Assembly: GCA_045105515.1 (NCBI GenBank)
Contig: JBGCDR010000074.1
Span: 8,827 to 72,826, forward strand
DNA from: Oligoflexales bacterium
Lineage (GTDB): Bacteria > Bdellovibrionota_B > Oligoflexia > Oligoflexales > Bog-1112
Reading direction: 5' to 3'
DNA length: 64,000 nucleotides
The notes beneath the pieces were generated by a model. The model was not told the origin of the DNA, made no database searches, and worked only from the letters and a program-made list of their open reading frames with translations. This document shows, in pieces, positions 1-64,000 of this stretch. Position 1 is the first letter of the stretch. The number at the start of each line of letters is the position of its first letter. The position numbers were made by a program, and so were the translations under genes.

Positions 1-35
1 TAGAATATGCCAGCGATACCAATTAGAAAGGACAT
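1..35 (-). CDS. 5' end of a probable membrane or secreted protein running off the window (MSFLIGIAGIF...)
   Basis: ATG at 35-33 preceded by a strong SD (AAGGAGG, 47-41); hydrophobic N-terminus; only 11 codons visible. Confidence 0.6.
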   Translation of the reverse strand, partial: MSFLIGIAGIF

Positions 36-356
36 CAGGTCCTCCTTAAAAACAATCATCAGAGCAGAAATTGTCATGTTTATTTTAAAGCACCGACTTA
101 GTATTGGTCATTAGGTACAATGTTCCTAGAGCTCTAAAGAAGGAGTAAATTTTTTCTCTATAATTTAGGAAAATATTTTTGCTTATTTAGAAACACTACA
201 TTGACTAGATATCAAATAATTGTTAAATCTTAGAGATAAACAATTTAGGCAAAACACGCCAAACAGAAAATATTGGACCAATTTTTAAACTTGCCTCTCA
301 CAAGCTCGGTTTAAATCTTGATGGATTGAACCAACTCTACCTAAGGAGAATCAATT

Positions 357-1256
357 GTGAAGAAAGAAGCTGAGTTAAAATACCCATACTCTGCCAACTT
401 GTTCAAGTTCTGTCGAAGAGTATTGGATCACAAATATGGCGGAATTCGTGTTATTGACCAAGACGTAGGTCAGATTTTAGGCTTTGATCCAGCTGATTGT
501 AGCCATTGGAAAAAAGGTAAAAAGAACATTCGTTCCATACAAGCTATGAAAAATATTGCCGATCATTTGGGTGTGGATGAAAAGCTGGTTGTCGACGTTG
601 CATCAGGAGAAATGTCCGATATAGAAGCCTATTTCGAATTTACTGGCTATGGTTCTTTTGACATAGATGGAAAAGTCCTTGAATCAGCAAAAAAAGAATA
701 CTACCGCAAACATGCTGGCACTTGGTCAAAAGAAAAAGAATATGATTTTAAGCAGTTCTTCAAAGTTGATGAAAGCGTGATTAAAAAAAAGGTAGAAGAA
801 ATTCACCAAACAATTAATTTCCAAGAGTCGCCTCTTTACCTTCCAGAAATCGTATCTCATTACCCGGAAATAAACCTAAAACCCCAAACAGATTGGGATG
901 AAGAAATTTCTATACAACCGCTACAAGCCTACTGGGAGAGCAATAAATTCATTGTTGCCTACAAATCAGGGCTCGAACTACGCCCTTTTATGCGTTTTAA
1001 GATAGCAAAGTCTCTAGCTACCTTTTTCCTCCCAAGAAAAGAATCTAACTTCGAAGACTTAAAACCTTATGTAAAACATTTATTCGACGTAGAGAGCAAC
1101 ATATTTGCTTGCCACTTGCTAGCACCAAAATTGTTAATCCAACAAGAAATAAAACAAATTGATGTTGCTAAAGACCTCATTGTCCAACTTGCAGAAACTT
1201 TTTGGGTATCAAAATCATTTATAAACTTAAGACTCAAAGAAATTTTGCAAGAATAA
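357..1256 (+). CDS. XRE-like HTH regulator fused to a degenerate ImmA/IrrE (M78) peptidase-like domain
   Basis: N-terminal DQDVGQILGFDPADCSHWKKG looks like an HTH; C-terminal RFKIAKSLA...ESNIFACHLLAP...LAETFWVS matches the M78 pattern but lacks HExxH; SD AAGGAG before GTG. Confidence 0.7.
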   Translation: MKKEAELKYPYSANLFKFCRRVLDHKYGGIRVIDQDVGQILGFDPADCSHWKKGKKNIRSIQAMKNIADHLGVDEKLVVDVASGEMSDIEAYFEFTGYGSFDIDGKVLESAKKEYYRKHAGTWSKEKEYDFKQFFKVDESVIKKKVEEIHQTINFQESPLYLPEIVSHYPEINLKPQTDWDEEISIQPLQAYWESNKFIVAYKSGLELRPFMRFKIAKSLATFFLPRKESNFEDLKPYVKHLFDVESNIFACHLLAPKLLIQQEIKQIDVAKDLIVQLAETFWVSKSFINLRLKEILQE

Positions 1257-1300
1257 AATTATCTAAACTCAAATTAACTTGAATTTAGGCAAATCAATCT

Positions 1301-2191
1301 CTAGCCTTTCTTTAATCGTTTTCCCTTCTCATGCATCGGTGAGCCTTCAGGAATAGAGATGGCCTGAGAAGAACTCAGCTCCTTTAGATGAAATTTGGAG
1401 TTGGCTTTTTTGCGGGTGTACTGTTCCGCATCTACCCGACGCTTTTGGCAAAACCTTTCAACTGAGCCTTTTTGACTCATACCTTCTATATAGTAAATTT
1501 GCCCCAAATAAGTTACATATGTACCAACAACTCCAGAACAAGCCTCATCTAATGGAATAATATCTACATTATCAGGCCTAAGAAGTTCTCTAAATTCTTC
1601 ATCAATAACCGAAGGCATTGGTTCTCCATCTGCCAAAGCCAAAAATTCTTCCAATTCCAAGGACTTCAGAGGCATCTTAGCATTCTTAAGCTTTCCTCTA
1701 TGACTTTCATAACTAGACCAGTCAGGAAAGGGTCTCTTTTTACAGCCTTCCACCCAATAAACATCTACAAATGAAAAGGTTATATACTGTCCCTCATTCC
1801 GTTTACAAAGAGTCTTAGCATCTCTATTTACTTCTTTATAATTGCCACCTGCTGGTAAGCTAGCAACCACTTTTGCCTCTACTTCCCTCAATCGAATTCT
1901 GTTAGCCTTGGTGAGGTTATAGACCTGCTCAGAATTTAACTCAAATCGTTTACAGCCTTTCACATGGTAAACTCTGCCATAGTAAACAATATAGCTATTC
2001 CTATATTTCTCGCAGACAGCTTTTTTTTGGACTGCTGTTGGTTCCGGACTGGGTTCATCTTCAAAATCTGATAAGGATCGTTGACCATTCTCCTTGTTTT
2101 CCGATAAGGCTCTTTCACCATCATTATCTTGTGCATATAGTAAATGCATCTGCAGGCTGAGAATTAGCCATATGTAGAAATAAACCTTCAA
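1301..2191 (-). CDS. Secreted hypothetical protein with three internal Cys-pair repeats
   Basis: Signal-peptide-like N-terminus ending LYA-Q; three C..Y[IV]..[VI]Y.[VI].G..C.[KR]...L......[LI]..G repeats; GGAGG SD before TTG. Confidence 0.75.
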   Translation of the reverse strand: MKVYFYIWLILSLQMHLLYAQDNDGERALSENKENGQRSLSDFEDEPSPEPTAVQKKAVCEKYRNSYIVYYGRVYHVKGCKRFELNSEQVYNLTKANRIRLREVEAKVVASLPAGGNYKEVNRDAKTLCKRNEGQYITFSFVDVYWVEGCKKRPFPDWSSYESHRGKLKNAKMPLKSLELEEFLALADGEPMPSVIDEEFRELLRPDNVDIIPLDEACSGVVGTYVTYLGQIYYIEGMSQKGSVERFCQKRRVDAEQYTRKKANSKFHLKELSSSQAISIPEGSPMHEKGKRLKKG

Positions 2192-2380
2192 GAATTTGAA
2201 TTCCTCCGTATAGACCTGTATCTGCTGTTTCGGCTCTGCTCAGCAGAGCATTAGCGGCGCCAGGTAAAAAAAGATACCACATCGTATCCATTTCTTGCTA
2301 ATTGCTTTTGCTAACAAGGGCCAGCAGGTATATACAAGTTTGCTTTATGTTTCATGAGCCCCGGATGAAAGTCGATCAAA

Positions 2381-4177
2381 ATGCATCAAAATCTACATTC
2401 ATTTATCGAAAAACTTGATAAAACCAATAATCTTTGCAGGGTTGATGCTCAAGTTGACCCTTACCTTGAATTGGCAGAGATACATCGAAGAGTCATTGCT
2501 GCTGATGGCCCAGCTCTATTGTTTTCGAATGTAAAAGGTAAGAAATTTCCAGTCATAACGAACCTGTTTGGAACTAAGGAAAGAGTAGGTTTTGCATTTG
2601 GCGATGACCCGGTAAAATTCATTCAATCAGTCGCCTCTTTGCCCGAAGAGCTTTTACCCCCGACTCTTTCAAAAATATGGGAAAAACGTAGTTTTTTTTT
2701 TAAGGCAAGTAAAATCGGCTTCAAATCTAGCTTTCGAGCTCCGGTTCTGAAGCACAGTATTCCAGAAGCAGACCTTAACCAGCTGCCAGCTATTACCAGT
2801 TGGCCCGAAGATGGCGGTCCTTTTATCACGCTGCCACTTGTTCATACAAAGGGACCAGGTCCAAAGCCGGATAATCTTGGCATGTACCGAATCCAAATTT
2901 TTGAAGCAGGCGAAACGGGCATGCACTTCCAAATTGGCAAGGGAGGCGGTTTTCACTATTTTGAGGCAGAAAAAGCTGGCCAGCATTTGCCAGCCAACAT
3001 TTATCTAGGAGGGCCGCCAGCTCTCATGCTATCCGCAATTGCCCCACTTCCTGAAAACGTGCCAGAGCTTCTTCTCAGCTCGCTACTACTCGGAAAAAAA
3101 ATGAAAAGATCACGGGTACCTGGGCACCCCCTAGATCCTATATCAGAAGCAGAGTTTGCAATTCTAGGTGAAATCCCCCCCCAAGTCAGGCGACCTGAGG
3201 GACCATTTGGAGATCATTATGGCTACTATTCCTTGCAGCATGAATATCCTGTTTTTAGACCAAAACATATTTTCCATCGTAAAGGAGCAATTTTTCCAGC
3301 TACTGTGGTCGGAAAACCAAGGCAAGAGGATTTTTATTTAGGAGACTTTCTTCAAGAGCTCCTAGCTCCTCTATTTCCACTAGTAATGCCTGCCGTGAAA
3401 GACCTATGGAGCTATGGTGAAACTGGATATCATGCTCTTTCCGCCGCATGTTTAAGTGAGCGTTATAACAGAGAATCTATGAGTTCTGTATTCCGAATAC
3501 TCGGGGAGGGTCAATTATCCTTAACCAAATTCCTAATAGGTTTGGATAAAAAGATCGACCTTAAGGATTTCAAAGGAGTCCTAAGCCATGTACTTTCTCG
3601 AGCAGATTGGCGTAAAGACCTATTTGTTTTCTCAGAATTATCGATGGATTCCCTCGACTATACCGGCCCCGTAGTTAATAAGGGCAGTAAAGGAGTGATC
3701 TTAGGCATGGGAGAGCCGATTCGAAAACTCCCAAAAAACTTCACCCGCTCGGTAGAAAACAGTTTAGTTAAGAACATCAGGGTTTATGCTCCCGGGTGTC
3801 TAGTGATTGAAGTACCTGCTTACAAGCAGAATAGAGAAGCTGTACAAGACCTTGCAAAGCTGTCGCAGTTTGCCGACTGGCCCTTAATCATAGCGGTAGA
3901 TGATGTTGACAAAGCATGCAGGTCCGATAGCAGCTTTCTTTGGACTACCTTTACCCGGTTTGAGCCAGCTGCAGATATCTATGCCTATGATTATGAGATA
4001 CGAAGGCACCATATATCCTATAAGGGTCCTATTGTGATCGACGCACGCATGAAGCCTTGGTACCCCAAAGAACTATTTTGTGACTCACAAACACGTCAAC
4101 TAGTTGATGAACGATGGAAGCAATATTTTCCGGACAAAAAGATCAATATGGGCTCAAGCGATTGGGCTCACTTGTAA
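2381..4177 (+). CDS. ubiD: UbiD-family (prFMN-dependent) decarboxylase, long form
   Basis: DGGPFITLP, NLGMYRIQ and EGPFGDHYGYY motifs of the UbiD family. Confidence 0.9.
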   Translation: MHQNLHSFIEKLDKTNNLCRVDAQVDPYLELAEIHRRVIAADGPALLFSNVKGKKFPVITNLFGTKERVGFAFGDDPVKFIQSVASLPEELLPPTLSKIWEKRSFFFKASKIGFKSSFRAPVLKHSIPEADLNQLPAITSWPEDGGPFITLPLVHTKGPGPKPDNLGMYRIQIFEAGETGMHFQIGKGGGFHYFEAEKAGQHLPANIYLGGPPALMLSAIAPLPENVPELLLSSLLLGKKMKRSRVPGHPLDPISEAEFAILGEIPPQVRRPEGPFGDHYGYYSLQHEYPVFRPKHIFHRKGAIFPATVVGKPRQEDFYLGDFLQELLAPLFPLVMPAVKDLWSYGETGYHALSAACLSERYNRESMSSVFRILGEGQLSLTKFLIGLDKKIDLKDFKGVLSHVLSRADWRKDLFVFSELSMDSLDYTGPVVNKGSKGVILGMGEPIRKLPKNFTRSVENSLVKNIRVYAPGCLVIEVPAYKQNREAVQDLAKLSQFADWPLIIAVDDVDKACRSDSSFLWTTFTRFEPAADIYAYDYEIRRHHISYKGPIVIDARMKPWYPKELFCDSQTRQLVDERWKQYFPDKKINMGSSDWAHL

Positions 4178-4269
4178 ATGTATTTTTTTAGGCCTTCACA
4201 TATTTGAAAGATTTATTTTAAATAGTAGTGTACTAAACAATCAATTCTTACATATTTACAAGGGGACTC

Positions 4270-5289
4270 ATGAAAGTTTGGCTTAGCAAGATCCAAGGAC
4301 CGCTCCTTACTCTATTTAAAATTTCGATAGCTGGACTCCTCATTTGGTGGCTCATCTCCGATGATAAGCTAGATTTTTCCGCTCTGGGAAAATTATGGCA
4401 AAATCCAAGTATCCTGTTTGCAACCATAGTGTTTTGGGGTTTTGGTGCTGTTATCCTTTGCGCTTTCCGGTGGCGAGCCCTTGTACTGGGAATGAATTTC
4501 TCTCTATCTGTATTCCAATCAATCCGTCTGAATTTGATCGGTTTGTTTTTCAATACCATCATGCCAGGAGTTGTAGGTGGAGATGTGATCAAAGCCATCT
4601 ATGTCTGCAAAGGCCAAGCAAAGGGAACTAAGGTGCCTGTTTTACTAACTATACTATTGGACCGGGTTATGGGTTTAGTTGCATTATTTGCTCTATCAAT
4701 GGGTGCGATTATACTCAACTGGGATGTGGTAATGGCAAATTCCATGCTGCAACCTTTTGTTATGCTAATTTTTGGTATAATGGCTAGCTTATTGTTATTT
4801 GCAACATTTGTAGCTTTGCCCACTGAATTTAAAGAAAAAGTACCCCCAGTAAGTTGGATCTACCGCATAATTATGAAGGTCATATTTATAAAAAATATCT
4901 ACCTCGCATTACGCAGTTATAAAGATAAACCTGGATATATTCTGCAGGCTCTTGCCTTTGCACTCCTTCACCAAGTCATCTACATGTTTTTATTTATTTT
5001 AGTCACAAGCAGCTTTACCACTAGCCCTATTCAAATTGGGCTTCTAGCGACTATCCTGCCACTTGGAATTGTAACAACTGCCTTGCCTCTCGCACCAGGT
5101 GGGCTGGGAGTTGGGCATGTAGCTTTTGAAAAATTATTTGCAATGATTGGCTTGTCCGATGGTGCAAATGTATTCAATATTATTTTCTTTAGTGTAATTT
5201 TTTTGAATCTACTAGGCTCAATACCCTACTTATTCATTCGCAGTGAACTTTCACCACTTCTTGAAACTGCAGAGGAAAATGGATTCTAA
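4270..5289 (+). CDS. Lysylphosphatidylglycerol synthase TM-region / flippase-like (UPF0104) membrane protein
   Basis: RW..L, FFNTIMPGVVGGDVIK, LLDRVMGL and LPLAPGGLGV motifs; multiple TM helices. Confidence 0.85.
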   Translation: MKVWLSKIQGPLLTLFKISIAGLLIWWLISDDKLDFSALGKLWQNPSILFATIVFWGFGAVILCAFRWRALVLGMNFSLSVFQSIRLNLIGLFFNTIMPGVVGGDVIKAIYVCKGQAKGTKVPVLLTILLDRVMGLVALFALSMGAIILNWDVVMANSMLQPFVMLIFGIMASLLLFATFVALPTEFKEKVPPVSWIYRIIMKVIFIKNIYLALRSYKDKPGYILQALAFALLHQVIYMFLFILVTSSFTTSPIQIGLLATILPLGIVTTALPLAPGGLGVGHVAFEKLFAMIGLSDGANVFNIIFFSVIFLNLLGSIPYLFIRSELSPLLETAEENGF

Positions 5290-5325
5290 TAAATGCAAGA
5301 ATAACTACTCAAGTAATATATTTTC

Positions 5326-6891
5326 TCAGGTACTGGCTTTTCCAAGCTCTAAATTTCTAGCCTGCTCAACCTTGATACCGGCACTTTCTTGTTCTGCTTC
5401 CTGCTCACTTACAAGCTTTTCATATCGACGTCCAAGAGCTCTTGCACAGTAGATCCACCCTCCACATATCACTATAAAAATTGCTCCAACATAAGGAGCC
5501 ATAGCAATTGCAGAAGGTACAAATAACATTAAAAATTGCTGGATAAGGGATCCACCTGACTTACCTAGACGAGCAGCAACCACATCAATAGCTGCCTTCC
5601 CTTTGGTCTTAGACTCCTCATCCAAAGGGATATATGACATCTCTTTTGTTGGATCAAACAAGGAATACTTTGCTGATTTACTCATAATATTTTGTGCTGC
5701 ACCAAAAATCACAGCCATCATTAAAGGCGAAGTTCCCATCGTAGCTAAATATCCAATGAAAAAGTCCTTAAAGACTATAAAATTTAGAAAAAACACCCCG
5801 GTAATTAAAAGCACAACCGGAGTGACACATGCTGCAATCGACCAACCAAACCGTCTAATTACATTATGACTTACAAACAAAAACATGAATAATGTAACAA
5901 CTCCGGTCATAGTCGAAAAGTGCCCCATAAAATTGGTATATTCTGCAGGGTTTGGGTATGCCGCTTTAACTTGGCTCTTCCAAATTACTTCTATTAAATT
6001 GATTGAAACACCATATGCCATAACAATAAACGCTATACAACCTAAATATTTAGAACGCGAAAGATATTTAAGACTATCCTTGATACTCATCTTAGTCTTA
6101 TTTTTTTTCTTCTTAATCAAAGTTGGATCATAAAATTGGGGGTCAGAAAGAATAGATCTTTGCATGTAATAATAGGTGCCAATTATACATAAACCCGCTA
6201 TAAAAACCAAAAGCATTAACACTTGTAGAGACTGTGAATAAGGCCGACCTCCTGCTCCAGGTGCAGCCCATATAATGGCTCGCCCTGAGAAAATTAAAGC
6301 TATGTTTGCACCAATCCCTAACAAGCCATAGAACCTTTTAGCTTCACTTATTTTATTGATATCATTGGCAAAACCCCAAAACATCATAGACAGCACCATG
6401 CTTCCCCACATTTCAGCCAAAATATAGAAAAGTCCAAATGTCCAATTACGATATATCGCAACAATACCTTTTGCTGCTGCTGAACTTGGAAGTAGAGATT
6501 TTAAGAACTCAGCAGATTCAACTGGGTGTAAAATGTCTCTCAGTGGATATAAAACAAAGCCAAAAAGGGCAAAAAAACCAATAAAAGGGCAAATCATTGA
6601 ATAGAAGAGTTTTTCCTTACTAAGTGAATTACTAAGCTTAGAAAATATTAGCATCAAAATAATAGCAGAAGGAACAACACACCAAACTTTTAGAAAAGGA
6701 ATCGCCTCTGCTCCAGAGCCAGGAGCTGTAACAATCAGGGAGTCTTTGGTATCTCTTAAAATCGTATAATTGAATGAGATGCAAAAAAACATAAAAAACA
6801 TTGGAATGATTTTTTTTAGTTCATAAGAGTGGATAGGCCATAAAAGCGACCTAATTTTGCTAAATTCTTCAACATCAGATCTCGCTGACAT
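5326..6891 (-). CDS. tlc: TLC/NTT-family ATP/ADP translocase (nucleotide transport protein)
   Basis: FNYTILRDTKD, GAEAIPFLKVW, AEMWGS, FWGFAN, EAKRFY, EVIWK, KYSLFDPTKEMSYIPLD and KGKAAIDV..RLGKSGG motifs; about 12 TM helices; start moved to ATG 6891 after SD AAGGAG. Confidence 0.95.
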   Translation of the reverse strand: MSARSDVEEFSKIRSLLWPIHSYELKKIIPMFFMFFCISFNYTILRDTKDSLIVTAPGSGAEAIPFLKVWCVVPSAIILMLIFSKLSNSLSKEKLFYSMICPFIGFFALFGFVLYPLRDILHPVESAEFLKSLLPSSAAAKGIVAIYRNWTFGLFYILAEMWGSMVLSMMFWGFANDINKISEAKRFYGLLGIGANIALIFSGRAIIWAAPGAGGRPYSQSLQVLMLLVFIAGLCIIGTYYYMQRSILSDPQFYDPTLIKKKKNKTKMSIKDSLKYLSRSKYLGCIAFIVMAYGVSINLIEVIWKSQVKAAYPNPAEYTNFMGHFSTMTGVVTLFMFLFVSHNVIRRFGWSIAACVTPVVLLITGVFFLNFIVFKDFFIGYLATMGTSPLMMAVIFGAAQNIMSKSAKYSLFDPTKEMSYIPLDEESKTKGKAAIDVVAARLGKSGGSLIQQFLMLFVPSAIAMAPYVGAIFIVICGGWIYCARALGRRYEKLVSEQEAEQESAGIKVEQARNLELGKAST

Positions 6892-7177
6892 AAAAAACTC
6901 CTTTACGTAAGCTAATGCTTTAAATCTAAAAATACCCACTAAGAGCGGATCAATTTCCTTGTAATATTTTGGAATAGTGCATTCTCAAAAGCATTTAAAC
7001 TAATTTGTGTTTTAAAAAAAGGGGTTCTAAAAAATTGATAGCCAGTTGCATTGTTTTGCATTATAAATTCCACTTATTAGGGTTTGGAAATCCGTACCCA
7101 ATATGGTGGGGCAAACATAGCAGTAGAATTAAATCAGCGCAATGAAATAAAGCGGAAGAAGAATTTTCAATATTATT

Positions 7178-7795
7178 TTACGGTAAACTATTCAATTGAT
7201 CATAGATTTCTGTCAAAGGTAATCCCATGACATTTGTATATGAGCCTGAAATTTTTTGTACAAAGTAAGCCGCCTTTCCCTGAATTCCATAGGAACCGGC
7301 TTTATCCATGGGTTCTCCAGTTGCGACGTATGATTGTATTTCTTCTTGCGAAAGTCCCTTGAAAGTAACTTCTGTTACTACCACATCACTTATTAAGAAA
7401 AAATCTCCTTGAGCTTGTTTCTGGTAAGAAAAAGCAAAACCCGTCAATACTTGATGAGTTCTTCCCGACAACTGACTCAACATAGCAATAGCTTCACTAG
7501 CAGATTTAGGCTTTTGCAAAATTTCATCTTCCAAAACTACAACCGTATCTGCCCCTAGAACTACAAGTCTTTTTTCTGATGGATCTTCAGATGAGCTCGA
7601 ACAGATTTCACTAGCAACCCACTTCGATTTTCCTTCTCCATTTCTTCGGACGTAATCATTGGCTTTTTCATTTTCTTCTAGTCTCTCTTCGAAGCCAGGA
7701 CTCTTCAAAGTAAAACTCAAATTTAAACTTCCAAGTAACTCCCTACGCCTAGGTGATGTGCTAGCTAAAAAAAATTTATACGCATTCAAGTCCAT
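7178..7795 (-). CDS. maf: Maf nucleoside triphosphate pyrophosphatase (YhdE-like)
   Basis: LASTSPRRRELL, GADTVV, DKAGSYGIQG and NVMGLP motifs. Confidence 0.95.
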   Translation of the reverse strand: MDLNAYKFFLASTSPRRRELLGSLNLSFTLKSPGFEERLEENEKANDYVRRNGEGKSKWVASEICSSSSEDPSEKRLVVLGADTVVVLEDEILQKPKSASEAIAMLSQLSGRTHQVLTGFAFSYQKQAQGDFFLISDVVVTEVTFKGLSQEEIQSYVATGEPMDKAGSYGIQGKAAYFVQKISGSYTNVMGLPLTEIYDQLNSLP

Positions 7796-8094
7796 CTTTT
7801 ACCTACCTATGTCCATAATGAGATTTTTTTTATTTATTCAGAAAGATTAAAAAGAGCTAAAAATAATTCAAAAAAACAGATTTTCGGTTGATGAGATATC
7901 TTCCGGAAGAAGACACACCCCATACAAATATTTATGATATAAATTTATACGCCATAAATAAACCTCTCTTCCTGAAAGTAGGGTATTACATAAAAACCAT
8001 ATTTTTGTCGAGGATTATCAATACAGTTTTTTCGCAGAATTTCCTTGATTGAAAGAAATCTCACTAAGAAATATTGAGGAGTAGGATGCTTATC

Positions 8095-8709
8095 CTAACA
8101 TGGATCCACCCTCGCGCTAGCATCTAAACGAAGTGATAAGCCATCTAAATGAATTACAATACCCTCAGTGAGAGTCTTCCTTGATGCAGCAACAGATGCT
8201 CGGGCAAACAAAACACTTCTAAAATCCCTGCCATTACAACGCTTAGGGTTACGAACACGGGTAACATCTCTTAATTCTGCTAAGGGAATATTGCGAGATT
8301 CTCGAGGATTCTTGCCGTGGTCCTTGTTGCGAGAATATTTCATACCTATAAAGCGATATTGTAAGTTGACATGGGCTTCTGTCCCCTCAGATCGCACTAA
8401 CCCATAAAGAAGAGAGGAGCTTAGATTTGAAATATAAAAACCTCTTTTTATTAAAGCTGGAACTTTAATACGGCATGACTTCCTTCGCTTCAGTTTTCCC
8501 TCTTGATGCCCATCTAGTTCAACACCTAAGCTTGAGAACAATATAGAAACCTCATTACCAGCACTAATAAAGAAGGTGTCATCCATGTTACAACCCGAGC
8601 CGAGAGCCGTAGCCTTGTTATTAAAATTCCACTCAATCGCATTTGCAAACAAAAACCCAAATGGATTCAAAGCCGCAAAAAGCGCTGCCACAACTAAGAT
8701 TATTTTCAT
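8095..8709 (-). CDS. Secreted DUF4360-like protein
   Basis: Signal peptide; GSGC...SILFS...RKSCRIKVP...G pattern typical of DUF4360; ATG 8709 follows AGGAG. Confidence 0.65.
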   Translation of the reverse strand: MKIILVVAALFAALNPFGFLFANAIEWNFNNKATALGSGCNMDDTFFISAGNEVSILFSSLGVELDGHQEGKLKRRKSCRIKVPALIKRGFYISNLSSSLLYGLVRSEGTEAHVNLQYRFIGMKYSRNKDHGKNPRESRNIPLAELRDVTRVRNPKRCNGRDFRSVLFARASVAASRKTLTEGIVIHLDGLSLRLDASARVDPC

Positions 8710-8836
8710 AGCCACTCCTGTTTTTTTTAATTTTACTCAAGATTAGTGATAAGAATCAATAAGCTCATTAGTATAGTATGTAAAGTACCAGGAGCGGAAT
8801 TTTAGCGGATTGCTTAGCAAAATTGGAGAAGGACTC

Positions 8837-9874
8837 ATGACCTTTAAAAGTGACAACGCTTGGGGAGTTAGTGGAGAAATTTTGAATGCTATGGTTGCTG
8901 CAAACGAAGGAGTTGCCAGCTCCTACGGACAAGACGAGTATTCAAAGAAGCTACATGATATATTTGCGCAAGTATTCGATACAAGGGTACGCTATTTTCT
9001 CACTACCACAGGTACCGCAGCCAATTCATTGGCAATCGCAAGCATATGCCCCTCATTTGGGATTGTTTATTGTCATCAGGAATCTCACATTAACCATGAC
9101 GAATGCTCTAGTCCTGAAATGATCAGTGGAGGAGCAAAAATATGCCCAATACCTGGAAATCATGGGAAAATTGACCCAGATACCCTTGAGAATACCATCA
9201 TTGGTCACCTAGAAATGAGGCCACATCAAGGCATGCCTGGCTGCATCAGCATCACCCAGGGCAATGAGTGTGGAACCGTTTACAGTATTAACGAAATCCA
9301 GAAAATAAGGAAAATAGCTGTTAAATATCAACTTCCTATGCATATGGATGGAGCTCGTTTTGCAAACGCACTTGTAAAACTTAATTGTCGCCCTTCAGAT
9401 ATCACGAGCCAGCTTGGTATCGATGTTATTTCATTTGGAGGTACGAAAAACGGTGCATTAGCAGCTGAAGCAGTGGTCTTTCTTAACTCAGGTCTTGGAA
9501 AGAACGCCGACTTTCTTCACAAAAAAATGGGTCAGCTAATATCAAAAACTAGGTTTTTCTCTGCTCAATTTCTAGCCTATTTAAATGAAAATTTATGGAT
9601 CAAAAATGGTGAACATGCCAACAAAATGGCAGAAAAATTAGCTGCCGTACTATGCTCTCACCCCAATATTTCTCTAAAACATCCTTGCGAGATTAATGAA
9701 ATTTTCGCTTACATTCCAAAACCGATAGCAAATCTACTCAGAGAAAAAGGTATGCAATTTTATTGTTGGTCACAGACAGAAGATTGCTACCGTTTTGTTA
9801 CTTCCTTCATGAATAAAGAATCAGAGATAGACCTTGTTGCTAAGATTCTTTCTAGTGACCAAGCAAAGCAGTGA
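8837..9874 (+). CDS. ltaE: Low-specificity L-threonine aldolase (PLP-dependent)
   Basis: FKSDN, YGQD, GTAANS, HMDGARFANA and SFGGTKNG motifs; start at ATG 8837. Confidence 0.9.
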   Translation: MTFKSDNAWGVSGEILNAMVAANEGVASSYGQDEYSKKLHDIFAQVFDTRVRYFLTTTGTAANSLAIASICPSFGIVYCHQESHINHDECSSPEMISGGAKICPIPGNHGKIDPDTLENTIIGHLEMRPHQGMPGCISITQGNECGTVYSINEIQKIRKIAVKYQLPMHMDGARFANALVKLNCRPSDITSQLGIDVISFGGTKNGALAAEAVVFLNSGLGKNADFLHKKMGQLISKTRFFSAQFLAYLNENLWIKNGEHANKMAEKLAAVLCSHPNISLKHPCEINEIFAYIPKPIANLLREKGMQFYCWSQTEDCYRFVTSFMNKESEIDLVAKILSSDQAKQ

Positions 9875-10054
9875 TTTAGTTTTTTCCTTCAAATAAAATA
9901 TTACTAAATCTTCAAAATAATTGATTGGGTAAGGTGTGTGAATGATAAGTACAATATTTAGATTGTAGTTATAGTATGCTTCAGTTATAAGCTAGCAATC
10001 GCCTTGGCCATACATAGGTATTTCAGCATCTCAAATTTCTTAGAAGAGACCAGC

Positions 10055-12949
10055 ATGTGGGTAACTAAACAAACAGTTATTAGCCGTTCAGAACCAGAGC
10101 TTGGACTTGGTGCTATCACTCGTGTTGATCAAGAAGAAGGTATTCTTGAAGCCCTTTTCATTCAATCTGGTGAATCTCGACGCTACTCTGCAGTCACAGC
10201 TCCAATCCAGAGGTTTAGCCTGCAAGTTGGTGAAGAGTTCAAACTTCCGGAAGGTCAAACTCTCAAGGTCGAAGCTGTAAAAACAATTGGAAATTATTTC
10301 CAATATTCAAGCGGAAATTGTACTTATTGGGAGTATGATATTGAGGCCTGCCCAACTGATCATGCTGGTGTGATGGAAACGCTCTTGGGTGGCGAATGGA
10401 GTCACTATAAGACGTATGATCTTAGAAAGGAGGCGTGGGAACTCAGAGGAAAAGCAGGAAGCCAAATAGTAAGAGGTTTGGTAGGAGCGAGAGTTAGCCC
10501 ACTAGCTCATCAACTTTATATTGCCCATCAGGTATCCCGACGACCTTTTCCGCGAGTACTACTTGCTGACGAAGTTGGACTAGGAAAAACGATCGAAGCA
10601 GGGCTCATTTATTCTGCGATGAAAGCACTTGGAAGAGCTGAACGAGTACTAATAGTGACTCCGGAATCATTGACCCATCAATGGATGGCAGAAATTTTCC
10701 GTCGTTTCGGAGATATGTTTTCCGTTCTAAATGCCAAAAGATGTGACGAAGAACAAGCTTCTCAAGGTTTGTCACCTTTCCAGCTTAACCAACGTGCCCT
10801 CGTATCCATGGACTTCTTAATAAATAATCCTGATCGACTTTCTGAAGCATGCAATTCCACATGGGACCTAATTATTATTGACGAAGCCCACCACCTAGAT
10901 TGGGACGAAGAAGAACCAAATGCAAACTGGCTTGTGGCAAAAAATCTCAGCAAAGCAGCTCGAGCTTTGTTATTACTGACAGCAACACCGAGACAACATG
11001 GGCTTACTACCCAGTTTGGCCTACTAAATTTAGTTGACCCCGATCGTTATTCAGACTTTGATGAGTTTTTAGATGAATCTGATAATATGCGTGAAACTGC
11101 CGAAATAGCAAAATCATTAGTTAAAGAACAATGGTCTGATAACCTTTACGAAAAATTGAATCAGGTATTCTCTCAAGACTTGGAATTTTTAAAGAATCTA
11201 GATAAACAACATCAAAGCAATAATATAGATTTCGAATCTTTAGTCCAAAACCTAGTTGATCGTCATGGTACAGGAAGGGTTTTGTTTAGAAATAGACGTG
11301 AACGTTTAAAAGGCTTTCCTAAGCGGGTTCTGAATTCAATTGAGCTTGTACCTAGCAAATCATATGAACTGCACCTTAGTCAACAAAACCCTGATGAAGT
11401 ATCTGACCTTTATTTGATGGACTATGCAACTGGCCGTGGACTTAAGCGTAGTTTCAATGACATACCTTCGGAAAATCCTAGATTATTATGGCTAAAGGAC
11501 TTCATCAATGGACTTGGTGAAGAAAAAGCTTTGGTCATTTGTGCAAATAAAGAAAAAGTTCAAGAGACTCAAAACTATCTTGATAACCTTGCAATACAAA
11601 AAGGAAAAAGTTCACGCATAGCAGTCTTTCACGAAGAGCTGAGTATCATAGAAAGAGACCGAGAAGCGGCAAATTTTGCCGACCCGAAGGGGGCTAAATT
11701 ACTAATAAGTAGTGAAATTGGAGGGGAAGGGCGCAACTTTCAGTTTGCTAGTAAATTGGTCTTACTTGACCTACCTAGGCTCCCTGACCTATTGGAGCAA
11801 CGTATAGGGAGGCTTGATCGAATTGGTCAAAGAAAAGCAGTGGAGATATATGTACCTTGGCTTAGAAACACCCCCGAAGAGGTATTGTTCAATTGGTACC
11901 ATCAAGGGTTGAACAGTTTCGAAGTTTCATGGAACGGAGCAGACTCCTTGCTAGAAGTGTTTGTTGAGGACTTATTATTTCTTTTTCGTGCATACCTACC
12001 AACTCACCCCGAACATAAGCAACGTGGGCAATACCTAAGCATCCTCTTGAAACGCACAAAAAAGCAAACCAATCAGCTCAAGCAAGAAAGAGCCGATAGT
12101 ATTGATATCCTATTGGACCTAAATTCTTTTGATCCAAAAAAAGGTGAAAAACTACTCGAATTGGTTGAAGATGTAGACGATGACCCTCAGCTAGAGTTCT
12201 TTATGAGAGCAATGTTTGAGCACTATGGGATCGACTACGAAGAATTTGATGACCGAGGATCCTTGGTAGTCAGAGCTGAATCATTAAGCTTTATAGACCG
12301 CTTCCCTGGAATTGCCGATGATAAAGATACCCTACTGACTTTCGATCGAGATGTTGCATTGGAGCGAGAAGATATTCTTTTTCTTAGCTTGGATCACCCT
12401 ATGGTAGAAAGTTGTTTAAGTCTATTACTTGATAGGGGTGAAGGGGTAAGTAGTATTTGCAAATGGCCAGAGTCACCACTAGGAACAGGTATGATTATGG
12501 AGGTGTCTTTGATTCTAGAAGCAGTAGGAGCGAGACACTTGGAACTCGGTTCGTACCTTCCTCTTGCCGTCAAAGAGTTTTGCCTCGACCATCAAGGAAA
12601 ACCAATAAAGCATCAGCAATACAAAAATGAAAGTCACCAAATTTCAGAAATGGGTGAGGAAGAACTTCAATTTGATCGAGCTCAAATGCGTTCTGCAATT
12701 CAACCTCTGCTTGAAAAAATATTAAATCATGCTGAAGGGTGGGCTGATAAACTAAAGGAAGAAGCTATAAAAAATGCAGAAACTGGACTGAGTTTAGAGT
12801 CTGAGAGGCTTGAGTACTTATCAAAAATTAATCCTAATATCTCAAACCAAGAAATCGATATCTTAAAACAATATAAGCAAGAAGTAATTAGACATATAAA
12901 ATCTGCTTCGGTACGACTCGATAGTCTTAGACTAATTTTTACATTCTAA
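10055..12949 (+). CDS. rapA: RNA polymerase-associated Swi2/Snf2 ATPase RapA/HepA
   Basis: N-terminal SRSEPELGLG; HQLYIA..RVLLADEVGLGKTIEAG, DEAHHL, SEIGGEGRNFQFA and LEQRIGRLDRIGQ; start at ATG 10055. Confidence 0.93.
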   Translation: MWVTKQTVISRSEPELGLGAITRVDQEEGILEALFIQSGESRRYSAVTAPIQRFSLQVGEEFKLPEGQTLKVEAVKTIGNYFQYSSGNCTYWEYDIEACPTDHAGVMETLLGGEWSHYKTYDLRKEAWELRGKAGSQIVRGLVGARVSPLAHQLYIAHQVSRRPFPRVLLADEVGLGKTIEAGLIYSAMKALGRAERVLIVTPESLTHQWMAEIFRRFGDMFSVLNAKRCDEEQASQGLSPFQLNQRALVSMDFLINNPDRLSEACNSTWDLIIIDEAHHLDWDEEEPNANWLVAKNLSKAARALLLLTATPRQHGLTTQFGLLNLVDPDRYSDFDEFLDESDNMRETAEIAKSLVKEQWSDNLYEKLNQVFSQDLEFLKNLDKQHQSNNIDFESLVQNLVDRHGTGRVLFRNRRERLKGFPKRVLNSIELVPSKSYELHLSQQNPDEVSDLYLMDYATGRGLKRSFNDIPSENPRLLWLKDFINGLGEEKALVICANKEKVQETQNYLDNLAIQKGKSSRIAVFHEELSIIERDREAANFADPKGAKLLISSEIGGEGRNFQFASKLVLLDLPRLPDLLEQRIGRLDRIGQRKAVEIYVPWLRNTPEEVLFNWYHQGLNSFEVSWNGADSLLEVFVEDLLFLFRAYLPTHPEHKQRGQYLSILLKRTKKQTNQLKQERADSIDILLDLNSFDPKKGEKLLELVEDVDDDPQLEFFMRAMFEHYGIDYEEFDDRGSLVVRAESLSFIDRFPGIADDKDTLLTFDRDVALEREDILFLSLDHPMVESCLSLLLDRGEGVSSICKWPESPLGTGMIMEVSLILEAVGARHLELGSYLPLAVKEFCLDHQGKPIKHQQYKNESHQISEMGEEELQFDRAQMRSAIQPLLEKILNHAEGWADKLKEEAIKNAETGLSLESERLEYLSKINPNISNQEIDILKQYKQEVIRHIKSASVRLDSLRLIFTF

Positions 12950-12985
12950 TAATAGTAAAAATAAATTCTTAGCATATTTATATAA

Positions 12986-13411
12986 CTAAATTAAACATCT
13001 GTTTTCCTGAACAAGATCTTCTGGAGGCCGGAAAAAAAAGACTGGTACCTTTACCCAGAATAAACCTCTTTGCTCTCCTTTCATTTGGTATCGACCTCTC
13101 ATATTCCCATATGGAGTCTGTAGTGGGCAAAAGCTCGCGTACTTAAAGGACTCTTTGGGTAATATGCATGGCTGCTTACCGACCACACCTTCCCCTTCCA
13201 CTCGATCTTCATGCCCGATCCCATTTTTTATAATCCAATACCGACGCAATAGATGAACAGGAGCACTACTCAAATTGGTTATGGTAATAGCATATGCATA
13301 GAAATAAACCTTATGAGCAGGAAGTGAACGTTCAGGCACGTAAAACGGCTGAATCTCAATACTCATACCGTTATTGGATTCGTTATATTTTATGAGATTA
13401 TGCTGCTGCAC
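12986..13411 (-). CDS. apaG: ApaG protein
   Basis: YAYAITITN, LLRRYWII, GEGVVGKQP and TPYGNMRG motifs. Confidence 0.93.
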   Translation of the reverse strand: MQQHNLIKYNESNNGMSIEIQPFYVPERSLPAHKVYFYAYAITITNLSSAPVHLLRRYWIIKNGIGHEDRVEGEGVVGKQPCILPKESFKYASFCPLQTPYGNMRGRYQMKGEQRGLFWVKVPVFFFRPPEDLVQENRCLI

Positions 13412-13651
13412 AATAAAATTCCCAACTTTTCCAAAAAGGTATCTTTGACTTTACACTAATCTCTTACATATCTCCCATTATACTCAATCCTTTCAACGAA
13501 TTCAGCAGAGAATTCGTTGAAGTCATAGTTCTGTAAAATAATTTACGATCCTAAGAGCCACTATGACAATAAATTTGTGCTACTTTACTGCACCAGAATC
13601 AATCAGATGATCTTAAGTTTACTCAAAGAAGGGAAGGCGGACCAATCGTGA

Positions 13652-14092
13652 CTATTGCTCAGTTAGAAGACCAACAAATTCCATTTTATTCAATTCTATC
13701 CCTACCTCCGCGAACAGTTCCCTTGCAGAAGAATTTCGGTAATCATGTAAGTAGTTTACTCTTTTGACATTACCGAGGTTGATCAAACGTTTTGCACAAT
13801 AAATACAGGGATGATGAGTAACAAAAACAAATTTTTCAACATAACGCGGACTATCGCAATTTATGGCAGCATTTTCCTCGGAATGGAGGCATCCACATTG
13901 CCCAGGAATCTGGGTATCACATTGATTTGCTAGGCCACTGGCATTCCCGTTATAGCCAACGGCTAAAACTTTTCTAAAGTCTATGGTTGTTATGATAGTA
14001 CCCACTTGCAAACGCTTACAGGTAGATCTTAGCGCCATAGTCATAGCAAGTTTCATATAGATTGTTTCAAAACTTGGGCGCTCGCATTTCAT
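13652..14092 (-). CDS. dCMP deaminase / ComEB-family deaminase
   Basis: RSTC.R.QVG, GYNG, HSEENA and PCIYC zinc motifs; start overlaps the ribD stop (ATGA). Confidence 0.88.
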   Translation of the reverse strand: MKCERPSFETIYMKLAMTMALRSTCKRLQVGTIITTIDFRKVLAVGYNGNASGLANQCDTQIPGQCGCLHSEENAAINCDSPRYVEKFVFVTHHPCIYCAKRLINLGNVKRVNYLHDYRNSSARELFAEVGIELNKMEFVGLLTEQ

Positions 14093-15339
14093 AAAACCTC
14101 CCCAGGGTACTTTAAGTCCGCCTCAATAAGCCAATCTGAAGTCATTGGTGAAATCCTTTTTCGAACCAACTTTGTGCCCTCAATGGGACTCAAACAATCA
14201 TCCCATCTATGGTAATTTTCTCCTCCCAAAATGGTGCTTGCATGAAAAGCATGCAAGCTCTGCACTAGTTGCTGACTCAAGAAGCTTGACCAAACATGAC
14301 GCCCACCTTCGAGTAAAAGACTATGAATACCTAGGTCATAAAGGCTTACCAACAGTGTCTTCAGGTCTAAACCTAGGTGATCACATTCGAGTTGGATGAG
14401 ACTAGCACCAACTTGTTCGAGTTGTTTCTGTATCACTTCAAACTTTTTCTCGTTAAGTCCCTTTTTAACAACCCAATAAACTCTGTCACTAGAAGTTAAG
14501 GAAGTCAGTAAGCGATGCTTTGATAAGCACCTTGAAAGCAGAGCTCTTCCGTTTGGATCCAAAATGACTTTCGCCACCGGACTCGGGGAAAAAATCTCAG
14601 TATGCCGAACTGAAAGAGACGGATTATCCACGATCACAGTCTCAGCACCAATCAAGATCCCCTCATAAAAATGTCTTAGCCAGTGGCCATATTGGCGAGA
14701 CCTTTCTCCGGTAATCCAAAAACGTTCTGTACTATCTTTGCCTACCTTCCCATCAAAAGACATAGCCATCTTTAAAGCAACATAAGGCTTTGCATTAATT
14801 AAAGACCATGAAAAGTGTTTTATAAGTCTCGCTGACTCTTTGGTAAATCGGGAATCCTGTTCACATACAACTCCAGCTTCTTTTAAGATTCTTAATCCAC
14901 GCCCATTTACCTTGATGTTAGGATCCATTTGCCCATATATGAGCTTTTTTATAGGCATGCTGCTGAGCAATTTTGCACAAGATGGCGTCTTGCCATGAAA
15001 AGAACAAGGTTCCAAAGTACAATATAGGGTTGCTCCAGCTAAATGGGAAATTAACCCATTGTCCTCAATAAACTTAATCAGGTTAGCTTCAGCATGTGCT
15101 TGGCCAAACTGCAAATGAGCACCTAATCCAATGAATTTATGATCTTTATCAACTGCCACAACCCCAACTAATGGGTTGCTTGCCACACGTCCGGCTCCTT
15201 GTAGAGCACTGGAGCAAGCAAGCGTGAAGCATTCTTCAGGCTTAAGCTCTTCTCCCAAAGATGGCGGCCTCTTAGTGCTATTGATAAACTTTTCATCGTC
15301 GCAAACTGGAACCCACTCCACCTCTAACCTCCCACACAT
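14089..15339 (-). CDS. ribD: Riboflavin biosynthesis bifunctional deaminase/reductase RibD
   Basis: NPLVG, HAE, LEPCSFHGKTPSC, WITG, DNPSL and LLLEGG motifs; probable ATG 15339 (ORF open to 15378). Confidence 0.92.
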   Translation of the reverse strand: MCGRLEVEWVPVCDDEKFINSTKRPPSLGEELKPEECFTLACSSALQGAGRVASNPLVGVVAVDKDHKFIGLGAHLQFGQAHAEANLIKFIEDNGLISHLAGATLYCTLEPCSFHGKTPSCAKLLSSMPIKKLIYGQMDPNIKVNGRGLRILKEAGVVCEQDSRFTKESARLIKHFSWSLINAKPYVALKMAMSFDGKVGKDSTERFWITGERSRQYGHWLRHFYEGILIGAETVIVDNPSLSVRHTEIFSPSPVAKVILDPNGRALLSRCLSKHRLLTSLTSSDRVYWVVKKGLNEKKFEVIQKQLEQVGASLIQLECDHLGLDLKTLLVSLYDLGIHSLLLEGGRHVWSSFLSQQLVQSLHAFHASTILGGENYHRWDDCLSPIEGTKLVRKRISPMTSDWLIEADLKYPGEVL

Positions 15340-15445
15340 ATTCGACCCACCATATAATATGAAAAAGTCAAATTTCACACGAAAAAATTAAATTCAATAT
15401 GTACAGATCAGACGGGGAGCACTAGCTGGTCAAAAAAAGATGTGT

Positions 15446-16762
15446 TTAGGGTGTCAGAACCAATTTTATAAATGCCTTCTTAAGCTTCAGTAAGAGCTCA
15501 TCAGCCTCAGAAAAACTAAGATTAAGAGGAGGAGCTATCCTTACTACATGCCCCCACAAGCCACCTTTTCCTAAAAGGAGCCCTTCACCTTTGCAGAGCT
15601 CAAGAAGCTGTTTGCAAACATCGGTAGCCGGCTCTTTTGATAAGGGATCTTTTACAAGTTCAAAGCCAAGTAAAAGCCCTCTTCCTCTGACATCGCCAAT
15701 GATGGGAAACTGCTCTTGCAGATCTAGTAGACCTGCCTTAAGTCGGGCACCAACATTCTCCGCATTTTGCATCAGCTTTTCTTCTTCGATGATATCTACC
15801 ACCATTGCAGCCTGCATACTTTGATAAGGATCTCCGCCAAAGGTGCTGAAATGATGCTTGCCATTTAACTCATTTGCAAGACTTCGGTCAGCAATAACAG
15901 CGCCAATAGGAGCACCACTCCCTAAGCCCTTAGCCATTGTTACGATGTCAGGTACCACGCCACTTTGCTCAATTGCAAAAAAACTTTCTCCCGTTCTCCC
16001 AACCCCTGTTTGCACTTCATCAGAAATGTAAATCCCACCAAAACTTTTTATAATATCGAATACTTTAGCATGGTATTCACGCGGCGGATCAATGAAACCC
16101 CCAACTCCAAGGATCGGCTCTACAATGATCCCTGCCACCTTGCCACTAGTAACTGTTTCCACAACACTACGTACATCCTTGGAACATTCTAAATCACAAG
16201 TCTTGTTATTAGCTCCAAATGGGCAACGATAACAATATGGTGCTACAGCATGAGCAACACCTCCCCCCCCTTGATGGGGATACTTCCAGCTGGCATTACC
16301 ACATAAACCCAAAGTAGCGTTTGTACCGCCATGATAGGAGTGGCGAAGCGCGATCATCATCTGCTCCCCAGTAGCAACTCGGGCAGTTAAAACAGCCATT
16401 TCATTGGCTTCAGATCCTGAATTAGTGATGTAGCAGCTTCGGGGCAAGCCGGGTGCAAGTTTAGCAAGTTTCTCTGCTAATCCTTCCATATATAGGGATA
16501 AGTATAAGTGGCTAGTGTGCTGGATTTCATCTTCCGCAAGCATAGATAGTATTTTTTGTTTTATTTTAGGGTGATTATGCCCAACAGAAATGCACACAAT
16601 CCCCCCGATGGCATCAAGGTATTCCTGTCCATCTTGGTCCCAAACGCGCGTACCTTTGCCTCGAACTAAGCTAAGCGGTCTATTATATAGCGCTACTTTT
16701 GTTGGATAAACATAGGTCTTTCGTAATTCTTCTAAGTGGCATCGTAAATCTGTATCACGCAT
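15446..16762 (-). CDS. Class III PLP aminotransferase (AGXT2 / beta-alanine aminotransferase-like)
   Basis: NSGSEANE, YHG, DEVQTGVGRTG and MAKGLG motifs; ATG 16762 after GGAGG. Confidence 0.88.
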   Translation of the reverse strand: MRDTDLRCHLEELRKTYVYPTKVALYNRPLSLVRGKGTRVWDQDGQEYLDAIGGIVCISVGHNHPKIKQKILSMLAEDEIQHTSHLYLSLYMEGLAEKLAKLAPGLPRSCYITNSGSEANEMAVLTARVATGEQMMIALRHSYHGGTNATLGLCGNASWKYPHQGGGGVAHAVAPYCYRCPFGANNKTCDLECSKDVRSVVETVTSGKVAGIIVEPILGVGGFIDPPREYHAKVFDIIKSFGGIYISDEVQTGVGRTGESFFAIEQSGVVPDIVTMAKGLGSGAPIGAVIADRSLANELNGKHHFSTFGGDPYQSMQAAMVVDIIEEEKLMQNAENVGARLKAGLLDLQEQFPIIGDVRGRGLLLGFELVKDPLSKEPATDVCKQLLELCKGEGLLLGKGGLWGHVVRIAPPLNLSFSEADELLLKLKKAFIKLVLTP

Positions 16763-16833
16763 GCATCCCTCCATGTATGCGGTTGCTTTATTCTTTTCAT
16801 GGCAAGTTCAACACAGGTAAGTCAACAACTAAA

Positions 16834-17811
16834 TCAGAACGAAAGTAGCAATGGGGGTAGAGTAAGCATCGGTTTTACACTTTGTTTAGGATCAATTTTT
16901 TCGAAGTTATAGCTGACTGCTAGGGCAACCACATCCCACCAAGCATGGATAAAGGTCGCTTCACCTATAGTCCAATCATTATCTTGGCTAACAACACCAA
17001 AGTGAAAGCCTAGCAGCGCTTGGGCTATGGGAATCGGGACCGAGCTAGCATGAGCAAGAGCAAAAATACCAGCAGATGCAACATTCGACCATAACTCACT
17101 ATTCATAGATTCCATGAATACTGGCATCATCCAACCTCTAAAGAATGCTTCCTCCCAAACACCAGCATTATAAGAGGTTGCTCCTACGTAAACAGCATCC
17201 TCAGAGGTAAACACTGACTTTCTTAGATTGCTTTCAGCGATTGCCTCGTCACTACTTGCTAGAACAAGTGCAGCATAAGCTCCTATAATTCCCAAAGGAA
17301 TATATGTTGTAGATCTCTTTAAATATTCAAACCGGAACGGAGCTGTCATGATTTCTGAAACTTTTTCCTCTTTTGTTAGAAATAGATACTCTCCATGAAC
17401 TTGTCTGGACTTAACAGCACTACGAAAACTCTGGTATGCGCTAAGCCCTCCCATTAAATCTCTTGTTTGGGACCCTAAGCGGATTTTTCTCACAACTGAA
17501 TCTTTGCTTTGCAGGTCAGTCAATTTTTCATTAATTTCATCCTCACTATAGCCAGATCTTTGCAATTCATTGGTGTGTTGAAGCGAATAGCTCAAGGAAC
17601 CTACGGCAACCCCACTGTAAACGAACCCAGCTCCATAGTCCCCTTCAACCCACTGCCCAAAACCAGGGAACAGGTACGACAAAAAAGGCACCAACACATC
17701 TGACTTGCGCTCCGGATGGTGTTGCAACTTGTCTTTACCCTGTGCCAAACTACTGGACAAAGATAGATAGAATAGTAGAAGAATTTTTCCTAGCAATGAA
17801 CTATTTCTCAT
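16834..17811 (-). CDS. CPBP (CAAX/Abi) intramembrane metalloprotease
   Basis: WEEAFFRG, FALAH and HAWWD motifs; signal-like N-terminus. Confidence 0.85.
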   Translation of the reverse strand: MRNSSLLGKILLLFYLSLSSSLAQGKDKLQHHPERKSDVLVPFLSYLFPGFGQWVEGDYGAGFVYSGVAVGSLSYSLQHTNELQRSGYSEDEINEKLTDLQSKDSVVRKIRLGSQTRDLMGGLSAYQSFRSAVKSRQVHGEYLFLTKEEKVSEIMTAPFRFEYLKRSTTYIPLGIIGAYAALVLASSDEAIAESNLRKSVFTSEDAVYVGATSYNAGVWEEAFFRGWMMPVFMESMNSELWSNVASAGIFALAHASSVPIPIAQALLGFHFGVVSQDNDWTIGEATFIHAWWDVVALAVSYNFEKIDPKQSVKPMLTLPPLLLSF

Positions 17812-18034
17812 AAGTCAATTCCAACTATTTAAATTTAGTGATTCAGTCACTCATCGGCCATGCCTTGAAATTGATTACCCTATACAAGCAAAAAAATGAT
17901 TAGCTGAGCAGAATAGTTTTAATATGAACTCTAAGAAATTTGTGATTAGGCATAGACATTTCATCAAACATGTTTAGACAGAATAGACAATTGAAATAAT
18001 AAGCTCTTAGAATAATTGGAAAGTGGGGTATAAC

Positions 18035-18072
18035 CAAAAAGAGCACCCGCCCATAAGGCTGTGCTCTTTTTG
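18035..18072. terminator. Bidirectional intrinsic terminator-like hairpin
   Basis: CAAAAAGAGCAC / GTGCTCTTTTTG perfect 12-bp inverted repeat with A and T tracts, downstream of the LysM gene. Confidence 0.75.
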
Positions 18073-18545
18073 TTATCTGCTTTTTTTCCTTAGAAACAGC
18101 AGATGCTATGTCTTGACTAGGAAAATATATTACTTAGGTGAGGAGTTTAAAGTTTCTATTTGGAGCTCCAGCTGAAATTAAATTCACAACTAGGAATTTT
18201 ATATCAGCTCAGACCTCTCATTAACTTCTATCAGTCACCCTAATAGTTCTTCCGCATATGGTTTTACAAACCATCAATTCGAATCCACAACTTTAATTTT
18301 AGCTTTAAAATTCAAGTCTTTCGAACTCATTTCTCTCACTCTCAAGGGTTTTTCTTTTTTTGTGGTTAAAACAGTTTTCATTTATTTTTACTCACATATA
18401 ACCCAGTTCTGTAGATAAATCTTACACATCCCATTCAACTAAATCTGCTGCAAAGCTAAATTCATCATTCCACAATTCTGCTTTGATCAACTCATGTGCG
18501 CTACCTTGCACACTTTCAGTTCCTTGGTTAGCTACAAGCTCTGCT

Positions 18546-19508
18546 TCAAGCGCTGTCATCTTGCACCATGGAATTATTTCCAAAATTGTCATTTTTAAGA
18601 GCTGCTAATGTAGTTTTGGACATCACATATAACTTTGTGCCTGCCTCAATTTTATTTGGATCCATAATTTGGCCATTCTGCCTCCAAATAGATTTCCATG
18701 TTTCCGGATCTCCGTAAGTCTTACTTGCAATAGTTCTTAGTGTTTCTCCTTTTTCAACTGTAATTTCCTCTTTCTCAAGATTTTCATAATCGCTTGCAAA
18801 AGCAACTGCCTCAGATGTGAGTTGGTAATAAACCACATCTCCAGGAAAGATCATACTTGGGTTTTCAATCCCTGAATTGCTAGCAAGTTCTCTCCACTTA
18901 CCTGAGCTTCCATAAATCCGATTAGAGATTTTACCAAGGGTATCACCTCTTACAACAATGTAAGCTAGCTTTGAACCTAGTTCAGGCAAGCCAGGTCCAG
19001 CTGCTGTCCCTGCACTCCCAGTTACAACTCCTCCTCCACCTGAGCTTGGAGCGGAGCTGAATCCTCCATCCGAATAAGCCTGATTTGATTCAAGGTCGCC
19101 TGCCTGATCGAAAGCACCACCAATGTTACCTGTCGCAACATTACCACCACTTTCATCATTTAACTGGTTCATTTCATTGATGATGTTAGCTAGATCATTG
19201 TCCCCGCCTTCACCATAGTTGCCTTCCTGACCGCCTTCATTTCCCAGAAGATTATTGCCCCCATCAAGACCTTGCAAATCTCCCTGTTGGACCAACTGAC
19301 TATTGTCATATTCACCCTCTCCCTGCTCATTTTCCTCTTGATAGTCCTCTTGCCCCTCTTGTTGGTCTATGTCTTCTTGGTCCTGCTCTCCATACTCTGA
19401 GCTTTCAAGACCTTCTTGATCCTGTTGCTGACTAGAGCACGAAACAGCCATCAACCCAAACAAGAGCAGGCTCATGACCCAAAAGCCACGTAGCCTTCTT
19501 AGCCTCAT
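18546..19508 (-). CDS. LysM-domain lipoprotein with an acidic low-complexity linker
   Basis: Lipobox AVSC; Q/E/G/N-rich tract; two LysM repeats (YIVVRGDTLGKIS..IYG; ITVEKGETLRTIA..TYG); SD AAGGAGG. Confidence 0.88.
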   Translation of the reverse strand: MRLRRLRGFWVMSLLLFGLMAVSCSSQQQDQEGLESSEYGEQDQEDIDQQEGQEDYQEENEQGEGEYDNSQLVQQGDLQGLDGGNNLLGNEGGQEGNYGEGGDNDLANIINEMNQLNDESGGNVATGNIGGAFDQAGDLESNQAYSDGGFSSAPSSGGGGVVTGSAGTAAGPGLPELGSKLAYIVVRGDTLGKISNRIYGSSGKWRELASNSGIENPSMIFPGDVVYYQLTSEAVAFASDYENLEKEEITVEKGETLRTIASKTYGDPETWKSIWRQNGQIMDPNKIEAGTKLYVMSKTTLAALKNDNFGNNSMVQDDSA

Positions 19509-20000
19509 AACGCATCCTCCTTATTAAAAAATGGATAAATTGATCTACAACCCCCCTTCGGAAGGGAGGAAGTTTTCCTTAGTCTATTAGAATGGTATTT
19601 TTGTGCTTTGCAAAGTGATGTATCTTCCTAATATTCATGTATATTTTGAGTATTAGACATTAATTCATAATCAACTTTCACTAGGACACTGATCACAATG
19701 CATAGCCTTATATATTGAATACCCATTCATCAAGGCATGAGTTGGATTGTACACGGATTAAATACGATTAATTACAGGTAGGTAGAAACAAATGTTCCCA
19801 ATGGTCACTTATACATGTTATAGCATTTTCACTGTTCAGTTATTCTTTGACTATGCAACAAATACTCTTCATCACTCGTTCAAAGTTTATGCTTGAACAT
19901 GCGTTAAAACGCACATCTATAGGTTTTGTATAAACGAATAATCGCATAATCTCTATTTCTCTATACATGCTGAAATAGCTTGATTTGAGGAGACTATTTT

Positions 20001-20960
20001 TTGCCTACTTTTGAACATAAGACTGTCCTTTTAAATGAGCTGGTGGATGCCCTGATACTTAAGGCTGGTGATACGGCTGTGGATTGCACAGCAGGTGGGG
20101 GAGGACACACATCCTTATTGCTTGAACGAGTAAGACCAACTGGAAAGGTCTTTGCTTGTGACAGGGATTTAAGAGCAATAGAAAGCTTGCAAGAAAAGTT
20201 TTATAAACAAATCGTAAATAATCAATTAGGCTTAGTCCATTCTCCTTTTTCCGATTTTACTAAATATATTCCACAAGAAGTCTCCATTCATGGAATCTGT
20301 GCTGACCTAGGAGTATCTAGCCCCCAACTTGACGAATCTAATCGAGGTTTTTCGTTTATGCGCGATGGTCCTCTCGATATGCGGATGTCTCCGGAATCCC
20401 AAGATCCCTCTGCTGCAGAAGTTATCGCAAATTACAGCTCCCAAGACTTAGAAAAAATCATAAGATCCCTAGGAGAGGAACCAAAAGCAAGATTTGTAGC
20501 TAACGCCATTGTAAAACAACGCGAAAATAGTCCAATAACTACGACTATTGAACTAGCTAACCTTGTAGCCAAGGCAATCCATTATAAGAAAAAAAGTAAG
20601 AAGCATCCTGCAACAAAAACTTTTCAAGCTCTAAGAATTTATGTCAACAAAGAACTTGAAGAGATAAGAATTCTACTTGAACAAGCGTTTGCCTGCTTGT
20701 CACCTGGTGGGAGGTTAGCAATTATCAGCTTTCACTCTCTTGAAGATCGGATTGTCAAAGATTTTTTCAAAGAAAAATCAGGAAAAAAGCCAGGGCAATC
20801 ACTCCCTCGCGACCTACCATTAACGGAATCTGAATTGAAATCTTTTCAAAACATTCAAGCTCGGATCATCAAGCCTTTTCCGATTATTCCAAAAGAGGAA
20901 GAAATTAGTTCAAATCCAAGATCCAGGAGCGCGAAACTACGAGTATTAGAAAAATTGTGA
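20001..20960 (+). CDS. rsmH: 16S rRNA m4C1402 methyltransferase
   Basis: HKTVLL, DCTAGGGGH, DLGVSSPQLD, FQALRI and NPRSRSAKLR motifs. Confidence 0.97.
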   Translation: MPTFEHKTVLLNELVDALILKAGDTAVDCTAGGGGHTSLLLERVRPTGKVFACDRDLRAIESLQEKFYKQIVNNQLGLVHSPFSDFTKYIPQEVSIHGICADLGVSSPQLDESNRGFSFMRDGPLDMRMSPESQDPSAAEVIANYSSQDLEKIIRSLGEEPKARFVANAIVKQRENSPITTTIELANLVAKAIHYKKKSKKHPATKTFQALRIYVNKELEEIRILLEQAFACLSPGGRLAIISFHSLEDRIVKDFFKEKSGKKPGQSLPRDLPLTESELKSFQNIQARIIKPFPIIPKEEEISSNPRSRSAKLRVLEKL

Positions 20961-20988
20961 AATAATAGGCTTCAGAAGGAGAAAACTT

Positions 20989-21273
20989 TTGAAGCGACCA
21001 AGTATACCTACTACACTTTTTCTTTATTTTTTTTTCGCTCTCATTCTTATTTTTTCATTCCTGCGCATTCATTCAAGGATTCAAATTACCTTACTAGGTT
21101 ACGAGATTGGCAGGATGAAAGAACGTGAAGCAGACCTAATTAAAGTCCGTAGTTTATTGACGATGGAACTCGCAAAAATTACTACCAAGGAGCATTTACA
21201 AGAAATTGTAGCCAACGATTTAAAGAAAAATGAAAAACAGCTAAATCAAAAATCTGCTTTCGCAAATAAGTGA
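20989..21273 (+). CDS. ftsL: Cell division protein FtsL-like
   Basis: Single TM helix followed by a leucine-zipper-like LGYEI..; sits between rsmH and ftsI. Confidence 0.75.
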   Translation: MKRPSIPTTLFLYFFFALILIFSFLRIHSRIQITLLGYEIGRMKEREADLIKVRSLLTMELAKITTKEHLQEIVANDLKKNEKQLNQKSAFANK

Positions 21274-21285
21274 TTATCAGTAAAA

Positions 21286-23013
21286 ATGATTAATAGAAAA
21301 ACAATAAAGCTAAGATCCGATTATATTTCCAGCATATTTAAGATCCTATTTAGCCTTCTTATCCTCCGAGCAATCATGATCCAACTATTTCCCAGCTCAG
21401 CCAACCTGCTACAGCACATAGCAGATAAACAGTATCAATCTGCTATCGGTCTGTCGGCATTTAGAGGAAACATTTACGATCGTCGTAAAGCTCCTCTTTC
21501 AATAAGCATCAAAACCCCTTCTGTTGCGATTAACCCCAAAGTTTTTGACCCAAGCAATCAACAGTTGGGAAAACTCAGCCAAGTCTTGGGATTGTCGAAA
21601 AAAAAGATTAGAGCGCTTGCCAAAAAACCAAAATACTTTGCTTGGCTAAAACGCAAAATATCTTATCAAATAGCAGAAAAACTAAAGAAATTGGAACTCA
21701 AAGGGATGCATTATGTCTTGGAGCCTTCACGTTATTATCCTGGTGGTAGGGGAGCTGCAAACCTATTGGGATATGTGGGAATTGATAATGTGGGCCTCTT
21801 AGGCCTAGAACATGCTTTTGACCAGGAACTTCAAGGAACCTCCTCCAAACTAATCAGCTTAAAAGATGCTAGAGGTCATCTCATTTTAATGAATGCTGAA
21901 CAGATCACTCCTGAGAAAACAGGAAGTAACATCATTTTAACCTTAGATCGTGCCATTCAAGGAATTGCGGAAGAAGCCCTCCAAAGAGGTATCAAAAAGA
22001 GTGAGGCTAAGATCGGCTTTGCTATTGTGATGGACCCACATACTGGACGCATCTTAGCAATGGCAAACCACCCAAACTTCAACCCAAACAATCCATCACA
22101 CTTAAAAATGGCTCATACTGTCAACCATTCCATTGCTTATCGCTTTGAACCTGGCTCGGTCATGAAACCATTTGTTGTTGCATGGGCAATTGAAAATCGA
22201 AAAACCAGCCCTTTCGAAATTCATCACTGTGAAAAAAATGGAAGGTATGAAGTCAGCGATAATTTATTCATTCATGACGACCACCCCAAAGAATTTCGCA
22301 CTACCGAAGAAATTCTCATTCACTCAAGTAATATTTGTACCTTTAAGGTGGCGTTGAGAATCGGGCAAAAAAACTTATTTGAATCCCTAAAGAAATTTGG
22401 GTTTGCCAGTGATAAGCCAATAATAGGGCTTCCTGGTGAAACCACTGGATCAATTGCAGCTGCAGATACATGGAGCCCCATCAGGTTTGCTAATATATCA
22501 TTTGGGCAAGGACTTCTCGTTACCGGTTTGGAAGTGATTCAAGCCTACGCCAGTATAGCTAATGGAGGAAATCTGATTAAACCATACTTGGTAGAAAGGG
22601 TTGAGTCATCAAATGGCCATATCCTCCAAGACTTCAGCCCAATCATTGAACGCAGAGTTTTAAGCCCTCAAACTGCCCACCATATTGCTAGAATCTTAGA
22701 AAAAGTGGTCTTAGAAGGAACTGCAACACGGGCAAGAACAAAATCTTACTCAACAGCAGGCAAAACAGGGACAGCTGAAAAAATTGATCCTTTGACAAAA
22801 TCCTACGCAAATAACAAAAGAATAGCCAATTTTGCAGGTTTTGCACCTGTTTCAGACCCACATATTGCAGTGTATGTTGTGTTGGACGAACCACAAAAAA
22901 AACCCTACTACGGAGGGCTTTGGGCGGCACCAGTATTCAGCGAAATTGTCGAAAAAACCCTTAAATATTTGAATGTCGCACCAGACCTAAATGCCACCCA
23001 CCCACAGAGTTAG
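21286..23013 (+). CDS. ftsI: Division transpeptidase PBP3/FtsI
   Basis: RGNIYDR, EPGSVMK (SxxK), SSN and KTGT motifs; dcw context. Confidence 0.95.
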   Translation: MINRKTIKLRSDYISSIFKILFSLLILRAIMIQLFPSSANLLQHIADKQYQSAIGLSAFRGNIYDRRKAPLSISIKTPSVAINPKVFDPSNQQLGKLSQVLGLSKKKIRALAKKPKYFAWLKRKISYQIAEKLKKLELKGMHYVLEPSRYYPGGRGAANLLGYVGIDNVGLLGLEHAFDQELQGTSSKLISLKDARGHLILMNAEQITPEKTGSNIILTLDRAIQGIAEEALQRGIKKSEAKIGFAIVMDPHTGRILAMANHPNFNPNNPSHLKMAHTVNHSIAYRFEPGSVMKPFVVAWAIENRKTSPFEIHHCEKNGRYEVSDNLFIHDDHPKEFRTTEEILIHSSNICTFKVALRIGQKNLFESLKKFGFASDKPIIGLPGETTGSIAAADTWSPIRFANISFGQGLLVTGLEVIQAYASIANGGNLIKPYLVERVESSNGHILQDFSPIIERRVLSPQTAHHIARILEKVVLEGTATRARTKSYSTAGKTGTAEKIDPLTKSYANNKRIANFAGFAPVSDPHIAVYVVLDEPQKKPYYGGLWAAPVFSEIVEKTLKYLNVAPDLNATHPQS

Positions 23014-23465
23014 TTGCCAGTCCAAATCTGATCCCAGCCAGCTTCACTGTAACTAATTCCATGCAAACAGTTCATGATTCCTTCTCGAACATATGGAATG
23101 GTATTTTCTGGCAAGGCACCAATGGAAAAGTATTTTAGCTCAGAACATTTACCTGGTTCTCTATTTATAAATTTTTCTTGTAAGTCCTTACATAAAAAGA
23201 AAATATCGGCACTTTCTCGATCATCAGACTTACGATGAATAACTGAAGCCAGCTGCAAATCACGTGGATTTAGTTTTAATCCGGCTTCTTCATAGGCTTC
23301 CCTCATCATGGCCTGCATAAAGGTTTCTCCACCTTCTACGTGACCTGCAACCAAACCATACCAACCATCCGCAAATCCTGTATTTTTCCTCAAAGATAGC
23401 AAGACCTTATTCTGGTCCATCAAAACTAGGTATACAGCTGGGATAACACTAAAACGCTTTTTCAC
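23010..23465 (-). CDS. NUDIX hydrolase
   Basis: Nudix box GHVEGGETFMQAMMREAYEEAG; NREPGKC motif. Confidence 0.9.
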   Translation of the reverse strand: MKKRFSVIPAVYLVLMDQNKVLLSLRKNTGFADGWYGLVAGHVEGGETFMQAMMREAYEEAGLKLNPRDLQLASVIHRKSDDRESADIFFLCKDLQEKFINREPGKCSELKYFSIGALPENTIPYVREGIMNCLHGISYSEAGWDQIWTGN

Positions 23466-23658
23466 ACGCCCCCTCTCTTCGATAAGCTAGGAGTTTACTA
23501 GAAAATGGAGAAAGCAAAACCATACAAGCCCAAGCCCAAGCCCAAGAGCTTGATTGCCGATTTGCAAGTTCGCCGTCGATCACATATCTTATAGATTTCT
23601 CGTTCAGATGAACAACCTTGACTCCCAAAAATATTCTATTCTATTGAGAAATAGCTTC

Positions 23659-25200
23659 ATGACCTACTTTGAAAAAGATCTCATTCTTAACCTAAAACTT
23701 GCATATGAGCATTTAAAACAACAGGATTGTGTAAATGCCCAAGGTCTATTTCCATGGGAGAGTGGCCTGCAAGGTAAGGGTAGAATTATAAGTGATTCCA
23801 GACAAATAAAAGCCGGAGACATTTTTATTGCCTATGAAGGGCTTAGAACAGATTCTCATGAATACATCCCCGAAGTACTCAACAAAAAACCAGGATTGAT
23901 CATAGCTGAAAAACCATCTTCTTTAGAGGAAGAAAGCCAAAAAGCTCCTATTCTATTGGTTAATAATTCAAGAAAAGCGTGGTCTTACCTTTGTGCCTTA
24001 GCATGTGGAAACCCACAAAATGAATTAACAAACATAGCAATTACAGGAACCAATGGAAAAACCAGCAGCCTTTGGATGCTGAAATCTCTTTTTGAATCCC
24101 ATAATATTCCCTATGCTACCATTGGGACACTCGGTATTTACCTCAATGGGGATCAGTTTAGGACCTCCCACACAACTCCTGATCCCCCTATTCTCTACTT
24201 AAGCCTAAAGTTAGCCTTGGAAAAAGGCGTCAAGATTCTTGCGATGGAGGCCTCATCTCATGCCATTGCTCAAGAAAAATTAGCCCCCATCCGTTTCAAT
24301 TGTATTGCATGGACGAGTTTTTCTCAGGACCATCTTGATTTTCATAAAACTATGGATGCGTATTGGAAAGTAAAATGGAGCCTGTTTCTTAAATCTCTAG
24401 CACCAGGAGGAAGGGCGATCATCAATACAAGCATAAGTCCTATTCCTCCTTACGAAAAACTTGCATGCCAAGACATCGTCACCTATGGACTGGGCAAGAG
24501 CACATTGAAACCTCTGATGGCCGTGTCTCAGATTGCAACAGGGAATGGGGGATCTGATGTCTATTTGAGCTATAAAGGAAGTGAGTTTCACTACCAGATC
24601 CCTTATTGGGGAAGCCATAATGTAGAAAATTTCCTCTGCGCACTCGGGGTTTATGAGAAAGCTGTTGGGAAAATGCCATCGCCACGCAAAACCATTGATT
24701 TGAGTGGAGTTCCTGGACGCCTGCAAAAAGTACCATCGAAAAAATTGAATGCTCCTTGCGTTCTGATTGATTACGCCCATACTCCAGACGCCCTTGAAAA
24801 GACTATTGAAACCATCAAACCCTACTGCAGTGGAATGGTGTATGTCGTATTCGGTTGCGGAGGGGAGAGAGATCGAAATAAACGCAAAAAAATGGGGCTG
24901 ATTGCAGAAACACTCGCCGACAAGGTTGTACTCACTTCTGATAACCCTAGAAACGAGCCTGCAGAAAAAATTTTAAAAGATATTCAGAGGGGATTTTTAA
25001 AGAGCCAACCTGTTATGATAGAAGATAGAAAGTCTGCAATAGCATGGTCCATTGAATACGCGAAAAAAGATGATTTTATTCTAGTAGCTGGAAAAGGCCA
25101 TGAAAACTATCAGATCATTGGATCAAAGGTGTTTGAATTTGATGATTTTCAGGTGGCAAAAGCTATTTTAGACTCCGAAGAAGAGGAGAATATACCGTGA
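23659..25200 (+). CDS. murE: UDP-MurNAc-dipeptide:meso-DAP ligase
   Basis: DSRQ, TGTNGKT, HTTPD, MEASSH, DHLDFH, DYAHTPD and DNPR (DAP specificity); probable start 23659. Confidence 0.95.
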   Translation: MTYFEKDLILNLKLAYEHLKQQDCVNAQGLFPWESGLQGKGRIISDSRQIKAGDIFIAYEGLRTDSHEYIPEVLNKKPGLIIAEKPSSLEEESQKAPILLVNNSRKAWSYLCALACGNPQNELTNIAITGTNGKTSSLWMLKSLFESHNIPYATIGTLGIYLNGDQFRTSHTTPDPPILYLSLKLALEKGVKILAMEASSHAIAQEKLAPIRFNCIAWTSFSQDHLDFHKTMDAYWKVKWSLFLKSLAPGGRAIINTSISPIPPYEKLACQDIVTYGLGKSTLKPLMAVSQIATGNGGSDVYLSYKGSEFHYQIPYWGSHNVENFLCALGVYEKAVGKMPSPRKTIDLSGVPGRLQKVPSKKLNAPCVLIDYAHTPDALEKTIETIKPYCSGMVYVVFGCGGERDRNKRKKMGLIAETLADKVVLTSDNPRNEPAEKILKDIQRGFLKSQPVMIEDRKSAIAWSIEYAKKDDFILVAGKGHENYQIIGSKVFEFDDFQVAKAILDSEEEENIP

Positions 25201-26597
25201 AATTAACTTGGAATGACTATTCACATTGCTTCGAATCAGATGCCACCGCGCTCATTGGCCGCAACGTAAAAGCGCCTAGCATCGAGCACTGGAACACTGA
25301 CTCGCGGAAAATCCAATCTGGTGATTGGTTCATTCCTTTGGTCGGAGAGAACTTTAATGGCCACCAATTTATAGAAGCTGCTCTAAGGCAAGGTGCTAAA
25401 GGCTATATCTATGAAGAACGATACACCCAACATTTGAGCTCTTCACACAAAGAAAAAGGGATTTTAGTCCAAGACACCTTGCTAGCATTTCAAAACCTTG
25501 CAAGGCTTTGGCGCTTAAAACATAAAAATTTAACTTTGTTCGCTCTAACCGGTTCAGTAGGAAAAACGACTACGAAAGAAATGTTAGCGACCATTCTTGC
25601 TTCAATAGAGCCAAAGACTTTATCGACTGCAGGTAATTTTAACAATGAGGTTGGTGTACCTATTACCTTGCAGAGAATCAAGGAGGACCATAAATTTGCT
25701 GTAGTGGAAATGGGAGCACGTAGACCGCTCGACATTGGCAAGCTAGTGGATATTGCCAAGCCCAATATAGCAGCCTGCCTTAATGCCAAGACTGCTCATA
25801 TCGAGATTTTTAAATCTAAAGATGCCATATTAAAAACGAAGCTCGAAATATTTAACTCTACCTCAGAGCTGAAGCACATAGTTTTTAGCCACGATGACGA
25901 GAGGATTCGTACCAATTGTGAATATTTAGAGGTGCCTAAAACCAGCTTTGGATATCAAACTGGGGCAGACATGCTTATTAAAAATCAAGATTGGCATCAT
26001 GATGGCAGCCTTGCCACCATGATCTGCTTCCAAGGTAAGGAATTTCAATTGAGATTTTCCCAAGGGCACTCAGCATACCCGATCAATGCAGCAGCTGCGC
26101 TCGCTATGGGTGCTGCTGCTGGCTTAAATATTGAGACCATGATTGAAGCGCTCACTAGTTTTACAGGGCTTGAAGGTCGATTTAATATCTTCAAAAAAGA
26201 TGAATTGACCATCATTGACGACTGTTACAATGCCAATCCAGATAGCATGAAAGAAGGTATCAATACCTTAGTCCAACGTTACCCACAACAAGCTAAAGTT
26301 GTCATTCTAGGAGACATGCTTGAGCTTGGTCAGAATGCAAATATCGAGCACAGCCAATTGGGTTCGTATTGCAAAGCCCAAGTAAATCCTCTTTTCTTAA
26401 TTGGGATTGGTGAACACTCAAAGCTTATTGTCGACAAAGCCATTTCAGAAGGTCTGCCTAAGCATCAAACTCTAAGTTATGGTGATGTCGAGGACTTTCT
26501 CAACGCTAACGTTGATTTAGGTGCGAAAGGACAAGTAGTCTTTATTAAAGGGTCAAATGGAGTCCATTTAGACCGTATAGTCGAACATTACTGCTAA
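25197..26597 (+). CDS. murF: UDP-MurNAc-tripeptide:D-Ala-D-Ala ligase
   Basis: TGSVGKTTTKE, GNFNNEVGVP, DDCYNANPDS and LGDMLELG motifs. Confidence 0.95.
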   Translation: MKLTWNDYSHCFESDATALIGRNVKAPSIEHWNTDSRKIQSGDWFIPLVGENFNGHQFIEAALRQGAKGYIYEERYTQHLSSSHKEKGILVQDTLLAFQNLARLWRLKHKNLTLFALTGSVGKTTTKEMLATILASIEPKTLSTAGNFNNEVGVPITLQRIKEDHKFAVVEMGARRPLDIGKLVDIAKPNIAACLNAKTAHIEIFKSKDAILKTKLEIFNSTSELKHIVFSHDDERIRTNCEYLEVPKTSFGYQTGADMLIKNQDWHHDGSLATMICFQGKEFQLRFSQGHSAYPINAAAALAMGAAAGLNIETMIEALTSFTGLEGRFNIFKKDELTIIDDCYNANPDSMKEGINTLVQRYPQQAKVVILGDMLELGQNANIEHSQLGSYCKAQVNPLFLIGIGEHSKLIVDKAISEGLPKHQTLSYGDVEDFLNANVDLGAKGQVVFIKGSNGVHLDRIVEHYC

Positions 26598-26615
26598 CCA
26601 ACTGCGAGTAAAACT

Positions 26616-27692
26616 TTGATTTATCATTTTCTATATCAATTTGTGGATGATTGGGGCGCATTAAATGTAACCCGTTACATCACTTTCAGATCGATAGTTT
26701 CTTTATTGTCAGCCCTAATTATTAGCTTTATTTTTTCTCCATGGTTTATTCGTAAGCTCAAGGTAAAACAGATTGGCCAAGTAGTAAGAGACGATGGACC
26801 ATCTAGTCACTTCTCCAAGGCCGGTACTCCAACAATGGGTGGAGGACTTATAATTCTTGCGGTGACTATTCCCTGCTTATTGTGGATGGATTGGCTCAAT
26901 CACTATTTGTGGTTATCTCTTACGATATTTGCCGGTTATGGCTTGTTAGGGTTCTGGGATGACTACAGTAAAATTAGCAAAAAAAATACAAAAGGTGTTT
27001 CAGGACGAGGTAAGCTCGCCTGGCAAATTGGAATTGCTACATTTGCATGCACTTTTCATTATTTCTACGGCAATGAATCTGGTGTAGTCAACTTCCCATT
27101 TTTCAAAGATACCAATTTGCCATTAGGCCATCTCTATATTCCTTTTGGAGTTTTCATCATTGTTGGAGCAAGTAATGCTGTCAATCTTACTGATGGGCTC
27201 GATGGGCTTGCAATTGGCCCAGTGATGATTTCTGCAGCCTGTTTTGCTGTTTTAGCATATGTATCTGGAAACTATTTTATGGCCGAATATCTGCACTTTC
27301 CCTTCGTCAAAGGAAGTGGCGAACTTACAATTTTTGCTGCAAGTATTGTTGGGGCTGGCATGGGTTTTCTATGGTACAACACCTATCCAGCCCAGGTCTT
27401 TATGGGAGATGTCGGTTCGCTCCCTCTCGGAGGTGCTTTGGGAGCTCTTGCCGTATTTTCAAAGCACGAACTTCTTTTAGCAATCATTGGCGGTGTGTTT
27501 GTTCTAGAGGCCATATCCGTAATCACTCAAGTAGGCTCCTATAAGCTAACAGGAAAACGAATTTTCCGCATGGCCCCTATCCATCATCACTTTGAACTAA
27601 AAGGATGGCCAGAGCCTAAGGTGATCGTACGCTTTTGGATCATTTCAATTGTTCTTGCCATGGTTGGCCTTCTTAGCCTCAAAATTCGATAG
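26616..27692 (+). CDS. mraY: Phospho-MurNAc-pentapeptide transferase
   Basis: KAGTPTMGG, NAVNLTDGLDGL, FMGDVGS and MAPIHHHFE motifs. Confidence 0.97.
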   Translation: MIYHFLYQFVDDWGALNVTRYITFRSIVSLLSALIISFIFSPWFIRKLKVKQIGQVVRDDGPSSHFSKAGTPTMGGGLIILAVTIPCLLWMDWLNHYLWLSLTIFAGYGLLGFWDDYSKISKKNTKGVSGRGKLAWQIGIATFACTFHYFYGNESGVVNFPFFKDTNLPLGHLYIPFGVFIIVGASNAVNLTDGLDGLAIGPVMISAACFAVLAYVSGNYFMAEYLHFPFVKGSGELTIFAASIVGAGMGFLWYNTYPAQVFMGDVGSLPLGGALGALAVFSKHELLLAIIGGVFVLEAISVITQVGSYKLTGKRIFRMAPIHHHFELKGWPEPKVIVRFWIISIVLAMVGLLSLKIR

Positions 27693-27707
27693 CTTCACGG
27701 GGTTTTT

Positions 27708-28994
27708 ATGACATGGATGGTTTTAGGGGCTGGCCGCTCTGGCATAGCAGCTGCTAAATTGCTTGCAGCCAAAAAGCACAAGGTTGTATTGACGGACCAG
27801 AGGATAATACCAAGCTCTACAAAAAAAGATCTAATTGATTTGGGTATAGATCTTAGGGATCAAGATGAGGGAAACTCATTATGCAGCACTATTACCTCCG
27901 GAATAGTGCTTAGCCCAGGAATAACTCAAACACACCCTTATATTAAGAAAGCGAAGCAACAAGGCCTCCCAACTGTAAGTGAAGTGGAATTAGCCTTATC
28001 TTACTATAAAGGGATAGTAATCAGTGTTACTGGAACAAATGGTAAGTCGACGACCGTATCAATGGCATACCATCTGCTTAGGCAAATGGGCTATAATGCA
28101 GCTCTAGCTGGAAATATTGGGACACCCCCTTCAGAAATTATTCGTGATAAGCCTCATCCCAAAATCATGATATTAGAGCTTTCTTCGTATCAACTAGAGC
28201 AATCCAGTGAGATTCGATCGCAGGTTGCTGCAATCCTTAATTTGATCCCCGATCATCTAGCACGTCATGGATCTCTAGAACAATATTTGTTGGAGAAATG
28301 GAAGTTAGTTCTGATGTGTCCAAAAGATTCTCATGCCTTAGTAGACTCCCAAGTCTTTAGCATGGCTTCGCAACTTAGACAGCCACAATGTCATTTGCAG
28401 GTTATCGACCCTAATTTGGCAATCGCTCAAGTGGACCCTAACGAATCAGGGCAGCATGAATGGCATAACCGACTCAATGGATTCTATGCTGCATCATTAG
28501 TTGCACAGCTAATTGAAACCTCTGTATCTCGAGTAATTCCATATCTTGCTTCTTACAGAGGGCTCTCCCATCGATTTGAAAAAATTGGTACAATTAATGG
28601 TGCCACAGTCATAAATGACAGCAAGGCCACAAATGTTGACTCTACTTTAGTTGCTCTATCAAACCTACATAAAGCAACAGTTCTGCTCATTGGAGGGCAG
28701 GGTAAGGGAGAGAGTTTTACAGCTGTTAAAAAGTATCGCAGTCTAATCCAGAGTTTAATCGTATTTGGGCAGGAGGCTCCAAAGATCGTTGAGGAATTGA
28801 AGGAGATGAACCCTATTGTGTACCCAAGCCTTAAGACTACCATGGATGCCTTACCCGGGATTTTATCGCTGAGCGTAAGCAATCCTGATTTACTTTTTTC
28901 ACCTGCATGCGCGAGCTTTGATGAGTTCAAAAATTTTGAAGAACGTGGAGAATACTTCAAAAGTAAAATAAAATCTCTACTAGATATCCAATAG
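27708..28994 (+). CDS. murD: UDP-MurNAc-L-Ala:D-Glu ligase
   Basis: GAGRSG, TGTNGKST, ELSSYQL, NDSKATN and SPACASFD motifs. Confidence 0.95.
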   Translation: MTWMVLGAGRSGIAAAKLLAAKKHKVVLTDQRIIPSSTKKDLIDLGIDLRDQDEGNSLCSTITSGIVLSPGITQTHPYIKKAKQQGLPTVSEVELALSYYKGIVISVTGTNGKSTTVSMAYHLLRQMGYNAALAGNIGTPPSEIIRDKPHPKIMILELSSYQLEQSSEIRSQVAAILNLIPDHLARHGSLEQYLLEKWKLVLMCPKDSHALVDSQVFSMASQLRQPQCHLQVIDPNLAIAQVDPNESGQHEWHNRLNGFYAASLVAQLIETSVSRVIPYLASYRGLSHRFEKIGTINGATVINDSKATNVDSTLVALSNLHKATVLLIGGQGKGESFTAVKKYRSLIQSLIVFGQEAPKIVEELKEMNPIVYPSLKTTMDALPGILSLSVSNPDLLFSPACASFDEFKNFEERGEYFKSKIKSLLDIQ

Positions 28995-28996
28995 CT

Positions 28997-30127
28997 ATGG
29001 AACGTACACCAAAAGCAAATCACCACCGTTACCTATTAGCTACAACTGCTATTTTAATAGCAATTGGTTTGCTATCTCTCTATGCAGCTTCAGCTATGAA
29101 GGGTGCTGAACTCTACGAGAATTCTTTTTATTTTATGGAAAAACAACTTTTTGCAATCGGTATCGGTATCGGACTTATCCTTTGGTTCAAGTTTATTTCC
29201 TTCAAATTTATCGAACATTTAGCCCTTCCCCTCCTAGTTATGAGTATACTGCTGCTAAGCCTTATCCTAATCCCTGGGGTGTATAAATCTGTAGGAGGTG
29301 CGGCAAGGTGGATAAATTTGGGATTTGCAAGTTTTCAACCATCAGAATTAGCCAAGTTCGGACTTATTTTCTTTTTAGCAAAGAACCTTAGCAGAGAAAA
29401 AAATGATGTCACAAACTTCAGACGGGGAATCTTACCAAATTTACTTGTCCTCATGCTTTTTGTGATTTTTCTCATGCTGCAACCAGATTTTGGAACTACG
29501 GTTTTACTGGTTTCTATCACATTTTTAATGATTTACATTTGTGGAGCAAGCTATCATTTCATCATTGCTTCAGCTATATCAACAATAAGTCTTGGAATTC
29601 TTGGCATCATGTCAGCACCATATCGTTGGAAGCGCCTTACTAGCTTTATAGACCCTTGGAATGACTTCAAAGAAGGGGGATTTCAAATCATCCAAAGCTA
29701 CCTTGGTTTCCAAAATGGCGGAGCTCTGGGAGCTGGTTTAGGAGAATCTAGACAGAAGTTGTTTTTTTTACCTGAGGCACATACCGACTTTATATTATCG
29801 GTAATTGGTGAAGAAATGGGTCTTTTAGGTTCCCTATTAATTTGTACTCTTTATTGGAATATGATTCGTATCGGATTTAGGATTGCTAGTATTCATACAG
29901 ACCACTTTAAAAAATTGCTTGCATTCGGTTTAACCTCCCTGATAGCACTTCAATCTGTTTTCAATATTGGTGTGGTGACTGGAATACTACCAACAAAAGG
30001 AATTCCGCTACCCTTTATTAGCAGTGGGTTGAGCTCCCTTCTTATTTTCTTTACCGTGATTGCGGTACTAGCACGTCTCGGACAGGAGGTCCCAAACATT
30101 GATGCAAGAAAGCAACAAACCGGCTAA
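28997..30127 (+). CDS. ftsW: SEDS peptidoglycan polymerase FtsW
   Basis: GGAARWI, FQPSELAK, QPDFG, LPEAHTDFI and GIPLPFIS motifs. Confidence 0.95.
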   Translation: MERTPKANHHRYLLATTAILIAIGLLSLYAASAMKGAELYENSFYFMEKQLFAIGIGIGLILWFKFISFKFIEHLALPLLVMSILLLSLILIPGVYKSVGGAARWINLGFASFQPSELAKFGLIFFLAKNLSREKNDVTNFRRGILPNLLVLMLFVIFLMLQPDFGTTVLLVSITFLMIYICGASYHFIIASAISTISLGILGIMSAPYRWKRLTSFIDPWNDFKEGGFQIIQSYLGFQNGGALGAGLGESRQKLFFLPEAHTDFILSVIGEEMGLLGSLLICTLYWNMIRIGFRIASIHTDHFKKLLAFGLTSLIALQSVFNIGVVTGILPTKGIPLPFISSGLSSLLIFFTVIAVLARLGQEVPNIDARKQQTG

Positions 30128-31541
30128 ATCTCTCCACTTTATCGGAATTGCTGGGAGTGGTATGTGTCCTCTAGCAATTTTAGCAAAATCAAAAGGGTAC
30201 CAGATTACTGGAAGCGACCTTGGAAGCGGTAGAAATCTATCTTTGCTGAAAAATAGCGATATCAAGGTCTTTGCTGAGCACAGAGAGCAGAATGCCTATA
30301 ATGCCAACGCCCTGGTAGTCTCATCAGCAATAAAACACGATAACCCCGAAATTCAATGGGCACTTAGAAAAAACATACCGATCTATCACCGTTCTGACCT
30401 TTTGGCAGAGTTAGCTAAACCTTACCACCTAATTACTGTGGCTGGGACCCATGGAAAAACTACCACTTCAGCGATCTTAAGCTACCTCCTTGATATTCTC
30501 AAGCAAGACCCAATGGCTGTTGTGGGAGGGCACATGCATCATTTCGATGCCTCTTGGCACCTTGGAAAAGGTAAATACTTTGTCGCTGAAGCAGATGAAT
30601 CAGATGGAAGCTTTCTTAAATATCATCCAAAAACAGCTATTTTGAACAATATTGACAAGGACCATTTGGATCACTATGGCGATTTCAAGGGTGTTAAAGA
30701 AGCATTTAGAAAATATCTGAACAATATCAACGACGATGGTATAGCAATAATTTCTGTTGACGACGAATTCTCTTATGCTGCATACGACAAATATCAAGGT
30801 AAAAAAATCTCATATGGCAGTCTACGGGATTGTGACTTTCAGGCATCTTCAATACAAATCGATGGCCAATATGTTAGTTTCCAACTGAAGCATAAAGGTA
30901 CTCAATTTAACTGTAAGTTGAAATCCATAGGTCTTCACAATGTATCTAATGCTTTAGCTGCACTTGCCGCAGTCAAATCGCTTGGGTTATCAATAGACTG
31001 CGCAATTAAGGCCTTAACTAGTTTTCCCGGTGTATCTAGAAGGTTGTCAATAATCCACGAGAGCCCTTCAATTACAATCATAGATGACTACGCTCACAAT
31101 CCCGGTAAAATCGTGGCAAGTATCAAGGCTGTTCATAACTCTTTTGTTAATCATGATGTTTTTGTAATTTTCGAGCCTCACCGATTCAGTCGATTAGATA
31201 CAATGTATAATGAATTTATACACTCTTTTACTAAGGCAAGTCAGGTTTACGTAACTCCTATTTTTGCTGCAGGAGAAAAACACAGTGACCAACACAACCC
31301 CAATACTATAGCAGAAGATATACAAAAATCTTCATCTGTGGATTCTTATCCCTACCTAAATGAGGAACAATTAATTAGAGACATCTCGCATAGGAATCAC
31401 ATAAAGTCGGTTATTTTGACAGTAGGTGCAGGTGACTCGAGTAAAATCGCTTTCGCTATTAAAAGGTATACTATTGCCAAACAAAAAAATACATCTTCAA
31501 AAGGAACTCCTTCGCAGTCAGAAGCTGAAAAAAAGGAATAA
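30102..31541 (+). CDS. murC: UDP-MurNAc:L-Ala ligase
   Basis: HFIGIAGSGM, AGTHGKTTTS, EADESDGSF and DDYAHNP motifs. Confidence 0.95.
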   Translation: MQESNKPAKSLHFIGIAGSGMCPLAILAKSKGYQITGSDLGSGRNLSLLKNSDIKVFAEHREQNAYNANALVVSSAIKHDNPEIQWALRKNIPIYHRSDLLAELAKPYHLITVAGTHGKTTTSAILSYLLDILKQDPMAVVGGHMHHFDASWHLGKGKYFVAEADESDGSFLKYHPKTAILNNIDKDHLDHYGDFKGVKEAFRKYLNNINDDGIAIISVDDEFSYAAYDKYQGKKISYGSLRDCDFQASSIQIDGQYVSFQLKHKGTQFNCKLKSIGLHNVSNALAALAAVKSLGLSIDCAIKALTSFPGVSRRLSIIHESPSITIIDDYAHNPGKIVASIKAVHNSFVNHDVFVIFEPHRFSRLDTMYNEFIHSFTKASQVYVTPIFAAGEKHSDQHNPNTIAEDIQKSSSVDSYPYLNEEQLIRDISHRNHIKSVILTVGAGDSSKIAFAIKRYTIAKQKNTSSKGTPSQSEAEKKE

Positions 31542-32316
31542 ATTATTAGTAAGCCGTAAAAAAATAGTAAATTTCAGCTTCTTAATTATCATAATTGGCT
31601 TATGTGTTTTTTCTTTTAGGTATCTAACAGTATTAATAAAAAGTGATCTAAAATCAATAAATTCTCAAGAATGGGAAATATTTTTTAACCACAAAAGTTC
31701 TATTTCAAAGAAAGATGAGGATCGCATTGAAAACATTTTTGCTAATTTTCTATTGAATGATCAATCACCAGACTTGAAAGAAATAAGTCGTGAGTTTTTA
31801 AAAGATTCTGAATTCAGTAGATTACACCTTTTCAAGTTTCATCCTTTCAAAATTTACATTAGTTTAAGTAAACATAGACCAGTATTTAAGATTCAATTAG
31901 ATGTATCTAGGTTTGTTTCAGACGATGGTATCATTTATGGGCTTGCAAGAGGCTCGCAACTGCCGGAGTTGTCCGGTGATTTTTTTCCTGATGATAAAAT
32001 TTTTTCATTCAAAAATAGCAACGAGATTGAGATTTCTCATATACAAAGGGCTCGATTTTTAGAAGCCGTTGAATTAATAAATGATGCAAAACAAGAAAAC
32101 ATTATGCTTAAGGAAATAATTTTTAAGAAATATCGAGGATATTTTGCAAGCTTGACGGAAACTGGTACTGTAATTTCTTTTGGCAGAAGACCATTCAGAG
32201 GTAAAATTAAAAAGCTAAGAAAAATTTTATACAAACTGTCAACAAGAGGACAAAAAGCCTCACAAATAGAACTAGACTTCGAAGACAAAGCATTTATCAA
32301 AGAGTATAAACTATAA
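31474..32316 (+). CDS. ftsQ: Divergent FtsQ/DivIB
   Basis: Basic N-terminal tail, single TM, C-terminal ASQIELDF; position before ftsA; start uncertain (TTG 31474, ORF open from 31426). Confidence 0.7.
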   Translation: MPNKKIHLQKELLRSQKLKKRNKLLVSRKKIVNFSFLIIIIGLCVFSFRYLTVLIKSDLKSINSQEWEIFFNHKSSISKKDEDRIENIFANFLLNDQSPDLKEISREFLKDSEFSRLHLFKFHPFKIYISLSKHRPVFKIQLDVSRFVSDDGIIYGLARGSQLPELSGDFFPDDKIFSFKNSNEIEISHIQRARFLEAVELINDAKQENIMLKEIIFKKYRGYFASLTETGTVISFGRRPFRGKIKKLRKILYKLSTRGQKASQIELDFEDKAFIKEYKL

Positions 32317-32330
32317 AAAAAGATGACCAC

Positions 32331-33563
32331 ATGAAACCTAACAATGTATTTGCCCTCGATTTAGGAACTACAAAATTCTGCTTTGGAAACATCAAGTTTA
32401 ATAATCCTGGATGCCCTCCTAGTATCGAAACCATTAGCGTCAATGCTGGGGGTATGCGTAGAGGAATGTTAGCAGATTTCGAGAAGGCTAAACAATCTCT
32501 TCTGACTCTAATTGATATTGCTGAATCAGAATTCAATACCAATATTATTAAGGTAGTTGTTGGAATCGCAGGATCACATTTACAAAGCAATATTTTCAAA
32601 ACAAAAATACCAGTACAAAACCAAGTTGTTAAAGACGCTACTTTAGAAGCACTAAAGATCCAGGCTATGAAGCAAAAACCTAGTTTCCACAAAGAAAACT
32701 TACATGCTATTCCATTAAGTTATTTTCTTGATGAGAGAGAAGCTACTAACGCTCCAGAAGGGTTCTCTGCTGATTTTATCACAGGAAAATTTTTTAGAAT
32801 TGAGGCTGACAAACATTATTTAAATGATGTTATTAACCTCTGTAACCACTGTGGATTAGAAGTAAAAAATCTGTATGCTGAACCTTATGCTTCAGCGTGT
32901 GCCACCTTAACCGAAGAAGAAAAACAATATGGTGTAATGATAGCTGATATTGGAGGAGGAACTACGGACGGAATTATATTTCACCAAGGTTTGCCGACTC
33001 GTCTTTTTACAATTAATATCGGAGGCATGCTCATGACGCATGATCTTGCGATAGGCCTCGGTATCCCCTTCGAAACAGCTGAACATCTAAAGCTAAGTAT
33101 TGGACTAGACCGAACGAAACTAAACCAGCAAATAGTTGCTAATAATCTACAAAATAAAGAAATTCGTATTTCAAATGAAGATCTATATATGATTCTATTT
33201 TCTCGGGTTTTGGAACTTTCCACCTTGATTAAACAACACTTAGATTCACACAACTTCCCATTGAAATCTGGCCTTGTCTTAACAGGTGGGGGTTCTGATG
33301 TTCAAGGTATTGAAAAAATGATGAGTTATATTCTGAAAATACCTGTAAGAAGATCATTACCTAACCCCTGCAAACAGCTAAAGCTTGACATTAAGGATCA
33401 GAAAGCTTTCGAACAAAGGCAACTAGCTAGTAAATATTCAACTGTATCAGGTATGCTGATTCTAGAACAATTAAAAAACCTAAGAAAAAATCCAGGTTTA
33501 AAGCACGGTGTCTTCGAAAAATACTTCCAAAACTTTATATCTTGGGTAAAAGAACTAAGCTAA
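32331..33563 (+). CDS. ftsA: Cell division protein FtsA
   Basis: LDLGTTK, GMRRG, DIGGGTT, AEHLK and VLTGGGS actin-like motifs. Confidence 0.92.
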   Translation: MKPNNVFALDLGTTKFCFGNIKFNNPGCPPSIETISVNAGGMRRGMLADFEKAKQSLLTLIDIAESEFNTNIIKVVVGIAGSHLQSNIFKTKIPVQNQVVKDATLEALKIQAMKQKPSFHKENLHAIPLSYFLDEREATNAPEGFSADFITGKFFRIEADKHYLNDVINLCNHCGLEVKNLYAEPYASACATLTEEEKQYGVMIADIGGGTTDGIIFHQGLPTRLFTINIGGMLMTHDLAIGLGIPFETAEHLKLSIGLDRTKLNQQIVANNLQNKEIRISNEDLYMILFSRVLELSTLIKQHLDSHNFPLKSGLVLTGGGSDVQGIEKMMSYILKIPVRRSLPNPCKQLKLDIKDQKAFEQRQLASKYSTVSGMLILEQLKNLRKNPGLKHGVFEKYFQNFISWVKELS

Positions 33564-33580
33564 ATCTAGCTGTCAGAGCA

Positions 33581-33610
33581 TTGACACCCTCTTCTCCTCC
33601 TATCTATAAT
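33581..33610 (+). promoter_or_regulatory. Sigma70-type promoter for ftsZ
   Basis: TTGACA-N18-TATAAT, both hexamers exact consensus, 57 nt upstream of the ftsZ ATG. Confidence 0.75.
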
Positions 33611-33667
33611 AATTGTAAAGTAATTCTAATAAACACCAAATAAAAGACCAGCCATTAGGAGAAGCTT

Positions 33668-35305
33668 ATGGCATTTGACCCACAAGAGGTATCCGCTCCA
33701 GGAGCTAAAATTAAGGTTGTTGGCGTAGGAGGGGGGGGAACCAATGCTGTAAGCACTATGATTCGCTCAAATATAGAAGGCGTCGAATTTGTTGCAGCTA
33801 ACACTGACGTTCAATCCCTTCGTTTTGCATTGGCTCCGAATAAGATTCAGATTGGAAAAGAACTAACGAAAGGCTTAGGAGCAGGGGCCGACCCTGACAT
33901 CGGCCGAGATGCTGCCCTTGAAGACAGACATGAGCTTCAAGAAACTCTCGGTGGATCAGATATGGTCTTCGTCACAGCTGGTATGGGTGGCGGAACTGGT
34001 ACCGGAGGAGCTTCTATTGTCTCACAAATCGCAAGAGAAAACGGAGCCTTAACTGTAGGAGTAGTTACCAAACCATTTTCCTTTGAGGGCAAAAGAAGAA
34101 AGAAACATGCTGAGCTGGGGATTGCTCGTTTAAAAGAACACGTTGACACTTTAGTAGTCATTCCGAATGACCGCTTGTTAAAAATCGCAACTCCAGACTT
34201 GAGCATGTTGGAAGCTTTTAAGATGGCAGATACCGTACTAGTCAATGCGGTAAGAGGCATCAGCGATATTATCAATATTCCTGGCACGATCAATGTTGAT
34301 TTTGCGGATGTTAAGACTGTGATGTCAAGCATGGGGCATGCTTTAATGGGAATAGGAACAGCTACCGGCGACAACAGAGCAAAGGAAGCAGCACTACAAG
34401 CGATTTCATCACCCTTACTTGAAGATGTCGATATCGAAGGTGCTACCGGGATCCTAATAAATATCACAGCAGGTGAAAAAATATCCCTCGTAGAAATAAA
34501 CGAAGCATGCTCCATCATAGAGGACGCTGCCCATGAGGATGCAAATATCATCTTTGGAGCTGTTATTGATGAGAACATGAAAGATTCAATTAGAATTACC
34601 GTTATTGCAACAGGTTTTCCAACCACTGAAGATGAAGATTTTATGGTTTCAGAGAGAGAAGGTTCAGCGAGTAGTACTTACTTTCGTCGAAGCTCTCGCA
34701 CGGGAGCATCCAGTAAAATTAGCAATCCTGCCAGAGAAATGAGCTTTAACTCAATTTTGAACGAAGCTAAAGAAGAAAGTACTACTCCCCCAGTACAACA
34801 GACTGAAGTTACCCAAGACCATCATATTAAGGAAGAAACTGAGGAGCAGCACGGTATCAGTCATATCGATGACTCAGACCTGGCAAGGTTTACACTTGAT
34901 CAGGTGGCTCAATCTTCTCAACCAGGAGTTGAAGATACAATCACAGCCGAAAATCTGAAAACTGAACCTGAAATTGACCTTGTAAAAAGTCCAATAGAAC
35001 ATTCCCAAGCGACTGATAACTTGACACAGAAATCTATGATAAAAAGCCCACCAAATGAATCGCTGAAGAAAAGCGTACAATTAGAAGCTGCGACAAAAAA
35101 GCTAGAAGACCAAGCAAATGAGCTCTCATCCCCCGATGACGACTTCTTTTTAGATGATGGTAACCAGCTAACAGATGATATTGATAGAAGAATTGATGAG
35201 GCACTAGAATTAGCAGAAAAAGTTCGTTCTCTAGATAGCAAAGAAGACGATCTTGATGTTCCAGCTTTCTTGAGAAATAATCACAAAGATATCAACCTAA
35301 CTTAA
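33668..35305 (+). CDS. ftsZ: Cell division GTPase FtsZ with a long acidic linker
   Basis: GGGTGTG tubulin signature, INVDFAD and C-terminal LDVPAFLR. Confidence 0.98.
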
Positions 35306-36321
35306 GGACTTGGCGCTAGGGTTATCTGCCCTGATTCTTTCTCAACTTTCTTCCTCTTTACCCCGTCTTTGAACTTTTTATTCTGGCTCTTAATCATTTT
35401 CTGTATTGTATTGTCTATCATGAGAGGGCGTTCATCAGCCTTCTTAAATACCAAATAGTCTTTCAGCCTCACCAAATTTTGATCATTTTTGATGTCTTTT
35501 TCGAATAAAGTTATTAAAAAATTACCAAAAAAGCTGCCTATGCCTACCTTACTAGATCTGTTATCACTTTCTGCGATTAGTTTGAAGATTTCGTCAATTC
35601 TCAGACTTTCATCACCGAGAAAGTCCAAGATCTTATTTGGCTCTTGCAATGGGCGTCGGACTAAGGATATCAAGCCTTGTATAAAATCACTAATGTGGAG
35701 AGGGTGAAGTTGTCCTTTAATCATAGGTATTGGATACAAACCTGGAAACCTCATTACTCTCCTAATAGTATTCATAAATCGATCTCTTTTTTCATCTCCA
35801 CCATATATGATTCCTGGACGGACGATTATCTTTTCAGGTATTTTTGAATTTAAAATGCATAACTCTCCACAATATTTCTCCCGTAAGAAGGGCTCTCCTG
35901 CATGAAACGCAGCTCCATAAGCGCTAACAAATACGATTCTTTTTGTGTTAGCCTTCTCCATGGCAGCTACTAAATTTTCAAGCAATTTTATATTATTTGT
36001 CTTTATATCGCTTTTACCAAAGTCCAAACTCCCAATTCCTTGCTCAGGACCTAATAAATTTCGCTCCCAAGCTAAATGAATAACAGTTTCAACACCACGA
36101 AGAGGTGCAGCGAGCAGCTCTTCAGAACCCAAATCGGAACAAACTGGAAATACGTTATCTCGGGGCTCTGGTAATCGATGCCTATACATAGACACAACTG
36201 TTTCACCTTTAGAGGCCAGGCACTTTACCAACTCGGTTCCCACATACCCTGATCCACCCGTTACTAATATTGCTGAAGAACCTTCGTTATCACCCGAAAG
36301 AACCTTGTAACTTGGGTTCAT
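35302..36321 (-). CDS. NAD(P)-dependent epimerase/dehydratase (atypical SDR)
   Basis: [16 protein letters not shown] and RPGIIYG motifs. Confidence 0.82.
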
Positions 36322-36385
36322 AGTTTCTCCACTAGTTAATACAACAGACTTGAAGGAATTTTACCTAGACACAGAATGTTAATTC

Positions 36386-37525
36386 CTAGATAAGGCTATT
36401 ATACAATGCTTTTACTTTTTCAGCGGTATCATTCCAGGTAGGCTGTTTTTTCAAAAATTCAGATAATAGCTTCTGATATTCGATGTTTGTTTTACACTTG
36501 GACCAGGACTCAATAGCATCTACCCAAGCTTCCACAGCGCAGTTTTGTTCCATCCCCAAAGCAACTCGACTATTATTCAAACTGTCACACGCATGCCCTT
36601 TATAGTACAAAGCAGGTGTACCCCTATTAAGAGCTTCCCACACTGGCAAACCAAAGCCTTCATATCGGCTAAAATGTAGGTATAAACTGGAAGTTTCATA
36701 AATCCTATCCAGCTCAGCGTCAGGGATAGAAATATAGACTTTCAAACGATTTGCTAACATTTGCGAGGCTGCAAACTGATTTAAATACTGCTCTCCTTTC
36801 TTGTCAGTAACAACTACCAAGAAATATTCAATTGGAAGATTTTCTAACAATGAATTTATCAGTTCAAATCCTTTATATGGCTCCCACCTACTTATGAAAA
36901 GCAATTGCTTTGCTTGTACATTTAGCTTGTTTTTTTTAGAAGATGGGGGGATCCCATGTGGGAGCAAAACTACTTTGCTTTTCGCTCTAGGAAAACGTTC
37001 AAGCACCAAGTCAAAAGTCCATTGTGAAACACAGATTACAAGATCTGAATACTCAATTGATCTTGGCAGCATATAAGAGAATTGAGCCTTGTATATCTTG
37101 GAAACTCCACTATCAGGCAACAAAGGGATTAGGTCATGAATTGTTAACACATAGGAAAACCCACTACTTTTCGATAACGCAATCGGAAGGTTGATATTTG
37201 CCAACCCATGATAAATTTTTTTCTTATCCTCTGTAGGAAAAAATGATTCTTTTTTCAGGAGTTTGAGGAAGGAGGTGGTAGGCCACACAATTTTGGCTTT
37301 AACCAGCTGTTTTTCTAGCCAATTTTGCGGCCCAACATCTAGTGTATTTGACGATAAAGAAAGTTTACTTCCCAAGAGAATGGGTTCAATTCCGTGGAAT
37401 TTCAAACCATCCATTAGACTTCGAGCGTAGCGGTTAATTCCCGAATGCTTTTGTTCAAATCCGAAGCTATCCCAAAAAACAACAAGGGATCTAAACTCAT
37501 CCCCCTTTTGCTTTTCAGGAACCAT
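36386..37525 (-). CDS. GT4 (GT-B fold) glycosyltransferase
   Basis: SGINRY, TIHDLIP and SRYEGFGLPVWEA motifs. Confidence 0.88.
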   Translation of the reverse strand: MVPEKQKGDEFRSLVVFWDSFGFEQKHSGINRYARSLMDGLKFHGIEPILLGSKLSLSSNTLDVGPQNWLEKQLVKAKIVWPTTSFLKLLKKESFFPTEDKKKIYHGLANINLPIALSKSSGFSYVLTIHDLIPLLPDSGVSKIYKAQFSYMLPRSIEYSDLVICVSQWTFDLVLERFPRAKSKVVLLPHGIPPSSKKNKLNVQAKQLLFISRWEPYKGFELINSLLENLPIEYFLVVVTDKKGEQYLNQFAASQMLANRLKVYISIPDAELDRIYETSSLYLHFSRYEGFGLPVWEALNRGTPALYYKGHACDSLNNSRVALGMEQNCAVEAWVDAIESWSKCKTNIEYQKLLSEFLKKQPTWNDTAEKVKALYNSLI

Positions 37526-37561
37526 ATTTCACCCATCGTTCCAATAAGGGTTTCGAAGTCT

Positions 37562-37993
37562 TTAAAACTTGATGCCTTTTTTCGTGATCTTCAACAAAGA
37601 TTTTCTTGCTCTTGCTCGTGTTAGTGCAACTAGCGCTCGACCAATATCGATATCTTTGTTAGTGGTCTTTGCTAAACGCTCCATAGCACGCTTCTCAGCC
37701 TGCAAGACCCTTTCATGGTCAATCTGCTCAGGACTCTCTATTACCTCAACCATTACGGTGGCATGCTCTTCAGAAACCTGCAAATAACCACCAGACACGA
37801 AATAATGGAAATCTTGCTGTTCTGTCGAATTTACTACCTTTAATATTCCTGGTTGCAAAGCAGTCAATAAAGCTGCATGTCCAGGGAGTATACCAAGTTG
37901 ACCTTCGCTTCCTGGAGCTTCCAGAATGGAGGCTTCTAAGTTAGCTAGTGGCTTTTCTGGTGACAGAATTTTCACCTTAAATGCACCTTCCAT
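37562..37993 (-). CDS. atpC: ATP synthase epsilon subunit
   Basis: GQLGILPGHA and VSGGYL motifs; operon position. Confidence 0.95.
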   Translation of the reverse strand: MEGAFKVKILSPEKPLANLEASILEAPGSEGQLGILPGHAALLTALQPGILKVVNSTEQQDFHYFVSGGYLQVSEEHATVMVEVIESPEQIDHERVLQAEKRAMERLAKTTNKDIDIGRALVALTRARARKSLLKITKKGIKF

Positions 37994-38014
37994 ACACAGC
38001 CTCCTTTCCTTAAT

Positions 38015-39460
<1,446 letters not shown>

Positions 39461-39498
39461 TTAACTAAAAAAACACCTTCCAGGGTCTACAACCCTGT

Positions 39499-40380
39499 TC
39501 ACAAGGCTTCAGCGCCACTTGTAATCTCTATCAATTCCTTAGTGATCGCAGCCTGGCGCGCTCTATTGTATTCCAAAGTTAAGCTACGAATTACCTCTTC
39601 AGCATTATTAGTCGCACTATCCATTGCAGTCATCCTCGCAGCATGCTCTGATGCCGCGCCATTAAGTAAGATATGATAAAGACTCGATGCTACCTTTTTT
39701 GCAACTGCTGACTCTAAAATGCTTACCTTAGTAGGTTCAAAGATAAAATCACTATGAGGTGACTCTTGAACATCTATTTGCTTCGAAGTCTTATCATCTA
39801 GCTGTACTGGCAGCAACTGATCAACAGTAGGCACTTGGGTCATAGCATTCTTGAACTTAGAATAGACAACAAATATACGGTCAAACTTTTTTTGCTCAAA
39901 CCATGTACAAAAGTTTGCTGCACTCTTATTCGCAAAGCTAAAACTTGGGTTTTCCAACACTTTTTCAAGCCGAAATTGGCTGTTGAGAGAAATTTTTTGT
40001 CCAAACATAACAGCTCGCTTACCCCAAAGGCCCAATTCACATTCAATGCCTTGCTCTTGCTTTTCCTTCAACAGTCTATTGCAGGCCTTAAATAAATTAG
40101 AATTAAGTCCACCACAAAGCCCTCTGTCCGAACTAACTACTACCACAAGAGCTCTTTTCTCCGGGCTTTGCTCAAGAAGAGGTGAGGTAAGCTTTCCTTC
40201 CTCTCCTTCGATCAAAACTTGAATCATCTTCTTGAAAGATTGTTCATAAGGACCAGCATTGACAATTGCCCTATTTGCCCGAGCATATTTAGCCGAAGAA
40301 ACTAGTTTCATTGCCCGGGTAATTTTCTGAGTATTTTTGACACTAACGATTCTTCGTTTGGTATCTTTTAAACTGGGCAT
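39499..40380 (-). CDS. atpG: ATP synthase gamma subunit
   Basis: TQKITRAMK, DRGLCGGLN and NRARQAAITKE motifs. Confidence 0.97.
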   Translation of the reverse strand: MPSLKDTKRRIVSVKNTQKITRAMKLVSSAKYARANRAIVNAGPYEQSFKKMIQVLIEGEEGKLTSPLLEQSPEKRALVVVVSSDRGLCGGLNSNLFKACNRLLKEKQEQGIECELGLWGKRAVMFGQKISLNSQFRLEKVLENPSFSFANKSAANFCTWFEQKKFDRIFVVYSKFKNAMTQVPTVDQLLPVQLDDKTSKQIDVQESPHSDFIFEPTKVSILESAVAKKVASSLYHILLNGAASEHAARMTAMDSATNNAEEVIRSLTLEYNRARQAAITKELIEITSGAEAL

Positions 40381-41900
40381 TAGTTTTTAAACCTCGCTTT
40401 GTGATCGCTGAGTGCTTTTTTAAGGTCTTCTTCGATTTCTTTCAACTTAGCATTGCTGCGAATTTTATCGAGCAGCTCTGCTTTTTGTGAGCGCATATAG
40501 GTAGAAAAGTCTTCATCCCATGCGCTTAATTTTTCTAGATCCATATCATCTAGAAAGCCTCTTGTTGCTGCGTATAAAACTGCAACTTGCATAGCAACAT
40601 CTAACGGGGCATATTGTGGTTGCTTTAAGATCTCAACTAAAACAGCTCCGCGTCTTAAAGTTTTTTGGGTTGCATCATCTAAGTCCGAGCCAAACTGAGC
40701 AAAAGCTTTCAATTCATTATATTGAGCAAGCTCAAGTCGAACTGTCCCCGACACCGCCTTCATACAGGCAATTTGTGCAGCTCCCCCTACCCGAGAGACT
40801 GAAAGACCAGCATTCATAGCAGGACGAATCCCACTAAAGAAAAGGTCAGATTCTAAGAAAATTTGGCCATCGGTAATCGAAATTACATTGGTAGGGATGT
40901 AAGCTGAAATATCACCAGCTTGAGTCTCAATAATAGGAAATGCGGTAATTGATCCATTGCCAAGGTCGTCATTAAGTTTGCATGATCGCTCTAAAAGGCG
41001 GCTATGAACATAAAAAACATCACCAGGAAAGGCCTCACGCCCTGGAGGACGTCTTAGCAATAAAGAAAGTTCGCGATAAGCAGCTGCTTGTTTAGTTAAA
41101 TCGTCGTAAATAATACAAACGTGTTGTCCATTATCTCTAAAGTATTCAGCCATCCGGCAGCCTGAATAAGGTGCCAAAAACTGCATCGGAGCTGGATCCA
41201 AAGCTGTCGCATTCACAACGATAGTGTATTCCATTGCGCCAGATTGGGTTAAACGATTTACTATCTGAGCTACGGTTGAAGCTTTTTGACCAATTGCAAC
41301 ATATACACAAATAACATCCTTGCCTTTTTGGTTAATTATTGTATCGATTGCAATCGCTGTTTTTCCAGTTTGCCGGTCACCAATAATAAGCTCACGTTGC
41401 CCTCTACCAATGGGTGTCATAGCATCTATGCATTTCAAGCCGGTTTGCAAAGGCTCATGCACCGATTTCCTCGCAATAATTCCAGGGGCTTTAACTTCCA
41501 CAGCTTCCCTGGCGTCGATCTCTTCCAAGGGGCCCTTGCCATCAATCGCATTTCCCAAGGCATCAACAACCCTTCCAAGTAGGCCTTTTCCAACCGGAAC
41601 AGCATTGATTTCTTTCAAACGCTTTACGGTGTCACCTTCTTGAATGTTGGTACAACTACCTAATACTGCAATACCTACATTGTCTTCTTCGAGGTTTAAG
41701 ATAACCCCCTTCACTCCTGACTGGAACTCCACTAGCTCACCAGCCATTGCTCCCTCAAGACCATAAACCCTGGCAATCCCATCACCAACAGTCAACACGG
41801 ATCCAGTCTCTTGAACTTCTACTGTCTGACCATAGTTCTTGATCCGTTCGCTAATAATTCGGCTAACTTCATCTACTCGTAACTTATCCATAGTCTTCAC
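40380..41900 (-). CDS. atpA: ATP synthase alpha subunit
   Basis: GDRQTGKT and [12 protein letters not shown] motifs; start GTG 41900 or ATG 41891. Confidence 0.98.
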
Positions 41901-41906
41901 GTCCCT

Positions 41907-42446
41907 CTAGAGAGCTGAGTGGTTAGTTAAGGCTTCCAACCTTGTTTTCAAGCTAAGGTCCACCATGTTATTCCTTACCCGTGCTACAAACCCACCCAGA
42001 AGGTCAGGATTCACATGGGATTTAATTTGGACCTGTTTATTAAAAATAGATTCAAGCTGCTTCTTGATTGAGCTAAGCTCACCCTCATTGAGATCAACTG
42101 CGGATGTAAGGTGGGCACATACACGGCCACATGCGACATCAACAATTTGCTGATAACAGGTTATTATTTCGGGAAATATCTCTGTACGCCCAGCATCGAC
42201 AACACTATTAACAAAGTTTTTACATAGATCATCAGGAGAAAGGTCCTGAATTGAGTAATTTAAAAGCGATTTTTTGAGATCTGGAGGCATTGCGGGACTG
42301 CAAAGCACCTTACATGCCTCTGAAATTTCAAATAACTGTTTAACCCCGCTAAGCATTCTAAGGTATTCTTCTGCTCTTTGAGACTCAGTTCCCGTCAACT
42401 TAGCAAAAGCTCGCGCGTACTTAATTGCAACTACATTCGCACTCAT
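41907..42446 (-). CDS. atpH: ATP synthase delta subunit
   Basis: VAIKYARA, TSAVDL and LLGGF...DLSLKTRL motifs. Confidence 0.93.
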   Translation of the reverse strand: MSANVVAIKYARAFAKLTGTESQRAEEYLRMLSGVKQLFEISEACKVLCSPAMPPDLKKSLLNYSIQDLSPDDLCKNFVNSVVDAGRTEIFPEIITCYQQIVDVACGRVCAHLTSAVDLNEGELSSIKKQLESIFNKQVQIKSHVNPDLLGGFVARVRNNMVDLSLKTRLEALTNHSAL

Positions 42447-42465
42447 ACCCTAAATCCTTCATTTT

Positions 42466-42972
42466 CTATGATTGGCTTCGAGAAGCTAAGCCAGTTAGAG
42501 TGTTAACCTGGCTTGCGATAAATCGATTATGCTCCTCTTTTCCTAACTCATTTTGAAGCTTTTCCGAAACTTTCGAATGCACCAAGTCAAAAACCTGAGA
42601 GTTAAGAGCTTTCTGTGCTTTTTGTAGTTCAGCCTCAGCAACACGCTTAGCCTCATCTTTTATATGCTCTGCTAGAACCCTTCCTTGCTCAACAATTCTA
42701 GCAGCCTCAGCTTGAGCTTCTTTTTGTGCATTTGCCTTTATCTCTGACAATTCATTTTTAAGGTTTGCCATTCTCTTGTTGAGTTCCTCAAGGCGCCGGT
42801 CGGCTTCTTCTCGTTCTTTTTTAGCGGCTATGAACTGGTTTTCATACTCATCTCTTCGACTTTTTAATAAGTTAGAAAGAGGTTTTCTAGCAAATTTAAC
42901 CAGTAGGAACGTAAACAAGAAAAAATTTATGTAAGGAAACCAGAACCCCTGTAACCAATTAAAATGATCCAC
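42466..42972 (-). CDS. atpF: ATP synthase subunit b
   Basis: N-terminal TM (INFFLF...KP) followed by a long charged coiled coil; operon position. Confidence 0.9.
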   Translation of the reverse strand: MDHFNWLQGFWFPYINFFLFTFLLVKFARKPLSNLLKSRRDEYENQFIAAKKEREEADRRLEELNKRMANLKNELSEIKANAQKEAQAEAARIVEQGRVLAEHIKDEAKRVAEAELQKAQKALNSQVFDLVHSKVSEKLQNELGKEEHNRFIASQVNTLTGLASRSQS

Positions 42973-42984
42973 TCAAAAACCCTT

Positions 42985-43416
42985 TCACTTTAAAACTGCT
43001 GCAAAGGTCTCATTAACAAGGCCAGTGACTATCTGAGGAACCTTTTTTTGTTGTAGGTTCATATCATCTGCAAGTTGTTTCTGAATATTTTCTAGGTAAG
43101 ATTTTGCCTCTTTCTTAGCTTCTGCAACCATATTAGCTTGCTTTTCGCTGGCACCACTCTTTGTGCTTACTCGAAAATCTTTTACTTCTGCATAGGCCTG
43201 ATTAACTTGAGATTCAATAGATTCAGAATTTTGTTTACACTGAGTTAAGATTTTCTTGGCTTCGTCTTGTCCACCACTAGTCTGAGCAATACGCTTATCT
43301 CTCAGCTTCAAGTAAGGCTCTACCATAAGTTTCTTCACTATAAACAAATTTGTAATGAATATGCCTGCTTGAATTACCACTAGCCCAGTATTGGGAACAA
43401 GATTAAGCGACGCCAC
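42985..43416 (-). CDS. atpF2: ATP synthase subunit b'
   Basis: N-terminal TM, KKLMVEP..R..R, coiled coil; precedes atpF. Confidence 0.85.
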   Translation of the reverse strand: MASLNLVPNTGLVVIQAGIFITNLFIVKKLMVEPYLKLRDKRIAQTSGGQDEAKKILTQCKQNSESIESQVNQAYAEVKDFRVSTKSGASEKQANMVAEAKKEAKSYLENIQKQLADDMNLQQKKVPQIVTGLVNETFAAVLK

Positions 43417-43642
43417 TTCCCTCTCCTCATCAATGAGACTGCTTGGAGCAACAGAACAAGGCCTGTGAGTGTTTGATATCTCATCTTAGCTATTTAAACA
43501 AGCGAGATTTGAACCTAAATCTAGGAGTCCGCACTTGCATAGAAGTCAGTGATTTCAATATGAAAAGAATCACCTAATATTCCAAACGGTAAAAACTAGA
43601 CCTAGACCAAGCCCCTGCTACCACAAATAAATTATGGAGATA

Positions 43643-44572
43643 CTACATCTTTTTACTAATAAGACCAAGAATCCTTTCTAGTTCGGCAGTAGAAAAATAA
43701 GAAACTTCTATTTTTCCTCTCTGGGCGGAGCCTGATATCTTAACTTTGGTCCTAAGGAAGTTGCGCAAATTATCTGCGATATACTCTATATCCGGGTCCA
43801 AATTCAGTGCAGCAAGGTTTTTGTTCTTAGAGGCCGACTTGGAGCTTAAATTTCGGCAAAGTAATTCGGTTTTTCTTACACTCAAACCTTTTCGAATGAC
43901 TATGTCTCTAGCTTGTTGAATCTGATGGGAACTATCAAGAGATAGAAACGCCCTTGCATGTCCCATACTCAACCTTTGTTCACAAAGGTCTTCATGTATT
44001 GTTCGCGGTAGGCTTAATATTCTCAACGCATTTGTAATGGTACTACGATCTTTGCCAACCCTCTCTGCACATTGTTCTTGTGTGAGACCATACTCTTTTA
44101 TCAATGCTTCGTATGCCATAGCCTCTTCAATAATATTGAGATCAGCACGTTGGATATTTTCAATTAATGCTATCCTCAATCTTTCATCTGGGGAGGTATT
44201 CTTAATGATTACTGGAATTTTTTGAAGCCCTGCCATTTTGCTTGCTCGCAACCTTCTTTCTCCAGCAATAAGTAAATACCTACCTGAGAAATTAGCGTTG
44301 TTGACAACGATAAGTGGCTGTAAAATCCCATCAAGCGCAATGCTTTGTGATAAGTTCTTAAGCTCCTCTTGCTTAAAAAATTTACGAGGCTGTTCTGGAT
44401 TAGGATCAATTAGGTTAGGGTTAACATAATAAAGTTGAGAATCACTGTTTGAGCTACGTTCCTTTGTTTTTTCAGCGTCCTGTTCCCAATATGAGTCACC
44501 GGTATTGCGAATTAAGGTCTTTAACCCTTTACCTAAAGCACCTTTTCTTTCATTGTCATCTTCACCTACCAT
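43643..44572 (-). CDS. parB: Chromosome partitioning protein ParB/Spo0J
   Basis: GALGKGL N-terminal motif, NPEQPRK, AGERRLRA, ENIQRADLN and HTH; start ATG 44572 just after the parA stop. Confidence 0.96.
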   Translation of the reverse strand: MVGEDDNERKGALGKGLKTLIRNTGDSYWEQDAEKTKERSSNSDSQLYYVNPNLIDPNPEQPRKFFKQEELKNLSQSIALDGILQPLIVVNNANFSGRYLLIAGERRLRASKMAGLQKIPVIIKNTSPDERLRIALIENIQRADLNIIEEAMAYEALIKEYGLTQEQCAERVGKDRSTITNALRILSLPRTIHEDLCEQRLSMGHARAFLSLDSSHQIQQARDIVIRKGLSVRKTELLCRNLSSKSASKNKNLAALNLDPDIEYIADNLRNFLRTKVKISGSAQRGKIEVSYFSTAELERILGLISKKM

Positions 44573-44576
44573 AGTC

Positions 44577-45422
44577 TTACCCTTCCACGAACTCTGTTTT
44601 GCCATGGTCTTGAGTCTTACTGCTTGGGTAAGTACCCTCAGTCTTACAGACCATTCTTCTTTTAGATCTCTGCAATACCTCTTCACCTAGTTGCAAATAA
44701 GCTTGCGAACCACTGCTGTTTACATCATATAGTACAATCGGCTTGCCATGCGAGGGAGCTTCAGAAAGCTTTATATTTCTAGGAATAATGGTGGAGAATA
44801 TTTCGTTTGAAAAATGTTTTCTAGCCTCTTGCTCTACCTGGATACAAAGGTTATTTCGTCTGTCATACATGGTAAGCAGAATTCCTTCTATCTCAATATC
44901 CGGATTTAAGCGTTTCCTTATAAGCGAAATGGTTTTAAGGAGTTGAGATACTCCTTCCATAGCGTAATATTCACATTGTAAAGGAATCAGAACACCGTTT
45001 GCTGACGTTAAAGCATTTATTGTTAGTAAGCCCAATGCTGGCGGACAATCTAACAAAATATAGTCATAATAATCATGAACACTCTCGAGAACCTCTTTCA
45101 ATCTTGTTTCCCGACCAAGTTCGTTCAAGAGCTCAATTTCGACTCCGATTAAATCTTGGCATGCCGGTATTAGATCCAAGCAATCCAAATTAGTCCTTAA
45201 GATGGTGTTTTTCAAGGGTATATTATTTGTCAAGACCTCATAAATCCCCTCATCATAGCTTTGCGGAAAAACTCCTAAGCCACTGCTTGTATTACTTTGG
45301 GGATCTAAATCGATGAGCAGGACTTTTTGCTCGCCTACCGCGAGGCTTGCAGACAAGTTGATTGCCGTCGTTGTTTTACCAACACCACCCTTTTGGTTTG
45401 ATATAGCTATCACTCTGCCCAT
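44577..45422 (-). CDS. parA: Chromosome partitioning ATPase ParA/Soj
   Basis: NQKGGVGKTT deviant Walker A, DLDPQ, DCPP and EAPSHG motifs; SD AAGGAGG. Confidence 0.97.
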   Translation of the reverse strand: MGRVIAISNQKGGVGKTTTAINLSASLAVGEQKVLLIDLDPQSNTSSGLGVFPQSYDEGIYEVLTNNIPLKNTILRTNLDCLDLIPACQDLIGVEIELLNELGRETRLKEVLESVHDYYDYILLDCPPALGLLTINALTSANGVLIPLQCEYYAMEGVSQLLKTISLIRKRLNPDIEIEGILLTMYDRRNNLCIQVEQEARKHFSNEIFSTIIPRNIKLSEAPSHGKPIVLYDVNSSGSQAYLQLGEEVLQRSKRRMVCKTEGTYPSSKTQDHGKTEFVEG

Positions 45423-45490
45423 ACCACCTCCTTCATTTTATCGCCTCTTCGAATGCCAAATGCACTTTAGCTCTAACATTGTCATCCCAA

Positions 45491-45506
45491 TGTTTCACGT
45501 GAAACA
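45491..45506. promoter_or_regulatory. parS site 1
   Basis: Perfect palindrome TGTTTCACGTGAAACA, 69 nt upstream of parA. Confidence 0.95.
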
Positions 45507-45934
45507 TTCAATCCAACGGACAGCGCTCCAAGTAATCTTGGTTTTAAGAATTACAGTGCAAAAAAAAAGATCCTCATAAAAGAATCAACAAATATAAGTG
45601 TTATAAGCCTCAATACTATTAAATTTTATCTAAAAATTCCTACATTAGTAATATATAGCTCTGAAAATGTAAAAAGATCTATTTTTAAGGATAGTAAGTA
45701 TATTTAATATGAAATAAGAAAATTTTTCCCTAATTGTACTAAAAATTATAAATCTAAAGGAAAAAAGCTGCTATTCGCATTTTATGGCTTATATTGTCAA
45801 TTTTATGATTAAGTATCTTTAATTAGACCTATTTGTGCATAGATCTACTGTTTGATTCTAATCGAAATCAAACTATTTTCTTTGGAATCTTTTAGCTTAA
45901 AAGAGATACAAAATTAAGTTAGAGCAAAAATAGA

Positions 45935-45950
45935 TGTTCCACGTGAAACA
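45935..45950. promoter_or_regulatory. parS site 2
   Basis: TGTTCCACGTGAAACA, matches the parS consensus TGTTNCACGTGAAACA. Confidence 0.92.
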
Positions 45951-46196
45951 TTCAAACGTAAAGCTCCGCTTTCTTGATTTATTCACCTTAGAATCATGGG
46001 TAAGGCATGGAGCGAAACCGACCGAAACTCACTGAAAGATGCCTCTTACTCCACCAGCATCAAAGAGCTATTTGCCCCTCAATTTGACCTAAGGTGTCTG
46101 GTGGATCTAAAGCACAGTCTAATAACCAGTCAACTCTAAGAATTTATCCATCTGATTTTATTAGGAAATATAATGAGAGATACGCTTAGGAATGGG

Positions 46197-46213
46197 GGTG
46201 TGCAAAGCACACC
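46197..46213 (-). terminator. Hairpin just downstream of atpE (terminator or mRNA-stabilising stem)
   Basis: GGTGTGC-AAA-GCACACC; no clear U tract. Confidence 0.4.
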
Positions 46214-46219
46214 AAGATA

Positions 46220-46528
46220 CTAGGCGCCCAACACCATGAACGCGATTACGAAGCATAGAAGGGCCTGAAGCTCCATGAAAACCAGAGATAGAATTAAAGG
46301 GGTGAAGACTTCTCCTCGAGCACCGGGGTTTCTCGCAACACCTTCCAGAGCTGCGCTAGCAGCTTTGCCTTGGCCTGAAGCTGCGCCAAATGCGCCCAAG
46401 CCAATTGCAATTGCAGCAGCTATTGGAGCCCAACTTGCACTAACAGCTTCACCTGTTTGACCAAATGCAAACCCTGAGAAAGCAAGACCTAAACCAAAGA
46501 CAATCCACTTAGATACTGACTTTTTCAT
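46220..46528 (-). CDS. atpE: ATP synthase subunit c with an N-terminal extension
   Basis: GLGAFG..GQG, ARNP loop and essential Glu (FMELQ). Confidence 0.95.
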   Translation of the reverse strand: MKKSVSKWIVFGLGLAFSGFAFGQTGEAVSASWAPIAAAIAIGLGAFGAASGQGKAASAALEGVARNPGARGEVFTPLILSLVFMELQALLCFVIAFMVLGA

Positions 46529-46554
46529 TATCAAAACCTCTTTATTTTAATCGC

Positions 46555-47334
46555 TCAATGATCATGCGAAATCGCCATATTTACATATATTCCTGTCAAA
46601 AGAACAAAAACAAAGCTCTGCACAAACGCCACAAGTAAACCAAAAAACAAAAATAACGTTGGTATTACAAGGGGAACTAAACCGCTAAAAACCCCAAGCA
46701 ACAAGTGATCGCAGAAAATATTTGCAAGCAACCTAAAAGCTAGTGACAAAGGGCGGACTGAATGGCTAATAAGTTCAATTGGAAGAAACAAAAGTGCTAG
46801 GACCAGAAAGGGACCAGTAAACTGTTTAATATAAGAAGCTCCATGCTCTTTAATTCCCGCATAGTTATACCAAAAGAAAACAATCAAACCCATCGCCAAA
46901 TTTGTATTGAAATTTTCGGTTGTTGGAGGCAATCCTGGAATCAACCCGCTAAGGTTACTGACAAGAATAAATAGAAAGAGACCTGCCATAAGAGGAAGAA
47001 ACTTTCGGTATCTCTGCCCACAGTGTTCCTTTGTCAGACTATAAAGAAAATCCATGGCCATTTCTACAAAGCTTCTTAATGAAATTTTTGCTGATGGGAT
47101 TACATCATTCATGGTTTTTTCGACAGAACTCTTGAAATAAATTCCGATGATAGCACAAAGACTAAGGGTCAAAATACTTGCCAAGACTGCTGTGTATTCT
47201 TTACCAAATCCTAAGCCACCTGCTACAAGATTATAGTAGTCGATAAAGTGAGGGATTCCTTCAGCTGCAAGAGCATTACTGCTAAAAAAACATCCCAAAA
47301 ACACATTCTTAAATTTGCTCGTATTAAATTTCAC
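46555..47334 (-). CDS. atpB: ATP synthase subunit a
   Basis: NLSGLIPG, PPT, PIELIS..RPLSLAFRLLAN and VQSFVF motifs. Confidence 0.95.
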   Translation of the reverse strand: MKFNTSKFKNVFLGCFFSSNALAAEGIPHFIDYYNLVAGGLGFGKEYTAVLASILTLSLCAIIGIYFKSSVEKTMNDVIPSAKISLRSFVEMAMDFLYSLTKEHCGQRYRKFLPLMAGLFLFILVSNLSGLIPGLPPTTENFNTNLAMGLIVFFWYNYAGIKEHGASYIKQFTGPFLVLALLFLPIELISHSVRPLSLAFRLLANIFCDHLLLGVFSGLVPLVIPTLFLFFGLLVAFVQSFVFVLLTGIYVNMAISHDH

Positions 47335-47444
47335 CCTTTTACCCTCTCACGCGTACAAGGTTTTCTAGACCATTTATTTAACCTAGCAGAACAACAAAGA
47401 ACAGGACATATTATTGATATTGTTCATTTGAACGGTGAAGATAT

Positions 47445-47765
47445 TCAGCTCTTTGCTGATATTTCTCGTTTGTACTGAAACACATACATACAGCCTACAA
47501 AAACGATCAAGCCAAGGCTTACGCCCATAACAAAAGGAAGTGGAGAAACCTTAGCAAGCCTAAAGGACACAAACAAACTTGTTAAGAGAAAAAGAGTCTT
47601 GCACACAGCAAGTAGTACCAACAGAGTAGAAGCAAAACCTTCTCTTACTGGCTCCTTAGAGCCTAGTCCTTGTCCCAACATGGACGCAATCAGCAACGTT
47701 AAGATAGATGCATCAATGATAAAGATAAGCGCACCAATTAAAAAACTTGAAAAACTCCCTAACAT
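47445..47765 (-). CDS. atpI: AtpI-like membrane protein
   Basis: Small multi-TM protein directly upstream of atpB. Confidence 0.55.
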   Translation of the reverse strand: MLGSFSSFLIGALIFIIDASILTLLIASMLGQGLGSKEPVREGFASTLLVLLAVCKTLFLLTSLFVSFRLAKVSPLPFVMGVSLGLIVFVGCMYVFQYKREISAKS

Positions 47766-47816
47766 TGTAACTCCTGCTGATTCAAGCTTAGACCTATGCG
47801 CAGACTATTAGCTTTG

Positions 47817-48053
47817 CTAAGAATCTTCATTGTTCTTTCTTTCCTTCTCCATCCGAAAAAGATAACGCAACATTATGTAATAGCCATGAACAATCCCTAA
47901 AAGGGCTGTAGGCATTAGAATCTTTCTCCATGAAAAATCTAGTGGAAAGTTTTCGTTTAAATAGCCCTCTAAAATGAAGGCCAATGCGATCATTCCTGCT
48001 ACTTGTGTATTAATCGCCAAAACAACGCCTAAGGCTCTTGTCATTGGGTTCAT
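47817..48053 (-). CDS. AtpZ/AtpR-like two-TM protein
   Basis: Two TM helices with a central GYLNE motif (cf. G..lD); first gene of the Fo unit; start ATG 48053 after AAGGGG. Confidence 0.6.
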   Translation of the reverse strand: MNPMTRALGVVLAINTQVAGMIALAFILEGYLNENFPLDFSWRKILMPTALLGIVHGYYIMLRYLFRMEKERKNNEDS

Positions 48054-48079
48054 TTTTATCGCCCCTTTTAATGAAGAAA

Positions 48080-48280
48080 TAATCCACAAGATTTTGTCCT
48101 GTGGATAAGCCCGCACAACAACAGCAATATCTTTAGATAACTAATTGTAATCACTTAAAATATAAAGTACGATTTAGTCTTGCTACCATCTTTATCCTTG
48201 TGATAATTTTCACTACCTCACGGAGTCCCTGGTGTATTAAAAGACCTCAAACTTCAAGCGACCAAAACAACTGTGAAAAA
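48080..48280. promoter_or_regulatory. DnaA boxes in the divergent atp/dnaA promoter region
   Basis: TAATCCACA 48080-88 (one mismatch), TGTGGATAA 48100-08 (perfect), TGTGAAAAA 48272-80. Confidence 0.7.
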
Positions 48281-48295
48281 CAGATTGAGCATAAA

Positions 48296-49807
48296 ATGAA
48301 AACACTTTTTCCGCCGGAAAACCCGAAGACACACCATTTGGAGATCCCGCCTTCTCTTCTTGATACAGATTCCTCAAATTCAGATGAGTGGAAGCTGATA
48401 CAACTAGAACTCGAATCTTCTCTTGATGAGGATACTTATTCTAACTGGATAAAGCCAATTAAATGCACTCCTTCGGGAACTAACGAAATTACTCTCTATA
48501 CGCAAGACTTAGTCTGTTACCAAGGTCTTCGTAAGGAATATTTAAGTAAAATAGAGGCTTGCAAATGTCGTTTAGGCCTTAAGCATCTGACCATTAAGGT
48601 TGACTTAGAAAGTTCTCTCGTCTCTGGTAACAAAGAGACAGCATTTCAACTTAGTGACATACGTATTACTCCTGAAAATCTTCAACCTGCAAATCCAGTT
48701 GAATCTAACGCAGGGCTAGAGCCAAGTGAAACAAGTAGTGGAGAAGCTCCCCCTCTTTTCTCAAGCTCGTTAGCAAAAAATGCGCGACTTAACGGTAATT
48801 ATACCTTTGATAGCTTCGTTAGAGGCCCTAGCAACCAATTCGCTCTTGCAAGTTGTTTTAACGTCGCTGACAACCCAGGGGTTAGCTATAACCCTCTATT
48901 TTTATATGGTTCAACTGGCTTAGGTAAGACTCACTTGCTACACGCAGTAGGAAACCAAGTTAGGAAACAATTTCCCGAGCTTGTTGTGACTTATATAAGC
49001 AGCGAACGATTTATGAATGAGATGATCTATTGTATCCGGCATAACAAAATGTGGGATTTTCGACAGAAATACCGTCATTGCGACCTTTTTATGATGGATG
49101 ATATACAGTTCATCTCTGGGAATAAAGCTGCTACTCAAGAAGAGTTTTTTCATACCTTTAACACTTTATACGAGGCTAAAAAGCAGATTATTATTACTTC
49201 TGATCTTTTTCCTCAGGACATTCCTGATATTGAAGAGCGGCTTCGCAACCGGTTTCAATGGGGTCTTATTGCTGACATTCAACCCCCTGATGTCGAACAT
49301 AGAATTGCTATCCTGATGAATAAAGCCGAAAAATTAAAGGTTTATGTCAGCCCTGAAGTCGCAGAATATATTGCCACCCATGCAAAACGAAACATCAGAG
49401 AACTTGAAGGAGCACTGCATCGCATAGCTGCTTTTGCAGCTCTTCAAGGGCGACCGCTTGATAAAGCTATCGCTATGGAAACCTTTCACAGCCTCTTAGG
49501 CCAGGCTCCCAAACAACTTGAAATTGAAACTGTGCAAAAAGCAGTTGCGGACCATTTCAAGCTAAGGGTTTCTGATCTTAAGTCTAAAAAGCGACAAAGA
49601 ATCTTGACTCTCCCCCGTCAAATTGCAATGTATTTAGCCCGCAAACATACTCAGGCATCATACCCAGATATAGGGGGAAAGTTTGGCGGAAAAGACCACA
49701 CAACTGTAATGCATGCTGTCAAAAAGATTTCAGCTGAAAAGATCAAGGATTTGGACTTAAAAGCTCATATTGAGGCTTTAGATAGGATGCTCGAGCAGAT
49801 CCAATAG
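48296..49807 (+). CDS. dnaA: Chromosomal replication initiator DnaA
   Basis: YTFDSFV, YNPLFLYGSTGLGKTHL, DDIQF and GGKDHTTVMHA motifs; probable start ATG 48296 (ORF open from 48200). Confidence 0.98.
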   Translation: MKTLFPPENPKTHHLEIPPSLLDTDSSNSDEWKLIQLELESSLDEDTYSNWIKPIKCTPSGTNEITLYTQDLVCYQGLRKEYLSKIEACKCRLGLKHLTIKVDLESSLVSGNKETAFQLSDIRITPENLQPANPVESNAGLEPSETSSGEAPPLFSSSLAKNARLNGNYTFDSFVRGPSNQFALASCFNVADNPGVSYNPLFLYGSTGLGKTHLLHAVGNQVRKQFPELVVTYISSERFMNEMIYCIRHNKMWDFRQKYRHCDLFMMDDIQFISGNKAATQEEFFHTFNTLYEAKKQIIITSDLFPQDIPDIEERLRNRFQWGLIADIQPPDVEHRIAILMNKAEKLKVYVSPEVAEYIATHAKRNIRELEGALHRIAAFAALQGRPLDKAIAMETFHSLLGQAPKQLEIETVQKAVADHFKLRVSDLKSKKRQRILTLPRQIAMYLARKHTQASYPDIGGKFGGKDHTTVMHAVKKISAEKIKDLDLKAHIEALDRMLEQIQ

Positions 49808-49820
49808 TGCTGCTACCTAC

Positions 49821-50090
49821 TGTGGAAAAACAGGGGAAAACTTTTACTCTGAAGAAGAAGGAATTACTGTGGATAAACCTGTGAAAAACTTGTGGATAAT
49901 TTGTGTACAAAATGACATCGCCAAGTTATCCACAATTTGTTCCACATTTAATCCTCACCTTATCCACATGCTTTTCCACAAGCAAGATAGCAATTTATTG
50001 CTTTGATTAAGGGATCTTAGAGAGTTTTCCCCAAAATCAGGGAGGCCCTATATCTACTACTGTGTATAAATAAATATATTTAATACAAAA
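49821..50090. other. oriC: Replication origin oriC (DnaA-box cluster, DnaA-trios, AT-rich unwinding element)
   Basis: Perfect boxes at 49868, 49891, 49926 and 49960; TTWTNCACA-type or near boxes at 49821, 49880, 49902, 49938, 49972 and 50025; then GGCCC-TATATCTACTACTG and TATAAATAAATATATTTAATA. Confidence 0.92.
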
Positions 50091-50126
50091 GTAAGGAACT
50101 GAAAGATATCAAGGAAGGATAATAAA

Positions 50127-51251
50127 ATGCTCGTTCACATTCCTAAGAATGATCTAGCTTTAGCGATTAGCCGGGTTCAGGGAGCTGTTGCTGAAAAGAA
50201 CTTAGGACATATAGGTTTGAAAGCTGTTCAAAAAATGTTGCGAATTATGGCTGCTGATAAAGTGCTGGCCATATACTGTGACTTGGATTGCAATGTCGAT
50301 CAGCAAGGAACTGTATTCATACCTGCAAAGTTTTTTGCCGATGTGGTTAAGGAACTTCCTCAGGGCATGGTCTGTTTACAATCAGATGACTCATGGTTAA
50401 CAATCACAGCAGGACAAAAAGGTGAGTTCACTATCAAGCTTCCACTCAAGGAAGACTTGAGTTGGATGGAGGCGCCTAAATTCGCTTCATCCAGCAACGT
50501 AGCTCTATCGCCCAGCAATAAAATATCATATATGATTGAGCAGGTTCAGTTTTGTGTAGCTCAGGAATCTGCTCGGAGCTATGGTGCAGTAGGCTACCTT
50601 CACCGGATAGAGGAAGGCACTGTGCGCTTAGTAGGAACAGATGGTTTTCGTCTATCCTACTGTGATGTGTCCTTTCCCATGCCACAAGGGTTTTTGCCTG
50701 AAGGGGTATCGATTTCTAAAAGGGCTTTGAATGAGCTCTTAAGGATGTGTCACGAAGGGTTTGAAGAAATTAAGCTATCAATTTCTGACGACCAAACCAC
50801 TTTGTGTGCTGAAGTCGAAGGTTATCGCATATTTATTCTCTTATCTGCGGTAAAATATCCAAACTATCAGGGAGTGGTTCCAAAAAAACACCCCGCCCAC
50901 TTAGAGGTTTCAAGACCGATGCTTCAGAGTGTCGCAAAAAGGGTATTATTGGCCGCAGGTAAAACAAAGGCTTTGCAGATGCATTTCTCGACAGATGCCT
51001 TAACACTGAGCTCAAAGAATTTAGGCAGTTCTGAAGGCCGAGAGAAGATTGAACTTGCTAACTATCAGGGGCCAGAGTGTAGCTTGGCCATCAATGGCAA
51101 GTATCTTTCTGATGTATTTGTGACAACAAGTAGTGATGAGTTGCAAATACAGTTTAAAAACCATGAAGATCCGGTTGTCTTGGTACCTGCAAAAGAGCCA
51201 AAAGACTGCTTGTCCAGACATATCTTGGTACCTATTCGCGAAAGTGAATAA
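50127..51251 (+). CDS. dnaN: DNA polymerase III beta clamp
   Basis: VGTDGFRLS, YPNYQ.V.P and INGKYL motifs; follows dnaA. Confidence 0.95.
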   Translation: MLVHIPKNDLALAISRVQGAVAEKNLGHIGLKAVQKMLRIMAADKVLAIYCDLDCNVDQQGTVFIPAKFFADVVKELPQGMVCLQSDDSWLTITAGQKGEFTIKLPLKEDLSWMEAPKFASSSNVALSPSNKISYMIEQVQFCVAQESARSYGAVGYLHRIEEGTVRLVGTDGFRLSYCDVSFPMPQGFLPEGVSISKRALNELLRMCHEGFEEIKLSISDDQTTLCAEVEGYRIFILLSAVKYPNYQGVVPKKHPAHLEVSRPMLQSVAKRVLLAAGKTKALQMHFSTDALTLSSKNLGSSEGREKIELANYQGPECSLAINGKYLSDVFVTTSSDELQIQFKNHEDPVVLVPAKEPKDCLSRHILVPIRESE

Positions 51252-51272
51252 CGAGCAAACTTTGGTCTATAA

Positions 51273-53816
<2,544 letters not shown>

Positions 53817-53856
53817 TCTGCGATCTACTTTTGGAAAGGTTTGAGGATAAAAAGAG

Positions 53857-56340
53857 ATGACCCAAAACAATGTTTTACCGATTAATATTGAACAAGAGAT
53901 AAAATCTTCCTTCTTAGACTATTCCATGAGCGTAATAGTCTCGAGAGCCCTACCCGATGTAAGAGATGGTTTAAAGCCTGTGCATAGACGTATCCTATAT
54001 GCCATGTACGGTCTAAAGAATTATCACAACAAGCCCTACCTGAAATCTGCGCGTATTGTTGGTGATGTAATTGGTAAGTATCACCCACATGGTGATACTG
54101 CCGTTTATGACGCCCTAGTAAGGATGGCCCAAGATTTTTCACTAAGATATATGCTTATTGATGGCCAGGGAAACTTTGGTTCGGTCGATGGTGATAGTGC
54201 GGCAGCTATGCGTTACACTGAATCTCGCATGCAGCAATTTAGTGAGTTCCTGCTAGAAGACTTGGAAAAAGAAACTGTCGACTTTGTACCAAATTACGAC
54301 AACAAGGATGTAGAGCCATCTGTACTACCTGCAAGGGTGCCCCAATTACTCGTCAATGGAGCTTCAGGAATTGCTGTAGGTATGGCCACGAATATTCCTC
54401 CCCACAATCTTGGGGAAATTTTGGCAGGTCTTAGAGCACTTATAGACAACCCTGAAATTTCTATCCGTGAACTCATGGAATATGTAAAAGGCCCAGACTT
54501 TCCCACAGCAGGTGAGATACATGGGGTTAAGGGTATCCAAGAGGCATACCACACTGGGCGTGGCACTGTTGTGATGAGAGCTAAGGCATTTGTCGAAGAA
54601 TCTGGAAAAGGAACCGGGCGCGATCGGATCATCATTAACGAAATTCCTTTTCAGGTTAACAAAGCAAAGTTGATTGAAAAGATTGCTGATTTAGTCCGTA
54701 ACAAGAAACTTGAGGGTATCTCAGATATCAGAGATGAGTCAGCCAAAGCCGACATTAGAGTGGTCATTGACCTTAAAAGGGGTGAAGCTGGAGAGATTAT
54801 ACTTAACAACCTTTACAAAATGACCCCGATGCAAAGCAACTTTGGTGTCAATATGGTCGCCTTGTCCGGCGGTACTCCTAAACTGCTGAACCTCAAAGAC
54901 TTATTAAAAGAGTTTTATCAGCACCGTCGAGAAGTAGTTCTTAGAAGGACTGCGTATTTGCTCCGAAAAGCTCAAGAGAGAGCACATATCTTAATTGGAT
55001 TGAAGGCTGCTGTTGAAAACGCAGATGATGTTGTTGCTTTGATTCGCAAAGCGAAAGATACGCAAACAGCTCAAAGTGAGTTGATGTCTCGTTTCGAGTT
55101 ATCTGAGATCCAAGCAAAAGCCATTTTAGATATGCGATTGGCTCGTTTGACTGGCTTGGAACGAGAAAAAATTATTAAAGAATATGAAGAAGTTAGGAAA
55201 GAAATCGAAGACTATTCGGATATTTTGAATACCCCTGAAAGGGTTACTGAGATTATTTTAGAAGAACTAAAAGAGGTTCAAGAAAAATTCGCTGACGAAA
55301 GAAAAACCAAGGTGCTTGTTAGTGACGCTGATGAGTTTACCATGGAAAGTTTAGTGGCTGATGAGGAAGTCACTGTTACCATGACCCATGCAGGTTATGT
55401 TAAGCGCACCGTTTTATCGGAAATTACTGCTCAAAAAAGGGGGGGTAAAGGCCGCAGCGGTATGCTGATGAAAGAAGACGATTTTGTTACAGATATTTTC
55501 ACTACGACCAACCATCAGTCTTTACTTTGTTTTACTAGTAAAGGTAGAGTTTATAATCTCAAAGTTTATCAGCTACCTGAAGCAGGCCTTCGTAACCGTG
55601 GTAAACACTTTGCGAACCTTATAAAGCTTGAATCAGAAGAAAAAGTGGTTTCTGTTTTGCCAGTATCAGAGTTTGCTGAGGACACTTTCGTATATTCAGT
55701 AACAAAAACAGGATATGTCAAGAAAACTGATCTGATGGCCTACTCTAATGTAAGGACAAATGGAATTATCGGGCTAAAACTTGATGAAGGTGACGCTCTA
55801 GTTCGTTGCGTCCTTGGAAAAGATGGCGAGGATGTCCTTATTGCTACTAGGCTTGGTAAAGCAATCCGTTTTAATGGTCAAGATGTTAGAAAGGTGGGGC
55901 GCGCTTCTCGGGGAGTGACAGGTATCAGATTCTCAGAAAAAACTGATGCGGTAATTGGAATGGAGATCCTCAAACCTGATCCTGATTCAACTGTCTTATC
56001 TGTCTGTGAAAATGGCTATGGTAAGCGTACTCCTCTTGATGAATACCGGCAACAAAGCAGGGGTGGCAAAGGTATTTATACTATAAAGGTCACAGAACGT
56101 AATGGGCCTGTGGTTGGGATCTCTCAGTTGTCTACTGCTGATGACCTAATGATTGTCACTTCCGCCGGTAAGCTTATGCGTTTCAAAGTCAGTGATATTG
56201 GTATCATTGGACGTCATACTCAGGGTGTACGCTTGATGAACGTCACAGGGGATGAGAAAGTAATCAGTGTTTCACGGGTTCCCGTTCTGCCTCAGGAAGA
56301 TGAAGAAGACTCGAGTGACGTTGAAGAAACCGAAGCTTAG
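53857..56340 (+). CDS. gyrA: DNA gyrase subunit A
   Basis: [14 protein letters not shown] and GyrA-box QKRGGKG. Confidence 0.98.
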
Positions 56341-56378
56341 ATTCATGTTTACTGGCTCGCTTTCGGGAGATAACGGTA

Positions 56379-57449
56379 ATGGAAAGCACCAGCCAATCCT
56401 TTATTAACTCTGCTCACGCCCTTAGTCGTCCTCACTTTGAATCAGGACACTTTACTCATGTGCACTTCCAGTGCGGAAATTTGCTTGTACCTGAGTCCTG
56501 GGCCCGTTTTTCTTTGAGCCAAAGCCCCTTGAGTCGTTATGATCTTGCGAGCATTACGAAAGCTCTGGTTACAAGTCCACTAGTATTCTGGAGCCTCGTG
56601 AAGAGCAACAAAAAGCTGTCTTGTAGCCTTAAGGAATGGATTGGTACCACTACCACGAAATTTTCTGAAAAGATTCTTAACTTGTCAGTTTTGAGCCTTT
56701 TATCTCACCGAAGTGGTCTTCCCGATTGGCAATGCTTGTGGGCAGTATGTTTGGATGAGCAATTTCAAACCCTAAGACCACGGGACCGTCTTTATTACCG
56801 TTTGAACGAACTAGCCAAAGATTGTTCTCTTCCTGGGAAATATGTTTACAGTGACATTGGTTTTATAATTCTTGGGATGTGTCTCGAGGAAAAATATGGG
56901 CAAAATCTTGATAGGCTATTTCGTAACTTAATTTCTGAAATGGGTTTGCCTACAAGCACTCTAAGTTTTAATCTCGATAAAACTCAAAGATACCAATCTA
57001 TACCCGTTGGGTATTGCCCTGTTCGCAAGAGAGTTTTAGTTGGTGAGGTTCATGACGAAAATGCATCGATTTTAAATGGGCTTATGGGTCATGCTGGACT
57101 ATTTGGAACTACTGAGGATATAGCTAAATTTTTAGCCGCTATGATGAATACAGATTGGGGAAATTGGCTATTAAAAGAGAATTCACTGCGGTGTAGTAGT
57201 GAAGATAAAATGCTTGGCCTCTGTGGCTGGCATCAAGGGCGAGGTGATAGCTCAAGAGACTTTTTGAAAGGAAGTACTATTGGGCACTTAGGCTTCACTG
57301 GGACTGCATTTTGGCTAGATCCCAAATCCCACCTTTATGGAGTTCTTCTTTCTAATCGTATCATCCATGGGCGCATAAGCCCTTGGATTACTGAGTTTCG
57401 TTCTAAGTCGTTTTCTCTTATGGGTAAGTATTTAGGTTCACTACTTTGA
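56379..57449 (+). CDS. Serine hydrolase, beta-lactamase/class C-like family
   Basis: DLASITK (SxxK), LLSHRSGLP, YSDIGF, GEVHDENA, GHAGLF and GHLGFTGT motifs. Confidence 0.88.
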   Translation: MESTSQSFINSAHALSRPHFESGHFTHVHFQCGNLLVPESWARFSLSQSPLSRYDLASITKALVTSPLVFWSLVKSNKKLSCSLKEWIGTTTTKFSEKILNLSVLSLLSHRSGLPDWQCLWAVCLDEQFQTLRPRDRLYYRLNELAKDCSLPGKYVYSDIGFIILGMCLEEKYGQNLDRLFRNLISEMGLPTSTLSFNLDKTQRYQSIPVGYCPVRKRVLVGEVHDENASILNGLMGHAGLFGTTEDIAKFLAAMMNTDWGNWLLKENSLRCSSEDKMLGLCGWHQGRGDSSRDFLKGSTIGHLGFTGTAFWLDPKSHLYGVLLSNRIIHGRISPWITEFRSKSFSLMGKYLGSLL

Positions 57450-58570
57450 TAAAAAAAATTACAATTATTGGCCGAGGAGTCATAGGACTTGCCAGTGCGT
57501 TCGAGCTGATACAACGAGGTGTAAAGGTTCAGGTAATTGGTCCGTCAAAAACTACAGGAGTAGCCTCTTACGCAGCTGTAGGGATTAGTTCAATCAAGGG
57601 GTTGAGAGTTGCACGAGATGACTTTTTTCGTGAAAAGATTGCAGGACACGAAGGTTTTCCTGGATTTTTGCGCAGAGTTTCAAAATGTTCCGGAATTGAG
57701 GTCCCAATTGTTAGCGGAGTGAGTGAGTATTTTAAGGACCTCAACCACTATCAAAAAATAAATGAAAGAACCTACCATGGTGAGTTTAAAGGTCTTTTAA
57801 AAACTCAGATTCAAAACTCTTATGAGTTAAATCGATATAGAATCTTATCTACACATCACGGTATGTCTCATTTGTTTGGTGCTTTTTATTATGCTGATGA
57901 CCTTTGGTTTCACCCTACAACTCTACTTGAGGCACTTGAGTTGGCTATATTGAAACTTGGTGGTAAAATTGAAGAAGAGCAAGTCATGCGTATTATCCCT
58001 TATAAAGATAAGAGCTTCAAAATTGAGGGCTGCGATAGGGTGTTTTTTTGTGATGACCTCGTTCTAGCATGTGGTGAGTACACACCAAGATTGCTTGATA
58101 ATCTTAGTAAGGATTATTTTCCTTTTCTTAGAGTAAGTGGCCAGACGCTCGTTGCTACTAATCCCACGAGTGCTAAAGAAACTTTTAGAATAGGACGCAA
58201 AGCCCTTTCAATTAATGGACCTCTGCTAAGATATGGTTCAATCGACTTTGAGAAGAATCTTATTCCTACAGAAAAGGACTTGGTAAGAGGAAAAAGTAAG
58301 CTAATTAATGAGCTTTCTGAGGATTTTTCCATAAAGGTTTGCTCTCAAAGTTCCAAATTTCTTTGGGGAACTCGTTTAGCTTTAAAGGACCGTAGACCAA
58401 TTATCGGAAAGGTTCCGTTCTTAAATGGTCGAGGATTGTGGATGAGCTGTGGATATCACAAAAACGGCTTTAATTTAGCAGAATTAGCTGCAAAAGCACT
58501 GGCTGATCAACTGCTTGGTTTACAAACAAACAAAGCTAAATTTTATTCGCTCTCCAGGTTTGTCCAGTAA
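57446..58570 (+). CDS. FAD-dependent oxidoreductase (DAO/glycine oxidase family)
   Basis: IIGRGVIGL FAD motif, ASYAAVG, GTR...DRRPIIG and GYHKNG. Confidence 0.85.
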   Translation: MIKKITIIGRGVIGLASAFELIQRGVKVQVIGPSKTTGVASYAAVGISSIKGLRVARDDFFREKIAGHEGFPGFLRRVSKCSGIEVPIVSGVSEYFKDLNHYQKINERTYHGEFKGLLKTQIQNSYELNRYRILSTHHGMSHLFGAFYYADDLWFHPTTLLEALELAILKLGGKIEEEQVMRIIPYKDKSFKIEGCDRVFFCDDLVLACGEYTPRLLDNLSKDYFPFLRVSGQTLVATNPTSAKETFRIGRKALSINGPLLRYGSIDFEKNLIPTEKDLVRGKSKLINELSEDFSIKVCSQSSKFLWGTRLALKDRRPIIGKVPFLNGRGLWMSCGYHKNGFNLAELAAKALADQLLGLQTNKAKFYSLSRFVQ

Positions 58571-58687
58571 CCTTGGTTTTTTTGTATAATAAATAATCAC
58601 AAGCAGCTTTAGTCTTTCAATATATATCACTTTGAAATCACTACAAAAAAATTATAGATAGAGTAAGGAGCGAATTTAATCCCCAGC

Positions 58688-58707
58688 TTATCCACAAGTT
58701 ATCCACA
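58688..58707. promoter_or_regulatory. Tandem perfect DnaA boxes
   Basis: TTATCCACA-AG-TTATCCACA in a convergent intergenic gap. Confidence 0.8.
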
Positions 58708-58722
58708 GGTTGTGAAAGAAAT

Positions 58723-59814
58723 TTAAAAACCAACGTAGGCACCAACTGCAAATTCAAGAGCAATAGTACCTTTGTCGAATTTTAGTGAAGTTAAAACATC
58801 ATCTTCAACGTTCAAGACTTTACCACCATTTGTGAGATCATTTTGATACAATGTTTGCTCAGTTCCTAAAGCAGTTAATGGTATCATGACATTTAATCCG
58901 ATAGATAATCCTACTGGGTCAAAATAGGGATCCCACCTTATAGGTATACGTAAAGAAACTATATTGGTCGAACCATCCAAAATATAGATGTCTTCATCTG
59001 GAATTTCCAAATAGTCATCTAATCTAGTGCCAACAAGCGACAAAGTCGTGGCATCTATGTCGACTCCCAAGCCAAATGAAAACGAAGAAAAGCGAAACGC
59101 ATATTCTAAGTAGCCACCCATAGCTTCAGCACTTAAAGAAGTAAACATATATATATTTGGTTGAGTAGCATCATAATCGGACTCTGCCCTAAAAGTTTGG
59201 TAAGACTTATAGTGTGCTCCTAACCTGATACCTAGATTTCGTAGTTCGAATTCAGCTCCACCGCTTAAAAAGATACTAGAATTTTGACCTTCAGAATATA
59301 AACCTTCACTTCTCCATAAAGACTCCCCTCCACGCTCCGTATGGGCACCGTCATAAGTTAGAAGGTTATACGATGCTGGCGTAAGAGGAGCTATGTATGG
59401 AAGATATAGAGCTCTGAATGCATAATCGTAGTTTGATTTTCCTGTTTCTTGGTTCGAATATCGGCTTCTTGAAACAGACTCAGTTCGATAATTTCTTGAA
59501 GACTTGTTGTATCGTTTCTTTTTCATTTTTAACTTGAACTTTGCTAAATAACCTTGTTTTATTTTTTTAATTTTCTTAACTTTTATGAGAGCTTTTTTTG
59601 GCCTTATTCTGTTTACCTGACCACAAGCAATCTTCTTACTTCCTCTATAGAAGCATATTTTTGAACCCGTTTTTAAGCCATCTTCCCTACCCGCGTTAAT
59701 TAGTACTAACTTTTTCTTCGTAAGTATTCTTTTTACTCTGGCTGTATTTGCGAATGCATCAATTGCGATTAGTATTGCGGTAAAGTATATGCCGACCTTT
59801 AAAAGATCATTCAT
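58723..59814 (-). CDS. Exported protein with a Lys-rich N-terminal domain and a probable outer-membrane beta-barrel C-terminus
   Basis: Signal peptide ending AFA; LINAGREDGLKTG; alternating beta strands; terminal GAYVGF. Confidence 0.7.
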   Translation of the reverse strand: MNDLLKVGIYFTAILIAIDAFANTARVKRILTKKKLVLINAGREDGLKTGSKICFYRGSKKIACGQVNRIRPKKALIKVKKIKKIKQGYLAKFKLKMKKKRYNKSSRNYRTESVSRSRYSNQETGKSNYDYAFRALYLPYIAPLTPASYNLLTYDGAHTERGGESLWRSEGLYSEGQNSSIFLSGGAEFELRNLGIRLGAHYKSYQTFRAESDYDATQPNIYMFTSLSAEAMGGYLEYAFRFSSFSFGLGVDIDATTLSLVGTRLDDYLEIPDEDIYILDGSTNIVSLRIPIRWDPYFDPVGLSIGLNVMIPLTALGTEQTLYQNDLTNGGKVLNVEDDVLTSLKFDKGTIALEFAVGAYVGF

Positions 59815-60026
59815 TGCGAGCCCTTAGTCGATCCATCGATTAAAATCGAGCACTTTAGAGGTTGGTTTAGTAGAGGATCGTTTCCAACCATTGTACCATT
59901 TAGCTGCCGTATTATAAATATGGAGATGAATGTAAACCTACTGAAAAATTGACCAATTGGCCATAATTACCGGTATTGTTGTAACAAGATAAATAGCCAG
60001 TATTTTAGGATATTACATTTGCAAAC

Positions 60027-60055
60027 TTGACCAATTTCCTCGATCCAACTAGGAT
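60027..60055 (+). promoter_or_regulatory. Probable pyrG promoter
   Basis: TTGACC-N17-TAGGAT, followed by TCCG at positions 6-9 after the -10 hexamer. Confidence 0.55.
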
Positions 60056-60131
60056 GTAATTCCGAGTTAGCTCGGGTCTCTCATGCTATCACCCGATCAT
60101 TGTCAAATCTTAAAATTTAAGCGTGTTTTTT

Positions 60132-61745
60132 ATGTCAACTTCTAGGCATCATACCAAGTTTATTTTTGTAACAGGGGGAGTGGTATCCTCTTTAGGAAAA
60201 GGTATCATCGCAGCTAGTGTGGGAGCCTTATTAGAGAAACGGGGGCTTAAGGTTAGTTTAAGTAAAGCTGATCCTTATATTAATGTCGACCCCGGGACTA
60301 TGAGCCCAATCCAGCATGGAGAGGTTTTTGTTACCGAGGATGGAGCTGAAACTGATTTAGACCTCGGTCATTATGAGCGGTTTACCCGCGCTAATTTAAA
60401 TCGTTATAATAGTTTTTCAACGGGTCAAGTATATGACGCAGTTCTTGCGAAGGAGCGCAGAGGCGACTACCTTGGTGGAACTGTTCAAGTTGTGCCCCAC
60501 GTTACCAGTCAAATTAAAGAAAATATTTTTAGAGCCTCGGAAGGTGCTGATATCTCCATAATTGAAATTGGAGGTACTGTTGGGGATATCGAGGGGCAAC
60601 CTTATTTGGAGACTATAAGACAAATTCGTTATGATCTCGGGGCTGAAAATGTGTTATGTATCCACCTAACTCTTGTCCCTTATATTGCTGCTGCAAAAGA
60701 ATTAAAAACAAAGCCTACTCAACACTCAGTAAAAGAAATGCGGTCGATTGGTATTCAGCCAGACATATTGGTATGCAGAGCAGACAGAACCGTTTCAGAT
60801 GAACTTCTTGCGAAAATAGCCTTGTTTTGCAATGTTCCTAAAGATCACGTTATAGAGGCCCAAGACATTGATAGCATCTATAAATTACCTCTTGTCATGC
60901 ACGAACAGGGCCTTGATCAGACTATTGTTGACCGGTTAAACATTTGGACTAGGCAACCAGACCTTCGGGAATGGCATGAGATTGTTGATAGGTTAGAAAA
61001 CCCTAAAGGGCTTACTAAAGTAGGCATCGTTGGAAAATACACCGATGTTGTTGATTCCTATAAATCAATAGATGAATCTTTAATTCATGCTGGGATAGCG
61101 AATAAATGTGAAGTTAAGATCGAGTACTTAGATGCGGAAGAGATTGAAACTTTACCTTGCGATGCTTCTTTGGGTCGTTTTGACGCAATTATTGTTCCCG
61201 GCGGTTTTGGTGGTCGAGGTATTTTAGGAAAGTTAAAGGCTATTCAATATGCTCGTGAGCAGGGTATACCCTTTTTAGGAATCTGTTTGGGACTGCAATT
61301 AGCTGCAATAGAATTTGCTAGGAATGTGATAGGAAAAAACGATGCGAATAGCTTTGAGTTTAACCCAAAGGCACAAGATTTAGTTATTCACCTAATGGAC
61401 TCGCAAAAAGAAGTCACTGAAATGGGTGGAACAATGCGCCTAGGTGCATACCCCTGCCAGCTCACTGTAGAATCAAACTCTTTTTCAGCTTATCAAAAAA
61501 ATGAGGTTTCTGAACGTCATAGGCACCGTTATGAGTTTAACAATGCTTATAGGCAAGTATTTAGTGATAATGGAGTTTGCTTTAGTGGTTTATCCCCAGA
61601 TGGTCTATTAGTTGAGATTATGGAAGTTAAGGACCATCCATGGTTTGTGGCTTGTCAGTTTCATCCAGAACTTAAGAGCAAGCCTATGGAATCACACCCT
61701 CTATTTAGGGAATTAATTGCTCATGCAAAAAAACGAAGAGACTAG
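60132..61745 (+). CDS. pyrG: CTP synthase
   Basis: [39 protein letters not shown] and QFHPE motifs. Confidence 0.98.
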
Positions 61746-62769
61746 ATCTAGATTCGGAGGGGCTGTTGTAAGCACAGCACCATTTGATGCCCATTCTCTG
61801 TGTGAGGATGAATTGCTTGCATGGGGCAAAGAAGTCCTTCTAAAAGAAAGTGACGCTATCAGGGAAGCGGGTTGTAGGCTTGGCATATCGTTCTCGACAG
61901 CTGTTAAAATGATATTGTCTTGTTCTGGCAAGGTGGTGGTTACTGCTCTTGGAAAATCGGGACATGTGGCGGCAAAAGTGGCTGCTACTTTATCAAGCAC
62001 AGGAACTCCTGCAACTTTTTTACATGCCTCAGAAGCTCTTCACGGTGACTTTGGGATGATTAACCACAACGATATGCTTTTGGCAATTGCATTTGGAGGA
62101 GAAACTCGCGAGGTTCTTGCTGTTTGCAAGTTTGCTCGCCGCTTCGGCTTAAAAGTTATTGGAATTACCGGTAAGCTTGATTCTAGTTTAGTTGAACTAA
62201 CGGACGAGTTGCTTGATGCAAGTATTACTCAGGAAGCAGATACTCTGGGTTTGGCTCCAACATCATCGACCTCGGTTTCTTTGGCAATAGGGGATGCTCT
62301 TGCGGTCGCCTTGATGAAAGCTAGGGGTTTTAAAGAGGAACATTTTGCCCAGTTACACCCTGGTGGTAGTCTAGGCAAAGCCTTAGTGCAAGTGGAGGAA
62401 TTGATGCATAGTAGAGACGCCATTTCTAAGGTTCTGCCTGATGCGGACTTCCATACAGTACTTAAAGCTGTCACCTCTCGTAACTTTGGGATTGTTGCTG
62501 TGACAAATGGTGGTGGCCAAATTGAAGGCTCTGTGACAGATGGTGACTTAAGACGAGCATTGCTCAAGTATGGCGGTAGTGCATTAAACATGCATGCAGC
62601 GGAACTTATGAATTCAAGTCCGAAAACGGTGCCAGTGGATTTAAAAGCTGTAGATGTTATTAGTATTATGGAAAAACATAAAATTACCTCTTTATTCGTA
62701 ACGAATGAGCAAGATAAATTGTTAGGTCTAGTAAGGCTGCATGACTTACTTTCAGCTAAAATTGTCTGA
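61723..62769 (+). CDS. kdsD: Arabinose-5-phosphate isomerase (SIS plus CBS domains)
   Basis: [28 protein letters not shown] and TDGDLRR motifs; start uncertain. Confidence 0.92.
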
Positions 62770-62897
62770 TTTTGAGCTGATACTTCGAAGGTAATCTGTA
62801 GGCAACTCTCCTATCAGTTCATATCTATTTTAAGAATTCTCCCCTAGCACCGATATCCTTTTAGTCTAATTATGTTTTCTCAAAATATTGAGACTCT

Positions 62898-63872
62898 ATG
62901 GACGATGCTGGGCAAAAAATTCAAAAAAAGGAGGCGAAAACCGGCTCCCTTGCTGTAACTTTATTAAAATACATTGCTGGCCTTTACACACTTGTCACGG
63001 TTTTTTTGACTGTGTGGCAATTAATTTCTGAGTTTAACCACGTCTCCGATAATATTACATCAGAATTAAATGGGTTTAGGAAAACTTTCGAACCTGCTAT
63101 AGCTGTGTCCATGTGGAATTTAGATGACGATGCGCTTAGACAATCTTTGATTGGAATGAATAAAATTGATTCCATTGTTGGTGTCAGAATTGATGGTATT
63201 GCCCCTCATATAGTAAATGATGCTCAATTAGAAAATATCAAAATCGTTGATTACAATGCTCAAAAAATTGAGGAGCAATTCTTCATTGGTATGACTAATG
63301 ATCATGAAGAAAAGGTTGTTTTTTACAATGAGGAAGGAGAAAAGGAAGATAGAGAACAAGGTCAATTGAATGATGAATATGGCCAGTTACTGTTAGTAAA
63401 ATTTCCCATTCTTTATTTTAATGAAGAAGATGATGAGACTTATTTAGTAGGGTATACTCATTTATACTCTGGTTCTTCCGTGGTTTTTAATCGTGTAAAG
63501 TATGGGTTCTTTCTTATCATTCTAAATTCTGTAATAAAAACTCTAGCATTATGGCTAATCTTTCTATTCTTCATAAAAAAATTAGTCTCAAATCCTCTAA
63601 AAAGACTTAAAATTGAGGCCCATAATTTCAACCCTGAAAACAAAGATTTCAGTTTTTCATCGGAATCGTTAAAAAATTCTGGTTTGTTGAAACGTCTGGA
63701 TGAATTAGGTTCTTTAGCATCTAGCCTCGAATCCATGCGAACGGCACTTCTTACAAGAGACAAAAAAATACTTGATTACTCAGAAAACCTTGAAAAAAAA
63801 GTGCAAGAGAGAACTGTACAGCTAAAACAAAAATCCAAAGATGTTCAAAATATGCTTGAAACTGGCATCTAG
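62898..63872 (+). CDS. Membrane sensor with a HAMP domain and no output domain (possibly truncated)
   Basis: Two TM helices around an extracytoplasmic domain, NPLKRL...DELGSLA HAMP, LEKKVQERT signalling helix, then a stop. Confidence 0.7.
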   Translation: MDDAGQKIQKKEAKTGSLAVTLLKYIAGLYTLVTVFLTVWQLISEFNHVSDNITSELNGFRKTFEPAIAVSMWNLDDDALRQSLIGMNKIDSIVGVRIDGIAPHIVNDAQLENIKIVDYNAQKIEEQFFIGMTNDHEEKVVFYNEEGEKEDREQGQLNDEYGQLLLVKFPILYFNEEDDETYLVGYTHLYSGSSVVFNRVKYGFFLIILNSVIKTLALWLIFLFFIKKLVSNPLKRLKIEAHNFNPENKDFSFSSESLKNSGLLKRLDELGSLASSLESMRTALLTRDKKILDYSENLEKKVQERTVQLKQKSKDVQNMLETGI

Positions 63873-64000
63873 GACCTAATCTGTAGAAAGATCCTCTAAA
63901 ATTGATTTATGACAGAGTTTCCGATGATTTTAATTATGTAAAAAAAATCACGGCGGTGTCGGTGTCTATATTTACCGCCAACACAATGCCGATCTTTAGA

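Follow-up and report, generated by a model that had tools for sequence, protein, structure and literature searches.

An intact Npt1-type nucleotide transporter gene, one of six NTT paralogues, in an Oligoflexales genome with retained nucleotide-synthesis markers

Introduction

Genes for nucleotide transporters of the NTT (TLC) family are commonly read as the mark of an intracellular lifestyle. The closest described system for the gene analysed here is the Npt1-type carrier PamNTT1 of Protochlamydia amoebophila, which prefers the import of ATP in exchange for ADP, independent of the membrane potential (PMC1951785). In PamNTT1 both the co-transport of phosphate (Pi) and the bias towards ATP import depend on lysine K446, and a counter-exchange of ATP and ADP with Pi co-transport is described for PamNTT1 and only a handful of other carriers (PMC2606016). 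The substrate specificity varies widely within the family, and NTTs are also reported for many free-living bacteria and for the predator Halobacteriovorax marinus (Major et al. 2017, PMC5381601). By the same report, the premise of the initial annotation of our gene, that stand-alone NTTs mark only endosymbionts, is outdated.

No literature linking Oligoflexales or Oligoflexia with NTT transporters was found. Crossman et al. (PMC3526173) contains no passage on nucleotide transporters, a protist single-cell paper (PMC12644861) does not mention the lineage, and a paper on Aiptasia (PMC10701089) connects Oligoflexales with the density of algal symbionts on 16S data only. Here we describe an NTT gene from an Oligoflexales genome and add the Npt1-type identity of this copy, the distribution of NTTs across the whole bacterial family and the metabolism that is retained beside them.

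Results

The analysed window is a stretch of 64,000 nucleotides (positions 8827-72826 of contig C74) of a draft genome. The 461 contigs of this genome total 6.29 Mb, and it is 90.9% complete with an estimated contamination of 4.83%. On its minus strand 5326..6939 forms one open frame, which gives a protein of 537 aa from a GTG start and of 521 aa from an internal ATG at 6891. A Shine-Dalgarno motif AAGGAG, read from the sequence, is located 6 nt before this ATG (6898..6903, minus strand), the GTG lies inside a terminator-like hairpin between the upstream maf gene and the transporter gene (6934..6950, minus strand), and the orthologue in an independent Oligoflexales MAG (L077/L009) begins at the equivalent Met. 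Therefore, the ATG was taken as the start and the gene as 5326..6891 (minus strand, protein P0001). The scan for terminator-like hairpins found two sites where 1.9 were expected, so that the hairpin is weak evidence taken alone, and a promoter scan remained at chance level (8 found, 8.1 expected).

The product is an NTT/TLC nucleotide transporter of the Npt1 type according to Pfam, NCBIfam, a structure match and the tree. The single Pfam family found is TLC (PF03219, E 2.5e-203, 676.8 bits at a cut-off of 21), and as it spans residues 7-490 on profile positions 5-491 of 491, the transporter is without a HEAT or other extension. The NCBIfam model TIGR00769, 'NTP/NDP exchange transporter', gave 642.5 bits at a cut-off of 387.2, and the protein thus belongs to the family by full-length matches above both curated cut-offs. 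In a control search for TLC none of 14 well-known genomes matched, which argues against a background family. NTT proteins carry four conserved intramembrane charged residues, Lys, Glu, Glu and Lys. All four are present in the transporter as K68, E160, E301 and K444, in the motifs FLKVW (at residue 66), AEMWG (159), IEVIWK (300) and RLGKSGG (441). With the full-length match to a sole Pfam family and all four motifs in place, the complete NTT without HEAT extension that had been read from the letters alone is borne out.

A crude Kyte-Doolittle scan gave 11-12 hydrophobic segments, in agreement, together with the alignment to the solved structure 9j3n_A, with a polytopic protein of about 12 helices. 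This structure, 'ADP,ATP carrier protein 1', aligns near end-to-end with the transporter (E 1.2e-186) and scores 624.7 bits for the window copy versus 483.6 bits for the next-best paralogue. Chloroplast NTT1 (9j3j_A) also aligns nearly end to end, with an E-value of 2.2e-149.

The relation to other NTTs was analysed in two tree runs. FastTree was run on 233 rows, namely 6 from the genome itself, 40 from the Oligoflexales family and genome G128, 17 from five chlamydial genomes, 150 representatives, and 9 named and 11 close matches, where the representatives were drawn from a profile search finding 1310 clusters at E<=1e-30. A careful IQ-TREE run on 37 rows (13 of the Oligoflexales clade, 18 named chlamydial Npt1-type proteins and 6 outgroup rows from the clade of paralogue C181) left out about 100 further matches and most representatives. 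In the latter the Oligoflexales clade of the window copy has a support of 100/99 and is united with chlamydial Npt1 at 99/99, and the FastTree run agrees. The window copy sits with the named chlamydial Npt1 proteins and is therefore assigned to the Npt1 type. An alignment of 17 named chlamydial Npt1-type proteins has 189 invariant columns, of which the window copy keeps 167 (88%) and has the remaining 22 changed; the other five paralogues of the genome keep 99-140. The identity of the window copy to chlamydial Npt1 is only 55.6-59.8%, slightly lower than the minimum of 59.3% for the chlamydial proteins. In the alignment with a Protochlamydia sp. orthologue, K444 of RLGKSGG falls on K445, and the equivalent of PamNTT1 K446 and AtNTT1 K527 is present.

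The direction of the transfer may have been either way, and on these trees the Oligoflexales clade may be nested among chlamydial sequences or be sister to them. The protein next to the clade of the window copy (P0257) and the one next to the clade of paralogue C190 (P0298) are chlamydial. A branch that sets the named chlamydial rows apart from all others was present in only 2% of the 200 bootstrap trees, but an AU test did not reject a tree in which these rows are kept together (p 0.189, lnL difference 1.7). When 8 chlamydial loci with 8-kb flanks were searched, none of nine other window genes tested was found and the transporter alone was in common. The horizontal acquisition suggested by the initial annotation fits these data in the form of an exchange, with the clade joining chlamydial Npt1 and only the transporter shared between the loci.

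The carrier is not a lone one. In all, six full-length TLC genes encoding 473-530 aa were counted in the genome (contigs C74, C181, C166, C40, C393 and C190), and the other five share 32-46% identity with the window copy. Two weak TLC-like open reading frames, on C286 and C410, reached 26.6-28.7 bits with TIGR00769 and were not counted as NTTs. In the FastTree of 233 NTTs the six paralogues fall into six separate clades, each paired with an orthologue from the same genus. K68, E160 and K444 are invariant in all six, and at position 301 four of them have Glu and two Asp. The weight that had been placed on the GKSGG Lys holds as far as this residue is tied to the gamma-phosphate of ATP and to Pi (PMC2606016); being invariant in all six, however, it does not single out the window copy. 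The clade of the window copy is represented in 4 of 16 genomes of the family (G000, the genome analysed here, and G001, G006 and G010), so this copy is dispensable within the family.

The transporter gene is old, under purifying selection and in its native place. An independent Oligoflexales MAG (L009) is collinear with window positions 1-7330 in two blocks, one of 4193 nt and one of 3199 nt, with a nucleotide identity of about 75.5%, and its transporter has 91% protein identity to that of the window. Three metagenome runs contain the stretch, all from one study with the label 'plant metagenome' and possibly the source of this DNA; no RNA run is listed among them. In two of the three a single contig (24.9 kb and 70.9 kb, respectively) bridges window positions 3500-8500 with 0 differences and covers both junctions, and the third has two contigs of equal depth that overlap inside the transporter gene. 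Compared with the orthologue of the same genus, pN is 0.060 and pS 0.763, with synonymous sites saturated, which gives a pN/pS of 0.079. The GC content of the contig (0.397) and its tetranucleotide make-up lie inside the single cloud of the genome, and the GC3 of the transporter gene (0.305) lies within the range of its neighbours (0.286-0.376). Because of the collinear MAG, the bridging contigs, the low pN/pS and the typical composition the gene is regarded as native and not chimeric.

A chlamydial gene that was binned or mis-joined into the genome could have been suspected from the contamination estimate and the 461 contigs of the bin, and from the nearest named relatives of the transporter outside the lineage, which are chlamydial. 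However, the same 72.8-kb contig carries dnaA, gyrBA, the F1Fo genes and the dcw cluster, gene order recurs in the independent MAG, two per-run contigs cross both junctions, GC, GC3 and tetranucleotides are typical, and the nine neighbouring genes tested are not found in the 8 chlamydial loci. We therefore reject such an artefact, to which we give next to no credence, and with it the possibility left by the initial annotation that the contig is chimeric at this position.

Directly upstream of the transporter and on the same strand lies a gene for a Maf-like nucleoside-triphosphate pyrophosphatase (7178..7795, minus strand; Pfam Maf, E 8.4e-60). The same adjacency and orientation is found in G010, which belongs to a different genus, and in G001, where it is cut by a contig end, and is absent in G006, so that maf is directly upstream in three of the four genomes carrying this transporter copy. 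A further locus listed for the pair is L075 6914-9231. Maf may be a functional partner, perhaps a clean-up enzyme for imported nucleotides, or the adjacency may be due to chance.

As noted initially, the window contains both F1Fo and cell-wall machinery. By Pfam, the ATP synthase genes atpF'-F-H-A-G-D-C are located at 37562..43416 and atpB, for the a subunit, at 46555..47334, all on the minus strand, and a division and cell-wall cluster mraW-ftsI-murE-murF-mraY-murD-ftsW-murC-ftsA-ftsZ at 20001..35305 on the plus strand. The window also holds dnaA-dnaN-gyrB-gyrA and pyrG. The chromosome-partition genes parA-parB (43643-45422) lie between atpB and the other atp genes and thus split the atp cluster, beside dnaA. 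The lowest cumulative GC skew (-1.84) falls at dnaA-dnaN (about 48-50 kb), which is consistent with a replication origin. Between ftsW and murC of the dcw cluster no gene was recognised as murG-like, a NUDIX gene is located on the opposite strand between ftsI and murE, and the open reading frame in the FtsQ position (31426-32316) has no Pfam match at E<=1e-5. Four further open reading frames of 206-363 aa, 8095-8715 (minus), 357-1256 (plus), 1301-2191 (minus) and 58723-59814 (minus), gave no Pfam or NCBIfam match, and 357-1256 and 1301-2191 are conserved in the relative of the same genus.

Among the 120 GyrB matches listed, those with names come from Deltaproteobacteria, Bdellovibrionota, Oligoflexus and Oligoflexales at 66-68%, and none of them is chlamydial. 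Together with the collinear Oligoflexales MAG this supports the Oligoflexia-like organism proposed at first. The best named matches of the transporter are one Oligoflexales MAG (63%) and then Chlamydiota (55-62%). In a metagenome relative, the transporter (P0003, 81%) and GyrB (P0125, 77%) both have a longest contig of 65424 bases, which hints at a linkage as in the window.

Strong NTT matches were found in all 15 other genomes of the Oligoflexales family. Elsewhere in the order only short weak matches were obtained, in 7 of 25 genomes, the best with an E-value of 7.3e-9. At E<=1e-30, 17 of the 131 genomes of the phylum set match, comprising 16 of 16 from the family and 1 of 115 outside it. 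Judged by these matches, NTTs are a lineage trait of this Oligoflexales family, which its sister families are without. The initial annotation had left room for a placement of the genome in a known NTT-bearing clade: the whole family does carry NTTs, but no paper was found that describes it as NTT-bearing. The sole NTT outside the family (G128, contig C3, 14394-15857; locus L047) is in one of 33 genomes of another family of the class. It groups with the G008_C11 protein and not with the window copy, and may stem from a separate transfer.

Metabolism was assessed by seven markers of nucleotide pathways and one of respiration, mostly in four genomes of the family. purF, purH, purA, guaA, OMP decarboxylase, ribonucleotide reductase and COX1 were each found in 5 of 5 genomes (G000, G001, G008, G014 and the NTT-less G027). 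The gaps in purine and pyrimidine synthesis that had been expected were not found, with six nucleotide markers in every one of these genomes and pyrG in the window. An obligate energy parasite would have lost nucleotide synthesis and/or oxidative phosphorylation; since all eight markers, which cover nucleotide synthesis, ribonucleotide reduction and respiration, are present, and the markers recur in the analysed genome and in 3 of 3 family members, this organism is not of that kind.

Flagellin genes are present in G000, G001 and G027, and no flagellin matches were found in G008 and G014 (2.6 and 2.9 Mb). Genomes of the genus of the window are 4.6-6.3 Mb in size, and the other 14 of the family 1.8-4.0 Mb. 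Genome size and flagellin may describe a reduction gradient within one NTT-bearing family. Each of the 15 other family genomes has ankyrin-repeat matches (1-122 per genome), versus 11 of 25 genomes from the remaining families of the order. High numbers, 33 and 111 matches, are also found in an NTT-less family of this order, and the repeats, which are enriched in the Oligoflexales family but shared with others, were rejected as a host marker. An association with a host during some stage is plausible, for which the ankyrin repeats and the 'plant metagenome' label of the runs that are possibly the source are hints, and the organism may live in or on eukaryotic cells.

Discussion

We consider it somewhat favoured, with a probability of roughly 0.55, that the window copy is an ATP/ADP(+Pi) exchanger that stems from an exchange with chlamydiae and would be used opportunistically on a host or prey cell. 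Most likely, an inner-membrane transporter of the Npt1/NTT1 type would swap external ATP for internal ADP and phosphate via a single binding centre. Its gene would have reached or left an Oligoflexales family by an old exchange with chlamydiae, and is now a native gene under selection, one of six diverged NTT paralogues. The transporter would top up ATP while the cell is inside or attached to another cell, be it a eukaryotic host or bacterial prey, and would replace no lost pathway. As respiration, F1Fo and the markers of its own nucleotide synthesis are retained, the transporter would therefore be an opportunistic tool. Among the six paralogues the window copy is probably the ATP/ADP(+Pi) exchanger, a substrate and direction that we infer because 167 of 189 Npt1 columns are kept and K444 corresponds to the Lys that handles Pi and ATP in PamNTT1. 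However, specificity has shifted within the NTT family before, and the substrate of the window copy could therefore differ.

Alternatively, the protein would be an importer of building blocks with a broader or different specificity, for example for several NTPs, dNTPs or a cofactor, which saves the cost of synthesis by drawing on prey or host debris and involves no transfer of energy. Divided labour is suggested by the six paralogues with their 32-46% identity to the window copy, the wide variation of specificity in the family (PMC5381601) also points this way, and so do the 22 changed Npt1-invariant columns and the Maf-type NTP pyrophosphatase directly upstream in three of four genomes with this copy. 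Against this, the grouping with chlamydial Npt1, supported at 99/99, is peculiar to the window copy among the six paralogues, and 88% of the Npt1-invariant columns are kept together with the Lys that handles Pi and the gamma-phosphate; we hold the import of building blocks to be unlikely. The opposite direction of energy flow has also to be weighed, in which a respiring cell with F1Fo exports ATP to its host cell, a role that has been proposed for respiratory endosymbionts, or to its own periplasm. The genome does have F1Fo and COX1, the direction of an exchanger is set by the gradients, and 'Candidatus Azoamicus' is a published precedent for energy supply to a host (PMC7969357). However, the closest characterised relative strongly prefers ATP import and is described with one functional orientation only (PMC1951785), no gene for an exported kinase or phosphatase adjoins the transporter, and a genus with a large genome and multiple flagellin matches is unlike a dedicated energy organelle. 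An export of ATP is thus quite improbable.

A bolder extension of the opportunistic ATP/ADP exchanger concerns the whole Oligoflexales family, which might be an unrecognised cell-exploiting lineage with a chlamydia-like kit of up to six NTTs including a true ATP/ADP exchanger, and in which energy parasitism would precede genome reduction. This is a tentative proposal, and on balance we doubt it. Cells of the genus studied here retain respiration, flagellin genes and nucleotide-synthesis markers. If the proposal is true, the transporter came first and the losses later, and the smaller genomes of the family, of which the two tested are without flagellin matches, would represent later stages.

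In any case, strong selection maintains a canonical Npt1-type gene in a large genome for which every marker tested indicates metabolic capability. If the family exploits a host or prey, its genomes from 6.3 Mb with flagellin down to about 2 Mb would form a graded series in which it can be tested whether nucleotide import precedes metabolic loss, and the family would be a new partner in the gene traffic centred on chlamydiae. If there is no such exploitation, the case warns against inferring a lifestyle from an NTT gene.

Comparison with Known Systems

Halobacteriovorax marinus and other 'deltaproteobacterial' carriers of NTTs (PMC5381601) resemble the present case in that the former is a Bdellovibrio-like predator relative and not a classical endosymbiont. 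However, the Halobacteriovorax NTT is placed together with diatom NTT5-8 and Simkania NTT4, in a group apart from Npt1 (PMC5381601). Plastid AtNTT1 (PDB 9j3j/9j3l/9j3m) belongs to the same family with the same architecture and shares the K527-equivalent Lys (PMC2606016), but it is more distant than the chlamydial protein, has a transit peptide and imports ATP into an organelle.

The environmental chlamydiae with their multi-NTT sets likewise have diverged paralogues, with 2-4 strong matches in each of 5 genomes versus six here. The six paralogues of the Oligoflexales genome fall into six clades, only some of which have chlamydial neighbours, and the set is not a copy of a chlamydial one. The closest counterpart of the window copy is chlamydial Npt1/NTT1 (PamNTT1 of Protochlamydia amoebophila; PDB 9j3n/9j3o), which it resembles in its full-length match, shared clade, 167 of 189 columns and K446-equivalent Lys, as well as in its length and the lack of an extension. 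Unlike the reduced genomes of obligate intracellular chlamydiae, however, the Oligoflexales genome is a respiring one of 6.3 Mb with flagellin genes and markers of nucleotide synthesis.
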